Shown here one piece after another: positions 1 through 64,000 of a stretch of DNA of 64,000 nucleotides. The position numbers were made by a program, and so were the translations under genes. The notes below the pieces were generated by a model. It did not search any database and was not told the origin of the DNA. It saw nothing but the letters and a program-made list of their open reading frames with translations. Every line of letters starts with the position of its first letter. Position 1 is the stretch's first letter. The stretch is taken from contig JAUCBJ010005855.1 in assembly GCA_032718475.1 (NCBI GenBank), positions 4,827-68,826 on the forward strand. Direction: 5' to 3'. Source of the stretch: Nemertoderma westbladi (taxonomy: Eukaryota; Animalia; Xenacoelomorpha).

Positions 1-468
1 GGTTTTCTGATTATTTATCGATATTCTCCAAATATAACAACATATCCATCAAATGATAACACTTAATAACCGACAGTAAATAACAGTAAAATAATGCGCT
101 GTTCTGAGCCGTGTTGTGTGTCCAGTTTGTACTGGTTTGGTTTGATAACAGTTATACGTTTCTATGATCAAAGCCGTTCTAATGTTTGGCTAAAGTCTGA
201 AACACAGAATAATTCCACAGCCGATGTTCCGGGCTCAAGGAAAAAAGGTAAACAAAGACCATAATGCATTGTGTGAGGCTTCTGTGCAAATAAAATGAAA
301 ATCGCTCTGATTGGTCGAGTGAGTGAGCCTGAACAAAGAAAGCCAAAAGCTCCACGTCGACATATCAGCTGATAGATGTCGTCATCTGAACTACACTGTA
401 TTAAGAGTATTTTGGTGCATTGCAGCATAAAATTGCTAGTTATGTCCGCTAAAGTACACATACAGAAT

Positions 469-547
469 AATGGCTTTTTATGTCCGCTAAAACACCTACA
501 CAGTAAGAAAAATGGCTTTTTATGTCCACTAAAATACCTACACAGTA
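469..547. repeat. 42-bp tandem duplication
   Basis: aatggctttttatgtcc(g/a)ctaaaa(c/t)acctacacagta at 469 and again at 511. Confidence 0.8.
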
Positions 548-800
548 CTTTGCGGGGAAAATGACTAGCTATATCCGCAAAAGCTTTTACACTATCTCTT
601 ACTACACTTCTATACCCCTCTTGTGGGGCATTCTCTGCCCCCCCTCTCTCGCCACTAATCTTCTGTGGTGGGGCGCCCATAGCCCCCCCCCCCCACTCGC
701 CACATCTAACTTCACTATCTCTTACTCCACTACTACACCCCTCTCTAGTCGACACACTAACCTACTGCGGCTGGGTCTATTCACCCCCTCCTCTCTCTCT

Positions 801-945
801 ACTACTGCGTGGCTTATCAGGCCCACCTCGGGTTTGCTCAACCCCGCTACCTCCTGCCTACCAACTACGTGGCATACCAGGCCGCCGTCGGGTTGGCTCA
901 ACCCCGCCACTTCCTGCCTAATAACTACGTGGCCTACCAGGCCCC
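801..945 (+). repeat. 60-bp imperfect tandem repeat (~2.4 units), encoding VAYQA-containing 20-aa units in one frame
   Basis: gtggcNtaYcaggcc recurs at 809, 869 and 929. Confidence 0.75.
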
Positions 946-1218
946 CGTCTGCCGGGTTATGTACGTCCGACACGCTCATATTAATAGCACCATTCCCAAT
1001 ATTATTTGTTAAATCAATTAAATTATTAGAATTTGAAACGGGATAATTATTTAAATTATTTAAATTAGAATTATTATTATTTTCTAGATTTGAATTATTA
1101 TTCGAATTATTTGGATTAATATTATTATTTGAATTTAAATTTAAATTACCGGGTAAAATATTTCCTGTAATAAAGGGATTAGGGTTATCTCCTACGGTAC
1201 TATTAATACCAACATTTC

Positions 1219-2162
1219 CTAAAGTACTACTAATACCCCCCCCCCGCCCGTACGGTTACTGTACGTGTAACGCGCGCTCTGTTCTCTTGCCTCACGCTCT
1301 TTGCGTTCACTCTCTTGCTCCTTCCTTCCCCTCACTATCCACTCTAATTCTTCCATTCCTAATTTATGTGCCAGATTTATCTTCCGCATCCGTCTTTCTT
1401 TTGCGGAGGATGTAGTAGACTTATCGGTTGTGACGGATTCCCGCCGCCCCTCCGTCCTACTAACTTTCCCCCGCCTCCCGGAACTTCCTCCGACCGACGA
1501 TCCCGAATCCTCGGGTTTAACCTCGGATTCGCCCTCCTCAGGTCTCTTCCAACCCACTAATATTGCTTCCCTGGAATCGACTGAGTATGGCCCTATGTAC
1601 ACTGCACCAGGCCCCATACCCCTACATTCCTATAGCCCAAACAGTTCGAAGGCAACGCCTCTCGCTCTCTCCCTGGCTAGTTCTCCCTGCCCAGAACGCA
1701 CTAGGTAATCAAAGTATCTGTTCGACTCACCTAGTCGCCTTTTCAACTTCACCTGGTCTATCTCGGCCCCTGCTCTAGCTTCTTTCAGTTGTTCCCGGGT
1801 CGCGGCGTAGGCTCGTCGGAGCCGGACAACCCCGACATCCTCGTCGCCGACATCTCCTCTCTCCCTCCGGGTCCGGCGTCGTACCGGCGGCTCCACCGTT
1901 GCCGTTCCGGTGGGCCGTCCGTCGCCCTCGGCCTGTGGCTGGCCGGCGACTTCGGCACGTCGACCGCCGCTGTGTGTCGACTCGTCTCTCTCTCCTCCCG
2001 ACTCATCCTCTCGCTGTTGTAGACAGCCCCCTCCATTTGGATTGCCGGATCGTTCGTCGACGGATCCGGCGTCGTGGGTCGATACCGTCTCGCCGTGGCC
2101 TCGTGGATGGTTAGATCGCCGTCCGGGGTCCGCGGCGGTGTCGTCTCTCTCTCTTGACTCAT
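1219..2162 (-). pseudogene. Decayed ORF of unknown family, copy A (one frameshift, one stop)
   Basis: ORFs 1785-2162, 1630-1896 and 1219-1617 are contiguous; YLVRSGQGELARERARGVAFEL...PGAVYIGPYSVD aligns with ORF 45642-46070. Confidence 0.6.
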
Positions 2163-3082
2163 GTCATCTTGGGCAACTTTGGATTTCGTTACTGTTAGGG
2201 CAGCTGCTTGGTCTTTGTTACTGTGACGGGATCGGTCGACCCCGATTTATCCGGTTTGGTTGTTTGCTTACGCGTCCCCGCCGTGTGTAAAAGGAGTTAT
2301 TGTAGTTCTTCCGATGTTATTAATAATATATGTCGGTATGTATATGATAATATGAGATAACTGAGTTAGCACAATTGATGATGGTAATAGGCCTAAGTAT
2401 ACAGCAGTACTGATGGATGATGGTGGCGACGACGGTAACAAAGTCACCGCACTGCCCTGACTGCACTGAGATAACTGAAGTGAATGAATAGCACAACTGG
2501 TAATATATTGCACGGTTGGCCATGTTGCTCTACTCAGTCGATGCTTCCCCCCTATTGGCTAATGACTCACTTCTCACCCTCCTATTTCCCTGGGTGTGTT
2601 TCCCCCTGATGCTGTTACTCTCTCTCTCTCAGGGGTGTAACCCCTGACCCCTATTGTGCGTGTGTTCTCTGGGGCCTATTGTCCCCGTTTACTGGGGTGA
2701 CATGAGGTTGATTGGTAATCAACCTCGTGCTCCCAATATTACTTAGAGGCGCTCTTTCCCACTTTATGGGGGTTTGGTGAGGCGGAATTGAATCCGCTCA
2801 CAACACCAGTACCTCAAGTGGTGTGAGAATCGAGGCTATCCGCTGGATTTCCTCCTCTCCCTCCATGCGTCGAACCCAACACCTCTTGGTCCAGTGCCGA
2901 TCACGCAGCAGCCGTCTTTACCAACGGATGGGGATGGTCCATCAGCACCCCAAAATTTAAATAAGACTACATTGAGTGGGCCAAAATACACCTCTATATA
3001 TCTCCCTACGACCCCACAGTTCCTGCCTGTCGTCCGAGCGCCCGTTATCCGCAAATATAATGCTGACTTCGCTAGGTATTAG

Positions 3083-3568
3083 TGCCAAACGGTCCCGTGT
3101 AACCTCCCATCGTTAGGTAAACTGTTGATCACCAAGTCCGAGCCAACACTGCCTCTTGGTAACCACTCTTGCAATGGGCCTCGTTGCAAATGCTGCTCGG
3201 CCGTTCTAAACCAGCGCCGGACACCATGGGGTGACCCCATCCATAGGAGATTTAACTGCAAATCATTTAATGTGATTTATTTTATCAAATGTAAACTGCA
3301 TCCACACTTGTGGTATCTCGGCCAGACAGAACAGCGTTTACATGAGCGCCTCCGAGGTCACCGTAATGCCATAAATGACGCAGCTGGCAGGGGACTAAGA
3401 GTCAATTTATCGAGCCCTGAAGTCTTTCAACTGCAGCACTTTGCTATTTGTGGGATCGATGCGGTAAATATTACATGTTCTAAAAGGTTTACTAACCACG
3501 AGCGTAGGATTCATTCTGAAGCGGTTCTAATTAACTTGCATCCCCCCCCCCCCCCCCCCCACACTTAA
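3083..3568 (+). mobile_element. Penelope-like element C-terminal fragment: Cys-rich linker + GIY-YIG endonuclease (no RT seen)
   Basis: CNGPRCKCC, FNCKSFNVIYFIKC, WYLGQT, RLHERLRGH, later H and E residues typical of PLE GIY-YIG; hammerhead ribozyme downstream. Confidence 0.85.
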
Positions 3569-4065
3569 CACTGTAGTTCCCCGTATTGGTATGTACTAAA
3601 ACATGTGAACTTTGTTTTGTATATTCTACTTAGGATTTTGTATTAATCAGTTTGGTTTTATTTTATATCTTATTGTTTTGCTAACTATCTGGTTCGCCCC
3701 ACATGCCCGCCTTAATGGTAATTTCAACTCCAGTCATACAGCTGCTATTGGCTTTTTGCATAGCTGGCCCCTCTGGATATTTACCCTATGGCGCAGTTAG
3801 TATTACTCAATCATTTTGTTAGTTTATTTCATTAATTTTAATGATTTTATTACTTCTTTTATTTCTGATGTCTTTTTTTATATGTTTTTATAGATATTCC
3901 ACTTAATAGCAGGATAGGGTACACCATTGGTTTAGTTTTTATTTACTATTATTATTTTAAATTTTTTTTTAAAAGTTTTCAACATTTCAATACTTTTATT
4001 TTAAATTTTGATTTGAGTTAGTTTTGGTGCATTATGAATTTCCGATATAATTTCTAACCATGCTC

Positions 4066-4274
4066 AACTTCTACCGGTCTGCCACTTTACACAGCTAATA
4101 TCTGTGTTAATATCTATATTAAAATAGTCCTAACTACTATACAGTATCATAGCCGTATCGGTTTTGTATAACTTCTACCGGTCTGCCACTTTACACAGCT
4201 AATATCTGTGTTAATATCTATATTAAAATAGTCATAACTACTGTACAGTATCATAGCCGTATCGGTTTTGTATA
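4066..4274. repeat. 104-bp tandem duplication in the PLE 3' region
   Basis: aacttctaccggtctgcc...ggttttgtata starts at 4066 and again at 4170. Confidence 0.9.
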
Positions 4275-4336
4275 TATCTTTTTAGGCTTTGAATTGGTTT
4301 TTTTAGTTAAATTTTATTATTGTGTTTAAAATAATA

Positions 4337-4377
4337 ACCACTGAAGACGCGCGGGAAGCGTGAAATAGCTATATGGT
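4337..4377 (+). ncRNA. Minimal type I hammerhead ribozyme (PLE-associated)
   Basis: acca-CTGAAGA-cgcgcgggaagcgt-GAAA-tagcta-TA-tggt: stem I acca/tggt, CUGANGA and GAAA cores, palindromic stem III atagctat. Confidence 0.8.
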
Positions 4378-4539
4378 AAACTAACAATATTTTATATTAG
4401 CCGTGGCTCAAGACCCTTACTCATCGTAAATATTTATATTTTGAGTATATGCTTACGCCACGAAAGGCATCGTTCCATTACATTAACTCGCTACCATTGA
4501 AGAATACTACAAAAACTCTGACATATTTAAGAACCAGCG

Positions 4540-5455
4540 GATACCAATATACCAAACAAATCAAATTACAAAAGAGGGTTCGTCAAGGGTGTGTGCTCTC
4601 AGCTCTATTATTTCTACTACATCTCGGATCTTATAGACACGCTCATTGACAGCGGACTAGGTGTTTATATTAATACTTTATCCTACTGCGTAGTATCATA
4701 TGCCGACGATATAATTTTACTATCCAACATCAAGTCACACTTATACAAATTAATTAACTTAGCTGAAACCTTCTTCGAGAAACACAACCTCCACATGAAC
4801 ACTACCAAATGTCACTTTTTATCAATAAATTCTAACGGAACCTCATCAACTACAGATGTACTCAATCTCGAACATGCTTGTAATTCGGAGAAGAGAACAA
4901 AATATATGGGTCTACAACAAAATATATGGGAAATGCGCAGGAGAGCAATGCGTGACATTCTTTGTCTCTCGACAATAGAGTTTCAAATAACCTCCTTAGT
5001 GACCTATACAACCTGGATGTTGAACAAACAATACGTTTAAACCAATCACGAGTAATCTAAAACATGTCCAACTGTGGAAATAGGAAAATTCAATATCTAA
5101 TATTGCACGACCTTGTTAGCCACTGGACAACTAGTGCAGTAGACATGTTTAACTCATACCAAAAAACCAGCTGGATGTAAAATTTGCCAACTCTGAACTC
5201 CATTGCGATATCAGAATACAGCCTCAAAGCATGTTCCACAAGATCAAAATCATTACAAGTCACCAATCGCACATATAAAGAAAGATTACAGGCCATGTAC
5301 TGTAAATCCATCATGCAGAATTTTCAATATCCTTTTATACACAGGATTAACCTTATAAAGGACTATAAAGGACTTATAAAGGAATATTAAGTTAACTGTG
5401 ACTACCTGTATGTCATAATCTTGCGTGTAGCCCAGAATCAATCAATCAATCAATA
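4540..5455 (+). pseudogene. Decayed non-LTR (LINE) reverse transcriptase fragment with (CAAT)n tail
   Basis: VRQGCVLSALLF, then a frameshift to GLGVYI...SYADDIILLS; aatcaatcaatcaatcaat at ~5436-5454. Confidence 0.75.
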
Positions 5456-5964
5456 CAGATTTGTAACCAGGTATTCAAATTCGTAATTAGAAATCCAAAT
5501 TCGTAACGTAACAAGGCGCTCAAATTCGAAACTAGTTTAGAGTTGATATCCTGAAAAAAATAGTTAGCGGCTTATGGCCTGTAAAAATATCGGTTTGGTT
5601 TAACTTCGATTCCTTCACGGCGTCTTGACGCCGACTTTAATGTATTTTTCAATATGTGAAAGTTAATGTCGACATCATGTTGAAATTAAACGCTTTGATA
5701 TTACAGTAGTAATTGCAAATGAACAATAAGGAACAAGGCTTTTAGAGGTCGACAAATCTGATGGGATGGGTTCAATATCCTACCCGCGTTTAGTAGAGAA
5801 GTTTTATTCATTTAGCTTCATATATATAGCCTTGATGATAAGATGATAAGATCTTTCTACAGTACATTGTATAATTGTAAACTTATAATAATATTAATCT
5901 ACTGTCGTTTAACCTCCACCAAATTTATACAATTTGAGATTGTGGGTATACCATAAACACGTAC

Positions 5965-6480
5965 AAAGCCTACTGTTCAGTTACAAGCCTACTGATCAGT
6001 TGCAAGCCTACTGTTCAGTTACAAGCCTACTGTTCAGTTGCAAGCCTATTGTTCAGTTACAAGCCTACTGTTCAGTTGCAAGCCTACTGTTCAGTTACAA
6101 GCCTACTGTTCAGTTGCAAGCCTACTGTTCAGTTACAAGCCTACTGTTCAGTTACAAGCCTACTGTTCAGTTACAAGCATCCTGTTCAGTTACAAGCATC
6201 CTGTTCAGTTACAAGCCTACTGTTCAATTACAAGCCTACTGTTCAGTTACAAGCCTACTGTTCAGTTACAAGCCTACTGTTCAATTACAAGCCTACTGTT
6301 CAGTTACAAGCCTACTGTTCAGTTGCAAGCCTACTGTTCAGTTACAAGCCTACTGTTCAATTACAAGCCTACTGTTCAGTTACAAGCCTACTGTTCAGTT
6401 GCAAGCCTACTGTTCAGTTACAAGCCTACTGTTCAGTTACAAGCCTACTGTTCAGTTACAAGCCCACTGTAATTCAGTTA
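5965..6480. repeat. 19-bp minisatellite, ~27 copies
   Basis: unit caagcctactgttcagtt(a/g); explains the three overlapping repetitive ORFs at 5934-6608. Confidence 0.95.
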
Positions 6481-6629
6481 TAACTTATACATTATGGCCT
6501 ACTCTGCACACACAGTATAACTATCAGTTCAATGTAATTCTTTGCCTTACACCTAACAGTTTCCTATTCACCACAATTAGCAACAATAATCGCAAAAAGC
6601 ACTTTTGAGTTTATTTTCTTTCTTTTTAT

Positions 6630-6827
6630 CTACGCAGGATAAACTTGCACTTCACACACCGTCAGGTGCTCGTTTCTTCCTTGATACACCACCACATACC
6701 GCCCACTCTTTCCGTGGCAAGATAACGTGGTGACGTCACTACCATCGTTGATTGTACCACAAAGATTATTAGTGTTGCTAGCGAGACTACGGAGGTATGA
6801 ATCAGAAAGGCTATCCACCACAAATAC
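6630..6827 (-). CDS. F-type lectin exon 5 (domain 2 C-terminal half and stop)
   Basis: tttttacag acceptor; VFVVD...CG...GRYVVVYQ...LTVCEVQVYPA*. Confidence 0.9.
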   Translation of the reverse strand, partial: VFVVDSLSDSYLRSLASNTNNLCGTINDGSDVTTLSCHGKSGRYVVVYQGRNEHLTVCEVQVYPA

Positions 6828-9800
6828 CTGTAAAAATGTAATGTAACTAATTACAATAGGTGAGCGGAGAAAGGTGGGACAAAATTATACATTGATAATA
6901 ATCAATTATGATCTGCCAATTTTGCCCTAACAAAGATACAAGATTTTTTATTAGAGATTTTTTTATTTAAGAGTTATATTACAAGATAGAAATGAGCGCT
7001 GTAAAACAAATTTATCCACATATAAATTTTAAAAATTGAACGAAAAGTGAAACCTGGTATTCTTCACATCGGGCGTATTTAAATATCTCAGCTTTCAGAA
7101 TTTATGGTTTTAGAGGCGTATATTTAATCTTTCTTACAAGTTATAAATCCCTTTCTACCATATTTTTAAAACGACGACGATTTTTATATTATTATAAATT
7201 GTAAAATAACAGCATATAATTAATTGACAATAATTTTTCTTGTCCGTTTAAATCACACATAATGTCAATTTTTTTACTTTTTATGTCCGCATGTAGCCTA
7301 AACAGTTAAATGAGAGAATGATGGTAATTAATAAACATATTTCAGAATTTTAGTACCGGCTGAACGGCTACCTTTTAAATAATTAATAAATTTTAGATAA
7401 TTGATATATATCTGGACAATCATTTAAAATGGATCGACTACTGTAATGTTATGGGTAGCTGTAGTGGTACCTCTAAATCTATAATGTAGTTCTAAACTAA
7501 CAGATCAGTCCTCATACAATGTGTTCGAGAAATCTACTTATTCCCATTTGATAGCGAAAACACACTGATATCGAAAATATCGGGTCGGTTTTAGCTAAAA
7601 AGCAAAGAGGTTGTGCCAATATAGGATACTGTATATAGGATACATATGTATATAGGAACATATAGGATACTGTATACAACTGTAGCCTACGTAATGTAAA
7701 ATACTGTAATGACGGGGTAAAATGTTCCTTTTCCCCAATTGGTAAAGTGGTATTTATTGTTTTGGTTAGAAACACCCGCTCTGTAACCTGCTACTTTCCA
7801 TCAATTGGTAATTGTGATCGTTTATTATTGTTTTAGTTAGAAAAGCCCGCCTATATACGGTAACATGCTCCTTTCCCCCAATACGTAAAGTTTATTGTTA
7901 TGGTTAGAATAGCCCTTCTATGTAACCTGCACCTTTCCCCCAATAGGTAAAGTGATCGTTTATAGTTTTGGTTAGGAAAACCCGCCTCTGGAACCTGTTC
8001 CGTTGCCTCAATATGCCTGACTCTGGAACCTGCTCCTTTGCCTCAATGGGTATAGTGATCGTTTATTGTTTTTGTTACAAAAGACCATCTATGTAACCTG
8101 TTCCTTTCCTTAATTTGATAAAGTGACTGTTTATTATTTTGGTTAGAAAATACCGCCTCTGTAACCTGCTCCATTCCCTCAATTAGTTAATTGATCGTTT
8201 ATTGTTTTGGTTAGAAAATCCCGCCTCTGTAACCTGATCTTTTCCCTCAATTAGTTAAGAGATCGTTTATTGTTTTGGTTAGAAAATCCCGCCACTGTAA
8301 CCTGCTCCTTTCGCTGATTTGGTAAAGTGACCGTTTATTGTTTTGGTTAGAAAGCCCGCCTCTGTAACCTGCTCCTTTCTTTCATTTGGTAAAATGACTG
8401 TTTATTGTTTTGGTTAGAAAATCCCATCTCTGTAACCTGCTCCTTTCCCTCAATTAGTTAAGTGATCGTTTATTGTTTTGGTTAGAAAAGCGTGCTTCTG
8501 AACCTGCTCCTTTCCATCAATTGGTAATTGTTTTTGACTATAAAATTAGTGTTTTGCTACGTCACATGATAATGGATTATCGACAACAACTACAAACTAT
8601 TAAACAATTAAAATTACCACAGGCGCATATGGAAATCTTTCTTATAGTCTATAAATCATGGAATTTTGAATGTTTTGCCACAATTATTGTAAATTAAACT
8701 GTCTGACAGTCAATAAATCAACAAATTTTTAATGTTTTGGCACAGGCATAGTGAAATCACCTGTCCGACAGCCCAGAAATCAGCTATCTGACAGTTTGAA
8801 ATAATACATACATACTGTAAAAAGTCATTAAACGGACAACAAAAGTCATTATCCACAAATCGTAAAAAAGGCGGAGAAAAAAAGTCAAATAAACGGACAT
8901 AAAAAGTCACTGCCTAAGTGATTCCATTACCTTGGCACCGATAATTCTATCACTGCAGCAGTCTTTCCTGTTGTACACCTTAACGTATCCAATTTGTTTC
9001 GAGTTACCAAGATCAACGTGCCACCACCCTGGGGCGATGTTATCGGAGTGGGTGCACGATTTACCGCCGTTAAAGTCACCGTTGGTGTTGCCATCGTTAC
9101 CATGAGAAGCGGCCCCGTTTACATTCGATTGGGTATCCTGCCCAGCTGGTAGACCAACTGCAATGTTACCAGGCCCGACCTCGACCTATTAATTATTATA
9201 CTCTATATAATAAAATCTAAGTTAATGGAAGGCAAAATCAACAACTACTTACGTAAATACAACCGATTAGATATTTCAGATGGTTAACCTGACATATATA
9301 AATATATATGGGCCTCTGGTATTTAAAGAAACTTAAATCGCGTTTTACCTCACACAGAGTAAGATAGTCGGGGCATGGTTGGTAGACTACAAGATAACGA
9401 CCCATGTTACTGTTACAATCAATTCGGATGACACTGTCACCGCAAGTTACTTCACCGCATCGATAAGCTCCAGATGACTGGATTCCTCTAAGGTAGCTGT
9501 CAGATATATCGTTGGTAAGGTACACCTTGATAATAAATTTAAAAAAAAAAAAGTTATCCAAAAACATACTGCTAAACAATATCGGTACGGTACTGTAGTA
9601 GTGCTTATTACAAATAACAAGCCCGCAGTTTACATAAAATCAAACCGACCTTTCTAAATTCCAGTTACAAATATTAATAACAAACCATATTTTACGGCCA
9701 AAAAAAGGGCGAGTACAAAAGAAAGACCCAAGACTTTACTCCCCGTTCTGTACAAGACAAAGAGGTAAATTCGTGTTAAGGCCCAAAGAGCATTAGCTCC

Positions 9801-10427
9801 CACTCTGACATTTAAAGGAGCACGTTAGTGAGGAACTGAGTGTTGGAGGAATCAAAACAATAAACGAAAGTTAACACATGTTACAAGATTATGCAGGTCT
9901 TTATAATTGTGTCTTTGTTTTGTTCTCACCCCCAAGAAGTACTTAAAAGTGTAACGTTTAATATCATTTTTTTTAAACACTGCACTCAGTATAAAAATAT
10001 CATCACGAAGTCCAAATTACCTGCGCTCCAATAATCCGGTCAGCGCAGCAGTCCTGTCGATTGTAGATGGTAACCATACCAACGGACGGCTGTTTGCCAC
10101 CTTCTAACAGGTCTACATGCCACCATCCAGGGACTATATTGTCGGTGTGGGTGCACGATTTCCCATCGTAATCCTGGTCCCTGTTTCCATCCACTGCGTT
10201 GCCTGCACCACCGTTGGCGTTGTATGTGGTATCCTGAGAAATTATAATCGTTCTAAATAAAATCGTGGGCGAATTCAGAACCGTGATATTTGAGGAAAAA
10301 ATACAATTTAGAAAATTAAAGGGATATCATGAAATAACTCACTCACCTGCCCAGTTGGTTTCTTGAGAGCAAGATTGGTCGCCGAGGCAACGGCCACAAA
10401 CAGAGTAAAAACTAATAGTGAACGCAT
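6630..10427 (-). CDS. Secreted F-type lectin (fucolectin-like) with two tandem FTL domains, 5 exons, ~307 aa
   Basis: Exons 10347-10427, 10021-10233, 9349-9525, 8931-9185 and 6630-6827 join in frame via GT-AG phase-0 introns; signal peptide MRSLLVFTLFVAVASA; two copies of CTH...WWHVDL...YNRxDCCxDR...GRY...LTxCEV. Confidence 0.92.
7720..8530. repeat. ~68-bp minisatellite (~12 copies) in lectin intron 4
   Basis: gtaacctgctcctttc...gatcgtttattgttttggttagaaaa recurs with ~68-bp period; one inverted unit also near 44207-44290. Confidence 0.9.
8931..9185 (-). CDS. F-type lectin exon 4 (domain 2 core; absent from the ORF track)
   Basis: Manual translation VEVGPGNIAVG...NDGNTNG...SCTHSDN...WWHVDLG...YNRKDCCSDRIIGAK; flanked by ag and gtaatg. 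Confidence 0.92.
9349..9525 (-). CDS. F-type lectin exon 3 (domain 1 C-terminal half)
   Basis: VYLTND...CG...GRYLVVYQ...LTLCE; flanked by ag and gtaaaa. Confidence 0.88.
10021..10233 (-). CDS. F-type lectin exon 2 (domain 1 core)
   Basis: AVDGN...SCTHT...WWHVDL...YNRQDCCADR; flanked by ag and gtaatt. Confidence 0.92.
10347..10427 (-). CDS. F-type lectin exon 1 (signal peptide + NLALKKPTGQ)
   Basis: ATG at 10427, donor cag|gtgagt, 27 codons. Confidence 0.88.
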
Positions 10428-10529
10428 GTTGGTGGAAATGGGTTGAAATGGTCTAAATGGTCGTGTTGGGAAAATAACTTTTGTTACTTTTGTTGAGTAA
10501 TTGTGAGAATTAAGATAGATAGCACAGCT

Positions 10530-10736
10530 ATAAGTATTATGGATATGCGGGTTAAAGAAGGACTTTAACATAATTATCAACCACATGCTGTACATCTATA
10601 TCCTATTCACTACAATAAATGTTCTGTACAAGTATTATTGATATGCGGCTTAAAGAAGGACTTTAATATATGATCAACCACATGCTGTTTCATCTAGAGG
10701 CCTATCCATTCACTACACAAATTGTTCTGTACAAGT
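10530..10736. repeat. ~101-bp tandem duplication upstream of the lectin gene
   Basis: aagtattat...gatatgcgg..taaagaaggacttta...tgttctgtacaagt occurs twice. Confidence 0.85.
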
Positions 10737-11164
10737 TCTGTAGTTATGTTACTAGAATTCCAGGGGTAGTTTTACCGTAATCTACTAAATAGCCATATGT
10801 TAGAATTTTCAAAATGTAGGCCGGTGTTCGGACACTTCCCCCCCGGCCATTTGGTAAGGTCAACGGACCGCTTGTATCCAGATAAGTTGTATCCAATTTT
10901 CCTTTCGTAGCTCAGAAAGTGATCTTTTGCATCCCGATTTTACATTTTATAACCAAGTTTTATCAATGCAATTACATCGTATTGTTTGCTAATCTTTAAA
11001 CAATTAATTATATTAGATGACCTATATGATGAATTATTTCACTATAAGGTAGCATTTGTAGTTTAACTTTAACGTAAAAACTTTCGAAAATCCGACGCAT
11101 TTTGATTAAGTTACAGTAATGTAATATGCCTATTCATATTTGTACACATAAAACCCTTAGGTAC

Positions 11165-11240
11165 TCTCGTGGCGTAGTGGTCAGATGGTTAAGGCGTTGG
11201 TTACATTACATAGGTTACGAGTTCGAATCCCGGTCGGGAA
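11165..11240 (+). promoter_or_regulatory. tRNA-like Pol III internal promoter (A box + B box) inside the LTR
   Basis: TGGCGTAGTGG at 11170-11180, TGGTTAAGGCG, GAGTTCGAATCC at 11219-11230; present in all four LTR copies. Confidence 0.65.
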
Positions 11241-11316
11241 ATTTGTATTTTGGGGCCATTTATTTTCGTTTGGTGCTAATTGGTAGGCCAATGAGAAGCG
11301 TACAACGTAGCGAATG

Positions 11317-11545
11317 ATGAGCCAGGCCAATCATAGGGCATAAATTATCTTATTGCTCAAATGTGAGGCAGTGGAAAATTCTGTTAGGATTCCATGTCCC
11401 AGATTAGTGTAAGGGCCGGATTGCGTTGAACGATGAGCTGGGCCAATCATAGGGCACGAAGCACTTTATTGCTCAAATGTGAAGCTGTGGAAAATTCTGT
11501 TTAGTTTCCATGTGCGATATTTAGTATAAAAGGCCGGTTTGCCTT
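11317..11545 (+). promoter_or_regulatory. LTR U3 ~115-bp duplicated CCAAT module followed by TATA box
   Basis: gatgagc..ggccaatcatagggca... twice; TATAAAA at 11525-11531; only one module in the element 3 LTRs. Confidence 0.6.
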
Positions 11546-14344
11546 CGGTTATCACTCTTACTTACTTCTTAGAACCTAAATCCTTACTCTTGTAAAAATT
11601 AGTTTATTCGGTTTCTTGTTGAAACTTCGTTTGATAATTCCTTTGTAAAACTGTAAATATACTGCAAATTCCTGAACATGTTTTCTTTTGGTCCAACTTT
11701 GGGACAGCCAAACATCAGGAAGATGGCAGCCTAGACCGTTAGGCCGTAAGCAACGCAGGGAAAAGATGTCCACAACACGCTAGCGCCCACATTGGATTGA
11801 CCGCGCACCCCCTTTGCCCCTTCGAAATACTCCACTTGCCATGCAGCGCCCGCTTTGTGAGAAAGGCAAGACTTTGTTCGACGCCCTTGCCCGCCGTAAG
11901 ACCTATAGATCAGGGTAAGCGTGACGCCGTCCTGGACGCCGCAAATTTAGGATCAAATAATTATATTCAGACAGAAACACCCCCCCCCCCCCCCCCCCCC
12001 TTTGTCATGTCCTACGAACCCCTGGGTTAACCTGTACTTCCTACAGGTGCGAACTATTGCCATTCGTCAGTATGCGAGTACATATTAGGTACGGACAGCA
12101 TATGTTCCATAATTTAGTGATTCGTAGCACTGACTGTTTGGTACCGGTTCGCTTTGTAGAACGTACATTAGTACCCCCCCCCCCCCCCCCCCCTGTCTGG
12201 AGTTAGCTATTTGATCAGGCAAGGAGCATTTCTGCTACCGGCACACTGCTTGGCCTAGGGAGGTTTTATTAATATCCTACCGCGCCTTGCCACGTACTGA
12301 TAGGTATTGCTGCTAACTACCGCAGCAACAAAGTTCTAGAATTAAATTAGTATACCAGATCAGCTAACGTACGGTAGCGATTAACCCCTATTTCTTATCT
12401 TACAACCAGAATCTGGTATTAGTGCCGATCCGGGTGTAGTTACTAACACCGTGGTTGCCCATTGGGTTGTGGATAGGAAGGAGAGAGCTTTGACGTCATT
12501 TGTGAGTATAAAGTTCTACAAAACGCGACTAGTTTATTTTAGTAGCTAGCGCATGGTATCATTTCAGTCAGAAAATCACTAAAACCTAGTAAAAGGAAAT
12601 ACACGAAATTGTTTTATTTGTAACACACCCACACACACACGCCCTAAAACATATTGCCCTTAGAGTTCTACTAGCTATAGCGCACTATACATTATTTTAG
12701 GTAGAAATTATCTGTATTTGTAAAATTAGGATCTGATTTAGTTGCGGCAAGAGAGAGTATTTCATTTTCGTTATTAAACTGTTGATTTCTGTCCAGCAGT
12801 ATTGTTACATTTAGGCTTGACCCTTTAGACTGATTTCGTACAGGGGGATCAGTTATCGTTACATTTAGGCACGACCTTTTAGGCTGATTTAGACAGGGGT
12901 AATCAGCATTGTTACACTAGGTCTGTTAACCACCTAGTTCGTATATAAACCATATAAATCACACCGCGGCAAGTTACTGTATTTAGGACTGTCAGTGATA
13001 GTTAGGATTCGCTGCGCGGGGATTGTTTTTCCGTGAGTTTGGTCTGTTACTGTAACTGTACATCTGCCTCACCGGTTAGAGGACAGGTATCCTTTTGTCT
13101 AGTACGTAGGCATTAGACCCGCTCACGTACATAGAATAGATACTAGGCTCTGTTCCTCGCTTTAGTTTAGTAGTCGTTTGTGTATTGTATCTGTTTGTTT
13201 AGATATCCTGGACTGGGATTTGTTGTCAGATACTGTACGAGCCCATATACATTACTAGAGTCTCATAGTAAGATACATCGTTACTAGGATCTGGTAAGCG
13301 GTATACTACTGGACCCTTACAGTAGGAAGTATTTTATTAAATATCTCGACCGAAGGTGCGTGCGCATTTTAGGGTGAGATATATATATAAATATAGTTAG
13401 CTATTGTAAGTAAGAAGTACTATATAAATTAGTGTATAGTATAATTTAGATCTGTTAGCTATTGAAAGTAGGAGATATTTAAAAATTAAGGTTAGTAAAT
13501 TTAGTAATTTAGAACGTCCCCTGCTTCAGTAGGCTCTTAGGGTAGCTAGTACTTTCGTATTTAATATTTGACTAGCTAACAGTTAGTTTGTAGCACTTTG
13601 TTTTACGCTGTGTGTGTGCGGTGTTACTTTCGGTACTTGAAAAGGTACATAGGGTTTAAAGACCAATTTGTATCGGTACCTAGGAAGATTTTTCGTAAGC
13701 GTAGAAGTAAAACTCTCACCTTCGACCTTTTCAGGACTCAAGGACTCATTTCTGGACCGCTTCGAGGATTAGACCGCTTTTCGCAAAGTTTGGGAGACAA
13801 TAAATTCGTCCGCGCCGCCGAAAAACGGAAAGACCCACGTCCGGTTTGTATTTGGGAATTTGTACGACTGGAAGATCAAAGGAACGTAAGTTTTACGACT
13901 CGCGTCGTTCAAACTTAAGAAAGCACAGTAGTACTCAAAATTTGTGGGTTTCACTGTCTATTAGTAGTGTTGTTTGTACTTATTTTCCCGTTAGACGTTG
14001 CTGTTTAGCCTATTATTTGTACTTGTTGATCTATATTTTGTTAACGTATATCGTTATCTCATTTATTCGTACAAATTTAGCCGGTAGGCTAGATTACTAC
14101 TTATTTTATTATATACTTTGTTAGTTTATTTGTACCGGTTAGGATATATATATGATATATATATATATCAAGGTAAGTTTGACATTTGTACATTTCGACA
14201 TTTTGACATTTCGACATTCTGACTTGTTGATTTATTTGTACCGGTTAGGGTATATATATACTATATATACCAAGGTAAGTTTGACACTTCAACATTCAGA
14301 CACTTTGACATTTTATTACCCGTACTTGACGTATATAATAAGAC

Positions 14345-17300
14345 ATGAGTGACACACCCCATTCGACGAGATACCCACCTACCGACTATGACTCGTGCGA
14401 CCCGGACAGATCGACAGTAGACGAACCAAGAAGGAGAACCCGAGATTCCACCGATGTCACACCGCTTGCGTCACCGGTACCCCGAACGGAAATACCGGAA
14501 ACCGCAACGCGTGGCGACGGCAGAATCGAAGATTTCCTTACCGTCCCGCAGACTAGATCACGGGAACCGGACATGGTAAGTTCGACTGGAAGCCAGGAGA
14601 ACGTTATTAGAAGTATAGGAGGACACATGGCCCAGATTACTCGGATCCTCGGAGAAGGTTTTCGCGTTTTACGCGAGTTAACCGCCCCGATGTCGAGATA
14701 TGAGTTCTACACCTTACAGGTAAGGATAGAAAGTAGGGTACATGCCTCCGTAGATAAACTTAAAGGTTTACATGAACTTGCAGAGTTGCGCGGCGACAAC
14801 TTTACTCAGGTAAAGATAGTAGATAAATTAGTAAGTGCGAGAGAAAGCATTATCCAGTTTAAGTCAGTAATAAGATTGGCTCAACAGGAGCAGTTTGACC
14901 AACTGCTAGGTGAGTCAGTTTCGGACGCGTTGTTACAACCCGAAGAGGAAAAAGAACTCTACTGCCTGGACAGAAGGTTGGAAACGCTTACCAATTTTCT
15001 TCGTAGATGTGGCGTACCGATCGACGAACCGGAAGTCGAACCGCGAGGGACGACGGAAGTTCTCACTACGGAAGGCTCGCGAGCCTACCAACATCCACCA
15101 CTGGATAGATCGTTCGTTAGCGTACGGAGCGACGTTGGCAACGTTGGCGACGTTAGTAAAACAGCGTCTGTAATTACTCGACAACAACAGGAGGTTGCAC
15201 GCCGACAACAAGTCGCCGAGGAAGAAGCGCAACACCAGATGGCACAGATCGCCATCGAAGGAGAGAAACAACATAGAGAGGACGAGGCAAGAATTGCGCA
15301 ACTCAAGGCGCAAGCCGAATTCGAAGCTTCGGAAATGCGCAGACTGGAGGAGGACTTAGCGCGAGAAGCGGCGGCAGCAGCCGACGAGTTAGCACGAAAG
15401 AAAGCAGCATCCGACGCTCGTGCCAAGTTGGAGGCGCGACAAATAAACGCTCGATTAGCTATACAGGAAGCGGAGTTAGCGGCACAACAACAAGTAGCGG
15501 ATCGACGCGAAAGGGAGATGCAACTACAGTTCGAATTGAATCGTAGATCGCGCGAGACAGCGAACGCGCAAGCGGACCTCGAACTCGACGCGAGAGATAG
15601 ATCTATAAGATCGCGAACTGGACACGACTTGTCTGCCCTGGATTGTATGGAAGCTCGATATCGCGGAATACAGAAGCAGATCGAGGAAGGAAGTGTGGGA
15701 GCGATAGATCGAGGAGAGGAGTTCGTCGAGGATTACTGTAAACGTTTTCCCCAAGTTATTCCTATGCTCAAACCCACGACTCCGATAAAACCGGTCTTCG
15801 TTACGAAACCTAAGGAAATAACGCCTGTGCGTTCGACGCAAGGCAACAGGTTTGTTGTGACGGAAATACCGCAACCTAGGGCGACTTCATCACCAATTTT
15901 AGCAGGTAACATAACTAGTCCACCTACAGTAAGTCGTAGTCTACTTGTAGGAAGAGAGGAACCTGCGTTTATGACCATTAAACAGGTGAGTAAACCATTA
16001 CAAGTTAAACCTGTGACGTGCTGTGCAAATCCAGTTATTTACAGACCGACTACGAAACCCGACTATTTCACTCGACCGTTGACACAATGTTCGACGCAAC
16101 CTACGACTTCGTGGAAGGCTTGCGAGCCTACCGAACTACGGAGGAGGATGGATGTGGGTAGTACCCACAGGATCGGACAACGTATAGCGAGACCTACGAC
16201 TTCGTGGAAGGCTTGCGAGCCTACCGAACAACGGAGAGCCGTAGATTCCAGACCACAACGGACGAAACCGAGAATAATACGCCGGACACGAACCCGCCAG
16301 CCACCTTATCCGGACGACAGCGACTCATCTAGTGACTCGGAGTCGACGGAACGGGAAATATTCCGTACTGGAGCGGCGGAAGATTACAAACGAGAGGAGA
16401 GGTCGACGAATCCATACATCGACAATCCACCTCGAGAAACACCCCAACAGAAACCCACGTTGAAACCAGCGGAAACGATCAGCGCTAAACAGTTCACCGA
16501 GATGACGGACAGAATAGCTCAACTCGAAGAACGACTCGAAGCGCAACCGTCGGATCGATCTCGAACCAGCGTGGAGTTGGAACAACCTAGACAACATCGA
16601 CCACCGAGGAGAGAACAGGAGACTAGACGGACTCCGACACATCGAGAAGATGATCCCGTTAATAATTCCTACCGACGAACAACGCGCGGAAGGGAGCGAC
16701 TGGACGACGCCGCCGAACAGGGACGCGGACAGTTGGATTTGGTTAGCGAGATTGCGAAATTCGCGGCTAGACACAGATTACCGGCACAGCAACCGCCGAA
16801 GTTCTCTGGCAACGCGAAACACTGGCGCACACTGGTAGACTACGTAGAGTCCCAGATCGCTAAGTGTGCTTTCACCTCGACGGAGAAGTTTAATTACTTG
16901 CTCCAAGTTCTGTCTGGTGAGCCGAAACGATTAGCGGAACCCTTTATTGGAGTTCCCGATGCCTTCGAGTTAGCATACGATTGTTTATATTCGATTTACG
17001 GAGGTAATGTCGCCATGGCTAAATCCATTATTGAAGACCTCTGCAGAGGAGGCAACATTTCGAGACCGATCGACCTTTTACGACTCGCGGACGAAATAAA
17101 GAACGCTATAGGGACTTTACGGTCCATTGGACAACTCGAGTACGCTAACGCACCGACGGTTCTCATTCGAATAATCGGTCGACTTCACCATCGACTACGA
17201 CGAGACTGGCGACGCATCGAGTACCAGCGCGAAGAGGCCGGAGGGTTATTAAAACTCACCGATGTCTATCAACTGATTTCACGGGAGGCCGTGATCGAGA

Positions 17301-17461
17301 CTCGATCGAACTATACCGATCACCATATCGCGGCGGAAGGGATAGCTATTTCTGCGCCGAATCGGACAAAACCGTTTCCGACGAACGCGAAAGCCGTTAC
17401 TTACGCCACCCCTACTGAGACTTCTAAAGTTCTGACGCCTATCGGCACCACGCAGCCATGA
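14345..17461 (+). pseudogene. gag: Gag region of element 1 polyprotein (premature TGA and nearby 2-bp deletion)
   Basis: Coiled-coil region; PPKFSGNAKHW...EKFNYLLQVLSGEP (BEL/Pao gag); sibling reads QPQQQLPADFEGCPYC through this point. Confidence 0.88.
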
Positions 17462-17480
17462 CAACAGTTGCCGGCACTTT

Positions 17481-20348
17481 GTGGGATGCTCATACTGCGA
17501 GCGGAACGGCAGAAACCATAGCGGACATAAACTACGTGGATGTCACGCTTTTAAAGAGTTAGGGATCGAGGAGAGGAGACTCCAAATCCGATCTCTAGAT
17601 TCCTGTTGGAGATGTATGAAGCCAGGACACGTCCGGAAGGATTGCACAAGCGACGATACATGTTCTCTGTGTGGACGTAACCATGACGCGTTGCTTCACA
17701 CAACCAGTCATACTCTGACCAGACGCTTTCGACGAGAGCATCCAGATAAAGCGGCTAGATGCGACGCTCTTTATAAGGAGCGTGCGCCGCGCGAGATCCG
17801 TACCTTTTATACCGACTGTATGGATCAGTCAGGATCATCGGACGAGGACGAGGAGGAAGACAACACTTTCTACGTGCATGCAGGTGAGGAACAGCCATCG
17901 ATAACGCTCCTCACACAGAACCAATTGAAAGGGTTTAGCGTGATTCCCATAAAGATTACCGGAACCCGAGGGAGCAAGCGTATATACGCCATCTTAGACT
18001 CTGCGTCATCGCATAGCTATGTCGACGAACAAGTAGCCGACGTAGTTACGGACATGAGTCAAGGTAAGACTGCTCAGCATACAGTAAGTAGCATGCATGG
18101 TAAGAGAGCGATCCCTGTGACAAGAGTAAAACTAACTTTAGACACTCTTCTTTCCAAAGCGGAACACAGCAAGGAGGAGCGCTCATTACTTCCGGTAAGA
18201 AATTTGACCTTTGCAGCTACGAAGGACTTTAGTAACTTGCTCGGCCCTGTGCCAGAGCAATCACCGGAAGATCGTAAGTGTTTCCGACACCTTGGAATAC
18301 CGGAATGTCCTGTTAATTATCATTCCATTGCGATGTTAATTGGGACAGACCAGTTTAACTTACATCAGGTATGGGAGACACGCCCATCTGTTATTACAGC
18401 GGGCAACCCCTACGCATGTAGAACTCCCATAGGTTGGTATACTAGAGCACCAATACGTTCACTAGAGGTAAGTGACCAGGAGGACGACGTTTTGAGTACG
18501 TGTAGTTTATTGACTAACACGATAGATAATTCTCCTTCACACTCCTGTGGTCCAATTGTACGGACGGCACTACGACAGACTTGCGTCACTAACGCAGACG
18601 CCACCGATACTGACGTAACCGATCTGGACACGACCATACGGACCTCTGACTTACAACTACTTGCAGTAGACCAGGTTGTATTGACTACTGAAGACCAAAG
18701 GGTTGTTGCCGTGGATGACTCGATGAACGAGGATTTTGGAAGGCTTGCGAGCCTACCGAAAAATCCGAAGGTCATTGACCCCACCCACCAGGCTTCGACA
18801 CCGGTCGTTGATCTTGGAAGGCTTGCGAGCCTACCGACAGATCAAAAGGTTGTCAAACCGCCGCACGACGATTCGACGCCGACTAGTGACACCGGAAGGC
18901 TTGCGAGCCTACCAGACACCTTGACACTAGCCACCGCAGCGGACGAAGACGTGGACGAGGACCATGGCGCAGTGCAAGCAGCGCTTGACCGACTGCTGAC
19001 TGAACGGACCATACAATGGTTGGAACAGGACTCAGCAGAACCCGGTAGTTACGAGACCGCTATGTCAGAACAGGAAAAACGGTCATTAAATATTATGAGA
19101 GATACCATTCGCCAGACCGCGAATGGCCACTATGAGGTTGGTATGTTGTGGCGCAATGGACAACCTAAGCTCGTTAACAATTACCCGCTTGCTTTGAGGC
19201 GACTCAAATCAATAAGGCAGCGATTGTTGCGAGACGAGATGGCCCATATGCAATACAATGCACAACTTCAGACGTATCTCCAAAAGGGATACGCCATTAC
19301 GATGTTAAATCCCGAGGTAACCACAGACCAGACATATTACCTGCCACATCATTTTGTTCGACACCCGGACAAACCTGGCAAGGTGCGTGTAGTCAACGAC
19401 TGCGCCGCGCTTTACCAAGGGATGTCTATGAATAGCGAACTGATGGACGGGCCGAATATGAATAATTACCTCATGGGAGTCCTAATGCGTTTTAGACAAC
19501 GCAAAGTGGCTTTCACCTGTGACGTAGAGGCCATGTTTCACCAGGTTAAGGCTTTGGAGCGGGACAGGGACAGTTTGAGGTTTCTTTGGTATCCGGACGG
19601 AAACTTACAACTTCCGCCAGAAACTTACCAAATGCAGGTAAGAGTATTCGGAGCCAGGGACAGCCCCAACTGCACCATGTACGCATTAAAGCAGACAGCA
19701 TTGGACAGACGAGACCAATTTGACCCAGAAGTAGTTCGGACCGTGGAACGAGACTTCTACGTGGATGACGGCCTCAAGAGTTGTGACACCTTGGAGCGCG
19801 CTACAACCGTAGCACACCAACTCCAGGATTGTCTCGATGAGGGCGGATTTCACCTGACGAAGTTCGCTTCCAACGAACCCGAGCTGGTGAACTCATTTGA
19901 CCCGATGGATCGCAGTGGAGGTGACTTGGACTTAGACCTAGAACCTCTGCCGACGACCAAAGTATTAGGACTTAGTTGGGACCCTAACACCGACAATTTT
20001 AGGGTACGTGTAAGGTCCAACGACCAGACTAGACCTCTCACTAAGAGGACTTGCTTATCGACCATGAGTCGATTGTATGACCCATTGTGTTTCATTAGTC
20101 CAGTGATCCTACATGCTAGGATCATACTCCGCAGCATTTGGCAAGCCGGACTGGAATGGGACGATCCCATCCCAGAAAAGTTAGCTGAGCGATGGAGGGA
20201 CTGGGAAGCCCAACTGACGTTCCTACAAGATTATACCATACCGAGGGTATACTTTCCTTTGCAAACCACCTTTCCTGCCGATTTAGAGCTTCACAGCTTT
20301 AGTGACGCTAGCAAGGATGGATTGGGGGTTACTTTATACCTTAGATGA
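17481..20348 (+). pseudogene. pol: Zn knuckles, aspartic protease, RT and start of RNase H of element 1
   Basis: CWRCMKPGHVRKDC, ILDSASSHSYV, YYLPHH, DGPN, DVEAMFHQV, RFLW, VFGARDSP, FYVDD, HSFSDAS. Confidence 0.93.
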
Positions 20349-23189
20349 CAAGTGACATTGGACAGCTACGATGTATCTCTCGTTACTTCAAGGGCTAGAA
20401 CGATGCCATTGAAGTATATGACTGTACCTCGTGGGGAGCTGCAAGCCGGGACGATATCCACCGATATTGTCAGTCTAGTTCAACGCGAGCTGGAGGCTAA
20501 CTTGAAGGTCACATATTGGACGGATGCGACGTTGGTACTTTGGTACATAAACAACGAAACATTTGAGTTCAAGACTTTCGTAGCCAACAGACGGGCTGAA
20601 ATATTAGACCGGTCGCTCAAACAAGATTGGCGTCACTGTCCAGGGAAGCTGAACCCAGCTGACATCGCGTCAAGGGGGATGCAACCGCTTGACTTTTGTA
20701 AACCGGACAATAAATCCTTTTGGTTTAGAGGACCCGATTTCCTACAGCGACCATCAGACGAATGGCCACCGTTATTCGACGCGACAACCAACACCATACC
20801 AGAGGGTGCCGAGATAAAACTCGACAAGGTTGTCAAGTCTAAAGCGAAAGCCAACGCCAAGGTCAAGAGGAAAAAAGGACGGACGAAATCTGATGACCTG
20901 GACGCCAGACCTTACATTACGCCAGACGTCTCGCCAGACACTCGACCAGACGCTTGTACGAATCCTTCGCCGGATGTTCCGCGGGAGATTTCACCAGACG
21001 TTTCGCCGGATTGTTCACCAGATTACTCGCCAGACTATTCACCAGAAGAGACACCAGATTGTTCTCCGGATTGTTCGCCAGATTGTTTGATGGAACTCTC
21101 GACAGAATGTCTACCGGACGTCTCACCAGACTTTCCACCAGACATCTCGACAGACTGTCCACCAGACTTTAGACCAGACTTTGAACCAGACTTTCTGACA
21201 GAAGTTACGCTAGACAGACTTTGGGACCGACGACAGGACATTTTGCCGGATGTTCCGTGCTATGTCTCACCAGACGTCTCACCAGACTGTTCACCAGACG
21301 CTTCACCAGACTGTCTACTAGACACTCCATTAGAAGACCCATTGGAGCGGACTTTTAGAGACTTACCAAATTTGACTTCTTTGGACGACAAAGGTGTGGC
21401 CACAGGGATTACACTCCGCTCGAAGAAGGTACTTGACTTACCTACAGGTAAACGTGTGACTAAGGTTAGGAAGCTTACAGGCTCACAGGAACACACTGAC
21501 ACTGTAGAGTTGAAACCATTACTGCCAGTCGACACATTAGGTGCGGACGGTAAAGGAAAGACCGTAGAGATTGACGTACTTGGGGACTCAGACAAACCTA
21601 CCGGAAGGCCCGTGGGCCTACCAAGTCCAGACAAGTATCCACACTACGACTACACCTTACCCGATGACGTCACCAACACTTACGTTGACAGGATAGTGAA
21701 CCTAACTAGATCATGGACTGACGTGTGCCGCAAGTTAGCATGGCTCAAACGATTGAGACAATATGCCAGAGGCAAACGCGACTTTCCTAGAAGACTTACC
21801 TTAAAGGAAATTGGCCACTGTGAAGTTGATATCATTCGACATTATCAATTGCGATATTTCGCACGAGAGTTCACAGCGATCAAACAAGGTAAACAGATTA
21901 AGTCTTCACCGATTTTGAGTTGGAGTCCGATTATTTACCGGGGCTTACTTTGTCACAAGTCCAGACTCCAAAACATCGACTTTGCACTTGACTTTAGGTA
22001 TCCTATCATCATACCGCAACACCATGAGTTACAGCGCGCTATGATACTGGACGCACATGTACAACTCAAACACGTAGGTAGACACCACTGTCTATCACAC
22101 TTACGCTCGAGGTTTGTACTGATTAGACCTAGTAAGGCACTGAGTTCGGTAACACGGAACTGTATTATTTGTAAGAAGGTGCACGCGAGGATAGGACACC
22201 AAGAAATGAGTGAACTACCACTAGAAAGATTACAGGCGTTTAGACCCCCTTTCACTGAGACAGGGATAGACTGTTTTGGACCCATAATCGCGAAACGCGG
22301 AAGGGTACAGGTAAAACGTTGGGGATTGATCTTCACTTGCATGGCCAGCAGAGCTGTCCATATAGAACGAGTGACAGACTTGACCACCAATGCCTTTATC
22401 CTAGCCTTACGGCGATTTATCGCTAGACGTGGATTGGTCAAATCCATATACTGCGACCAAGGGACAAACTTTGTGGGTGCACGGAACGAAATAACCAGAG
22501 CTTTGAGAAAATTGGACCAAAACCAGATTTCCGAGGAACTACGTCCTCACCGTATTGTTTGGTTTTTCAATACTCCAGACAGTCCGTGGAGAGGCGGCGT
22601 TTGGGAAAGGCTGATTGGCTCAATAAAGACAGCTATGGCTAAAGTCGTACCGACGCAACACATCTTGACAGACGACCAACTGACGACGTTACTAATAGAA
22701 ATCGAAGCAATCTTAAATACTAGACCGATCGCTTTGATCCCAGACAATAACGACGTACAGTTTGCCTTGACACCAGCGCACCTGCTTATGCAGCCGCCGA
22801 CGACATTGTTGCCCATTTCGGTACCCGTTGATAGTGACGGATACGGCAACAAGGCTTGGAAAATCACTCAATTGCTTGCAAATAAATTCTGGGAAATATG
22901 GCAGAAATATTATTTGCCCTCTATTTCGACCAGAACCTCTTGGTATCTAAATACCCGATGTTTAAGACGTGGTGACCATGTTTTATTGGCTGAAGCTAAT
23001 CTGAAAAGACGGTTTTGGTTGACTGGAGTCATTTTGACCACGCACCCTACATCTGGTGTAGTGAGGACAGTTACTGTAAAGACTATCGACGGACGTACCG
23101 TAGATAGGCCTGTACAACGTCTCGTACTCCTTGAGGAGACTAGAAACGAGACGGGAGACTACAAATCTCCACCCAATATTAGTAAATAG
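20349..23189 (+). pseudogene. pol: RNase H and integrase of element 1 (same frame, after in-frame TGA)
   Basis: VPRGELQA, YWTDA, NPADIASRG, H..H..CIIC, GIDCFGP, CDQGTNF, GGVWER. Confidence 0.93.
20905..21360 (+). repeat. 12-bp in-frame coding minisatellite (xSPD/xxPD) between RNase H and integrase
   Basis: ccagac/ccggat about every 12 nt; ISPDVSPDCSPDYSPDYSPE. Confidence 0.85.
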
Positions 23190-23926
23190 ATGTGGGACCT
23201 TAGTTGGCCGCCACATAGACCTACGGTATTTTAGTTATTTGTATTTGTATTACTGTACGTGCATTTGTAATCCTCTTCACTGTAGATAGAGACAGCGGTG
23301 GAATTCCATTGTCTTTATACGTGAACATGGAGGGTAGTACCCTTATGTATCACATAGGAGCGGGATTGTGTGTACAGTAGGAATGGAATTCCACTTGGAA
23401 CCCACAAGTGAGACAATTTTCAAAAATTATTAGACAAATCCATTTGTTTGGATTTAAATTTAAGAAAAGCGATTCTCCAGTGAAAGCAAATTCTAGAATA
23501 CAGCTAGATAAAAATTAAAATTGGGGAGGACAAGAGCGGATGGAAGGCTTGCGAGCCTACCGATAAAATTTTTTTTGGAAAAAGAAAATCGGCCTTGTTC
23601 TACGTAGTCGTGTCTACCATTATTTAGACCAATTAATTCTCAACTGCACTATTTTTCTTGGGAAACGTAGTTTGGGAAATTAAAAGGTGAGTATTTTAGA
23701 CTCGCGGCTAGTTTACCCGGAATTCGTTTTTTATCGGCACATTTTTTGGATTAGGAGCCAGTGCGAAATCACGCGAACCCGAAATCATTAGGCAAAATGG
23801 GTTGGGGTTTAGAGCAGAGTTGAGCCAAAAGCCGACAAACTATAAGTCACCTCACATCTAACCTCTATTTTGTGCTTCATCTAGTAGAAACGTAACGATA
23901 TGTAACCACATATATATTCGTATACG

Positions 23927-26900
23927 ATGGCGGAGAAGATGTATAAAGAGTTACGTCAAGGGTTTACGCAAGAACAAGAGCACCAGCCGCCATTCAATCG
24001 TTATGGAGCTAAAAACTTTAGTGTGTTTGGAGTGGAGAGTATGGCTAGGAGTACGGCCAAGCTCGCTAAATCCAAGGCGGACCCGAATGTTCTGCGACAG
24101 CGGTTGGACGCATACAACAAAAGAACAGAGGAATTACGCGCGGAATTCAATGCGTTATATCCTTACGATGCGTTATGCGACGCTAGCGACATTTGCGAGG
24201 ATCCAGACACCGAAATACGCCGATTGTATCATACGCTGCAATATTTGACGGTAAACGAACCCTTACCTGCAGCTAGAGACGAATTTGAAGGAATGCATCT
24301 TTATAGACGCGCTCGAGGAGCGGATCCAGAGACCAAGGACGCGTTCTCCATATACAAACTGTTTTATAAATGTGGAGCGTGTATGCGCGAGCAAGACAAC
24401 GCGATTCCTATGCGGTTGAACTCGGAGAACCCCGAGCCGATATTAGCGCGATGTTCACACCACCAAAGTCTACGTTACCAAGAAGGCGGATACCCTTTGA
24501 CAAATCCGTATCATTCGTTTAAAATGAGTGGACCGAACGCGGGTGAGATCGTTATTTACGAACCCAAATTAGTCGAACCAGACGTCTACAGCATGGTAGT
24601 GGACAAGTCTAATAAGTCGACACAAGAGAAACGGGAAGCTTTGAGCCTCTACAGGGCGTACAAGGCGTACAAGAAAGGCGAGATCGAGGAGTTCGGCGGA
24701 AGGCTCGCGAGCCTACCATTCTATTGGATATCCCACGATCAAACCGAACCCAAGGAGATGACACCCGAGCTCTTCGATAGTATCACCTTTGCTCAGCGTT
24801 TGTCGCAGAGACTACAGATACCTCATGTCGAGATGACGCGAGAACCTCAGCCCCATTCTACTGGAGCAATAGTACCGGTTGCGAGACCAACTAGTTTTCC
24901 TATTAGTATACCGACCCGGAAGGAGACAATTTACGAGATCCCTATAGTTGAACACCCGGAGATCATCTCGAACCTGGATTTCCTCCCATCGGTTACCTTC
25001 GGTGATGTGTTAGAATCAACCGAGTTGCGTAAAAATAATAGTTCAAAAAATTGTACGCAACGTGCCTCCACATATCACGGACTTTAAGGAAGTGGATCGC
25101 GCGGGGACGGATATCGCACCTTGTATCTTGCGAGGATATCTGACGAAAACGATTTGATTATGGATCGGAGTTGGAACGTTTGAGACCGACACCGATATCG
25201 CGACCAATTGGACCGGTAAACCTATTAGTTTCGATGATGAAAAGTCGATCGGGAGAATTTGGAACCCTACCGACGATTTACTCGACGATTGGGACGTGAC
25301 TAGCCGATCTCTGAAAGAGAATGGTTATATGTTTTACGATAATGAAGGAGGAAGCCATCAGCAAAGCCTCACTTCAAAGACTATACAGATTAGAGCACCA
25401 GATGGCGTGTTACATGTCTTCAGCCGACAGAGGAGTGATAGGAAGATGCCTATGCCGGAAGGAACGACGCAAAGACACGCGATGATAAAACGGATAGTTA
25501 AATCCATGGACCTGGCTTGTAGCATAGAAGCTAGGATGTTGCCAAAGGCCGTGCGAGACGTTGTGTTGGATAAGAGCATCGTCAAGATCGGATCTGGTGT
25601 ACGGGATGACCTCATTAGTGACTTTGCAGGGATGCCCACGGAAGAGGACCGATTGCCTACGCCATACGTGGATACTAGACCATTGTTGCTTTGGGCTATT
25701 GAGCAAGGATATTTTAGGGAGTATAACACGCTAAAAACTGGGACGGGTTATATCTCATATCTAATGTTCAGTTAGGATTACAAGGAGAGTAAGAGGAACA
25801 AATACACGGACGTATACGGAGAGGGAGATACCCCCGGCGTAAACGAGTTCGAGTCACAGTTGAAGTGGCGAGGTTGCGTGTATTGGGCGATTACTTCACC
25901 CCCGCGGATAATCTTGCAATACTATTTAGCGATAGAATCTTCGGTTAACGTTTGTTTCATCGCGGACGTAGTATCCAGAACCCTAAAGCGACACCCGTTA
26001 TGTCTTGGCGAAGGACATACCTTTTACGATGGAGGAAGGACGCATACTGATGTATTCCGACGATTTCTCCAACCCTTTTATAACACCGATGCGCACTGCG
26101 AAGTTTTCACGCGAGCAGGACTTAGCGTTTTCAGGGACGTCTATCTCACTCACGCGGGAAGTCTAGTTGACAGACCGTCGATGTTAACGTTAGTACCCTA
26201 TGACGGGGAATGCCACGTGGAATTCGAACGCCCGGAAGGATCCTGGAAGGCTCGCGAGCCTACCGCCCATCATGACGATGTGGATCCGACCGAGTTGACG
26301 CTAATAGATGAACCGTTACGGCAACTCATAGAAGTAGAGGAGAACCTTCCGAGGAAGACGCGAACTGAGATACGCGAGTTGGAGAAAAGCGATGCCATGG
26401 TTTGTGTACAACCTACGGAGACGAACATACCGACTGACCCAGATGATGAGAATTATCACGTGGACGGTAGCGCTCGCCCCATCGGAGATCTCATCTATGA
26501 GCGAGTTTGGTATCCTGCCAACACTATTTGTGGCAGATGTGGAGCAACTGGCCATCACGCAAAGAAGTGCGGAGCGAAGCACATATCTCTACCGGATTTA
26601 GTATGCAACTGGTGCGGGGATCAACGTTCGCACACTTTCTACACTTGCTGGCGTTTCGTGGCGCAGTGTACTTATTGTAATATTAAGGGCCATAGGGCAT
26701 CCGAATGTCAACTTAGAGACGTCCCCTATGAGCACATGACAGTTAAAATCGTTCGACAATTATTCGACCATTGGGAGGATCTAGCAGACGAGCATGTATC
26801 GACGCAGCGACGCCGCTTCCCTATGAGAGCACATTTGGGATTTTGGGCCGTAAACCCGCTCATAATGTCAAAGGAAGGATATGTATCGGCTATGCCTCAG

Positions 26901-27683
26901 TACGATGAATTGTTGGAGGTATTGGATATATTGCCATTGGATAGTGGATTCAAAGTTGTGCGGGACTATTTCTTACAAGTGCACCCTGACAACAAGAATA
27001 CTTGGAACTTTCAAACTGTGGTGAACAAGATTACCGCCGGAGAATTCGATAAACTGCGAGTTGAACAGCGGAATCGAGGAGCCTGGCATTCGATAGCTTG
27101 GGCATACCGGAGCGCATTTTATCACAAACGCGTAACCTCGTGTATTCTAGACGAGACCGACGTTTTGCGTGAGACTGGCTTCAAGGCCACGCCATTAGCA
27201 GAGAAGACGCGTCACCCACAGGATGATCAGCAATTTCGTATACTCAAAGCCCAGAAGGCCAGACAAGAGATTAAAAAGATAGTAAATGTCGCCGAGAGGA
27301 CGACATCGAAGTCGCAAATCTGGATGACTCGGGGCACGGTTTCCCTTGCTAGAGAACCACGCGGAGGGACAGGATACGCTTTGAATGAACCCATTAGGAT
27401 TCAAACGACGTCAGAGAGCGAGGTGTCAACGGACGGAATGGTCCTACCTTTTTGACTTCCTCCTAGCGTTGTAGAAACTCGATCCGATGTTAAGCCGACA
27501 GTTGGAATCGGACGAGGATTTAGAGGATTGAGCGCACGACGGATGTGCGAAACTCCCGTCGTCCCCTTTCCTAGCGTTTTGGAACCACCGACGACTCGAC
27601 GCCGAAGTCCGAGCCCAGTTCGACCTCGACCACCCCCCAATCGCACTAGAGGACGTGGACGAGCCCGCTCAGCGAAGGAATAG
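23927..27683 (+). pseudogene. Accessory ORF2 of element 1 (~1250 aa reconstructed): Cys/His domain, DEDDy-like 3'-5' exonuclease, three CCHC knuckles
   Basis: Pieces join via a +1 frameshift at ~25033 and stops at 25155, 25773 and 27453; MFYDNEG, LPKAVRDVVLDKSIVKIGSGVRDDL, YVDT; CGRCGATGHHAKKC, CNWCGDQRSHTFYTC, CTYCNIKGHRASEC. Confidence 0.8.
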
Positions 27684-28310
27684 GAAGCGAGTGGAAGGAA
27701 GGCTTGCGAGCCTACCGATTTGGATATTATATTTGGATATTTATTTTGGATATTTATTTGGATATTATATTTGGATATTTATATTGGACATTATGTTTGA
27801 ATGTTGGGTTTGGAGGAGCGAGATATGGAAAGGAAGGCTTGCGAGCCTACCGTTAGCAATTGGTGCTCAGGAGAAGATATCCAGACCAGCAGGACGAACT
27901 ATTTAGATCGTCAGGAGGACATTATTGGAAGTTATTAGCGTATTGTGTTTATTTTATATTTGAACTGATTTAATTTGGTGGAAGTTTATTATGTATATTT
28001 ACAATATATAAAGATTTATCGAAAGAGTTACAATTATTTGTTCGATTTGTTTTGATTTATTTGTTCTGATTTGTTTAATTTGCTTACCTTGATAACCGAA
28101 AGCCTTTTTTGTATTTTAGGCACTAAAGTTGATTAGTAAATTTGTATTTGTATGTACGATCGATTGTATTTACGCCGTATCTGCAATATTAAGTATGCAA
28201 TAATTAGATAGTGATTATATTTTATATTTTAGGCCCTACCAGTAGATTTAGAAGTAGTTTGTAAATATTTTATATTTCGATTGGTGAAAACAGTCTTACT
28301 TACTGTTTTC

Positions 28311-28319
28311 ATGGAGCGG
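28311..28319 (+). other. Putative polypurine tract
   Basis: atggagcgg directly before the 3' LTR; identical in element 3 (49882-49890, minus). Confidence 0.55.
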
Positions 28320-29409
28320 TGATGAATTATTTCACTATAAGGTAGCATTTGTAGTTTAACTTTAACGTAAAAACTTTCGAAAATCCGACGCATTTTGATT
28401 AAGTTACAGTAATGTAATATGCCTATTCATATTTGTACACATAAAACCCTTAGGTACTCTCGTGGCGTAGTGGTCAGATGGTTAAGGCGTTGGTTACATT
28501 ACATAGGTTACGAGTTCGAATCCCGGTTGGGAAATTTGTATTTTGGGGCCATTTATTTTCGTTTGGTGCTAATTGGTAGGCCAATGAGAAGCGTACAACG
28601 TAGCGAATGATGAGCCAGGCCAATCATAGGGCATAAATTATCTTATTGCTCAAATGTGAGGCAGTGGAAAATTCTGTTAGGATTCCATGTCCCAGATTAG
28701 TGTAAGGGCCGGATTGCGTTGAACGATGAGCTGGGCCAATCATAGGGCACGAAGCACTTTATTGCTCAAATGTGAAGCTGTGGAAAATTCTGTTTAGTTT
28801 CCATGTGCGATATTTAGTATAAAAGGCCGGTTTGCCTTCGGTTATCACTCTTACTTACTTCTTAGAACCTAAATCCTTACTCTTGTAAAAATTAGTTTAT
28901 TCGGTTTCTTGTTGAAACTTCGTTTGATAATTCCTTTGTAAAACTGTAAATATACTGCAAATTCCTGAACATGTTTTCTTTTGGTCCAACTTTGGGACAG
29001 CCAAACATCAGGAAGATGGCAGCCTAGACCGTTAGGCCGTAAGCAACGCAGGGAAAAGATGTCCACAACACGCTAGCGCCCACATTGGATTGACCGCGCA
29101 CCCCCTTTGCCCCTTCGAAATACTCCACTTGCCATGCAGCGCCCGCTTTGTGAGAAAGGTAAGACTTTGTTCGACGCCCTTGCCCGCCGTAAGACCTATA
29201 GATCAGGGTAAGCGTGACGCCGTCCTGGACGCCGCAAATTTAGGATCAAATAATTATATTCAGACAGAAACACCCCCCCCCCCCCCCCCCCCCCCCCCCC
29301 TTTGTCATGTCCTACGAACCCCTGGGTTAACCTGTACTTCCTACAGGTGCGAACTATTGCCATTCATCAGTACGCGAGTACATATTAGGTACGGACAGCA
29401 TATGTTCCA
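28320..29409 (+). repeat. 3' LTR of element 1
   Basis: Direct repeat of 11027-12109; homology ends at ttcCA. Confidence 0.9.
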
Positions 29410-29568
29410 AACAGTTGCGGTGCAAACAGTGGTGCAGACACTGGTGCAGACAGTGGTGCAGACAGTGGTGCAGATAGTGATGCAGACAGTGGTGCAGACA
29501 GGGGTGCAGACAGTGGTGCAGGCAGTTTGTGTAGACAGTGGTGCAGACAGTGGTGCAAACACTGGTGC
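29410..29568. repeat. 12-bp minisatellite (acagtggtgcag)n
   Basis: ~12 imperfect copies abutting the 3' LTR. Confidence 0.9.
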
Positions 29569-30790
29569 TGTTAGCGCTTTTAGTAAATTGTGTTCATTCA
29601 ATCTCAATTTCGTCTATTTGTGACTTGTAGCATTCAAAGCTGAGAACTCATGCATTTATGGCGTGATATAAACTGCTGGTCTGACACAATAAACGGGATT
29701 GCGCTAGTGTACCTGTCAACAAGGGCCGCTTACTGCATCGGTCGCTTCCCCTTTGCCTTCCTCTCATAAGTTGGTTTATTCTATAACTTATTTGGTTCAA
29801 TACGGTATTTGATTATCTATTGTATTTAACTGAGATACGATACCGGGAGGATGTGACAACACAATATAACAAGCAATTATTGGCTGACTAATTAATTCTA
29901 TAAGAACTCAAGTGCGGTATTTGTGTTTCTCTTTAGGAGAAACGTATAGTGACTTGCCTTTATGTACAATTATATAAATATTTCTATCGTAATTAATTTA
30001 TGACAACTCTCAATCTTGATACAATTAATAATAAGGGCCTTTCTTATATTAATGGTCTGGTATATCGCCATATATTAATTATTTAAAAAGTCAGAGATAG
30101 AGCGACACACTTCTATTACAATTGTCCAGATTACCACTGATACTTAATTGCATAGACCCACCTTATAATTGGCGCGTGTAAAGTCTCCTTGATTACGTAA
30201 TATCGGCGGTATAATCAACAATAAGAGAGCAAATTATGTTTAACGACAGAACAAATTACAAGTGCTAGTAGAATTATTATTAACAAGGCGCGTCTGCATG
30301 AGAAGTAATCTCTACAGAACTACAAAATCACATACACAAATTAACAGCTAACAAATATTATATACTCAGGGAAGATCAATGTAATTGTTATGAGCCAATA
30401 GGGGATCACTTACTCCTTGGATGTTCCCTGTAACAATAAGTTCAAATACAGGCAAACGGTTCAAGTTCGTACATAAAAACTAATCTAATAAGTAAATAAT
30501 TCAGTTATCAACACCAAACTAGAATTATACAGAGCGTACGTAGTTAATCATATATAAAAACATCTCAACTCGTGAACAAATAATTAAGAGTTACCAAATG
30601 CTCATAACTCCTTAAGCAGTTAAGTTGTAGTGCGAGAAAGCGTTCGAAGCATATAAAATGTTTCAGTTTATAATAAAAATAAGCTAAATGGATTCTTGGG
30701 GACACCTTATTTTACCTATAATATAAAATAAAGATATGAGTCATATAAAGTAAAATAAAGGTAATATAAAGAAGTGTCGAGAATCAATGT

Positions 30791-33700
30791 TTATTTATGA
30801 CTTTTCTTCTTTTTAGAAGAGCGTTTGCGTCGCTTTGTCGACGGTGAATGATTATTGGTTGACGAAGGTGGGGAACCTCGTACTTGCAGCCCTTCAGCGG
30901 CGGAAGGATGAATCTCCAATGAATCCGGATGGGGCGCAACAGCACATAATGCGGGTCCTCCGGTAGAAGTTCCAGGTTGAGGTTCAGTTGTCGTAGTGGT
31001 CACTGAAACGGATTGTCGCAACAACTTTACGCCTTTTCTAAGTACCTTGGCCAGTGAGGACCTGGAGGAAGGCACCAGGGTGGATTGTACTGCCTTTTGA
31101 AGAATTGCCGCAGTAACTGGTCTTTTGAGAGTTTGCGATGACGTCGCAATGCCTCCTCTGTCGGAAATAAACCTGGGCGGCTTGACAGTCTCTTCAGCAA
31201 GACGCGCCGTATGACGAAGGTAAGCAACTCGATCCGAAGTTTGTAGCAACTCGGGATTAGCGGCGACGAAGTCGTACCCGTAGTTCGAGTCTTTCCGCAT
31301 GAATTCAACAAGGTTGTAGGTCGTAACGTCACCGGGGTTCATACGACGGAGAAAGGGCCGCACATACTGAGTGTTAGTAAGCTCCGAAACGGTTAATAAT
31401 AACTGGTGGAAGGTGGGATCTTTGCACTTCAATAGCGAAATAATAGGGATTGAATGCAAAGACTCCGCAATACGAGCGAGCAGACTCGTAGCGTAGGCGC
31501 GTGACTTGATTTAAGTCAGTGTAATGTTCCCACAATTTAATATACTTTAAGAGGGATGTATCGTCGTCCCGTTGTGTCAAGTCAAAGGTGCAAGAGCCCG
31601 GGTAATGCCCTTTAAGACGACATTTATCGCATTGTTCAGCGAATTGCGGGCAGTTGAAGAAGGTATGATCGTCGAACAATCTGCAATATGGACAATGGAG
31701 GGGAAGGTCCGAACATTGTAGATAGCTTTGACAAATCTCGCCGGTAGCTGGTGCTTTATGCGCACGGGAACCACATTGAACGCAGCGCTTCCTACCTTGA
31801 GACACACCCGAACGAAGCGAATCTCGTCAAAGGTTGTGGTCCAAGGTGCCACGGCATAATAAATTCACCGTCATCATCCGACTCAGAAGTGGGATGGATG
31901 GATTTAGATTCCAGGACATTATCTGTTGCGGAATCCTTTAGATAAGAAGCCAGCTGTTTGTCCGAAGTTTGGACAATCGAGACATAATACCCAGACTTAA
32001 GGATGGGGCGTTCTAGAATAGTCGAATGTAGGTTTTTAACACATACATCCTTAAATATAGCGAAACCCTTTAGATTTAAATCCTCGAAAGCAGAGAGACG
32101 TATATTTACCTGTCCCTTCAGAAGGTGATCACAGAACTGGCTATCAATACCAAAGAAAGGGAATAAAAATCTTTGAAAACATTCGAAACATTGGAACTTC
32201 CCTTCACGGTTGACTTTGGCAAGCTGGGTGCAGAGAATTAAGGGGTGTGACCTCAAAGTTCTACTACAAGTATTGGCCAACCAACCTGACACAACAGAGT
32301 TCTCGTAAATCATATAAATAGCCAAAGAAGGCCAAAGGGGAACACTAATATTTGAATAAACTGCACCCGGAGCGGTCAAGGGACCATTAAAATAATAATG
32401 GGAATAATTATCACCGTACAGATTTAAATAGCGGTTATACCGACCTTCCTTGAAATCCCAACCGAGTTCATGGAATGAGATATGTCCGATGCCGGTACGT
32501 TCAGCTCTGCGCATTCTGCTTCCCACGCGTTCGTAAATAACGCGGAAAAAGCCACGTTCCTGAGCCCACGGGAGGATCATTTGCGTGTCCGCAAAGGGGT
32601 AAGGAATATCTAACAATGAGTCGAAATCCTTGTATAGGTCGGGATATATTGCTGAACCGAGTTTGCAAATCGTCTCGTTGAACAACAGGTCAAGGACAGG
32701 TTGTGGTAGCATTGAGGGTTTGATAGCGAGCGCAGGGTGCCGCTTGGTTGCAACGACGTAACAGTAGGACTTCTCGAACTGTCCATGTCGAGGTAACATT
32801 TCCTGGAAGGACGGAGGGGTAAAAGATGCGTTAGAGCTATGGGAGGTTTGCGTGAATACATGAGTGGCTCCGGTGAGACAACGGAAATGTATTAGCGTGT
32901 GGTGCCGAGTTCATCATTCAAAACGGAACCTTTGTTGTCGTATAGCATCACACCATACTGCTGGATAATCTCGAGCATGTTATTAAATTCGAGATACGCA
33001 ATGGTTTTGTCCACTTCAACTGGTGTCCATAAGCTGTCGAGGGATCCGATGGAGCCTCGGGCGATAACTACCGATTTGTGACTTTGGACGTTTTCTACGA
33101 CGGATTTTTCTTTCATCACCGTAGAGAGTTTGTCTTCCCGAAATCGCACGTCGACGTTCCAGTGAATTAATCGATCAATAATGAAATTAGCAAGATTATG
33201 GGGAGGTGCGGGTTTGTCTTCTATAGTTTGTGGGGCGAGCCACGAAGTTGGCGGAGCCTTAGCGAATTGACACTATTAGGGGGTGGGTCAATTTATGCAA
33301 ATAGTTGTCGTCGTCGTCGTTGTCGTCGTCGTCGTCATCGTCGTCGTCGTCGTTACGATTTTGACATGCTAATAACTTTGTCGGATTTAAAGCTGCCAAG
33401 TTGAAAATTTGTAGGTATCAATATGAGCAAAAGTTGAGATTTTTGAGAGACTTTCAGACACCATCAGTGCAATGGTCTCCCGCTAGAGGGCCACATGTCT
33501 AAACATTAAATGCCCTCCCATTTCTTTGCTTTTAATCCGTTTAAGCTGAAACTTGGCAGATATGTATTAGACCATTAGCTGTGACTTTCAAAGGAGGCGA
33601 ATCCATCTGCAGTTCTCCAGTCTGCCGCTAGAGGGCCAAAGGTCTGAAAGTGAAAACAACTAACGACGACAACTATTTGCATAAATTGACCCACCCCCTA

Positions 33701-35649
33701 ACAGTGTCAATTCGCTAAGGCTTCGCCAACTTCGTGCTGCGCGAAGGCCCCACTTCGTGTATATTAAAGGGTTTACGGAAGGCGTTCAGTTTAACCATGT
33801 GATCGAGATGTTTCTGCAGGGGTTCGATTTCTGTAACATCGAGCAGATTAACTAGAGGTAGAAAATCCATACTGCAGGCGGGATCCTCAGGTTTCATCAC
33901 GTACTGTTGAACGAGGAGAATGAAGTCCGGATGGTCCTGAATCCCATAGAACGGGGGATGGAGAGGACGTCTTTCCAGATTCTTATCTCGGATCAGTGAC
34001 TTGATTTGGTCAGTTCGGCCAAGGGGAGCGATAATCCACTCGTCGTCAGTTTTGTCGAGAAAGGGCTCAACAATGTGGGTTTCCAGCATTGGAGCATCGG
34101 CGACCAGGTTAGGGTTGGAGATGTCGGTGTCGAAAGGTATCGTTCGGGTTTGACTGTAAGCGACACCGAAACGCTTTACAGACCCAGACGGATGAGCTTG
34201 CGCATTACCTTGGAACCCTTCCATAAGAGTTTGGACCGCGGGTTGGACCAAGGAAACTAGCTCGCGCTCGTCGTTTAAACGTTCACGCTCCGTCTGTTCC
34301 TCTTCTTCACGAAGACGTTGGCTTTCTTTTAAGGCATCTGCAAGGAAAATAGCCTTTCCTCTTTCGATTTCCTCTTGGATGAGGCGGACTTTGGACTCAA
34401 ACTCTGGGAGTCGCATCCGTCGGATGACATCAAGTTTACCGGATAACTTGATTGGGTCATCAACACCGATAGAGTTTCGTAGGGAGTCCAGAAACTCAGT
34501 AACTAGATAGTTACGATTGACGTTGGAGGTCCCGGCGAAGGTGAGGGGGGAGGTCCACATGGATTGCTCACGCTGTAGCAGACTGCCACGGCCGATACTG
34601 ATCATAGAGGGTTGGAGTGGGGTCGGCTCTTCCTCTTGGTAGCGGGGAGCTATCTGTTCCTCCATGACAAGGTCTCGGAAATACATGTACATGGTTTCGG
34701 AGAAGCGAGGATCGGTCGGGGATAGTGTCATGGGTTTTACCATGGGTAACATCGGGCCGGGAGAAAACTCCGGAACGCGGATCATAGGTTTACGTACTCT
34801 CTGTAGACCACGTAACCGTTTCTCATCAACATTAAATCGATTTTCCTCAAACCCACCGTACGAGTACTTGACGTAACTATGGCGGGGACATCGCCAATGG
34901 GGATGGTTCGCAGGCATAGTGGAGACTTGTTGGTTGGGATGCGGGCATTGACCACACAAGTACCAGAGCCAAAAGCCAGTTTTACTCGGAGATGGGGACT
35001 TCACACCAGATTTGCAGTATTCTTCCATGTCGTAGAAGGAGTCGGGGAGGACAGGGAGCGGGCAGCCCTCAGTAAGGTACATCATGGTGTGATAGAGTCG
35101 TTTGATCTCCTTAACTGGATCAGGATGAACGCCTCTGGGGTAGAGAGTTTGTAAATCCTGTTGGCTAGCGACCTTTAGGTATGTCTCACGAAGGAATATA
35201 ACATAGTCCTCAAACCGGAAGAGATGAAAAGAGTTCTCTGTATCGTCATCCGCAACATCAACACGAATCTGGTAGTCGCGTTGAGTTTGAATCTCGTTTC
35301 TACATTGCCGCTCAACTTGAAGTTTGAACATCTTCATGTCCCATTCAACGTGTTGGTCATCAATGTCCCGTAAGTCCATAGGGTGACCAGTAGTGAGGAA
35401 GCTGTTATAACTCCCATCGCGTTTGGTGTATTTGAGAATAAACTCACGATATTGTTGTTCGATGTCGCGCTGTTCGGGGTTCATCAGCGGTTCGATGTAG
35501 CTTCCCGAAGGATCCATACGCGGTTCCATACTTTGGGCGAGCTGAGTGGATTCGCCGGTATAGTCAGCTATCATCGTATCCATCATCTCCGAATGTTGTC
35601 CCCGAGAACGTCGCTTTACGGAGGGGGGTGTCTTTGAAGATCGAGACAT
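30791..35649 (-). pseudogene. Accessory ORF2 of element 2, homolog of element 1 ORF2, split by a MITE and frameshifts
   Basis: DPVKEIKRLYHTMMYLTEGCPLP, CGQC...RCPRH, MLYDNKG, LPQPVLDLLFNETICKLGSAIYPDL, FADT, CVQCGSRAH, CPYC...HTFFNC, CDKCRLKGHYPGSC. Confidence 0.82.
33230..33753. mobile_element. Non-autonomous DNA transposon (MITE), ~524 bp, ~85-bp TIRs, internal (GTC)n
   Basis: cacgaagttggcg(g/a)agccttagcgaattgacact...caaatagttgtcgtc is inverted at 33664-33736; outer GTGGGGC/GCCCCAC; removal with a 2-bp TT duplication restores the ORF2 frame. Confidence 0.88.
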
Positions 35650-36677
35650 TATGAGTTCGAGTAGATGAGTTTATATACGGGGTAGGTGAGCGTCATCGCC
35701 CCAAAAGCGCCGAGACACGCCGCGGCGCAGTCCCTGGTCAATCCCTTATGGCGAGAATCGAGTTTGCAACTACCAGCGGTACCGAAATATCGTGGCTAAA
35801 TGCTAAACTCTTTTAAAGCCAGGGATACGGGGGACTGGCCCGGAGCCATCACTGATCTACTGCGACTATAGTATCTATGGATGGTTGGACAATTGTGTAT
35901 ACCGTAAATCTCACACTATTTATGGGTCTTTCACTCTATTTAGCTTAATTTGGTGCTTATATGTGCACTTTTGGCTAACATTCGTTCAAAATAGGGTTCA
36001 GAAACGCTTAACTTTAAACATTTACCAGAATGTCACTGTTTTATGTATGATAACAATATTACCTCTCCCATACAAGCTGTGTTAAGCAATTGCATTTACA
36101 GTTGTACGAGTTCTAACTATGTTTCCTGGGAAACATGTTGTTTTATTGTTATTTAATTAATTGTTCCGTGACATATTGATAAATAGAAATTAGAATGCTC
36201 ACCTCTCACACTTATTTCACATTAGTAACTACAGTAATAGTTATTTGGGCATTTATGGCGATATTAAATTTAATTGTTATTATTAATTATTATTTATTTG
36301 AATTTAATTTCGTAAAATTTTTTGAAAAAATGCATATTTCTATGCCTGTAACGTCGCACAATTCGCTTCCACGATTGAGTATTGTCGTTAGTAATTAGTC
36401 ACTTATTTTGAATTATTTAAGTTTTAAGTCAAATAATTTACTGTTAAATTAAATTGTTGCACATGCAGCTGTTCATATACAACGTACAATTAACAGAAGT
36501 AGGTTTTGTTGCTACCGTGCACTGTAGTCTAATACTAATACCCACATTATACCAAGTGGTTGATAATAATTACACACTCAATCATAACCTACTACAAGAC
36601 GTTACTCAAGCTTGTATGTTAGACTGCTTGGTCTAACTCTCTGTTGCGCGTAGTTACCAGAACGTTCCCTTGCCAGT

Positions 36678-39600
36678 TATAATAAACAAAGGCGTCTGAT
36701 GGGTCAGTTGAAATAGTGTACCTTTGGTTTAGGTGTAGCTCTCCAAATAGCTAGTTCAACTGAGCGTACCAAACCATCATTCCCTTGATGATTTTCTGTT
36801 ATCAGGCCTGTTTCCCAGTTTTTTCTAGGTTGGTCTTGATCCACTAAGAAAACAATATCGCTGACTGACACATTTTCCTTCTTAGAAAATCATTTGGTTC
36901 TGAGCTGGACCGATGGTAAGTAGTGTCTTTCAAAATGTGTAGCAAATCGACGAGATAATAATTGCATCATTTGCCAGGTGCGTCTCAGCAGCTCATCACC
37001 GTCCTGTGGTGTGGATTTCGGTAACATCGTTAATGGTTTTCTCAGCATAAAATGGGATGGTGTTAGTGGCTCCATGGCTTGTGGATTAGATGAAACAGGT
37101 AAGAGGGGCCTATCATTTAAATAAATCGCTATTTCCTCTAAGAGAGTTCGGAGTAGCTCATTGGTTAGATAGGCTTTACATGGAATGATATGGTGGAACG
37201 CGATCTTCGTGCTCTTAATTAGTCGTTCCCAACTTCCACCCCACCAAGGCGCATCGGCTGCATTAAACGTCCATGTTGATGCCGATACCCTTAGGTGTTC
37301 TTCTAGGGCTAGCTGGTGATCGTTCCAATCGGCTATGAATTTAGTGATTTCCTTGTTGGTGCCCATAAAATTCGTTTCCTGGTCGGATCTCATAGTGCGG
37401 CTGGTACCAGTCGACCGATTTGTCTTCTCAGGCAAAGGATAAAACTTTTCATTGACATATCGTTAACCATATCCAAGTAAATGGCTCGAAAAGTCATGCA
37501 AACAAAGATGACACGCCATCTTTTCACCATTGTACGGGCGCGCTTGACTTCGATGGTTCTGAAGAGATCTACGCCGGTGTGGGTGAACGGGGGTTGGTAA
37601 CATTTGACTCTTTCCCTAGGGAGCGCCGCTTCTAGTTGAGTCATCAGCTTGCTATAAATCCTTTTGCAAGGTATACAGTTTCGTAATATTTGGTTGAGAG
37701 CTGCGCGGGTGTGTACCAGGTAGTATCGCGTTCTGATCTCGCTTAATATGTTCCCTCCCGGCGTGATAGAGACGGTAGTGAACATCCTGTATCAACTTGA
37801 TTTGAATTTCCGGGTCGAATATTAGTATGGGAAACATAGTATCTCTAGAGATCGGAGCGTTAGTAAGGCGACCTCCAACTCGAATAAAACCATTGATCAT
37901 TATACTGGAGAATTTGTCTGCTAATGGAGTTAGGGGGTCAACACTGAGCTGGTTATATTTCTCAGGCTTCTCCAGTCTTTGTGAAACTCTTAATAAGTGA
38001 AAATTTGATTTATCTACTTCATTAGCAGTTAAGCCTATCATAGGTATGGTCTTAGCTCTGTATCTATAGTGGAAGAGTTGTTTCAGTATGGTTACAGCCC
38101 TACGCATTTTATTCCACGAGCTATAATGGTTCATGGCTCGACATATTAGCAGGGATAAGCCCATGTCCACATTTGGTAACAGTAGTTGGTCAGTGGATTT
38201 TTCAGGGTCATTAACGGCAGTTTTGGGCTGGAAATCAATATTCGGGGGAAGGTTTGGAATTTGACTACCAGTTTTGTTTACATAGTTGTTGGTTGCTATG
38301 TCAACAGGCTTAAAAAGCTTTGACTTAGAGGGCCTGGTTTTTGGCTTAACTATTTCTAGACCCTTGACTTGCCTCATTTCCTCCGGGGTAATATGAGGAG
38401 TCCATTGGTCTTTCGGTTTGGAAAGGAAATCGGGCTCATTCAACCAACATGTTGAATTTAAAAGGTCAGTAGGTGTCGCACCACGGGAGGGTATGTCAGC
38501 CGGGTTTTGAGGTCCGGGGATGTACCTCCATTGGTCTAACTTGGTGCGGTTGAGTATTATTGATACTCGGTTTGTAATGTATACGCTAAAACCGCAGACG
38601 GTGTCAAATATTCCCACACTATGGCTGCGTCTGTCCATAAAACGGTTCTAGATATTACAAAGACGGTCTCGTCCAGGATATTTTTGGCAACAGTAGTTGC
38701 AAACAGTGCGGCCTTTAGTTCATCTCTCGTCACTGTTAAATCTTTGCTTTTTATCAAAGATTTGGACGCGGCTAGGGACACCCGAGTATCTTGTGGTGTA
38801 GTGACCCTATAATAGGCTATGATACCAATGCCCTTGTCACTAGCGTCCCCGAACATGTGTAATTGGTACATGTGCGATGGCAGAGCATTAGGGAAATAAG
38901 CTCTGGGTACCCGGAAGTTTTCAATGTTGGGTAGGGCATATTCCCACTTGAGCCAGTTATCTAGCAGATCTCCTGCTAGAGGTTCATCCCACGTGAGATT
39001 GTGGTCCCACATAGATTTAACTATCTGCCTAGCTTTCACAATGACAGGAATTATAAAGCCTATAGGGTCAAACAGAGTACTCAATATATTGAGGCAAATA
39101 CGTTTGGTACTTATGCCTGGAGGTCTAGTTTGAACTTTAAAGAACATTTCATCCCGTTGTGTGTCCCATGAAAACAAATAAGTTGGTGCCAGTTCCCAAG
39201 AAGGGCAACCTAACACTCTATGGTTCTTTTCGGGGAATCTCATTGATCTCGATTGCTGCAAAACTATACAATAGAATTCTATTAAATCGCATCAGGGATC
39301 CCATTGAGAGACTGCTACGTGGAAATCAGAATGGGTTCCGTAAAGGTCGTGGGACCATGGAGCCCATTTTGGCACTTAGAAGGATAATTGAAGAGTTATC
39401 AAAAAAGAAAGACAGGCATCTGGCTGTTATCTTTGTTGACTTCTTCAAGGCCTTTGATTCAGTCTCTCGCTCACGTATGTTCAGCATACTTTCATTATAT
39501 GGGATTCCTGATGAAATTATTGCAGCAATCAGATCAGTATACGATGGTTCGACAACATTTGTGTCTACTGTTGATGGTGACACAGAACCATTTGAAGTGT

Positions 39601-42600
39601 TATGGGGCGTCCTCCAAGGAGACACACTTGCACCATTCTTGTTCATTATTGTGGTTGACTATGTTCTACGCATGTCCTTAGATCATCATAATGATGATGG
39701 GGTGATGATAACTCCACCTACTGGCTCCAGAAGTCGAGGAAATCCTGCCAAGTACCTAACTGATCTAGACTTTGCTGATGACTTAGGAGTACTCTCAGAA
39801 TCATTAGAGGGAGCCCAGCGGCTCCTCAGCTCATTAGAACATGCTGCTTCTAGTGTTGGTCTTTTTATTAACTCCAGAAAGACCAAAATTCTGACAGTTA
39901 ACTTTGAAAGTCCTCAGCAAGTCTCTGATCGGATGAGCATAAGCTCAAAGGATGGTATGCTTGAGCATGTGGACGACTTCTGTTACCTGGGATCATGGAT
40001 CCGGAAGTCAGGTGAGGACCTTCGAATACGTAAGGGAAAGGCATGGGCAGCCTTGAATAGGCTTTCCAGGATTTGGAAGTCACCTAGAATTAATCGGAAA
40101 CTTAAGGTCCGATTATTTAGAGCAGCAGTAGTTCCAGTACTCCTCTACGGGAGTCCATGCTGGGCTCTAACTGCTGAGGACACCAAATCTCTGGATGGCA
40201 CATTCACAAGAATGCTACGCCGGGTACATTGTGTCAAGTACAATGCACACATCTCCAACCAGACACTATATAACATTGGAGGTGTCTCATTGGTTCCCCC
40301 AAGCTTGACACTAGAACAAAATCGCCTCCGCTTTGCAGGACATTGCTTTCGCCGTGAGGACCAGCCAGTGCATAATCTTGTACTTTGGCAGCCTCATGGA
40401 GTGAATAAGCATGGTGGACAGCCCATGACTTTCTTGAGACGCATCTTAAAGGACACTGGCCTTAAAGATGCGGATGATCTAGCAAATGTCATGGGTGATA
40501 GGGAGTTGTGGCGGTGCAATTTTGTTGATAAGCCGGCACAGCATTCTTAAAAATGCAGCTGCAATGCAGCATGCCGATGCTAGTAGTAGTAGTGTCCCAT
40601 CTAAGGCCAAGAGTCTTGGTTGCTGGCAAGTCGTCAGTGCTATGGTCTAAGTCGTGGCTGCCTCTTTCCGCTTTGGGAATGGTGGACAGGAATTCCCGGG
40701 AGTTACTGGTGAACTTAGTTTGGCGGAAGCCACCTTTCTTCAGACAATCAACTGTTCCCTTAGCAACGGACACAGCTTCCTGTACAGTGGGCACGGAATG
40801 TAAATTATCGTCCATATAGATGTTTTGTTTAATGTTTTTGATTACTCCAGATTCATATAAATGTCTATTGTCTTCTGCCGTGCGAGAAACAATATGGCAG
40901 GCATTCGAAGGACTGGATATTAGCCCAAAGGCCTGTATATTCATCCAATACTCCTGAGGTGTTTTACTGGTATCTCCTCCAGGCCACCAGAGGAAACGTA
41001 AGCTGTCCTGATCCTCCTGTGTGACCTTGACTTGCAGGAACATTCCCTCAATATCAGGGGCAAAGGCAACATCGAATTGTTGTAAACGGATCAGTATTCC
41101 TGGAAGTGAACGCAGTAGATTGGGGCCGGCTAGTAATTGAGAGTTCAGCGATTGCCCCTTGTACAGAGCTGATCCGTCAAAAACTACTCGGACCTTGTCT
41201 GGTTTATCAGGTCTTTTCACGTAATGATGAGTGACATAATACGTGCGATCAGTATGGGGAGTATCAGGTGGCACCTCAGTAGCATATCCTTCACTGATGG
41301 TTTTTGACATTTGTTCATTATACATCCTTAAAGCGTTGGGATCACCGTTTAAACGTCTCTTAAGTTGACTTAAACGTTTCTCGGCCAAGACGCGGTTGTT
41401 CATTAACTTCACCGAGCCCTGTTTCATATCTACCTTCTACAGGGATTTAATGGGTGGTGGCATTTTTGATCTGTATGGCTCGTTCTTCTTCGATGGATAG
41501 GGCTCTATCGTGAGAATTTTCTTCCATCTTTTGTTGATCCACCCAATTAGATATTTTTTATGTTAAAGCGGCGTTAGAGATATTTTTTTGCAATAAAATA
41601 TCCCTATCCTCCTCGGTGTCTGTATAGTAGTTAGTTAATGGGGTCAATTCTGTTAGTAAACAGCGGGTGTAATCTCTGTATTCTAGCATTGTAATCGCTT
41701 CGTCTGTATTGAAGCGAGAGGTCGGTAGATCGTTATCGCTGGAGTCACTTGTATGGTCCGGAAATTTTGAAAATTTTGTATTTATTCCAAAATCGGATCC
41801 TCCCTCCACGAATCTATCTGCTTCCATGATCCTGACGGGTTGTTGTGAACAGATGTAGTTAATAGAAAGGTCTTCAGAGTAAATATTATTAGTTAAAGTT
41901 TCATCATTGGTTGTTCTTTCATTTAAAGTCTTAATAGAAGGACCGGTACAGAACCATCCTATCCGCATTCTACCAGCGTATGTGGTCAATGGTGGAGGGG
42001 AACTGGGGAACTTTTCCAGAATTTCCATAGCCTCTGGTGCGTTCTGGCCGATCAATAATTGGACTCCTTGGCGGTCAAGTTTGTATCTCGGTATGTTGTT
42101 GTTTTTACAAAGTCGTTGCTGTCCCAATTGCTGCCCCAATCGCTGTCGTTGCTGGTGCCTGGCTTTTGCAAAATTCTTTATGGCTACCATTTTAAAGTTA
42201 TCTAGTTTACCCACATTATAGATGTCTATTGGGTCAGACAGTGAAACCTTGTAATAACGAGTTTGAATAACCGATTGCCAAATTTGCATTACGCCCAAAA
42301 GATTTAATTTCATAGGGTGTCCATCGTTCTCGTCAAATAGTTCGATGGCAAGATCTTGGTCTATAAATTATCCTGAACTACCAGTGTCAAGTAAGGCGTT
42401 TACTATGATGTTGCAGTTGTTATAATGTAATCTTACTTGCAGAACGGGGAATTTGCGAACACCAATCGATTTTGGGCCGGATGTTTGCTGTGATATTTGT
42501 TCATCTGATGTTTGTTCTGGAGTGGTTGGCGACTCATAGGTGATGGCTTCATACACCATTACATGGTTGCAACTTTCATTATCGGTCGCAAAATCATCTG

Positions 42601-43682
42601 TGTCGAATTCTTGTTCCGAATATCCAGAAGAATCGTAGGGTGAATAATCAGTGAACTGAACTTTTGCTTCCATATGCGGCACCATGTCTTTCTGATGTAA
42701 GATATAATGATGGTTGCCATTACATTTAATGCATTTATAAGTATCCTTTAGATAGCACCTGTTTCTGCTATGTCCGGGACACAAACATAGGAAACATACT
42801 CTGAGTAAACCAGCCGTTTCTCTTCGTTTCTCGAGTTTTAACTTGATGAACTCAGGACATTGTGATAATCTATGGGACTCTTTACTACATAATGAACAGC
42901 CAGCATAAGTTACTGTCTTAATAATTGGTTTAAAAGATTTTACCTCAGTATGCGTTGCGTTTTGGGTTTTAAGAGTTCAAATCGGGGTACGGTCACGTGA
43001 GGGTCTATCTGATTGACCTTTGCGTCTAGGAGATGGAGATCTAGGGTCCATTCGCTGTTGCGTCGTACGTTTAGTATTATCCGATATATTATAGGAACTC
43101 TCATTTTCCTCTGATTCTTCTTCGCATGTGGACAAATCCGTTTGATAGACTCGCTCCCGACGTTTAGTTGTAGGATTTTTGTTGACTTTTGGGTCTGTGT
43201 TGCGTTCACGGCGTTGAGTAATCATAAGTAACGAGGATTCGTAATCGAGGTATTTTAAGAAGTCCTTCATGCCCAGAGCTGGTTTGTTATTAAGTTGCGC
43301 ATTCAATACGTTACGATCCCATTGTGTGGATACACTGCCTTTAGGAAGAGATGTAGAAATCATACCAACAACGACCGGGGTATCATAATATTCGTGTTTA
43401 TCCAGCCAATCAAGTTGTCTGCAGATTTCTTTAATCTCGTCCACAAATTCAATCATTTCAGTACTTATCACACGATTGCGATTAACCAACTTTCGATACA
43501 GATATTGCGCTACAGATGCCTCATCTCCGTATCTCTCATGCAACAGTTTCCATAATTCTTCTAATCCTTGTGGATGTCCGATATATCTTTGCGCTAATTT
43601 CTTTGGACAGCCTTCTAAACAATCAATGAGGAAGCGTAGTTTCTCACTATTTGGTAATGGAGAACTAAATATACTATCCTAA
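36678..43682 (-). pseudogene. pol: gag-pol of element 2 (multiple frameshifts and stops, LINE insertion in RT)
   Basis: ORF pieces 42977-43543, 42368-42784, 41558-42313, 40489-41427, 38557-39261, 37652-38638, 37390-37785, 36890-37435. Confidence 0.9.
39170..40591 (+). mobile_element. 5'-truncated RTE-like LINE with uninterrupted RT ORF (to 40550), (TAG)n tail and TSD
   Basis: PVPKKG, FRGISL, QNGFRKGR, FVDFFKAFDSV, GVLQGDTLAPFLF, LDFADD, YLGS; TSD gtgtcccat at 39161-39169 and 40592-40600. Confidence 0.92.
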
Positions 43683-45063
43683 CTACTAATATTCTCAATC
43701 AAATTTCTCAAATCTCAAATCAATTTCCATCAAATTTAATAATTTCACCAACTTTAACAGCTTGATGCGCTTCAGTATGCGCTAATTGGCGGTTAATGCT
43801 ATCTTGAACTATAGTACTATTAAACATTGAGTTAAAATAATTTTTTCAGTCTAAATGGATTGTAAATAACAAAGTTGGAATACTGAGCAATGACTCAACG
43901 TACCCGTAAAGATTGAGCCTTTGCTGTAATAGACACCTGTCAGGTTTCAGCTCAAAACGATTAAAAACAACCAAATGAGTTCAGGTTTTCTGTATCAGAT
44001 AATTAGCCCTCTAGCGGCAGATGGGGGAACTTCAGATGGCTCTTAGTATTACGTTGCAACGAGTTACGGCAAGACCTTTCTAACAAGCTATAGTAATCAA
44101 GATTTCATGGAGATGTGTTTGATTGTATAGCCGATGGAGACAGGGGGGGGGGACTGGACGCAAATCTCATCTTGTCGAATTAATATCCCGCCTCAATGTT
44201 AAATTCTCAATTTAGGGAGAGAAGCAGGTTACAGTGGCATGTTATTTTAACCAAAACAATAAACTAAAACAATAGAACAGGTTACAGTTTTATTTTTGAG
44301 AGTAATCAGCTGTTATTTGCGTCGAATTTCCACTGGAGAGGGATTAATTTTTATTGAGTCGAAAGTCACCCCTATCTGAGCCGATGACAAAGTCACACAG
44401 ACAATAATAATAATACAGAAATAATAATACAGTAAGTGGGCCTACAGAAATAATCACTTTTAATATTCAGAACAGTAAAACAATAAAAAAACTAAAATGG
44501 TATAAACCTCTCCTTCCATGCAGCCATTGAGAAAGCAGAATTAGTCATGGACAGTTCGCAACAGATAACCCATCCCAATCAACACTCCAGCCTGGCTTGC
44601 TACTTATCTGTGTCCAGCTAGCTTCGAGTTCATCCTGTGTAGCGAATACTTACATACTTTTTTACATCTATTTTATACACCATTTCATTTTTAATCAATA
44701 AATAATCATACATATTTATATTAAACCATCGAATAAAATATAAATTTGTGAGAATGGGAAACGGCAAATCTACTCATGTTAATTTTATACCAGATGGGAT
44801 AAATGTTACCCTTCTAAATAATTAATTACCGATAGAAGAACCGAAATAATTCGATAAATTTCGCCCGATCGAACACAAAATACGCATTCCCGCGAATAAA
44901 CGTGGAAAAATAAAACCCGGAAACAGTGACAGCTGTCTGCATCGTGTTACGCATCGAATGAGCAACAAAGCAAGGAATGAGAGCGAAATCTGATGACTGT
45001 ATCGATGGACATACAGTACATACATACATACATATTATATACATACAAACTGAGCAGATTTAT

Positions 45064-45374
45064 TTTGAGATCCTCTACGGTAAGGGCTATCCTATGGCCT
45101 ACAAATCTACTAGTACGAAGCTATAGAATATCTCTAACCGTAAAGTCCAGTAGTATACCGCTTACCAGATCCTAGTAACGATGTATCTTACTGTAAGACT
45201 CTAGTAATGAAACGGGCTCGTACAGTATCTGACAACAAATCCCAGTCCAGGGTATCTAAACAAACAGATACAATACACAAACGACTACTGGCGAGGAGCA
45301 GAGCCTAGTGTCTATTCTATGTACGTGAGCGGGTCTAATGCCTACGAAACTAGACAAAAGGAAACCTATCCTCT
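45064..45374 (-). repeat. Fragment homologous to element 1 leader (~13078-13320), copy 1
   Basis: Reverse complement matches gacccgctcacgtacatagaatag...ggtaagcggtatactactggac. Confidence 0.85.
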
Positions 45375-45569
45375 ATTTATTATTATATTGTCCGTTATTA
45401 TTTATATTATTTTGATCATTCGTCGTACCGACATTTCCATTATTATTATTTGTTAAAACATTATTTCCTATAAGAAATGTGTCATTATTATTAAGGTTAT
45501 CCACTACGGTATTATTAATATTAACGTTCCCATTAAACGTATTGTCATTTTACATATATTTGTCATTTA

Positions 45570-46125
45570 CACTCTCTCGCTAGCTCCCTTTCCCTTTCTA
45601 ATAGCGCAGTCCCCTCATCCAGCTATCTCTCTAATTCCTTTTCAGTCTAATGCGACCATGTCTAGCTGACATGGCAGATCTATCTCTAACACCCTTCTTG
45701 CTTTTGCGGAGGATGTAGCGGACTTTTTGGTTGTGACAGACTCCTGTCGCCTGTTCATTCTACTAATTTTGCCATGGTTGCTAGCATTTTTACTAACTGA
45801 CGACACGTCGTGCGGATCCACCCATCCTACAAACTTAATACCCCACGCATCCACTAGATAAGGCCCTAAGTACACTACACCAGGTGGCATTATCTCGGAT
45901 CGCCACAACAGTTCTGTGGCAACCCCCCTCGCCCTCTCACTCGCCAGTTCCCCCTGCCCAAATCGGACTAGGTAGTGGAAATGTTTATTACACTCACTGA
46001 GTCTCCGGTACAACATGGGCTGGTCTACCTTTCCTCCAGTCTTAGCATCTTTGAGTATCTTTCTCGTCACGTTGTATTCATGTCGTAGGCAATTGCTCGT
46101 CCCGACATCTTCCTCCTGAACTTGG
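45570..46125 (-). pseudogene. Decayed ORF of unknown family, copy B
   Basis: ORF 45642-46070 aligns with 1219-1896 at the protein level; downstream DNA ggttatc..ctacggta.tattaata is also shared. Confidence 0.6.
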
Positions 46126-46321
46126 GCTTATGATGGTGTTGTACCATCGGCCCCACCGTTGACGTTACGGTGGATAGTACGCGGTTTTGGATAGTACGCG
46201 TCGCCGTGTGCGCTGGCTGCTGAAAGGCTTGTGATATCTGAAAGTCCGGAGGCCGATAGAATAACTGAGTTTTAGTGGCAGTTGCTCGTAATGTCAGAAT
46301 GCAATAATAGCACAATCAGTA

Positions 46322-46598
46322 TTTGAGATCCTCTACGGTAAGGGCTATCCTATGGCCTACAAATCTACTAGTACGAAGCTATAGAATATCTCTAACCATA
46401 AAGTCCAGTAGTATACCGCTTACCAGATCCTAGTAACGATGTATCTTACCGTAAGATCTAGTAATGAAACGAGCTCGTACAGTATCTGACAACAAATCCC
46501 AGTCCAGGGTATCTAAACAAACAGATACAATACACAAACGACTACTGGCGAGGAGCAGAGCCTAGTGTCTATTCTATGTACGTGAGCGGGTCTAATGT
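46322..46598 (-). repeat. Leader-derived fragment, copy 2 (direct repeat of 45064-45339)
   Basis: tttgagatcctctacggtaagggc...gagcgggtctaatg near-identical. Confidence 0.88.
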
Positions 46599-46605
46599 TC
46601 GTTAA

Positions 46606-48897
46606 AAGTTTGTGTAAACCTTTAAGTTTATCTACGGAGGCATGAACCCTACTTTCTATCCTTACCTGTAAGGTGTAGAACTCGTATCTCAATATCGTGG
46701 CGGTTAACTCGCGTAAAACGCGAAAACCTTCTCCGAGGTTTCGAGTAATCTGGGCCATGTGTCCTCCTATACTTCTAATGACATTTTCTTGGCTTCCCGC
46801 CAAGCTTACCATGTCTGGTTCCTGTGACCTGGTCTGCGGGACTGTAAGGAAATCCTCGATTCTGCCGTCGCCACACATTGCGGCTTCCAGTATTTCCGTT
46901 CGGGGTACCGGCGACGCACGCGGTGTGACATCGGTGGAATCTCGGGTTCTCCTTCTCGGTCCGTCTACTGTCGATCTGTCCGGGTCGCACGAGTCATAGT
47001 CGGTAGGGGGGTATCGAGTCGAATGTGGTGTGTCACTCATGTCTTATTATATACGTCAAGTACGGGTAATAAAATGTCAAAGTATCGGAATGTCGAAATG
47101 TCAAACTTACCTTGGTATATATATAGCATATATATACCCTAACCGGTACAAATAAATCAAAGTCAGAATGTCGAAATGTCAAAATGTCCAAATGTCAAAC
47201 TTACCTTGATATATATATATATCATATATATACCCTAACCGGTACAAATAAAACTAACAAAGTATATAATAAAATATGTAATAATCTAGCCTACCGGCTA
47301 AATTTGTAGAAATAAGTGAGATAACGGTATACGTTACCAAAATGTAGATCAACAAGTACAAATAATAGGCAAAACAGCAACGTCTACGGAAAAATAAGTA
47401 CCAACAACACTAATAATTAGACAGTGACACCCACAAATTTTGAGTACTACTGTGCTTTTAAGTTTGAACGACATGAGTCGTAAAGCTTACGCTCCTTTGA
47501 TCTTCCAGTCGTGCAAATTCCCAAATACAAACCGGACGTGGGTCGTTCGATTTTTTGGCGTTGCGGACGAATTTTGTGTCTCCCAAACTTTGCGAAAAGC
47601 GGTCTAATCTACAAAGCGGTCCAGAAATGAGTTCTTGAGTCCTGAAAAGTCGAAGGTGATAGTTTTACTTCTACTCTACGAAAAATCTTCCTAGGTACCG
47701 ATACAACTTGCTCTTTAAACCCTATGTAACTTTTCAAGTACCGAAAGTAACACCGCACACACACGGAGTAAAACAAATTGCTACAAACTAACTATTAGCT
47801 AGTCAAATATTAAATACGAAACTACTAGCTACCCTAAAGCCTACTGAAGCAGGGGACGTTCTACAAATTACTAATTTTACTAACCTTAAATTGTAAATAT
47901 CTCCTACTTTTACAATAGCTAACAATATATAGTTATATATCTCACTTTTGGGATATATTTACCATTTGCAAATCGCAACTTGCAAATTTAGCAATATATA
48001 TACCTCACTTTTGGGATATATTTACCATTTGCAAATTGCAACCTGCAAATTTAGCAATAAATATACCTAAATACTGTAACTTGCCGCGGTGTGATTTATA
48101 TGGTTTATATACGAGCTAGTGGGTTAACAGACCTAGCGTAACAATACTGATTTTCTGTACAAAATCAGTCTAAAGAGGGTCGTGCCTAATGTAACAATAC
48201 TGCTGCTCAGACAAACAACAGTTTAATAACGAAATAAATACTCCTTCTTGCCGTAACTAAATATCAGATCCTAAATTTACAAATACCAACAGTAAGATAT
48301 ATATATTCTGCCTAAAGTAATCTAAAGTGCGCTATCTAGTAGAACTCTAAGGGTAAATATGTTTTAGGGCATGTGTGTGTGGGTGTGTTACAATAAAACA
48401 ATTTTGGTGTATATCATTTTACTAGGTTTTAGTGATTTTCTGACCAAAATAATACCGTGCGCTAGCTACGAAAATAAGCTAGTCGCGTTTTGTAGAACTT
48501 TATACTTACAAATGCCATCAAAGCTCTCTCCTTCCTATCCACAACTCAACCGGGCAACCATGGTGTTAGTAACTACACCCGTGATCGGCACAAATACCAG
48601 ATTCTGGTTGTAAGATAAGAAATAGGGGTTAATTGCCACCGTACGTTAGCTGATCTGGTATACAAATTTTATTCTAGAACTTTGTTGCCGCGGTGGTTAG
48701 CAGCAATACCTATCAGTACGTGGCAAGGCGCGGTAGGATATTAATAAACCTCCCTAGGCCAAGCGGAGTGCCGGTAGCAGAAATACTCCTTGCCTGATCA
48801 AATAACTAAGGTTCAGACAAGGGGGGGGGGGGGTACTAATGTATATTCTACAAAGCGAACCGGTACCAAACGGTCAGTAGTACGAATCACTAAATTA
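46606..48897 (-). mobile_element. Truncated second unit of element 3 (leader + first ~145 gag codons) downstream of its 3' LTR
   Basis: Near-identical to 58496-60796; ORF 46513-47040 starts MSDTPHSTRYPP. Confidence 0.9.
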
Positions 48898-49881
48898 TGG
48901 AACATATGCTGTCCGTACCTAATATGTACTCACGTACTGACAAACGGCAATAGTTTGTAGCTGTGAGGTATACAGGTTAACCCAGGGATTTGTAATACTG
49001 ATGGGGGGGGGGTGGTTATCTGAATCTAACTATTTGATCCTAAATTTTGCGGCATCACAGAACGGCGTCACGCTTAACCTGATCTATAGGTCTTACGTCG
49101 GGGAAGGGCGTCAAACAAAGTCTTATCTTCCTCGGAAATCGGGCGCTGTATGGCAAGGTGGAGTATTTCAAAGGGCGAAGGGGGTGCGCGGTCTAAGCTA
49201 ATGTGGAAGGTAGCGTGTTGTGGACATATTTTCCCTGCGTTGCTGACGGCCTAACGGTCTAGGCGGCCATCTTCCTAATGCTTGGCTGTCCCAAAGGTGG
49301 ACGTTTAGAAATATACATGTTCAGAAGTTTGCAGTATATTTGCAGTTTAGCAAATGATTATCAAACAGATTTATAACAAAACAAATAAAGTAAGCAAGAT
49401 ACAAGTATGACAACTAAAGTATAACGAGAAGTTATACACAAATGATTAGTGTGTGTCATAAGAGTGAAGTGATAACCGAAGGCAAACCAGCCTTTATATA
49501 CTAAATCTGGGACATAGAATCCGCTAGAACCTTCCAGAGCATTCCATGGCCTCACATTGGAGCAATAAGATGTTCTATGCCCTATGATTGGCCCAACTCA
49601 TCGTGTTCCATGTGTTGTACGCACCTCATTGGTTTATCTAATTATACCAAATGAAAATAAATTGCCCAAAAATGCAAATTTCCCGACTGGGATTCGAACT
49701 CGTAACCTATCTGTAATGCAACCAAAGCCTTAACCATCTGACCACTACACCATGAGAGGGTTTTATGTGTACCAATATGAATAGGCATATTACATTACTG
49801 TAATTTAATCAAAATGCGTCGGATTTTAGAAAGTTTTTACGTTAAACTACAAATGCTATCTTATAGTGAAATAATCCATCA
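48898..49881 (-). repeat. 3' (shared) LTR of element 3
   Basis: TGATG...TTCCA on the minus strand; direct repeat of 60797-61787. Confidence 0.9.
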
Positions 49882-50452
49882 CCGCTCCATGAAAACAGTA
49901 ATTAAGACTGTTTTCACCAATCGAAATATAAACTATTTACAAAATATTTCTAGATCTACTGGTGGGGCCTAAAATATAAAATAATCACTACCTAATTATT
50001 GCATACTTAATATTGCAGGTACGGCGTAAATACAATCCCTCATACATACAAAATACAAATTTACCAATTAACTTTACGTTACTTTACTTTACTTTACTTT
50101 AACTCCTAAAATTAAATTTACCAAATTAAATCAGTATTAAATATAGAATAAACATAATACGATAATATCTTTCAAATAAGTCTTAAAGTGTCCTCCTGAC
50201 GAGCTGAAAAGTTCGTCCTGCTGGTCTGGATATCTTCTCCTGAGCACTAATTTCTAACGGTAGGCTCGCAAGCCTTCCTTCTCTATCTCGCTCCTCCAAA
50301 ACCAACGTCGAATATAAATACCCAAATATAAATATCAAATATAAATATACAATATACAATATAAAAATATCCAATATAACATCAAAATATAATATCCGAA
50401 TATAATATCCAATCGGTAGGCTCGCAAGCCTTCCTTCCTTCATCTCGCTCTC

Positions 50453-52075
50453 CTAATCCTTGGCCGAACGGGCTCGTCTACGCCCTCTAATACGATTGGG
50501 TGGTGGTTGGGATCGAACTGGACTTGGACTTCGGTGTCGAGCTGTTGGTGGTTCCAAAACGCTAGGAAAGGGGACGACGGGAGTTTCGCACATCCGTCGT
50601 GCGCTCAGTCCTCTAAATCCTCGTCCGATTCCAATTGTTGGCTTAACATCGGATCGAGTCTCCACAACGCTAGGAGGAAGTCGAAAGGGTGGGACTGTTC
50701 CGTCCGCTGGCACCTCGCTCTCTGACGTCGTTTGAATTCTAATGGGTTCCGGCAAAGCATATCCTGTCCCTCTGCGTGGTTCTCTAGCGAGGGAAACCGT
50801 GCCCCGAGTCATCCGGATTTGCGACTTCGATGTCGTCCTCTTGGCGACATTTACTACCTTCTTTATCTCTTGTCCAGCCTTCTGGGCTCTAAGTATACGA
50901 AGTTGCGGATCATCCTGTGGGTGATGCGTCCTTTCGGCTAACGGCGTGGCCTTGAAGCCAGTCTCACGCAAAACGTCCGTCTCGTCTAGAATACATGAGG
51001 TTATGCGTTTGTGATAAAATGCGCTCCGGTATGCCCAAGCTATCGAATGCCAGGCTCCTCAATTCCGCTGTTTGACTCGCAATTTGTCGAATTCTCCGGC
51101 GGTAATCTTGTTCACCACAGTTTGAAAGTTCCAAGTGTTCTTGTTGTCGGGGTGTACCTGTAGAAAGTAGTCCCGCACAACCTTAAATCCGCTATCCAGT
51201 GGCAATATATCCAGCACCTCCAAAAGTTCATCGTATTGAGGCATAGCTGACACGTATCCTTCTTTCGACATTATGAGAGGGTTTACGGCCCAAAATCCCA
51301 AGTGTGCTCTCATAGGGAAACGGCGTCGCTGTGTCGATACATGCTCGTCTGCTAGATTCTCCCAATGGTCGAATAGCTGTCAAATTATTTTAACTGACAT
51401 ATGCTCATAGGGGATGTCCCTAAGTTGACATTCTGATGCCCTATGACCTTTAATATTACAATACGTGCACTGCGCCACAAAACGCCAGCAAGTGTAGAAA
51501 GTGTGCGAACGTTGATCCCCGCACCAGTTACATACTAAGTCCAGTAGAGATATGTGTTTCGCTCCGCATTTCTTTGCGTGGTGGCCTGTTGCCCTGCATC
51601 TGCCACAAATAGTGTTGGCAGGGTACCAAACTCGCTCCGTCCCCGCGCGATGCACTTCCTTAAAGTCTGTAATATGTGGAGGCACATTGCGTACGATTTT
51701 CTGTACTATCGTTCTACGCAACTCAGCTGACTCTAACACATCACCAAAGGTAACCGATGGGAGGAAATCCAGGTTCGAAATGATCTCCGGGTGTTCAACT
51801 ATAGGAATCTCATAAGTTGTCTCCTCTCGGGTCGGTATACTAATAGGAAAGCTGGTTGGTCTCGCGACCGGTACTATTGCTTTAGTAGGATGCGGCTGAG
51901 GTTCTCGCGTCATCTCGACATGAGGTATCTGTAGTCTCTGCGACAAACGCTGAGCAAAGGTGATACTATCGAAGACCTCGGGTGTCATCTCCTTAGGTTT
52001 GGTTTGATCGTGGGATATCCAATAAAATGGTAGGCTCACGAGCCTTCCGCCAAACTCCTCAATCTCGCCTTTCTC
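50453..52075 (-). pseudogene. ORF2 remnant of element 3 (knuckles kept, exonuclease region deleted)
   Basis: ORFs 51380-52102, 51059-51313 and 50453-50971 match element 1 ORF2; junction HRAGT|ERVWYP. Confidence 0.85.
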
Positions 52076-52169
52076 ATACGCTAGGTCTAGCGTCCAGGTC
52101 ATCAGATTTCGTCCATCCTTGTTTCCTCTTGACCTTGGCGTTGGCTTTCAATTTAGATTTGACAACTGT

Positions 52170-53660
52170 TGTTCGCGGTATTTCAACTTTTCATAACGCG
52201 AGTTGAATATTTTTTGTATTTATTTAAAATGATTACTCCGATATCACTACTGGGTGCGGGACCATGGGTTTTGGGCACATTCAATGAACTGGGGGCGATT
52301 TATGGGCGAATATTGGGGCAACTTACAGGGTACGGGAATAATTTCATGTTTATAAGGGCCAGGGGTGGGAGGAAAAGTTAAGCAGTATTCAGGTTAGCCT
52401 GAGTACTATTAGGCCCTGGCCAACTTCCTGCTGCCTGTAGAGGTGGATTTGGTAACGCGCCAGGCCTAAAGGACAAGGACTGCCCTTAGCGGTCCCTGGC
52501 CAACAGCAGTTATTACGAGACTGAAAAGAACTCGGAACGCCGGCTGCTTGTGTCAGGGATTTGCGACGGGAAACGACAGCCCCCTTAGCTAAGCCGTACT
52601 GGTTCTCGATGACCGATCCCTTCGGGGTTCGCGAGGGGTAGGACGGACATGCGAAAGGGTTGGCCGACTTACAGAGGAAGGGTTTGACGAGGACTGCCCT
52701 TAGCGGTCTCTGGTCAACAGCAGTTATTACGAGCCTGAAAAGGACATCGGAACGCCGGCTGCTTGTACCAGGGATTTGCGACGGGAACCGACGACAGACC
52801 CCTTAGCTAAGCCGTACTGGTTCTCGATGATCGTTCCCTTCGGGGTTCGTGAGTGGTGGGACGGACATGCGACGGGGTCGAAAGACAAAGGACTCGACTC
52901 TACTGGTCTACCGACTGTTCGGAGCAGTTTCTCGGCCACCGAAGCGACTATGAGCCTGAATAAGGACTCGGAAAGCCTAGGTGGTTGGGTCTCTGCGATG
53001 AACCGACGGACCCCTAGCCAAGCCGTACTGGTTCTCGATGATCGAACCCTTTGGGGTTCGGGAGGGGTGGGACGGACACGCGAACGGGTCCACCGACACG
53101 ACAGACTCCTAGCCAAGCCGTACTGGTTCTCGATGATCAATCCCTTCGGGGTTCGTGAGGGGTGGGACGGATAAGCGACAGAGTCTACCGACTGGACCGA
53201 CCCTTAGCCAAGCCGGGCTGGTTCTTGATGATCGAACCCTTCGGGGTTTGGGAGGGGTGGAACGGACACGCAACAGGGTCGACCGACACCGACACTACAG
53301 CACTACGACTAGGACCGAGGGAAAATCTGGGGAACATTAGGTAGGCTAAAATCTGAGCGAACAGTGGGTAATTAAATAATATACTGTAGGAATTTATATT
53401 GTCGTGTATAATTATTGTGAATATTTGGTGTATATTGATTTGGGGAAGCCCAGTTAATTCTCAATCAGGGTTCAACAGAGTTCAGTTACATTAAAGAGTA
53501 TATCCAACTAATGCAGCTTTTCCTCAACCGCAACCTTGCATCTCAGAAATCATTCCTTCTCCACAATCAATATCCGGTGACTGGCCGGGACTCTGTGGTC
53601 TGTAAAGTCACGTCTCCAGCATCGGCGTTTTTCCCCCCTGGTGTAGGGATAACGGCAACA
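52170..53660. mobile_element. Solo LTR (1491 bp) of a third family nested in element 3
   Basis: TGTT...AACA termini; 5-bp TSD actgt at 52165-52169 and 53661-53665; removal rejoins the element 3 pol sequence. Confidence 0.88.
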
Positions 53661-56600
53661 ACTGTGTCTATTTTTATCTCGGCACCCTCTGGTATGGTAT
53701 TGGTTGTCGCGTCGAATAATGGTGGCCATTTGTCTGATGGTCGTTGTAGGAAATCGGGTCCTCTAAACCAAAAGGATTTATTGTCCGGTTTACAAAAGTT
53801 GATCGGTAGCATCCCCCGTGACGCGATGTCAGCTGGGTTCAGCTTCCCTGGACAGTGACGCCAATCTTGTTTGAGCGACTGGTCCAATATTTCAGCCCGT
53901 CTGTTGGCTACGAAAGTCTTGAACTCAAATGTTTTGTTGTTTATGTACCAAAGTACCAACGTCGCATCCGTCCAATATGTGACCTTCAAGTTAGCCTCCA
54001 GTTCGCATTGAACTAAACTGACAATATCGGTGGATATCGGTAATATATCGGTAAGGCGGATTGCATATGGGCCGTCTCATCACGCAACAATCGCTGCCTT
54101 ATTGATTTGAGTCGCCTCAAAGCAAGCGGGTAGTTGTCAACGAGCTTAGGTTGTCCATTGCGCCACAACATGCCAACCTCGTAGTGGCCATTCGCGGTCT
54201 GGCGAATGGTATCTCTCATAATATTTAATGACCGTTTTTCCTGTTCTGACATAGCGGTCTCATAACTACCGGGTTCTGTTGAGTCCTGTTCTAACCATTG
54301 AATGGTTCGTTCAGTCAGCAGTCGGTCAAGCGCTGCTTGCACTGCGCCATGGTCCTCGCCCACGTCTTCGTCCGCTGTGGTGGCTAGTGTCAATGTGTCT
54401 GGTAGGCTTGCAAGCCTTCCGGTGTCATTAGTCGGCGTCGAATCGTCGTGCGGCGGTTTGACAACCTTTTGATCTGTTGGTAGGCTCGCAAGCCTTCCAA
54501 AACCCTCATTCATCGAGTCATCCACAGCAACAACCCTTTGGTCTTCGGTAGTCAATACAACCTGGTTTACTGCAAGTAGTTGTAAGTCAGATGTCCGTGT
54601 GGTCGTGTCCAGATCAGTTACGTCAGTATCAGTGGCATCTGCGTTAGCGACGCAAGTCTGTCGTAGTGCAGTCTGTAAAATTGGACCACAGGAGTGTGAA
54701 GGAGAATTATCTATCGTGTTAGTCAATAAACTATATGTACTCAAAACGTCGTCCTCCTGGTCACTTACCTCTAGTGAACGTACTGGTGCTCTAGTATACC
54801 AACCTATGGGAGTTCTACATGCGTAGGGGTTGCCCGCTGTAATAACAGATGGGCATGTCTCCCATACCTGATGTAAGTTAAACTGGTCTGTCCCAATTAA
54901 CATCGCGATTGAGCGATAATTAACAGGACATTCCGGTATTCCAAGGTGTTGGAAATACTTACGATCTTCTGGTGATTGCTCTGGCACAGGGCCGAGCAAG
55001 TTACTAAAGTCCTTTGTAGCTGCAAAGGTCAAATTTCTTACCGGAAGTAATGAGCGCTCCTCCTTGCTGTGTCCCGCTTTGGAAAGAAGAGTGTCTAAGG
55101 TTAGTTTTACTCTCGTCACAGGAATTGCTCTCTTACCATGCATGCTGCTTACAGTATACTGAGCAGTCTTACCTTGGCTCATGTCCGTAACTACGTCGGC
55201 TACTTGTTTGTCGACGTAACTATGCGATGACGCAGAGTCTAAGATAGCGTATATACGCTTGCTCCCTCGGGTTCCGGTAATCTTTATGGGAATCACGCTA
55301 AACCCTTTCAATTGGTTCTATGTGAGGAGTGTTACCGATGGTTGTTCCTCCCCCGCATGCACATAAAAGGTGTCGTCTTCCTCTTCGTCCTCGTCCGATG
55401 ATCCCGATTGATCCATACAGACTGAGTAGAAGGTACGAATCTCACGTGGCGCACGCCCTTTATAAAGCGCGTTGCATCTAGCCGCTTTATCTGGATACTC
55501 TCGTCGAAAGCGTTTGGTCGGAGTATGACTGGTTGTGTGAAGTAACGCGTCGTGGTTACGTCCACATAGAGGACATGTATCGTCGCTCGGGCAATCCTTC
55601 CAGACGTGTCCTGGCTTCGTACATCTCCAACAAGAATCCAAAGATCGAATTTGGAGTCTCCTCTCTTCAACTCCCAACTCCCTAAATGCGCGACATCCAC
55701 GAAGTTTATGTCCGCTATGGTTTCTGCCGTTCTTTTCGCAATATGGGCATCCCTCAAAGTCTGCCGGCAACTGTTGTTGTGGCTGCTTGGTGCCGATAGG
55801 CGTCAGAACTTTAGAAGTTTCAGTTGGGATGGCATAAGTCACGGCCTTAGCGTTTGTCGGAAATGGTTTGGTCCGATACGGCGCAGCAATAGCTATTCCT
55901 TCTGCCGCTATATGGTGATTAGTATAGTTGGATCGAGTCTCAATTACGGCCTCCCACGAAATCAGTTGGTAGACGTCGGTGAGTTTCAATAGCCCGCCGG
56001 CTTCTTCATGCTGGTACTCAATGCGTCGCCATTCTCGTCGTAGTCGATGGTGAAGTCGACCGATTATTCGAATGAGAACCGTCAGTGCGTTAGCGTATTC
56101 GAGTTGTCCAATGGACCGTCAAGTCCCTATAGCGTTCTTAATTTCGTCCGCGAGTCATAGGAGATTGATTGATTTCGATATACTGCCTCCTCTGCAAAGG
56201 TCTTCAATAATGGATTTAGCCATGGCGACGTTACGGACGTAAATCGAATATAGACAGTTGTACGCCAACTCAAAGGCATCTGGAACACCAATGAATGTTT
56301 CCGCTAATCGTTTCGGCTCACCAGACAGGACTTGGAGCAAGTAATTAAACTTCTCCGTCGAGGTGAAAGCACACTTAGCGATCTGGGACTCTACGTAGTC
56401 TACCAGTGTATGCCAGTGTTTCGCATTGCCAGAGAACTTCGGCAGTTGTTGTGCCGGTAATCTGTGTCTAGCCGCGAACTTCACAATCTCGCTAACTAAA
56501 TCTAACTGTCCGCGTCCCTGTTCGGTTGCGTCGTCCAGTTGTTCCCTTCCGCGCGTTGTTTGTCGGTAGGAAATATTAACGGGATCTTCTTCTCAATGGG

Positions 56601-58930
56601 TCGGAGTCTGTCTAGTCTCCTGTTCTCTCCTTGGTGGTCGATGTTGTCTAGGTTGTTCCAACTCCACGCTGGTTTGTAATCGATCCGACGGTTGCGCTTC
56701 GAGTCATTCTTCGAGTTGAGCTAGTCGGTCCATTACAGGTCGCATTATTTTGTCGAGTCTGTTGGTGCTGATTGCTTCCGCTGGTTGCAACGTGGGTTTC
56801 CGCAAAGGTGTTTCTCGTGGAGGATTGTTGATGTATGGATTCGTCGATCTCTCCTCCTGTTTGTAATCCGCTGCCGCTGCCGCTCCAGTACGGAATATTT
56901 CCCGTTCCGTCGACTCCGAGTCGCTAGATGAGTCGCTATCGTCCGGATAAGGTGGTCGGCGGGTTCGAGTTTGGCGTATTACCTTTTGTCGAGTACGTTG
57001 AGGTCTGGAATCTACGGTTCTCCATCGTTCGGTAGGCTCGCAAGCCTTCCACGAAGTCGTAGGTCTCGTTAAACATTGTTCGATCCTGTGGGTACTAGCC
57101 ACATCCGTCCTCCTCCGTTGTTCGGTAGGCTCGCAAGCCTTCCACGAAGTCGTAGGTCTCGTCGAACATTGTGTCAAAGGTCGAATAAAACAGTCGGGTT
57201 TTGTAGTTGGTCTATAAATAAGTGGGTTTGCACAGCACGTCACAGGTTTAACTGCTAACGTCTTACTTACCTGTTTAATTGTCATAAACAACAGGTTCCT
57301 CTCTTCCTACAAGTAGACTACGACTTACTGTAGGTGGACTAGTTATGTTACCTGCTAAAATTGGCGATGAAGTCGCCCTAGGTTGCGGTAATTCCGTCAC
57401 AACAAACCTGTTGCCTTGCGTCGAACGCACAGGCGTTATCTCCTTAGGTTTCGTAACGAAGACCGGTTTTATCGGAGTCGTGGGTTTGAGCATAGGAATC
57501 ACTTGTGGAAAACGTTTGCAGTAATCCTTGACAAACTCCTCTCCTCAATCTATCGCTCCCACACTTCCTTCCTCGATTTGTTTCTGTATCCCGCAATATC
57601 GAGTTTTCATGTGATCCAGGGCAGACAAGTCGTGTCCAGCTCGCGATCTTATAGATCTATCTCTCGCGTCGAGTTCGAGGTCCGCTTGCGCGTTCGCTGC
57701 CTTGCGCGATCTTCGATTTAGTTCGAACTGTAGTTGCATCTCCCTTTTGCGTCGATCTGCTACTTGTTGTTGTGCCGCTAACTCCGCCTCTAGTATAGCC
57801 AATCGTGCATTAATTTGTCTCACTTCCAACTTGGCACGCGCGTCAGATGCTGCTTTCTTCCGAGCTAACTCCGCTGCGTTTACTGTCGCAACTCGTGCTA
57901 ATTCGTCGGCTGCAGCTTCTTGTGCCAAATCTTCCTCCAATCTTCTTAGTTCCAAAGCTTTGACTTCTGCTTGCGCTTTGAGTTGCGCAATCCTTGCCTT
58001 GTCCTCTCTTTGCTGTTTCTCGCACTCTATGGTGATCTGTGCCATCTGCCATTGCGCTTCTTCCTCGACGACTTGTTGTCGGCGTGCAACTTCCTGTTGT
58101 TGTCGAGTAATTACAGACGCTGTTCTACTAACGTTGCCAACGTCGCTCTGCATGCTAACGAACGATCTATCCAGTGGTGGATTTTGGTAGGCTTGCGAGT
58201 CTTCCGTAGTAAGAACTTCCGTCGTCCCTCGCGGTTCGACTTCCGGTTCTTCGATCGGTACGCTGTTTCTTCGAAGAAAATTGGTGAGCGTCTCTAACCT
58301 CCTGTCTAGGCAATAAAGTTCTTCTTCCTCTTCGGGTTGTAACAACGCATCCGAAACTGACTCACCTAGCAGTTGGTCGAACTGCTCCTGTTGAGCCAAT
58401 CTTATTACTGACTTAAACTGGAAAAGGCTTTCCCTCGCACTTACCAACTTATCTATTATCTTTACCTGAGTAAAGTTGTCGCCACACAACTCTGCAAGTT
58501 TGTGTAAACCTTTAAGTTTATCTACGGAGGCATGTACCCTACTTTCTATCCTTACCTGTAAGGTGTAGAACTCATATCTCGATATCGGGACGGTTAACTC
58601 GCGTAAAACGCAAAAACCTTCTCCGAGGTTTCGAGTAATCTGGGCCATGTGTCCTCCTATACTTCTAATGACATTTTCTTGGCTTCCCGCCAAGCTTACC
58701 ATGTCTGGTTCCTGTGACCTGGTCTGCGGTACTGTAAGGAAATCCTCGATTCTGCCGTCACCACACATTGCGGCTTCCGGTATTTCCGTTTGGGGTACCG
58801 GCGACGCACGCGGTGTGACATCGGTGGAATCTCGGGTTCTCCTTCTCGGTTCGTCTACTGTCGCTCTGTCCGGGTCGCACGAGTCATAGTCGGTAGGGGG
58901 GTATCGAGTCGAATGTGGTGTGTCACTCAT
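53661..58930 (-). pseudogene. gag: gag-protease and partial RT/RNase H remnant of element 3
   Basis: ORFs 57545-58930, 56704-57291, 56155-56484, 55318-55989, 54013-55311 and 53567-53989 match the element 1 polyprotein. Confidence 0.9.
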
Positions 58931-60796
58931 GTCTTATTATATACGTCAAGTACGGGTAATAAAATGTCAAAGTATCGGAATGTCGAAATGTCAAACTTAC
59001 CTTGGTATATATATAGCATATATATACCCTAACCGGTACAAATAAATCAAAGTCAGAATGTCGAAATGTCAAAATGTCCAAATGTCCAAATGTCAAACTT
59101 ACCTTGATATATATATATATCATATATATACCCTAACCGGTACAAATAAAACTAACAAAGTATATAATAAAATATGTAATAATCTAGCCTACCGGCTAAA
59201 TTTGTACGAATAAGTGAGATAACGGTATACGTTACTAAAATGTAGATCAACAAGTACAAATAATAGGCAAAACAGCAACGTCTAACGGGAAAATAAGTAC
59301 CAACAACACTAATAATTAGACAGTGAAACCCACAAATTTTGAGTACTACTGTGCTTTTAAGTTTGAACGACACGAGTCGTAAAACTTACGCTCCTTTGAT
59401 CTTCCAGTCGTGCAAATTCCCAAATACAAACCGGACGTGGGTTGTTCCGTTTTTCGGCGTCGCGGACGAATTTTGTGTCTCCCAAACTTTGCGAAAAGCG
59501 GTCTAATCTTCGAAGCGGTCCAGAAATGAGTCCTTGAGTCCTGAAAAGTCGAAGGTGAGAGTTTTCCTTCTACTCTACGAAAAATCTTCCTAGGTACCGA
59601 TACAACTTGCTCTTTAAACCCTAGGTACCTTTTCAAGTACCGAAAGTAACACCGCACACACACGGAGTAAAACAAATTGCTACAAACTAACTATTAGCTA
59701 GTCAAATATTAAATACGAAACTACTAGCTACCCTAAAGCCTACTGAAGCAGGGGACGTTCTACAAATTACTAATTTTACTAACCTTAAATTGTAAATATC
59801 TCCTACTTTTACAATAGCTAACAATATATAGTTATATATCTCACTTTTGGGATATATTTACCATTTGCAAATCGCAACTTGCAAATTTAGCAATATATAT
59901 ACCTCACTTTTGGGATATATTTACCATTTGCAAATTGCAACCTGCAAATTTAGCAATAAATATACCTAAATACTGTAACTTGCCGCGGTGTGATTTATAT
60001 GGTTTATATACGAGCTAGTGGGTTAACAGACCTAGCGTAACAATACTGATTTTCTGTACAAAATCAGTCTAAAGAGGGTCGTGCCTAATGTAACAATACT
60101 GCTGCTCAGACAAACAACAGTTTAATAACGAAATAAATACTCCTTCTTGCCGTAACTAAATATCAGATCCTAAATTTACAAATACCAACAGTAAGATATA
60201 TATATTCTGCCTAAAGTAATCTAAAGTGCGCTATCTAGTAGAACTCTAAGGGTAAATATGTTTTAGGGCATGTGTGTGTGGGTGTGTTACAATAAAACAA
60301 TTTTGGTGTATATCATTTTACTAGGTTTTAGTGATTTTCTGACCAAAATAATACCGTGCGCTAGCTACGAAAATAAGCTAGTCGCGTTTTGTAGAACTTT
60401 ATACTTACAAATGCCATCAAAGCTCTCTCCTTCCTATCCACAACTCAACCGGGCAACCATGGTGTTAGTAACTACACCCGTGATCGGCACAAATACCAGA
60501 TTCTGGTTGTAAGATAAGAAATAGGGGTTAATTGCCACCGTACGTTAGCTGATCTGGTATACAAATTTTATTCTAGAACTTTGTTGCCGCGGTGGTTAGC
60601 AGCAATACCTATCAGTACGTGGCAAGGCGCGGTAGGATATTAATAAACCTCCCTAGGCCAAGCGGAGTGCCGGTAGCAGAAATACTCCTTGCCTGATCAA
60701 ATAACTAAGGTTCAGACAAGGGGGGGGGGGGGTACTAATGTATATTCTACAAAGCGAACCGGTACCAAACGGTCAGTAGTACGAATCACTAAATTA

Positions 60797-61787
60797 TGGA
60801 ACATATGCTGTCCGTACCTAATATGTACTCACGTACTGACAAACGGCAATAGTTTGTAGCTGTGAGGTATACAGGTTAACCCAGGGATTTGTAATACTGA
60901 TGGGGGGGGGGTGGTTATCTGAATCTAACTATTTGATCCTAAATTTTGCGGCATCACAGAACGGCGTCACGCTTAACCTGATCTATAGGTCTTACGTCGG
61001 GGAAGGGCGTCAAACAAAGTCTTATCTTCCTCGGAAATCGGGCGCTGTATGGCAAGGTGGAGTATTTCAAAGGGCGAAGGGGGTGCGCGGTCTAAGCTAA
61101 TGTGGAAGGTAGCGTGTTGTGGACATATTTTCCCTGCGTTGCTGACGGCCTAACGGTCTAGGCGGCCATCTTCCTAATGCTTGGCTGTCCCAAAGGTGGA
61201 CGTTTAGAAATATACATGTTCAGAAGTTTGCAGTATATTTGCAGTTTAGCAAATGATTATCAAACAGATTTATAACAAAACAAATAAAGTAAGCAAGATA
61301 CAAGTATGACAACTAAAGTATAACGAGAAGTTATACACAAATGATTAGTGTGTGTCATAAGAGTGAAGTGATAACCGAAGGCAAACCAGCCTTTATATAC
61401 TAAATCTGGGACATAGAATCCGCTAGAACCTTCCAGAGCATTCCATGGCCTCACATTGGAGCAATAAGATGTTCTATGCCCTATGATTGGCCCAACTCAT
61501 CGTGTTCCATGTGTTGTACGCACCTCATTGGTTTATCTAATTATACCAAATGAAAATAAATTGCCCAAAAATGCAAATTTCCCGACTGGGATTCGAACTC
61601 GTAACCTATCTGTAATGCAACCAAAGCCTTAACCATCTGACCACTACGCCATGAGATTAACTAGGGTTTTATGTGTACCAATATGAATAGGCATATTACA
61701 TTACTGTAATTTAATCAAAATGCGTCGGATTTTAGAAAGTTTTTACGTTAAACTACAAATGCTATCTTATAGTGAAATAATCCATCA
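60797..61787 (-). repeat. 5' LTR of element 3
   Basis: Homology with the other LTRs ends at 61787 (TGATG on the minus strand). Confidence 0.9.
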
Positions 61788-62725
61788 CAGTATACAATAA
61801 TAGCACGGTTAATGACGACGGTCTAAACCATCTTGCTTCCACACTACTCTGTATAAACCAACTAAACAACAGGTAATAAAGACAACGTTTACATTACTAA
61901 CACATATGGAATATTGCTACTTAGTACTTGGCCTGGCCAATGGATGCGCATTAATCAGATGGTAATCTGCCCCACCATTGGCTACTCTGCTCTTCCCTCC
62001 TCTGGCACTCCCTATTCTCTGATGCCCACATGCTAGCCTTCTCCCCCCCCCCCCCCCCCCGAGATGGCTTGTAGCCTCTCATATCTCCCTGTGGCTGGCC
62101 GTGTATATTGCCTTCGTTGGTTGTTAGGTGACATTATATTGGTAATGTCACCTAGGCAACTATAATTGGTAAAAAGCCACTTTCCCATTTTCCGCTGGGT
62201 GGTGCCGCAAATTGGATCCGCTAACAAATCATATTGCCTAAAACGTGATGAGTTATAGTTAATTAGAGAAGAAGGCTTGTGATAGGCCACAACCTGCCGA
62301 CTGGGTGCGACCATTAGTCGCCAAAAACGGGTCGAATGGGATTTACGTCGAGTCCCCCCCCCCCCCCCCCCCCTGTCTCAGAACATAAGGCTGATTTAAC
62401 TATTGGAGTTGGATGTGAAGGGGAGGAGAGGGGGGGGGGGGGGGGTAACGTCTTAAACAGACAGATGAATTGCAATTCGTTATATTACAAAATTGGATTA
62501 AAACATAACTGTGTCAAACAATAAAGCTAAGAAAATTTCTTAGCATTATAATAAATCGTATAATAATGATATTTATTATTAACGATAATTAATTAACGAT
62601 AACAGAGCACAACATATTTACTTATTATTTTAACAAATTAAGGAAAATTATATATTTATTAATTAGTAACACAACACAAAAAAACAGATTAAATATAATA
62701 TAATACAGTACAATAAATACTGTAA

Positions 62726-63990
62726 TCAGTAGTTACCCAAATCAGCGCCACGCAAACCCGCACCGTCTCCAAATCCCAAGCCCCGCCACGGACGCCGACC
62801 TCCACGGAGGCAGAGGGAGCTAGACCGGAGGAGCGCGAACTGCAGCCGCCGGCGAACACCCCCCAGCACGCACGCGAGGCCCCTCTCACGCATACCATCC
62901 CGCCGAGCCACAAGTGACTCCGCTAGATGGTGAATTAGTATTTGAGCCTCGGTGCACCAGACACCATCGGTGGTGCCAACCAGGGGGGTGAAGGCCATCC
63001 TCCGGTCGTTGCAGACGGTCTGGTAGTGTCGCTTCTTCAGCCGACACCACTCCTCCAGGAGAGATGCAGTTGAACGGTTGGTCTGGACATACGAGGTGGC
63101 GTCAGCGTTGATTAACGCAATGTCGAACAACGCCACCCGTTGATTGGCCCAGACCCCCCGAGCAACCAGATCTGCCCGTATGCCCCCCACCTCACGGCCC
63201 TCCCGATCCAAGTACCCCCTGGAAAGAGTCACTTCCCGCTCAACGCTGGAAGGACCAACCACAGAGGCTATCAGCTCCCAGAATACCTCCCGGGCCTCAT
63301 CATGCGCTTTATCACCAGCCCACCGGACTTGCAGCTCAAAACATGGGATGTGGAGAATGGGCCCCCACACCCCTCACACTTCACAGGCAAATCCGGGGTA
63401 CAAGGCCATACCGGAGCACCAGACAATCCCGGAACTCCTCCAGGTTTAGGTCCGTGTTGTCCAGCACCGATGGCTGGGCTGTCAGCCAGCCTCCGGTCCT
63501 GTGCTGGGTTGCCAGCTCCACTGCCCGCCTTCTGTGGCGGGTAGCTCCCGTACGGTCGCCTCCTGCTTCGCCGTATATATGGCATCCTGGTAAACCCATG
63601 CCTCCTTTAGGAAATCTCTGAGTCTGGCGACGTGGTCAGCAGCATGGAGTGGCTGGCCGGACCGGACAGCCTCAGAGACCAGTGAGGTCCCATCGGTGGA
63701 TGCTGACCGGGCTGGACCAACCCGCATTGGAACTGCTTGGCGATTTCGGAAAGCCGCTCGATACTTTTGACCCAGCCAGCTACTTTATCCGCTACATAAT
63801 CCTTCCGGCCGACTGTTGAACCAATGTAGCCACCGAGAAACCTCTGTCCCAACACGATCTGGATCCGGATGGACCAAACAGCGCCTGTGCCTCGTCCTCG
63901 AAACCCGGCTTGACGATTAAGAAGCTCTTAGTCGGCGGGGTTGTATCCTATACCAGGTCCCAGTTTACACAGCTCACGCCACCAGCTCCA
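62726..63990 (-). mobile_element. CRE-like non-LTR retrotransposon 3' part (end of RT, CCHC finger, restriction-like endonuclease), frameshifted
   Basis: RFLGGYIG, GWLTAQP, EEFRDCLVLRYG, CEGCG...HVLSCKSGG, HDEAR, RADLVARGVW, ALFDI, KKRHY, FTPLV.TTDG. Confidence 0.82.
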
Positions 63991-64000
63991 GACCCCCCTG

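Follow-up and report, generated by a model that had tools for sequence, protein, structure and literature searches.

A family-specific 20-nt repeat with a predicted hairpin fold, dispersed along a BEL/Pao element of Nemertoderma westbladi

A long BEL/Pao element, its second copy and a sister family

The window (the whole 64-kb stretch of DNA that was analysed) contains a BEL/Pao element of approximately 17 kb, whose terminal repeats have a period of 17,293 nt, together with a second copy of the same family and a sister family, both on the opposite strand:

11027–12109, + strand: 5′ terminal direct repeat (LTR, possibly with part of the leader), without the motif described below
12110–14345, + strand: non-coding leader, without the motif, with splice-donor-like sites at 14170 and 14272 (splicing predicted from sequence)
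14342–17461, + strand: gag ORF (DUF1759, Pfam E 5e-9)
17436–20348, + strand: triple Cys-His box, protease (PR), reverse transcriptase (RT, with YVDD) and start of RNase H (RH) (Peptidase_A17, E 1e-26), with an internal stop at the end
20349–23189, + strand: rest of RNase H, an expanded linker, integrase (IN) and DUF5641 (ORF translation and Pfam)
23855–23890, + strand: probable splice acceptor of the extra ORF (putative branch-point, pyrimidine tract and AG)
23906–27455, + strand: extra ORF, designated here ORF3 (ORF2 in the first-pass annotation), in three pieces in this copy, with one frame change and internal stops
28320–29409, + strand: 3′ terminal direct repeat, without the motif
30791–43678, − strand: sister BEL/Pao family, serving as control, which has a homolog of the extra ORF and lacks the motif
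46322–61788, − strand: second family copy, decayed, internally deleted and approximately 90% identical, with eight motifs

The 5′ repeat, of approximately 1.08 kb, is 99% identical to the 3′ repeat, starts with TG and ends with CA; no matching target-site duplication was found flanking the terminal repeats, and no primer binding site was identified. The element has BEL/Pao character in its PR-RT-RH-IN order and in the motifs ILDSAS, LIGTD, YVDD and SDAS and those of the integrase. The ORF at 17436–20348 starts with three Cys-His boxes, the first with a longer spacer, and in this copy a frameshift sets gag apart from them; a triple Cys-His box in Gag is a BEL/Pao trait, according to the available text of PMC554778. 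The nearest loci are 36–44% identical, and BEL/Pao elements are usually of 4.2–10 kb (PMC3118150, in the parts available).

ORF3 contains three Cys-His knuckle-like motifs and a stretch that resembles an exonuclease by eye only. Its zf-CCHC match is weak and below the cut-off (E 0.003), and beyond it there was no Pfam match, to envelope or otherwise. The homolog in the sister element shows 28–35% identity, and database searches retrieved no homologs beyond that family: two matches corresponded to unrelated repeat proteins, and atlas matches for the first ORF3 piece (≤0.81) were unusable. Structure models reached a pLDDT of 36 and 32, and a fold search with the former retrieved nothing at Z 5 or more. 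Likewise, Pfam gave no DEDDy exonuclease match in ORF3, a profile of 32 DEDDy domains scored 0.5 bits (11 of 500 shuffles as high), and hhalign against DEDDy gave P = 0.06, in register with ExoII.

Distribution, polarity and confinement of the motif

A motif scan of the window revealed 12 copies of a hairpin-forming 20-mer in the element, all on the + strand. The sequence GGAAGGCTYGCGAGCCTACC is matched with 0 mismatches by 11 of them, the copy at 21603 having three mismatches, and none of 100 shuffled sequences contained any match. Our rescan returned exactly the 12 coordinates given by the first-pass annotation:

15070–15089, + strand: motif 1 (C9 variant), in gag, codon phase 2
16113–16225, + strand: motifs 2 and 3 (16113, 16206), in gag, phase 1, as parts of a local duplication of 93 nt
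18738–18913, + strand: motifs 4–6 (18738, 18816, 18894), phase 0; the PR-RT linker has three diverged 78-nt units here
21603–21622, + strand: motif 7, in the RH-IN linker, with the T8-A13 pair changed to C-G
23542–23561, + strand: motif 8, in the non-coding stretch that separates pol from the extra ORF
24698 and 26245 (starts), + strand: motifs 9 and 10, inside the extra ORF
27697–27851, + strand: motifs 11 and 12 (27697, 27832), in the 3′ non-coding region

As that annotation had proposed, the motif is read as EGSRAY, WKACEPT/WKAREPT or GRLASLP, using all three codon phases, and the copies at 23542, 27697 and 27832 are non-coding, the other 9 of the 12 lying inside ORFs; the variant at 21603 is translated as GRPVGLP. 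The three reading frames plus the non-coding sites rule out a protein-level cause. A GRLASLL in protein match P0002 sits in a conserved BEL region and was taken as a coincidence. Neither terminal repeat contains a motif, again as described, nor does the long leader.

The 12 copies represent eight independent loci, with local clusters at 16113/16206, 18738/18816/18894 and 27697/27832. The flanks, which had been described as mostly unrelated, are so between independent loci (14.6 and 14.8 of 20 positions differ in the 20-nt flanks, random-like). Between gag and the 3′ end, independent loci recur at intervals of about 1–2.8 kb, more regular than random placement would give (P = 0.007 for the CV and P = 0.04 for the largest gap), while the motif-free leader as a gap by itself is not significant (P = 0.18). 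This even spacing is confounded because the coding copies occupy linker positions, eight of the nine lying outside the blocks that can be aligned with relatives.

The motif had also been claimed to lie always on the sense strand, and this holds for all eight independent loci (P = 0.008) and for the second family copy, overlooked in that annotation, whose eight motifs (50259, 50415, 52029, 54401, 54479, 57031, 57124 and 58186) all follow that copy's sense direction. Fixed polarity would nevertheless also be expected from template switching by the reverse transcriptase. Confinement to the family, which we checked within the 64-kb window, was confirmed: no site lies outside the family (approximately 31 kb), none is inverted, and a search allowing up to 5 mismatches found no further sites in the 64 kb, the 31 kb outside the family included. 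The 20-mer is therefore a family-specific repeated sequence within the window. Ten more distant BEL/Pao loci from metagenomes (1.3–12 kb, several partial) contained no site within 5 mismatches and no other dispersed hairpin, which rules out a general BEL/Pao feature (0/10 with the array); none of them matched ORF3. A known prokaryotic or phage repeat was also rejected, with two single matches in prokaryotic genomes (approximately chance, by estimate) and none in the viral contigs scanned. An overlay of the contig yielded many variant copies, with none internal to the motif among the 40 places listed of 1876, which are too few to judge conservation. A literature search found no such hairpin array, and the word hairpin is absent from the available parts of two BEL/Pao papers (PMC3118150 and PMC3087523).

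Predicted fold and conservation above background

A hairpin was predicted in all 12 of the 40-nt windows around the motif, with a stem of GG/CC, an A·A mismatch and AGGCU/AGCCU, closed by a YGCG loop. In 200-nt contexts, the stem had a probability of at least 0.8 in 8 of 12 sense and 7 of 12 antisense sequences and did not form in three of the sense ones; the fold energy was −7.6 kcal/mol on both strands. Only one pair, at 21603, shows a compensatory change, an amount reached by 261 of 500 shuffles, and 481 of 500 shuffles had as high a covariation score. Position 9 alternates between U and C opposite G12 (12 U-G, 5 C-G, 1 U-A and 1 other in 19 rows), and pairing is kept on the sense strand only. 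Stem extension by the flanks is no greater than in shuffled sequences (combined P = 0.82); extended stems at 18738/18816, compensatory by eye, were discarded, as flank pairing over 11 sites did not exceed that of shuffles. Of the RNA stem-loop proposed in the first-pass annotation, the fold is thus predicted at every copy, but covariation does not exceed shuffles and both strands fold equally; selection on the hairpin itself, rather than on its sequence, is weakly shown. Rfam covariance models gave no match at any motif, with E up to 1. The histone stem-loop was dismissed, since the motif has a shorter stem, a different loop and no Rfam match, and internal polypurine primers were also dismissed, with a purine-rich upstream flank (16–17 of 20) in just 3 of 12 copies.

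Conservation above background, on which the earlier reading had been made to depend, was found in both comparisons. Between copies 1 and 2, the eight shared motifs show four differences versus 13.9 expected from a CpG-aware background (P = 0.002); in raw counts, the rates are 4/160 versus 619/7078 for the background (P = 0.003) and 34/413 for local flanks; orthologous motifs have three times fewer differences than their own flanks. Three of the four changes are at the loop CpG, which fits decay after insertion. Within local clusters no motif position differed (0/80), compared with 108/255 flank positions, in a test anchored on the motif and with a doubtful homology of the 27697/27832 flanks. 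Additionally, one fixed position sets the two half-sites apart in all 20 copies and never flips, and in none of them has the A·A mismatch been corrected. The bases bordering the motif are T/G or C/A (4 + 4 of 8 units, P = 0.029, in a count that leaves out A/G sites and two duplicates). Partial shadows of the motif near the copies were not convincing (lowest P of 0.04 among nine words).

These patterns bear on two alternatives. It is quite improbable that the motif works as double-stranded DNA, with a dimeric protein of the element or the host recognizing the near-palindrome along the integrated copy in a VANC-like anti-silencing system. The motif is family-specific, lies partly in tandem duplications and is spread along the element, its invariant stem bases with non-significant covariation fit sequence readout, and CpG sites differ between copies twice as often as others (159/1122 versus 452/6014), a sign of methylation; motifs of related VANDAL families likewise differ (PMC5735166, available text). 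However, a dimer site sits poorly with half-sites that never flip and with the alteration of both arms together at 21603, and no copy is near the LTR promoter. Moreover, VANC motifs are of 8–9 nt and in non-coding DNA (PMC5735166, available text), whereas the motif is not multiplied in non-coding tandem repeats, with 9 of 12 copies in ORFs.

A selfish or neutral hairpin, multiplying by template switching and kept uniform by conversion between copies without benefit to the element, also appears unlikely, if slightly less so. The sharp edges, random flanks, location in tolerant linkers and absence from sister families agree with it, as does a 6-nt duplication-like repeat at 2 of 11 sites (0.43 expected, P = 0.07). 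Furthermore, copy 2 lost one 78-nt unit by a crossover across the motif, indicating that motifs do recombine, and hairpins elsewhere invade coding genes in a manner thought to be non-adaptive (PMC7813641, in the text available). Against it, differences are three times fewer in orthologous motifs than in flanks, no copy is inverted or outside the family in the window, and conversion of exactly 20 nt that leaves the A·A mismatch in 20 of 20 copies would be hard to obtain.

Candidate roles and comparison with known systems

We consider it fairly probable that the array is a selected signal acting on RNA. The dispersed cis-acting signal proposed earlier is consistent with the confinement, fixed polarity, frame independence, conservation above background and predicted hairpin, but selection on RNA structure is unsupported by covariation. 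To our knowledge, recognition of their own RNA by BEL/Pao elements has been little studied. For the specific role we tentatively favor, from sequence analysis, packaging by the element's own Gag. Copies would have spread through template switching in reverse transcription plus local duplication, settling in linkers where additional residues are tolerated; the triple Cys-His box of Gag would bind the hairpins, and this binding would allow the unusually long RNA (about 17 kb) to be selected and condensed ahead of sister-family RNAs from the same genome. The array could possibly be a private barcode, one exact hairpin along a 17-kb genome, read by the element's own Cys-His protein for family-only packaging or protection, the peptides that it encodes in three frames being tolerated junk. 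Retroviral packaging signals are usually in the leader, and against packaging the leader here lacks a copy, the predicted spliced mRNA of ORF3 would contain four copies, and the sister element, also long, lacks the array.

Somewhat unlikely, although less so than the two alternatives above, is a hairpin acting on all transcripts, bound by the ORF3 protein or a host protein for export, stability, transport or as a silencing shield, in analogy with Rev/RRE, CTE or Egalitarian-type signals. Every sequence and folding result counts equally for it; additionally, all 12 copies are downstream of the predicted splice donors (eight in the predicted intron and four in the ORF3 exon), two are in the 3′ non-coding region, and ORF3 has the weak zf-CCHC match. 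Conversely, the link between ORF3 and the array is weakened because the sister element keeps the homologous ORF without the array, searches with ORF3 gave no identity, and no Rfam family matches the motif.

The motif is sharply bounded and family-specific, convenient for use in binding assays and reporter tests, and the sister family without it provides a built-in negative control at the same locus. If it is a site for Gag or ORF3, retroelements can mark the whole genome, instead of the leader, at a cost to protein linkers, and the pair would be a small new RNA-protein tag; if selfish, it would be a parasite of a parasite, spreading in reverse transcription. Should the barcode be real, this would be the first example of an LTR retroelement with a recognition signal dispersed in multiple copies, and it would parallel the VANC motif system at the RNA level.

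The element shares with BEL/Pao (Belpaoviridae) the triple Cys-His box, PR-RT-RH-IN order, YVDD, DAS, DUF1759, Peptidase_A17 and DUF5641 (traits in the available text of PMC554778), but differs in its approximately 17 kb, long leader, extra ORF without envelope and dispersed hairpin array. The bdelloid elements Juno and Vesta also have a non-envelope ORF after pol, a DEDDy-type ORF3 (PMC5408684, whose available text does not contain the word hairpin), which ours resembles by eye; however, they belong to another LTR lineage, and the resemblance was not significant in any test. In Arabidopsis, the VANC targets of VANDAL transposons are likewise short, family-specific and repeated along an element with a gene for an accessory protein, although of 8–9 nt, in non-coding tandem repeats of a DNA transposon, whereas here a 20-nt hairpin-forming motif lies mostly in the ORFs of a retroelement (PMC5735166, available text). 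Hairpin elements of sponge and placozoan mtDNA are also short, GC-rich, intergenic and coding, and lineage-specific (PMC7813641, available text); here the motif is in a nuclear retroelement, with fixed polarity, a fixed mismatch and conservation above background. Packaging through dispersed signals is established for RNA viruses, and in the available text of PMC6281560 those of MS2, the HBV pregenome and picornaviruses are many small stem-loops that share a recognition motif genome-wide; their affinities vary, and what they have in common is a recognition feature, not a stretch of 20 near-identical bases. In the element described here, near-identical copies are carried as extra linker residues, with a putative binding by Gag.

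Occurrence and conservation of the hairpin motif

The first-pass annotation described a 20-nt hairpin-forming motif at 12 plus-strand positions in copy 1, a BEL/Pao element with terminal repeats at 11027..12109 and 28320..29409; all 12 positions are correct, 11 being exact and that at 21603 having three mismatches, with no match in shuffled sequences. Eight further motifs are carried by copy 2 (46322..61788, minus strand), which belongs to the same family, and motif polarity is that of the element sense strand in all 20 cases. Scanning the 64-kb window, about 31 kb of which lies outside the family, at up to five mismatches revealed no motif beyond these 20, and the suspected confinement to one family and strand holds within the window at this threshold.

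The motifs of copy 1 correspond to eight independent loci, three of which are local clusters (16113/16206, 18738/18816/18894, and 27697/27832). Flanks, annotated as mostly unrelated, differ at around 15 of 20 positions between independent loci, and the edges of conservation are abrupt at motif positions 1 and 20. The nine coding copies occur in phases 0, 1, and 2, in agreement with the reported reading in three registers, and three copies are non-coding; eight of the nine (five of six independent loci) fall outside blocks alignable with relatives, which comprise 2054 of 4112 residues. Motif spacing is more regular than random (P = 0.007 and 0.04), a result confounded by linker positions, and the absence of motifs over the initial 3.3 kb does not reach significance (P = 0.18).

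The motif sequence is clearly conserved. Copies 1 and 2 show four differences in eight motifs, where 13.9 are expected from the CpG and non-CpG background between copies (P = 0.002), bearing out conservation above background; three of these changes are in the loop CpG, and the local flanks differ at 34 of 413 positions. Within the local clusters, differences amount to 0/80 in the motifs and 108/255 in the flanks, in a motif-anchored test; for one of its four pairs, homology of the flanks is doubtful. A constraint on the protein was ruled out as the cause of conservation, because the motif is read in three frames and at non-coding sites. From the two copies in this window, the array is real, non-random, family-specific, and conserved.

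The host element and its extra ORF

By its sequence features, copy 1 is classed as a BEL/Pao retrotransposon. It has Pfam matches to DUF1759, Peptidase_A17, and DUF5641, with Integrase_H2C2 below cut-off, as well as a triple Cys-His box, protease, YVDD, and DAS motifs, listed as BEL/Pao features in excerpts of PMC554778. A distance of 17,293 nt separates its terminal repeats, more than the 4.2-10 kb usual for BEL/Pao elements according to excerpts of PMC3118150. No matching pair was seen when a target-site duplication was sought, and the element is disrupted: a frameshift separates the capsid region from the knuckles, RNase H contains a stop, and the extra ORF has breaks. Copy 2, about 90% identical, is decayed and internally deleted; many variant family copies are present in four public runs.

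Downstream of the 3′ LTR both copies run on into leader sequence (46322-61788; 28320-29409), which suggests head-to-tail tandem copies with a common LTR; in copy 2, 3.7 kb recur with a period of 11.9 kb, reaching into gag. The LTR contains, by eye, a tRNA-like stretch (11160-11245 and 28453-28538), and ARAGORN called no tRNA gene in the window; the LTR also holds a 116-nt duplication (11312-11545). A poly-C/poly-G inverted tract (62341-62458) draws weak miRNA-type Rfam hits. Around 35 degenerate 12-nt units (20897-21347) encode an xxPD tetrapeptide repeat that enlarges the RNase H-integrase linker. An unrelated insert in copy 2 (52166-53658) includes five 95-nt repeats, each with a CCC-TTCG/TTTG-GGG hairpin, without match in Rfam.

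The extra ORF (ORF3) shows Cys-His knuckles, which give a weak Pfam match, and, by eye, a DEDDy-like stretch that reached significance in none of the tests made. No structure model was usable for fold assignment, and none of the libraries searched yielded homologues outside the window. Within it, the sister BEL/Pao family matches all three ORF3 pieces at 28-35% identity. Two distant families (23906-27455, plus strand; 30791-35670, minus strand) have in common a large non-envelope extra ORF, which in both carries three knuckle-like motifs and, on visual inspection, a stretch resembling DEDDy; it may be an undescribed accessory gene. The following sites suggest that the ORF of copy 1 is likely expressed from a predicted env-style spliced mRNA:

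14170 and 14272, plus strand: donor-like sites a short way upstream of where gag starts, within a 102-nt duplication
23855-23890 (near 23888), plus strand: acceptor-like site preceding the extra ORF

A form in runs X3 and X4 that skips 3063 nt of this ORF (24489-27553), retaining both 3′ motifs, is an internally deleted derivative.

Distribution beyond the family

The sister family (about 30.8-43.7 kb, minus strand; RT 43% identical) contains no copy of the motif and no other dispersed repeat; its element has decayed, and the 5′ part of gag is missing. The motif is likewise absent from 10 of 10 metagenome BEL/Pao loci (36-44% identity) and from viral contigs, and has two isolated matches in prokaryotic genomes. 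Since the sister family and the metagenome loci lack the array, on these sequence comparisons it is specific to a lineage, and ORF3 can occur without it. Two insertions interrupt the sister element: a small element bounded by 74-nt inverted ends and an opposite-strand LINE-like RT fragment, RVT_1 (33241-33736, 39141-40550). Satellite arrays occur at 5852-6573 (19-nt units), 7753-8531 (68-nt), and 29407-29587 (12-nt, adjoining the 3′ end of copy 1).

Structure, origin, and candidate roles

The hairpin (-7.6 kcal/mol alone) is the predicted fold in all twelve 40-nt windows; in 200-nt contexts its probability is at least 0.8 in 8 of 12 and it is not formed in three. Structure is favored by the 21603 variant, which changes a T-A pair to C-G, and by U/C alternation opposite G at motif position 9. 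The outer bases, T/G or C/A (P = 0.029, 8 units), also favor it, although shared descent is an alternative cause. Against structure, the stem is not lengthened by the flanks overall (P = 0.82); no Rfam family matches the motif. The proposed cis-acting RNA stem-loop is therefore supported by the predicted fold and the conserved family-specific sequence, but not by covariation across copies, which did not exceed shuffles, and the antisense strand also folds (at least 0.8 in 7 of 12 contexts). That the conserved motif acts as an RNA hairpin is plausible from these models, and a putative VANC-like DNA site is distinctly unlikely.

Most likely, the motif would have spread via template switching in reverse transcription plus local duplication, both of which preserve polarity and fit the fixed orientation. 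One 78-nt unit is lost in copy 2, with a crossover spanning the motif, and duplication-like flanks occur at 2 of 11 sites (P = 0.07); that the motif is just a selfish hairpin is unlikely.

On genomic RNA, the motifs would constitute a repeated Gag-binding packaging signal, a candidate role that we favor tentatively in view of the unusual length of this RNA, its even coverage by the sites, and the presence of sister families in the same genome. Against it, the leader (12110..14345) has no motif copy, the sister family does without the array, and four copies would sit in the predicted spliced mRNA; a putative site for ORF3 or a host factor, present on every transcript, is possible though doubtful.

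As the first-pass annotation had supposed, full-text searches outside Repbase, Dfam, and subscription journals, at the level of listings and abstract openings, showed no dispersed hairpin array in BEL/Pao or other LTR elements. The systems compared, from excerpts of each source, comprise bdelloid LTR elements with a DEDDy ORF3 (PMC5408684), VANC motifs (PMC5735166), mitochondrial hairpin repeats (PMC7813641), and dispersed packaging signals (PMC6281560), together with PMC6338049 and PMC3087523.

Follow-up and report, generated by a model that had tools for sequence, protein, structure and literature searches.

A conserved non-envelope third gene with a putative RNase D-type domain in two BEL/Pao retrotransposon families of Nemertoderma westbladi

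What does a BEL/Pao LTR retrotransposon carry between its integrase and its 3′ LTR when the product encoded there does not resemble an envelope protein? In the BEL/Pao elements Tas and Cer7 this slot holds env, according to the available part of the source (PMC554778). In a 64,000-nucleotide stretch of the N. westbladi genome (contig JAUCBJ010005855.1, positions 4,827 to 68,826; herein the window, from whose first letter all coordinates are counted), the slot of one element is occupied by a long third open reading frame, herein ORF3. It shares position and element superfamily with the env of Tas and Cer7 as described there, but it has no signal or membrane segment and its domains are unrelated. 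We analyzed ORF3 in this element (element 1), in a distant BEL/Pao family (element 2; family 2), and in a deleted sister copy that belongs, like element 1, to family 1 (element 3).

Setting and layout of ORF3

Element 1 is a BEL/Pao LTR retrotransposon, as identified by its LTRs, a DUF1759 gag, Peptidase_A17, an integrase with DUF5641, and the domain order PR-RT-RH-IN. Its 5′ LTR (11027-12109, + strand; TG...CA) is 99% identical to the 3′ copy (28320-29409, +). The gag region (DUF1759; 14342-17461, +) is divided by a frame change from the knuckle/protease part, unlike in element 3, where the two form a single frame. Gag knuckles, protease, RT, RNase H (Peptidase_A17), and integrase (H2C2, DUF5641) follow at 17436-23189 (+), with one in-frame stop at 20346-20348. 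The RT region shares 39 to 45% identity with the best 120 of 1,616 database matches; the named sequences among these 120 come from cnidarians, molluscs, echinoderms, and one nemertean, with no close relative among them. Family 1 is very abundant in three DNA runs (6,310, 170, and 3,004 contigs). No Rfam family was matched within 10500-46500.

ORF3 (23927-27683, +) lies between the integrase and the 3′ LTR and starts 740 bases 3′ of pol; a candidate splice acceptor, predicted from a CTAAC, a pyrimidine run, and an AG, precedes it at 23858-23887 (+). The initial annotation had joined four pieces into one frame of about 1250 residues, and our reconstruction agrees: 1,252 codons, from the ATG at 23927 to a last stop ending at 27683, in four main pieces (23927-25087, 25158-25775, 25776-27455, and 27456-27683). 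The frame is broken four times, once by a change of frame near 25031-25035 and three times by an in-frame stop (25155-25157, 25773-25775, and 27453-27455). Three of the four are peculiar to the window copy and absent from most other copies. Across contigs from the three DNA runs, the depth disagreeing with the window is 12,186/13,166, 112/136, and 6,407/6,407 at the frame change; 33,225/33,308, 181/181, and 33,352/33,411 at the first stop; and 34,523/34,610, all, and all at the second. At the third stop (27453-27455), no variant is present among the 40 of 466 variant rows listed, and element 3 is open at the homologous place. The search for intact copies yielded copies without the three breaks but no contig in the DNA runs that spans the whole of ORF3, and a complete unbroken copy was not seen.

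The first recognizable unit is a conserved N-terminal helical and CxxC...CxxH domain (24200-24493, +), 35% identical to its family 2 counterpart over 99 columns. The CxxC...CxxH itself, noted at the outset, corresponds to residues 148-179 of the first ORF3 piece; family 2 retains it. This Cys/His domain has no family assignment in Pfam, ESM Atlas, or structure search: the Atlas returned at best 0.85, to unnamed clusters, and an AlphaFold2 model from a two-sequence alignment (pLDDT 40) was uninformative in structure searches. The middle of ORF3 contains an RNase D-like (DEDDy-type) domain (25320-25935, +), and the previously described YDNEG, LPKAVRDVVLDKSIVKIGSGVRDDL, and YVDT motifs are indeed present, in the piece at 25158-25772. 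Behind this nuclease-like core lies a conserved segment with shared His/Cys residues (25936-26186, +), for which no known family was found. Three CCHC-type zinc knuckles, also as annotated, occupy 26529-26708 (+); two are canonical (CX2CX4HX4C), the middle one is CX2CX5HX4C, and Pfam zf-CCHC (PF00098) recognizes them with 21.2 bits, just above its cut-off (20.8). The first knuckle of family 2 is irregular. A post-knuckle domain conserved in family 2 (26709-27160, +) is followed by a less constrained linker and an Arg/Pro/Ser-rich basic tail (27161-27680, +). By hydropathy, ORF3 contains neither a signal peptide nor a membrane anchor; over 19 residues the value peaks at 1.48 for family 1 and at 1.29 for family 2, and the N terminus is hydrophilic. 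The view that ORF3 is not env is thereby upheld.

Conservation and selection in two families

The homologous ORF3 of element 2 (30791-35649, - strand) also sits behind its integrase; it is interrupted by frame changes, one stop, and a MITE-like insertion at ~33241-33736. The RTs of elements 1 and 2 are 43% identical (120/280 columns). Four ORF3 domains are collinear between the two elements at 28 to 35% identity (tblastn). Identity is 35% in the Cys/His domain (E 1e-10), 28% in the nuclease-like domain (E 7e-14), 29% in the segment after it (E 1e-11), and 28% across the knuckles and post-knuckle region (E 4e-9). Because a homologous ORF with these four domains occupies the same position in element 2, ORF3 is not a chance reading frame. 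It is a conserved non-envelope third gene common to two distant BEL/Pao families of one genome. Within the post-knuckle domain, similarity of the two families is weak over the second half (20/1,000 shuffles reach its score); a three-row alignment of this domain was misaligned and was discarded.

In an RT tree of 60 of the best 120 matches (every second one), elements 1 and 2 group together (branch 98/94), with long branches and no root. With both branches long and the tree unrooted, a single old capture of ORF3 is likely rather than certain.

The ORF3 remnant of element 3 (50453-52081, -) is ~90% identical to element 1 and lacks the whole nuclease-like part. Pairwise comparison of the two elements reveals strong purifying selection on the ORF3 stretches that they share, answering the call for a dN/dS analysis in the initial annotation. 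The dN/dS is 0.06 in the knuckles (96 codons), 0.16 both in the tail of the first piece (122 codons) and in the last piece (74 codons), and 0.42 in the late linker (98 codons); selection is strongest in the post-knuckle domain, at 0.02 (122 codons; 26791-27160). Four of the five stretches thus lie at 0.02 to 0.16, compared with 0.14 to 0.24 for gag and pol; the nuclease-like part, missing from element 3, falls outside this test. For that part in family 2, third codon positions make up 20 of 40 variant rows (p = 0.02; 40 of 159 rows), and for the whole of ORF3 in family 1 they account for 16 of 30 variant places (40 of 466 rows). Selection on ORF3 is clear, unlike that on the env and GDSL ORF3s of rotifer elements, for which the available text reports no departure from neutrality inside one genome (PMC5408684).

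Outside the window, our searches found no homolog of ORF3. A search of 5.8 billion proteins gave 4,150 candidates (lengths 463-1,474 only), none of which is a homolog, and none of the 135 candidates from a protein search with the knuckle alignment is one either. Metagenome scans produced 225 and 408 pattern matches, with none confirmed; the one viral contig with an integrase carries no ORF3 homolog, and comparison with PDB sequences returned nothing meaningful. For the nuclease-like part of family 2, the ESM Atlas gave no usable match. A phmmer search of 1.84 billion representatives returned a single match, to a repeat protein over 40 residues, which we rejected as chance; plasmid matches (E 5-10) were likewise at chance level.

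Ancestry and catalytic state of the middle domain

The initial annotation had likened the middle domain to DEDDy nucleases of the WRN and RNase D type. A two-sequence profile run blind against 301 bacterial genomes gave 13 matches at E ≤0.05, 7 of them RNase D by NCBIfam, and a tighter profile gave 15 matches in 400 genomes, with RNase D accounting for 12. Roughly one gene in 3,000 per genome encodes RNase D; the matches to it, weak one by one (E 0.001-0.05), are not mutually independent. Their alignments place the ExoII Asp and the next P-x-x-D-T block in register. Against 13 RNase D domains, chosen through Pfam and not through the query, hhalign scored 29.2 (E 0.002, probability only 13%); as controls, 100 column shuffles never exceeded 20.2, and DnaQ gave 14.8. 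The ExoII and D-T-x blocks rank first or second of 1,100-1,500 windows in both families, and all five nuclease motifs are collinear in both. With an RNase D HMM run without filters, family 2 scored above 500/500 shuffles; the family 1 piece did no better than its shuffles, 50/500 of which equaled it. Sequence homology to DEDDy exonucleases of the RNase D type thus covers ExoII and the following strand.

The resemblance could in principle be coincidental and the domain another fold. In keeping with this, Pfam PF01612 does not match ORF3, and searches of the nuclease-like domain against Pfam, NCBIfam, PDB sequences, and structures gave nothing meaningful, below every library threshold. The DEDD fold did not emerge from structure prediction: AlphaFold2 on the two-sequence alignment reached pLDDT 35, too low for a usable model, and the uninformative structure search with it found nothing above Z 5.8. 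The weakness and interdependence of the genome matches point the same way. Such a coincidence would nevertheless have to explain how one family in ~3,000 takes 12/15 and 7/13 of the matches with the ExoII Asp in register, and how five motifs remain collinear in both families; we regard it as extremely improbable. An RNase D-type ancestry of the middle domain, much as first suggested, is by contrast strongly indicated and very probably correct. Eight weak PF01612 matches considered as WRN-like seeds were rejected, the four examined being DnaQ-like.

Compared with RNase D, RRP6, and WRN-exo (PF01612, TIGR01388), the domain is alike in the ExoII strand-helix, the subsequent D-T-x block, and the order of motifs; it differs in an insertion of ~35 residues behind the third strand and another before ExoIII, in the missing ExoIII Asp at the likeliest register, and in having no HRDC match. 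ExoI reads D-N-E in family 1 (D/E at 25338 and 25344; rank 14 of 1,185) and D-N-K in family 2 (rank 104 of 1,488). The ExoII Asp (25608 in element 1) is retained in both families, and the K-x-x-x-R-x-x-aromatic stretch of RNase D has a counterpart, matched by eye. After the insertion, family 2 has Pro-Leu, six residues, and Tyr, as in the ExoIII of RNase D (rank 5 of 1,448). At this register, which is moderately supported, the position of the expected Asp holds Ser in family 2 and Thr in the aligned column of family 1 (Tyr 25881, Thr 25893, +). The family 1 window ranks 247 of 1,153, and a profile of the ExoIII half found no RNase D among 12 matches. The earlier caution that a Y-x-x-x-D was unclear is borne out, in that the Tyr at this register is followed by Thr or Ser at +4. 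No variant affects a catalytic codon among the 40 of 466 and 40 of 159 rows listed.

With Thr or Ser in place of Asp at the most probable register of ExoIII, we favor an RNA-binding pseudo-nuclease over an active enzyme. The description of ORF3 as a nuclease accordingly holds for its ancestry and is weakened for its activity by the missing ExoIII Asp at that register in both families and the Lys at the second ExoI acid in family 2; catalysis has probably been lost, as judged from these residues. An active 3′-5′ exonuclease with a rearranged ExoIII, using its knuckles for substrate to trim element RNA, a primer, or host small RNAs, would draw on the ExoI D-x-E and ExoII D of family 1, on the ExoII D of family 2, and on an alternative Y-x-x-x-D in family 1 at ~25815-25829. 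The rotifer DEDDy ORF3s with intact catalytic residues, described in the part of PMC5408684 available, offer it a parallel. The alternative motif, however, lies in a Gly/Pro-rich stretch and is not kept in family 2 (Y-G-D-N-Y), which also has the ExoI Lys and a Ser at the RNase D-like ExoIII register; we consider an active enzyme fairly unlikely.

The gypsy-like elements Juno and Vesta offer the closest description of such a gene. As far as the accessible text goes, DEDDy-exonuclease ORF3s occur in these LTR retrotransposons and in Athena/Terminon elements of bdelloid rotifers (Rodriguez, Kenefick, Arkhipova 2017, PMC5408684), and those of Juno and Vesta retain the catalytic DEED, with function not demonstrated (PMC5408684; also PMC5718144). 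Compared by these descriptions, they share with ORF3 a non-env product encoded 3′ of pol, RNase D-like DEDDy ancestry, and no membrane segment. ORF3 differs in belonging to BEL/Pao, in the likely loss of the DEED that the rotifer ORFs keep, and in the fusion of a Cys/His domain, three knuckles, and a post-knuckle domain, which the same text does not describe for the rotifer ORFs. No rotifer sequence appears among the protein database matches of ORF3. Of the precedents originally cited, the rotifer one stands (PMC5408684); none from nematodes was found in the literature searched, and a paper outside that scope may exist. Nor does that literature, which excludes most subscription papers, Repbase entries, and supplements, report a DEDD ORF in BEL/Pao or the architecture of ORF3. 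The present case would extend DEDDy-type cargo to BEL/Pao, with long-term selection over two distant families in one genome.

Possible functions and the 20-nt motif

We predict that the ORF3 product is an RNA-binding accessory factor, likely catalysis-dead, that holds and shields the element's RNA, a reading in which we place roughly even confidence. The pseudo-nuclease pocket would grip an RNA end or stem, and the knuckles and basic tail would grip single-stranded RNA; the complex might then keep the host from trimming the genomic RNA at its 3′ end and from silencing it through small RNAs, or escort it to assembly sites. If the protein acts in trans, deleted copies could persist by borrowing it, and candidates for this are element 3 and copies with a deletion of 3,063 bases (joint 24489-27553), seen in two of four runs. 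DEDD proteins that bind RNA without catalysis include Exd1, Exuperantia, Maelstrom, and Egalitarian, the last of which binds stem-loops, that of the I-factor retrotransposon included, according to the portions available (10.1101/2025.08.03.668247, PMC5408684). As described there, they combine an exonuclease fold for RNA binding with basic or zinc modules, as predicted for ORF3; they are host genes, whereas ORF3 is element-encoded. The conversion of an enzyme into an RNA binder, which hosts made for Exd1 and Maelstrom, would here have occurred on the element's side.

The same host factors suggest another role, that of a decoy or suppressor: by mimicking a host DEDD factor from the piRNA or the exosome pathway, ORF3 would block that factor and so act on host machinery instead of element RNA. 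EXD1 and Maelstrom, as host piRNA factors, are inactive DEDD derivatives in the available account (PMC5408684), family 1 is very abundant, and the additional conserved ORF3 domains might bind proteins. No host partner is known, however, and protein searches found no host paralog; a general suppressor would free competitor elements too, and three knuckles with a basic tail suggest nucleic acid binding. We judge a decoy decidedly unlikely.

The initial annotation also proposed that ORF3 reads a dispersed 20-nt hairpin. The hairpins are real: 11 copies lie between 15070 and 27851 (+) in element 1 (at 15070, 16113, 16206, 18738, 18816, 18894, 23542, 24698, 26245, 27697, and 27832) and 8 in element 3, with a chance expectation of 0.01. 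They fall in all three reading phases and in non-coding DNA, and two inside ORF3 itself differ in phase. The motif folds into a short hairpin with an A-A mismatch and is equally a DNA dyad. Compensatory changes are absent among the copies, so that RNA hairpin and DNA dyad are indistinguishable; the hairpin is the minimum-energy structure in 8/8 folded copies, with z below -2.5 in only 2/8.

A sequence-specific reader could recognize this motif as an RNA hairpin, for packaging or localization, or as a DNA dyad in the integrated copy, for VANC-like anti-silencing. The excess of copies, their spread over phases and non-coding DNA, and the consistent minimum-energy fold agree with such a role, as does element 3, which retains the motif despite the loss of much of ORF3. 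Precedents, in the partial accounts available, are Egalitarian on the I-factor stem-loop and the anti-silencing protein VANC, which binds non-coding regions of its own elements. The proposal is weakened by family 2, whose element 2 has a homologous ORF3 but nothing that matches the motif with up to 5 mismatches, nor any other family of dispersed 12-14-mers in its place; the lack of compensatory change and the modest z values add to this. We consider a motif reader very unlikely, and if ORF3 does read the motif, the role would be particular to family 1.

ORF3 bears on how env-less animal LTR retrotransposons survive under piRNA and exosome surveillance, and it offers the 20-nt motif as candidate ligand and three conserved, uncharacterized domains beside the nuclease-like one. 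A bolder and unlikely scenario is that an RNase D-type nuclease, captured long ago by a BEL/Pao lineage, was disarmed and turned into an Egalitarian/Exd1-like RNA adaptor. This adaptor would read the hairpins dispersed through the element itself and shield or route the element's RNA in the germ line. If true, the retrotransposon would encode a counter-silencing system of its own, complete with a private cis code.

Ends and tandem repeats of element 1

The matched LTR ends of element 1, the plus-strand BEL/Pao retrotransposon, show no target-site duplication (11022-11026 vs. 29410-29414), and no clear primer-binding site follows its 5′ LTR; the true end of the LTR may lie further in than the matched end. 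The gag gene begins after a leader of 2.2 kb. Inserted in pol, past RNase H and ahead of the zinc finger of integrase, is a tandem array with a 12-bp (four-residue, SPD-like) unit (20850-21340); element 3, the sister copy of about 90% identity, differs from element 1 in this stretch. Further tandem arrays, with units of 19 nt and about 68 nt, lie to the left of element 1 (5852-6573 and 7753-8531).

A dispersed 20-nt motif in family 1

Elements 1 and 3, which belong to family 1, contain a dispersed 20-nt sequence that can be read as a hairpin or a dyad, with 11 copies within 15070-27851 of element 1 and a second set of eight within 50259-58205 of element 3. Copies fall in the coding frames, in three phases. 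The motif may be a packaging or protein-binding signal.

Deletion and layout of element 3

Element 3 (46400-61788, minus strand) is a deleted family 1 derivative, missing the RNase D-like, nuclease-like part of ORF3 and most of pol. The place of the deleted pol part is occupied by a block of five 95-nt repeats (52389-53289), which were not found in element 1. The element is followed by a second LTR, then a leader and the start of gag, a layout as in a tandem array.

Element 2 and a possible non-LTR element end

Element 2, an older BEL/Pao copy on the minus strand (30791-about 45000), has a plus-strand non-LTR RT ORF (39141-40550) nested in it. It also contains a MITE-like insertion (33241-33736) whose inverted ends measure 74 nt; a portion of this insertion is similar to sequence near 43922-44039. 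At the right side of the window, a minus-strand ORF (62726-63373) shows a putative resemblance to the end of a non-LTR element that encodes a zinc knuckle and a restriction-like endonuclease.
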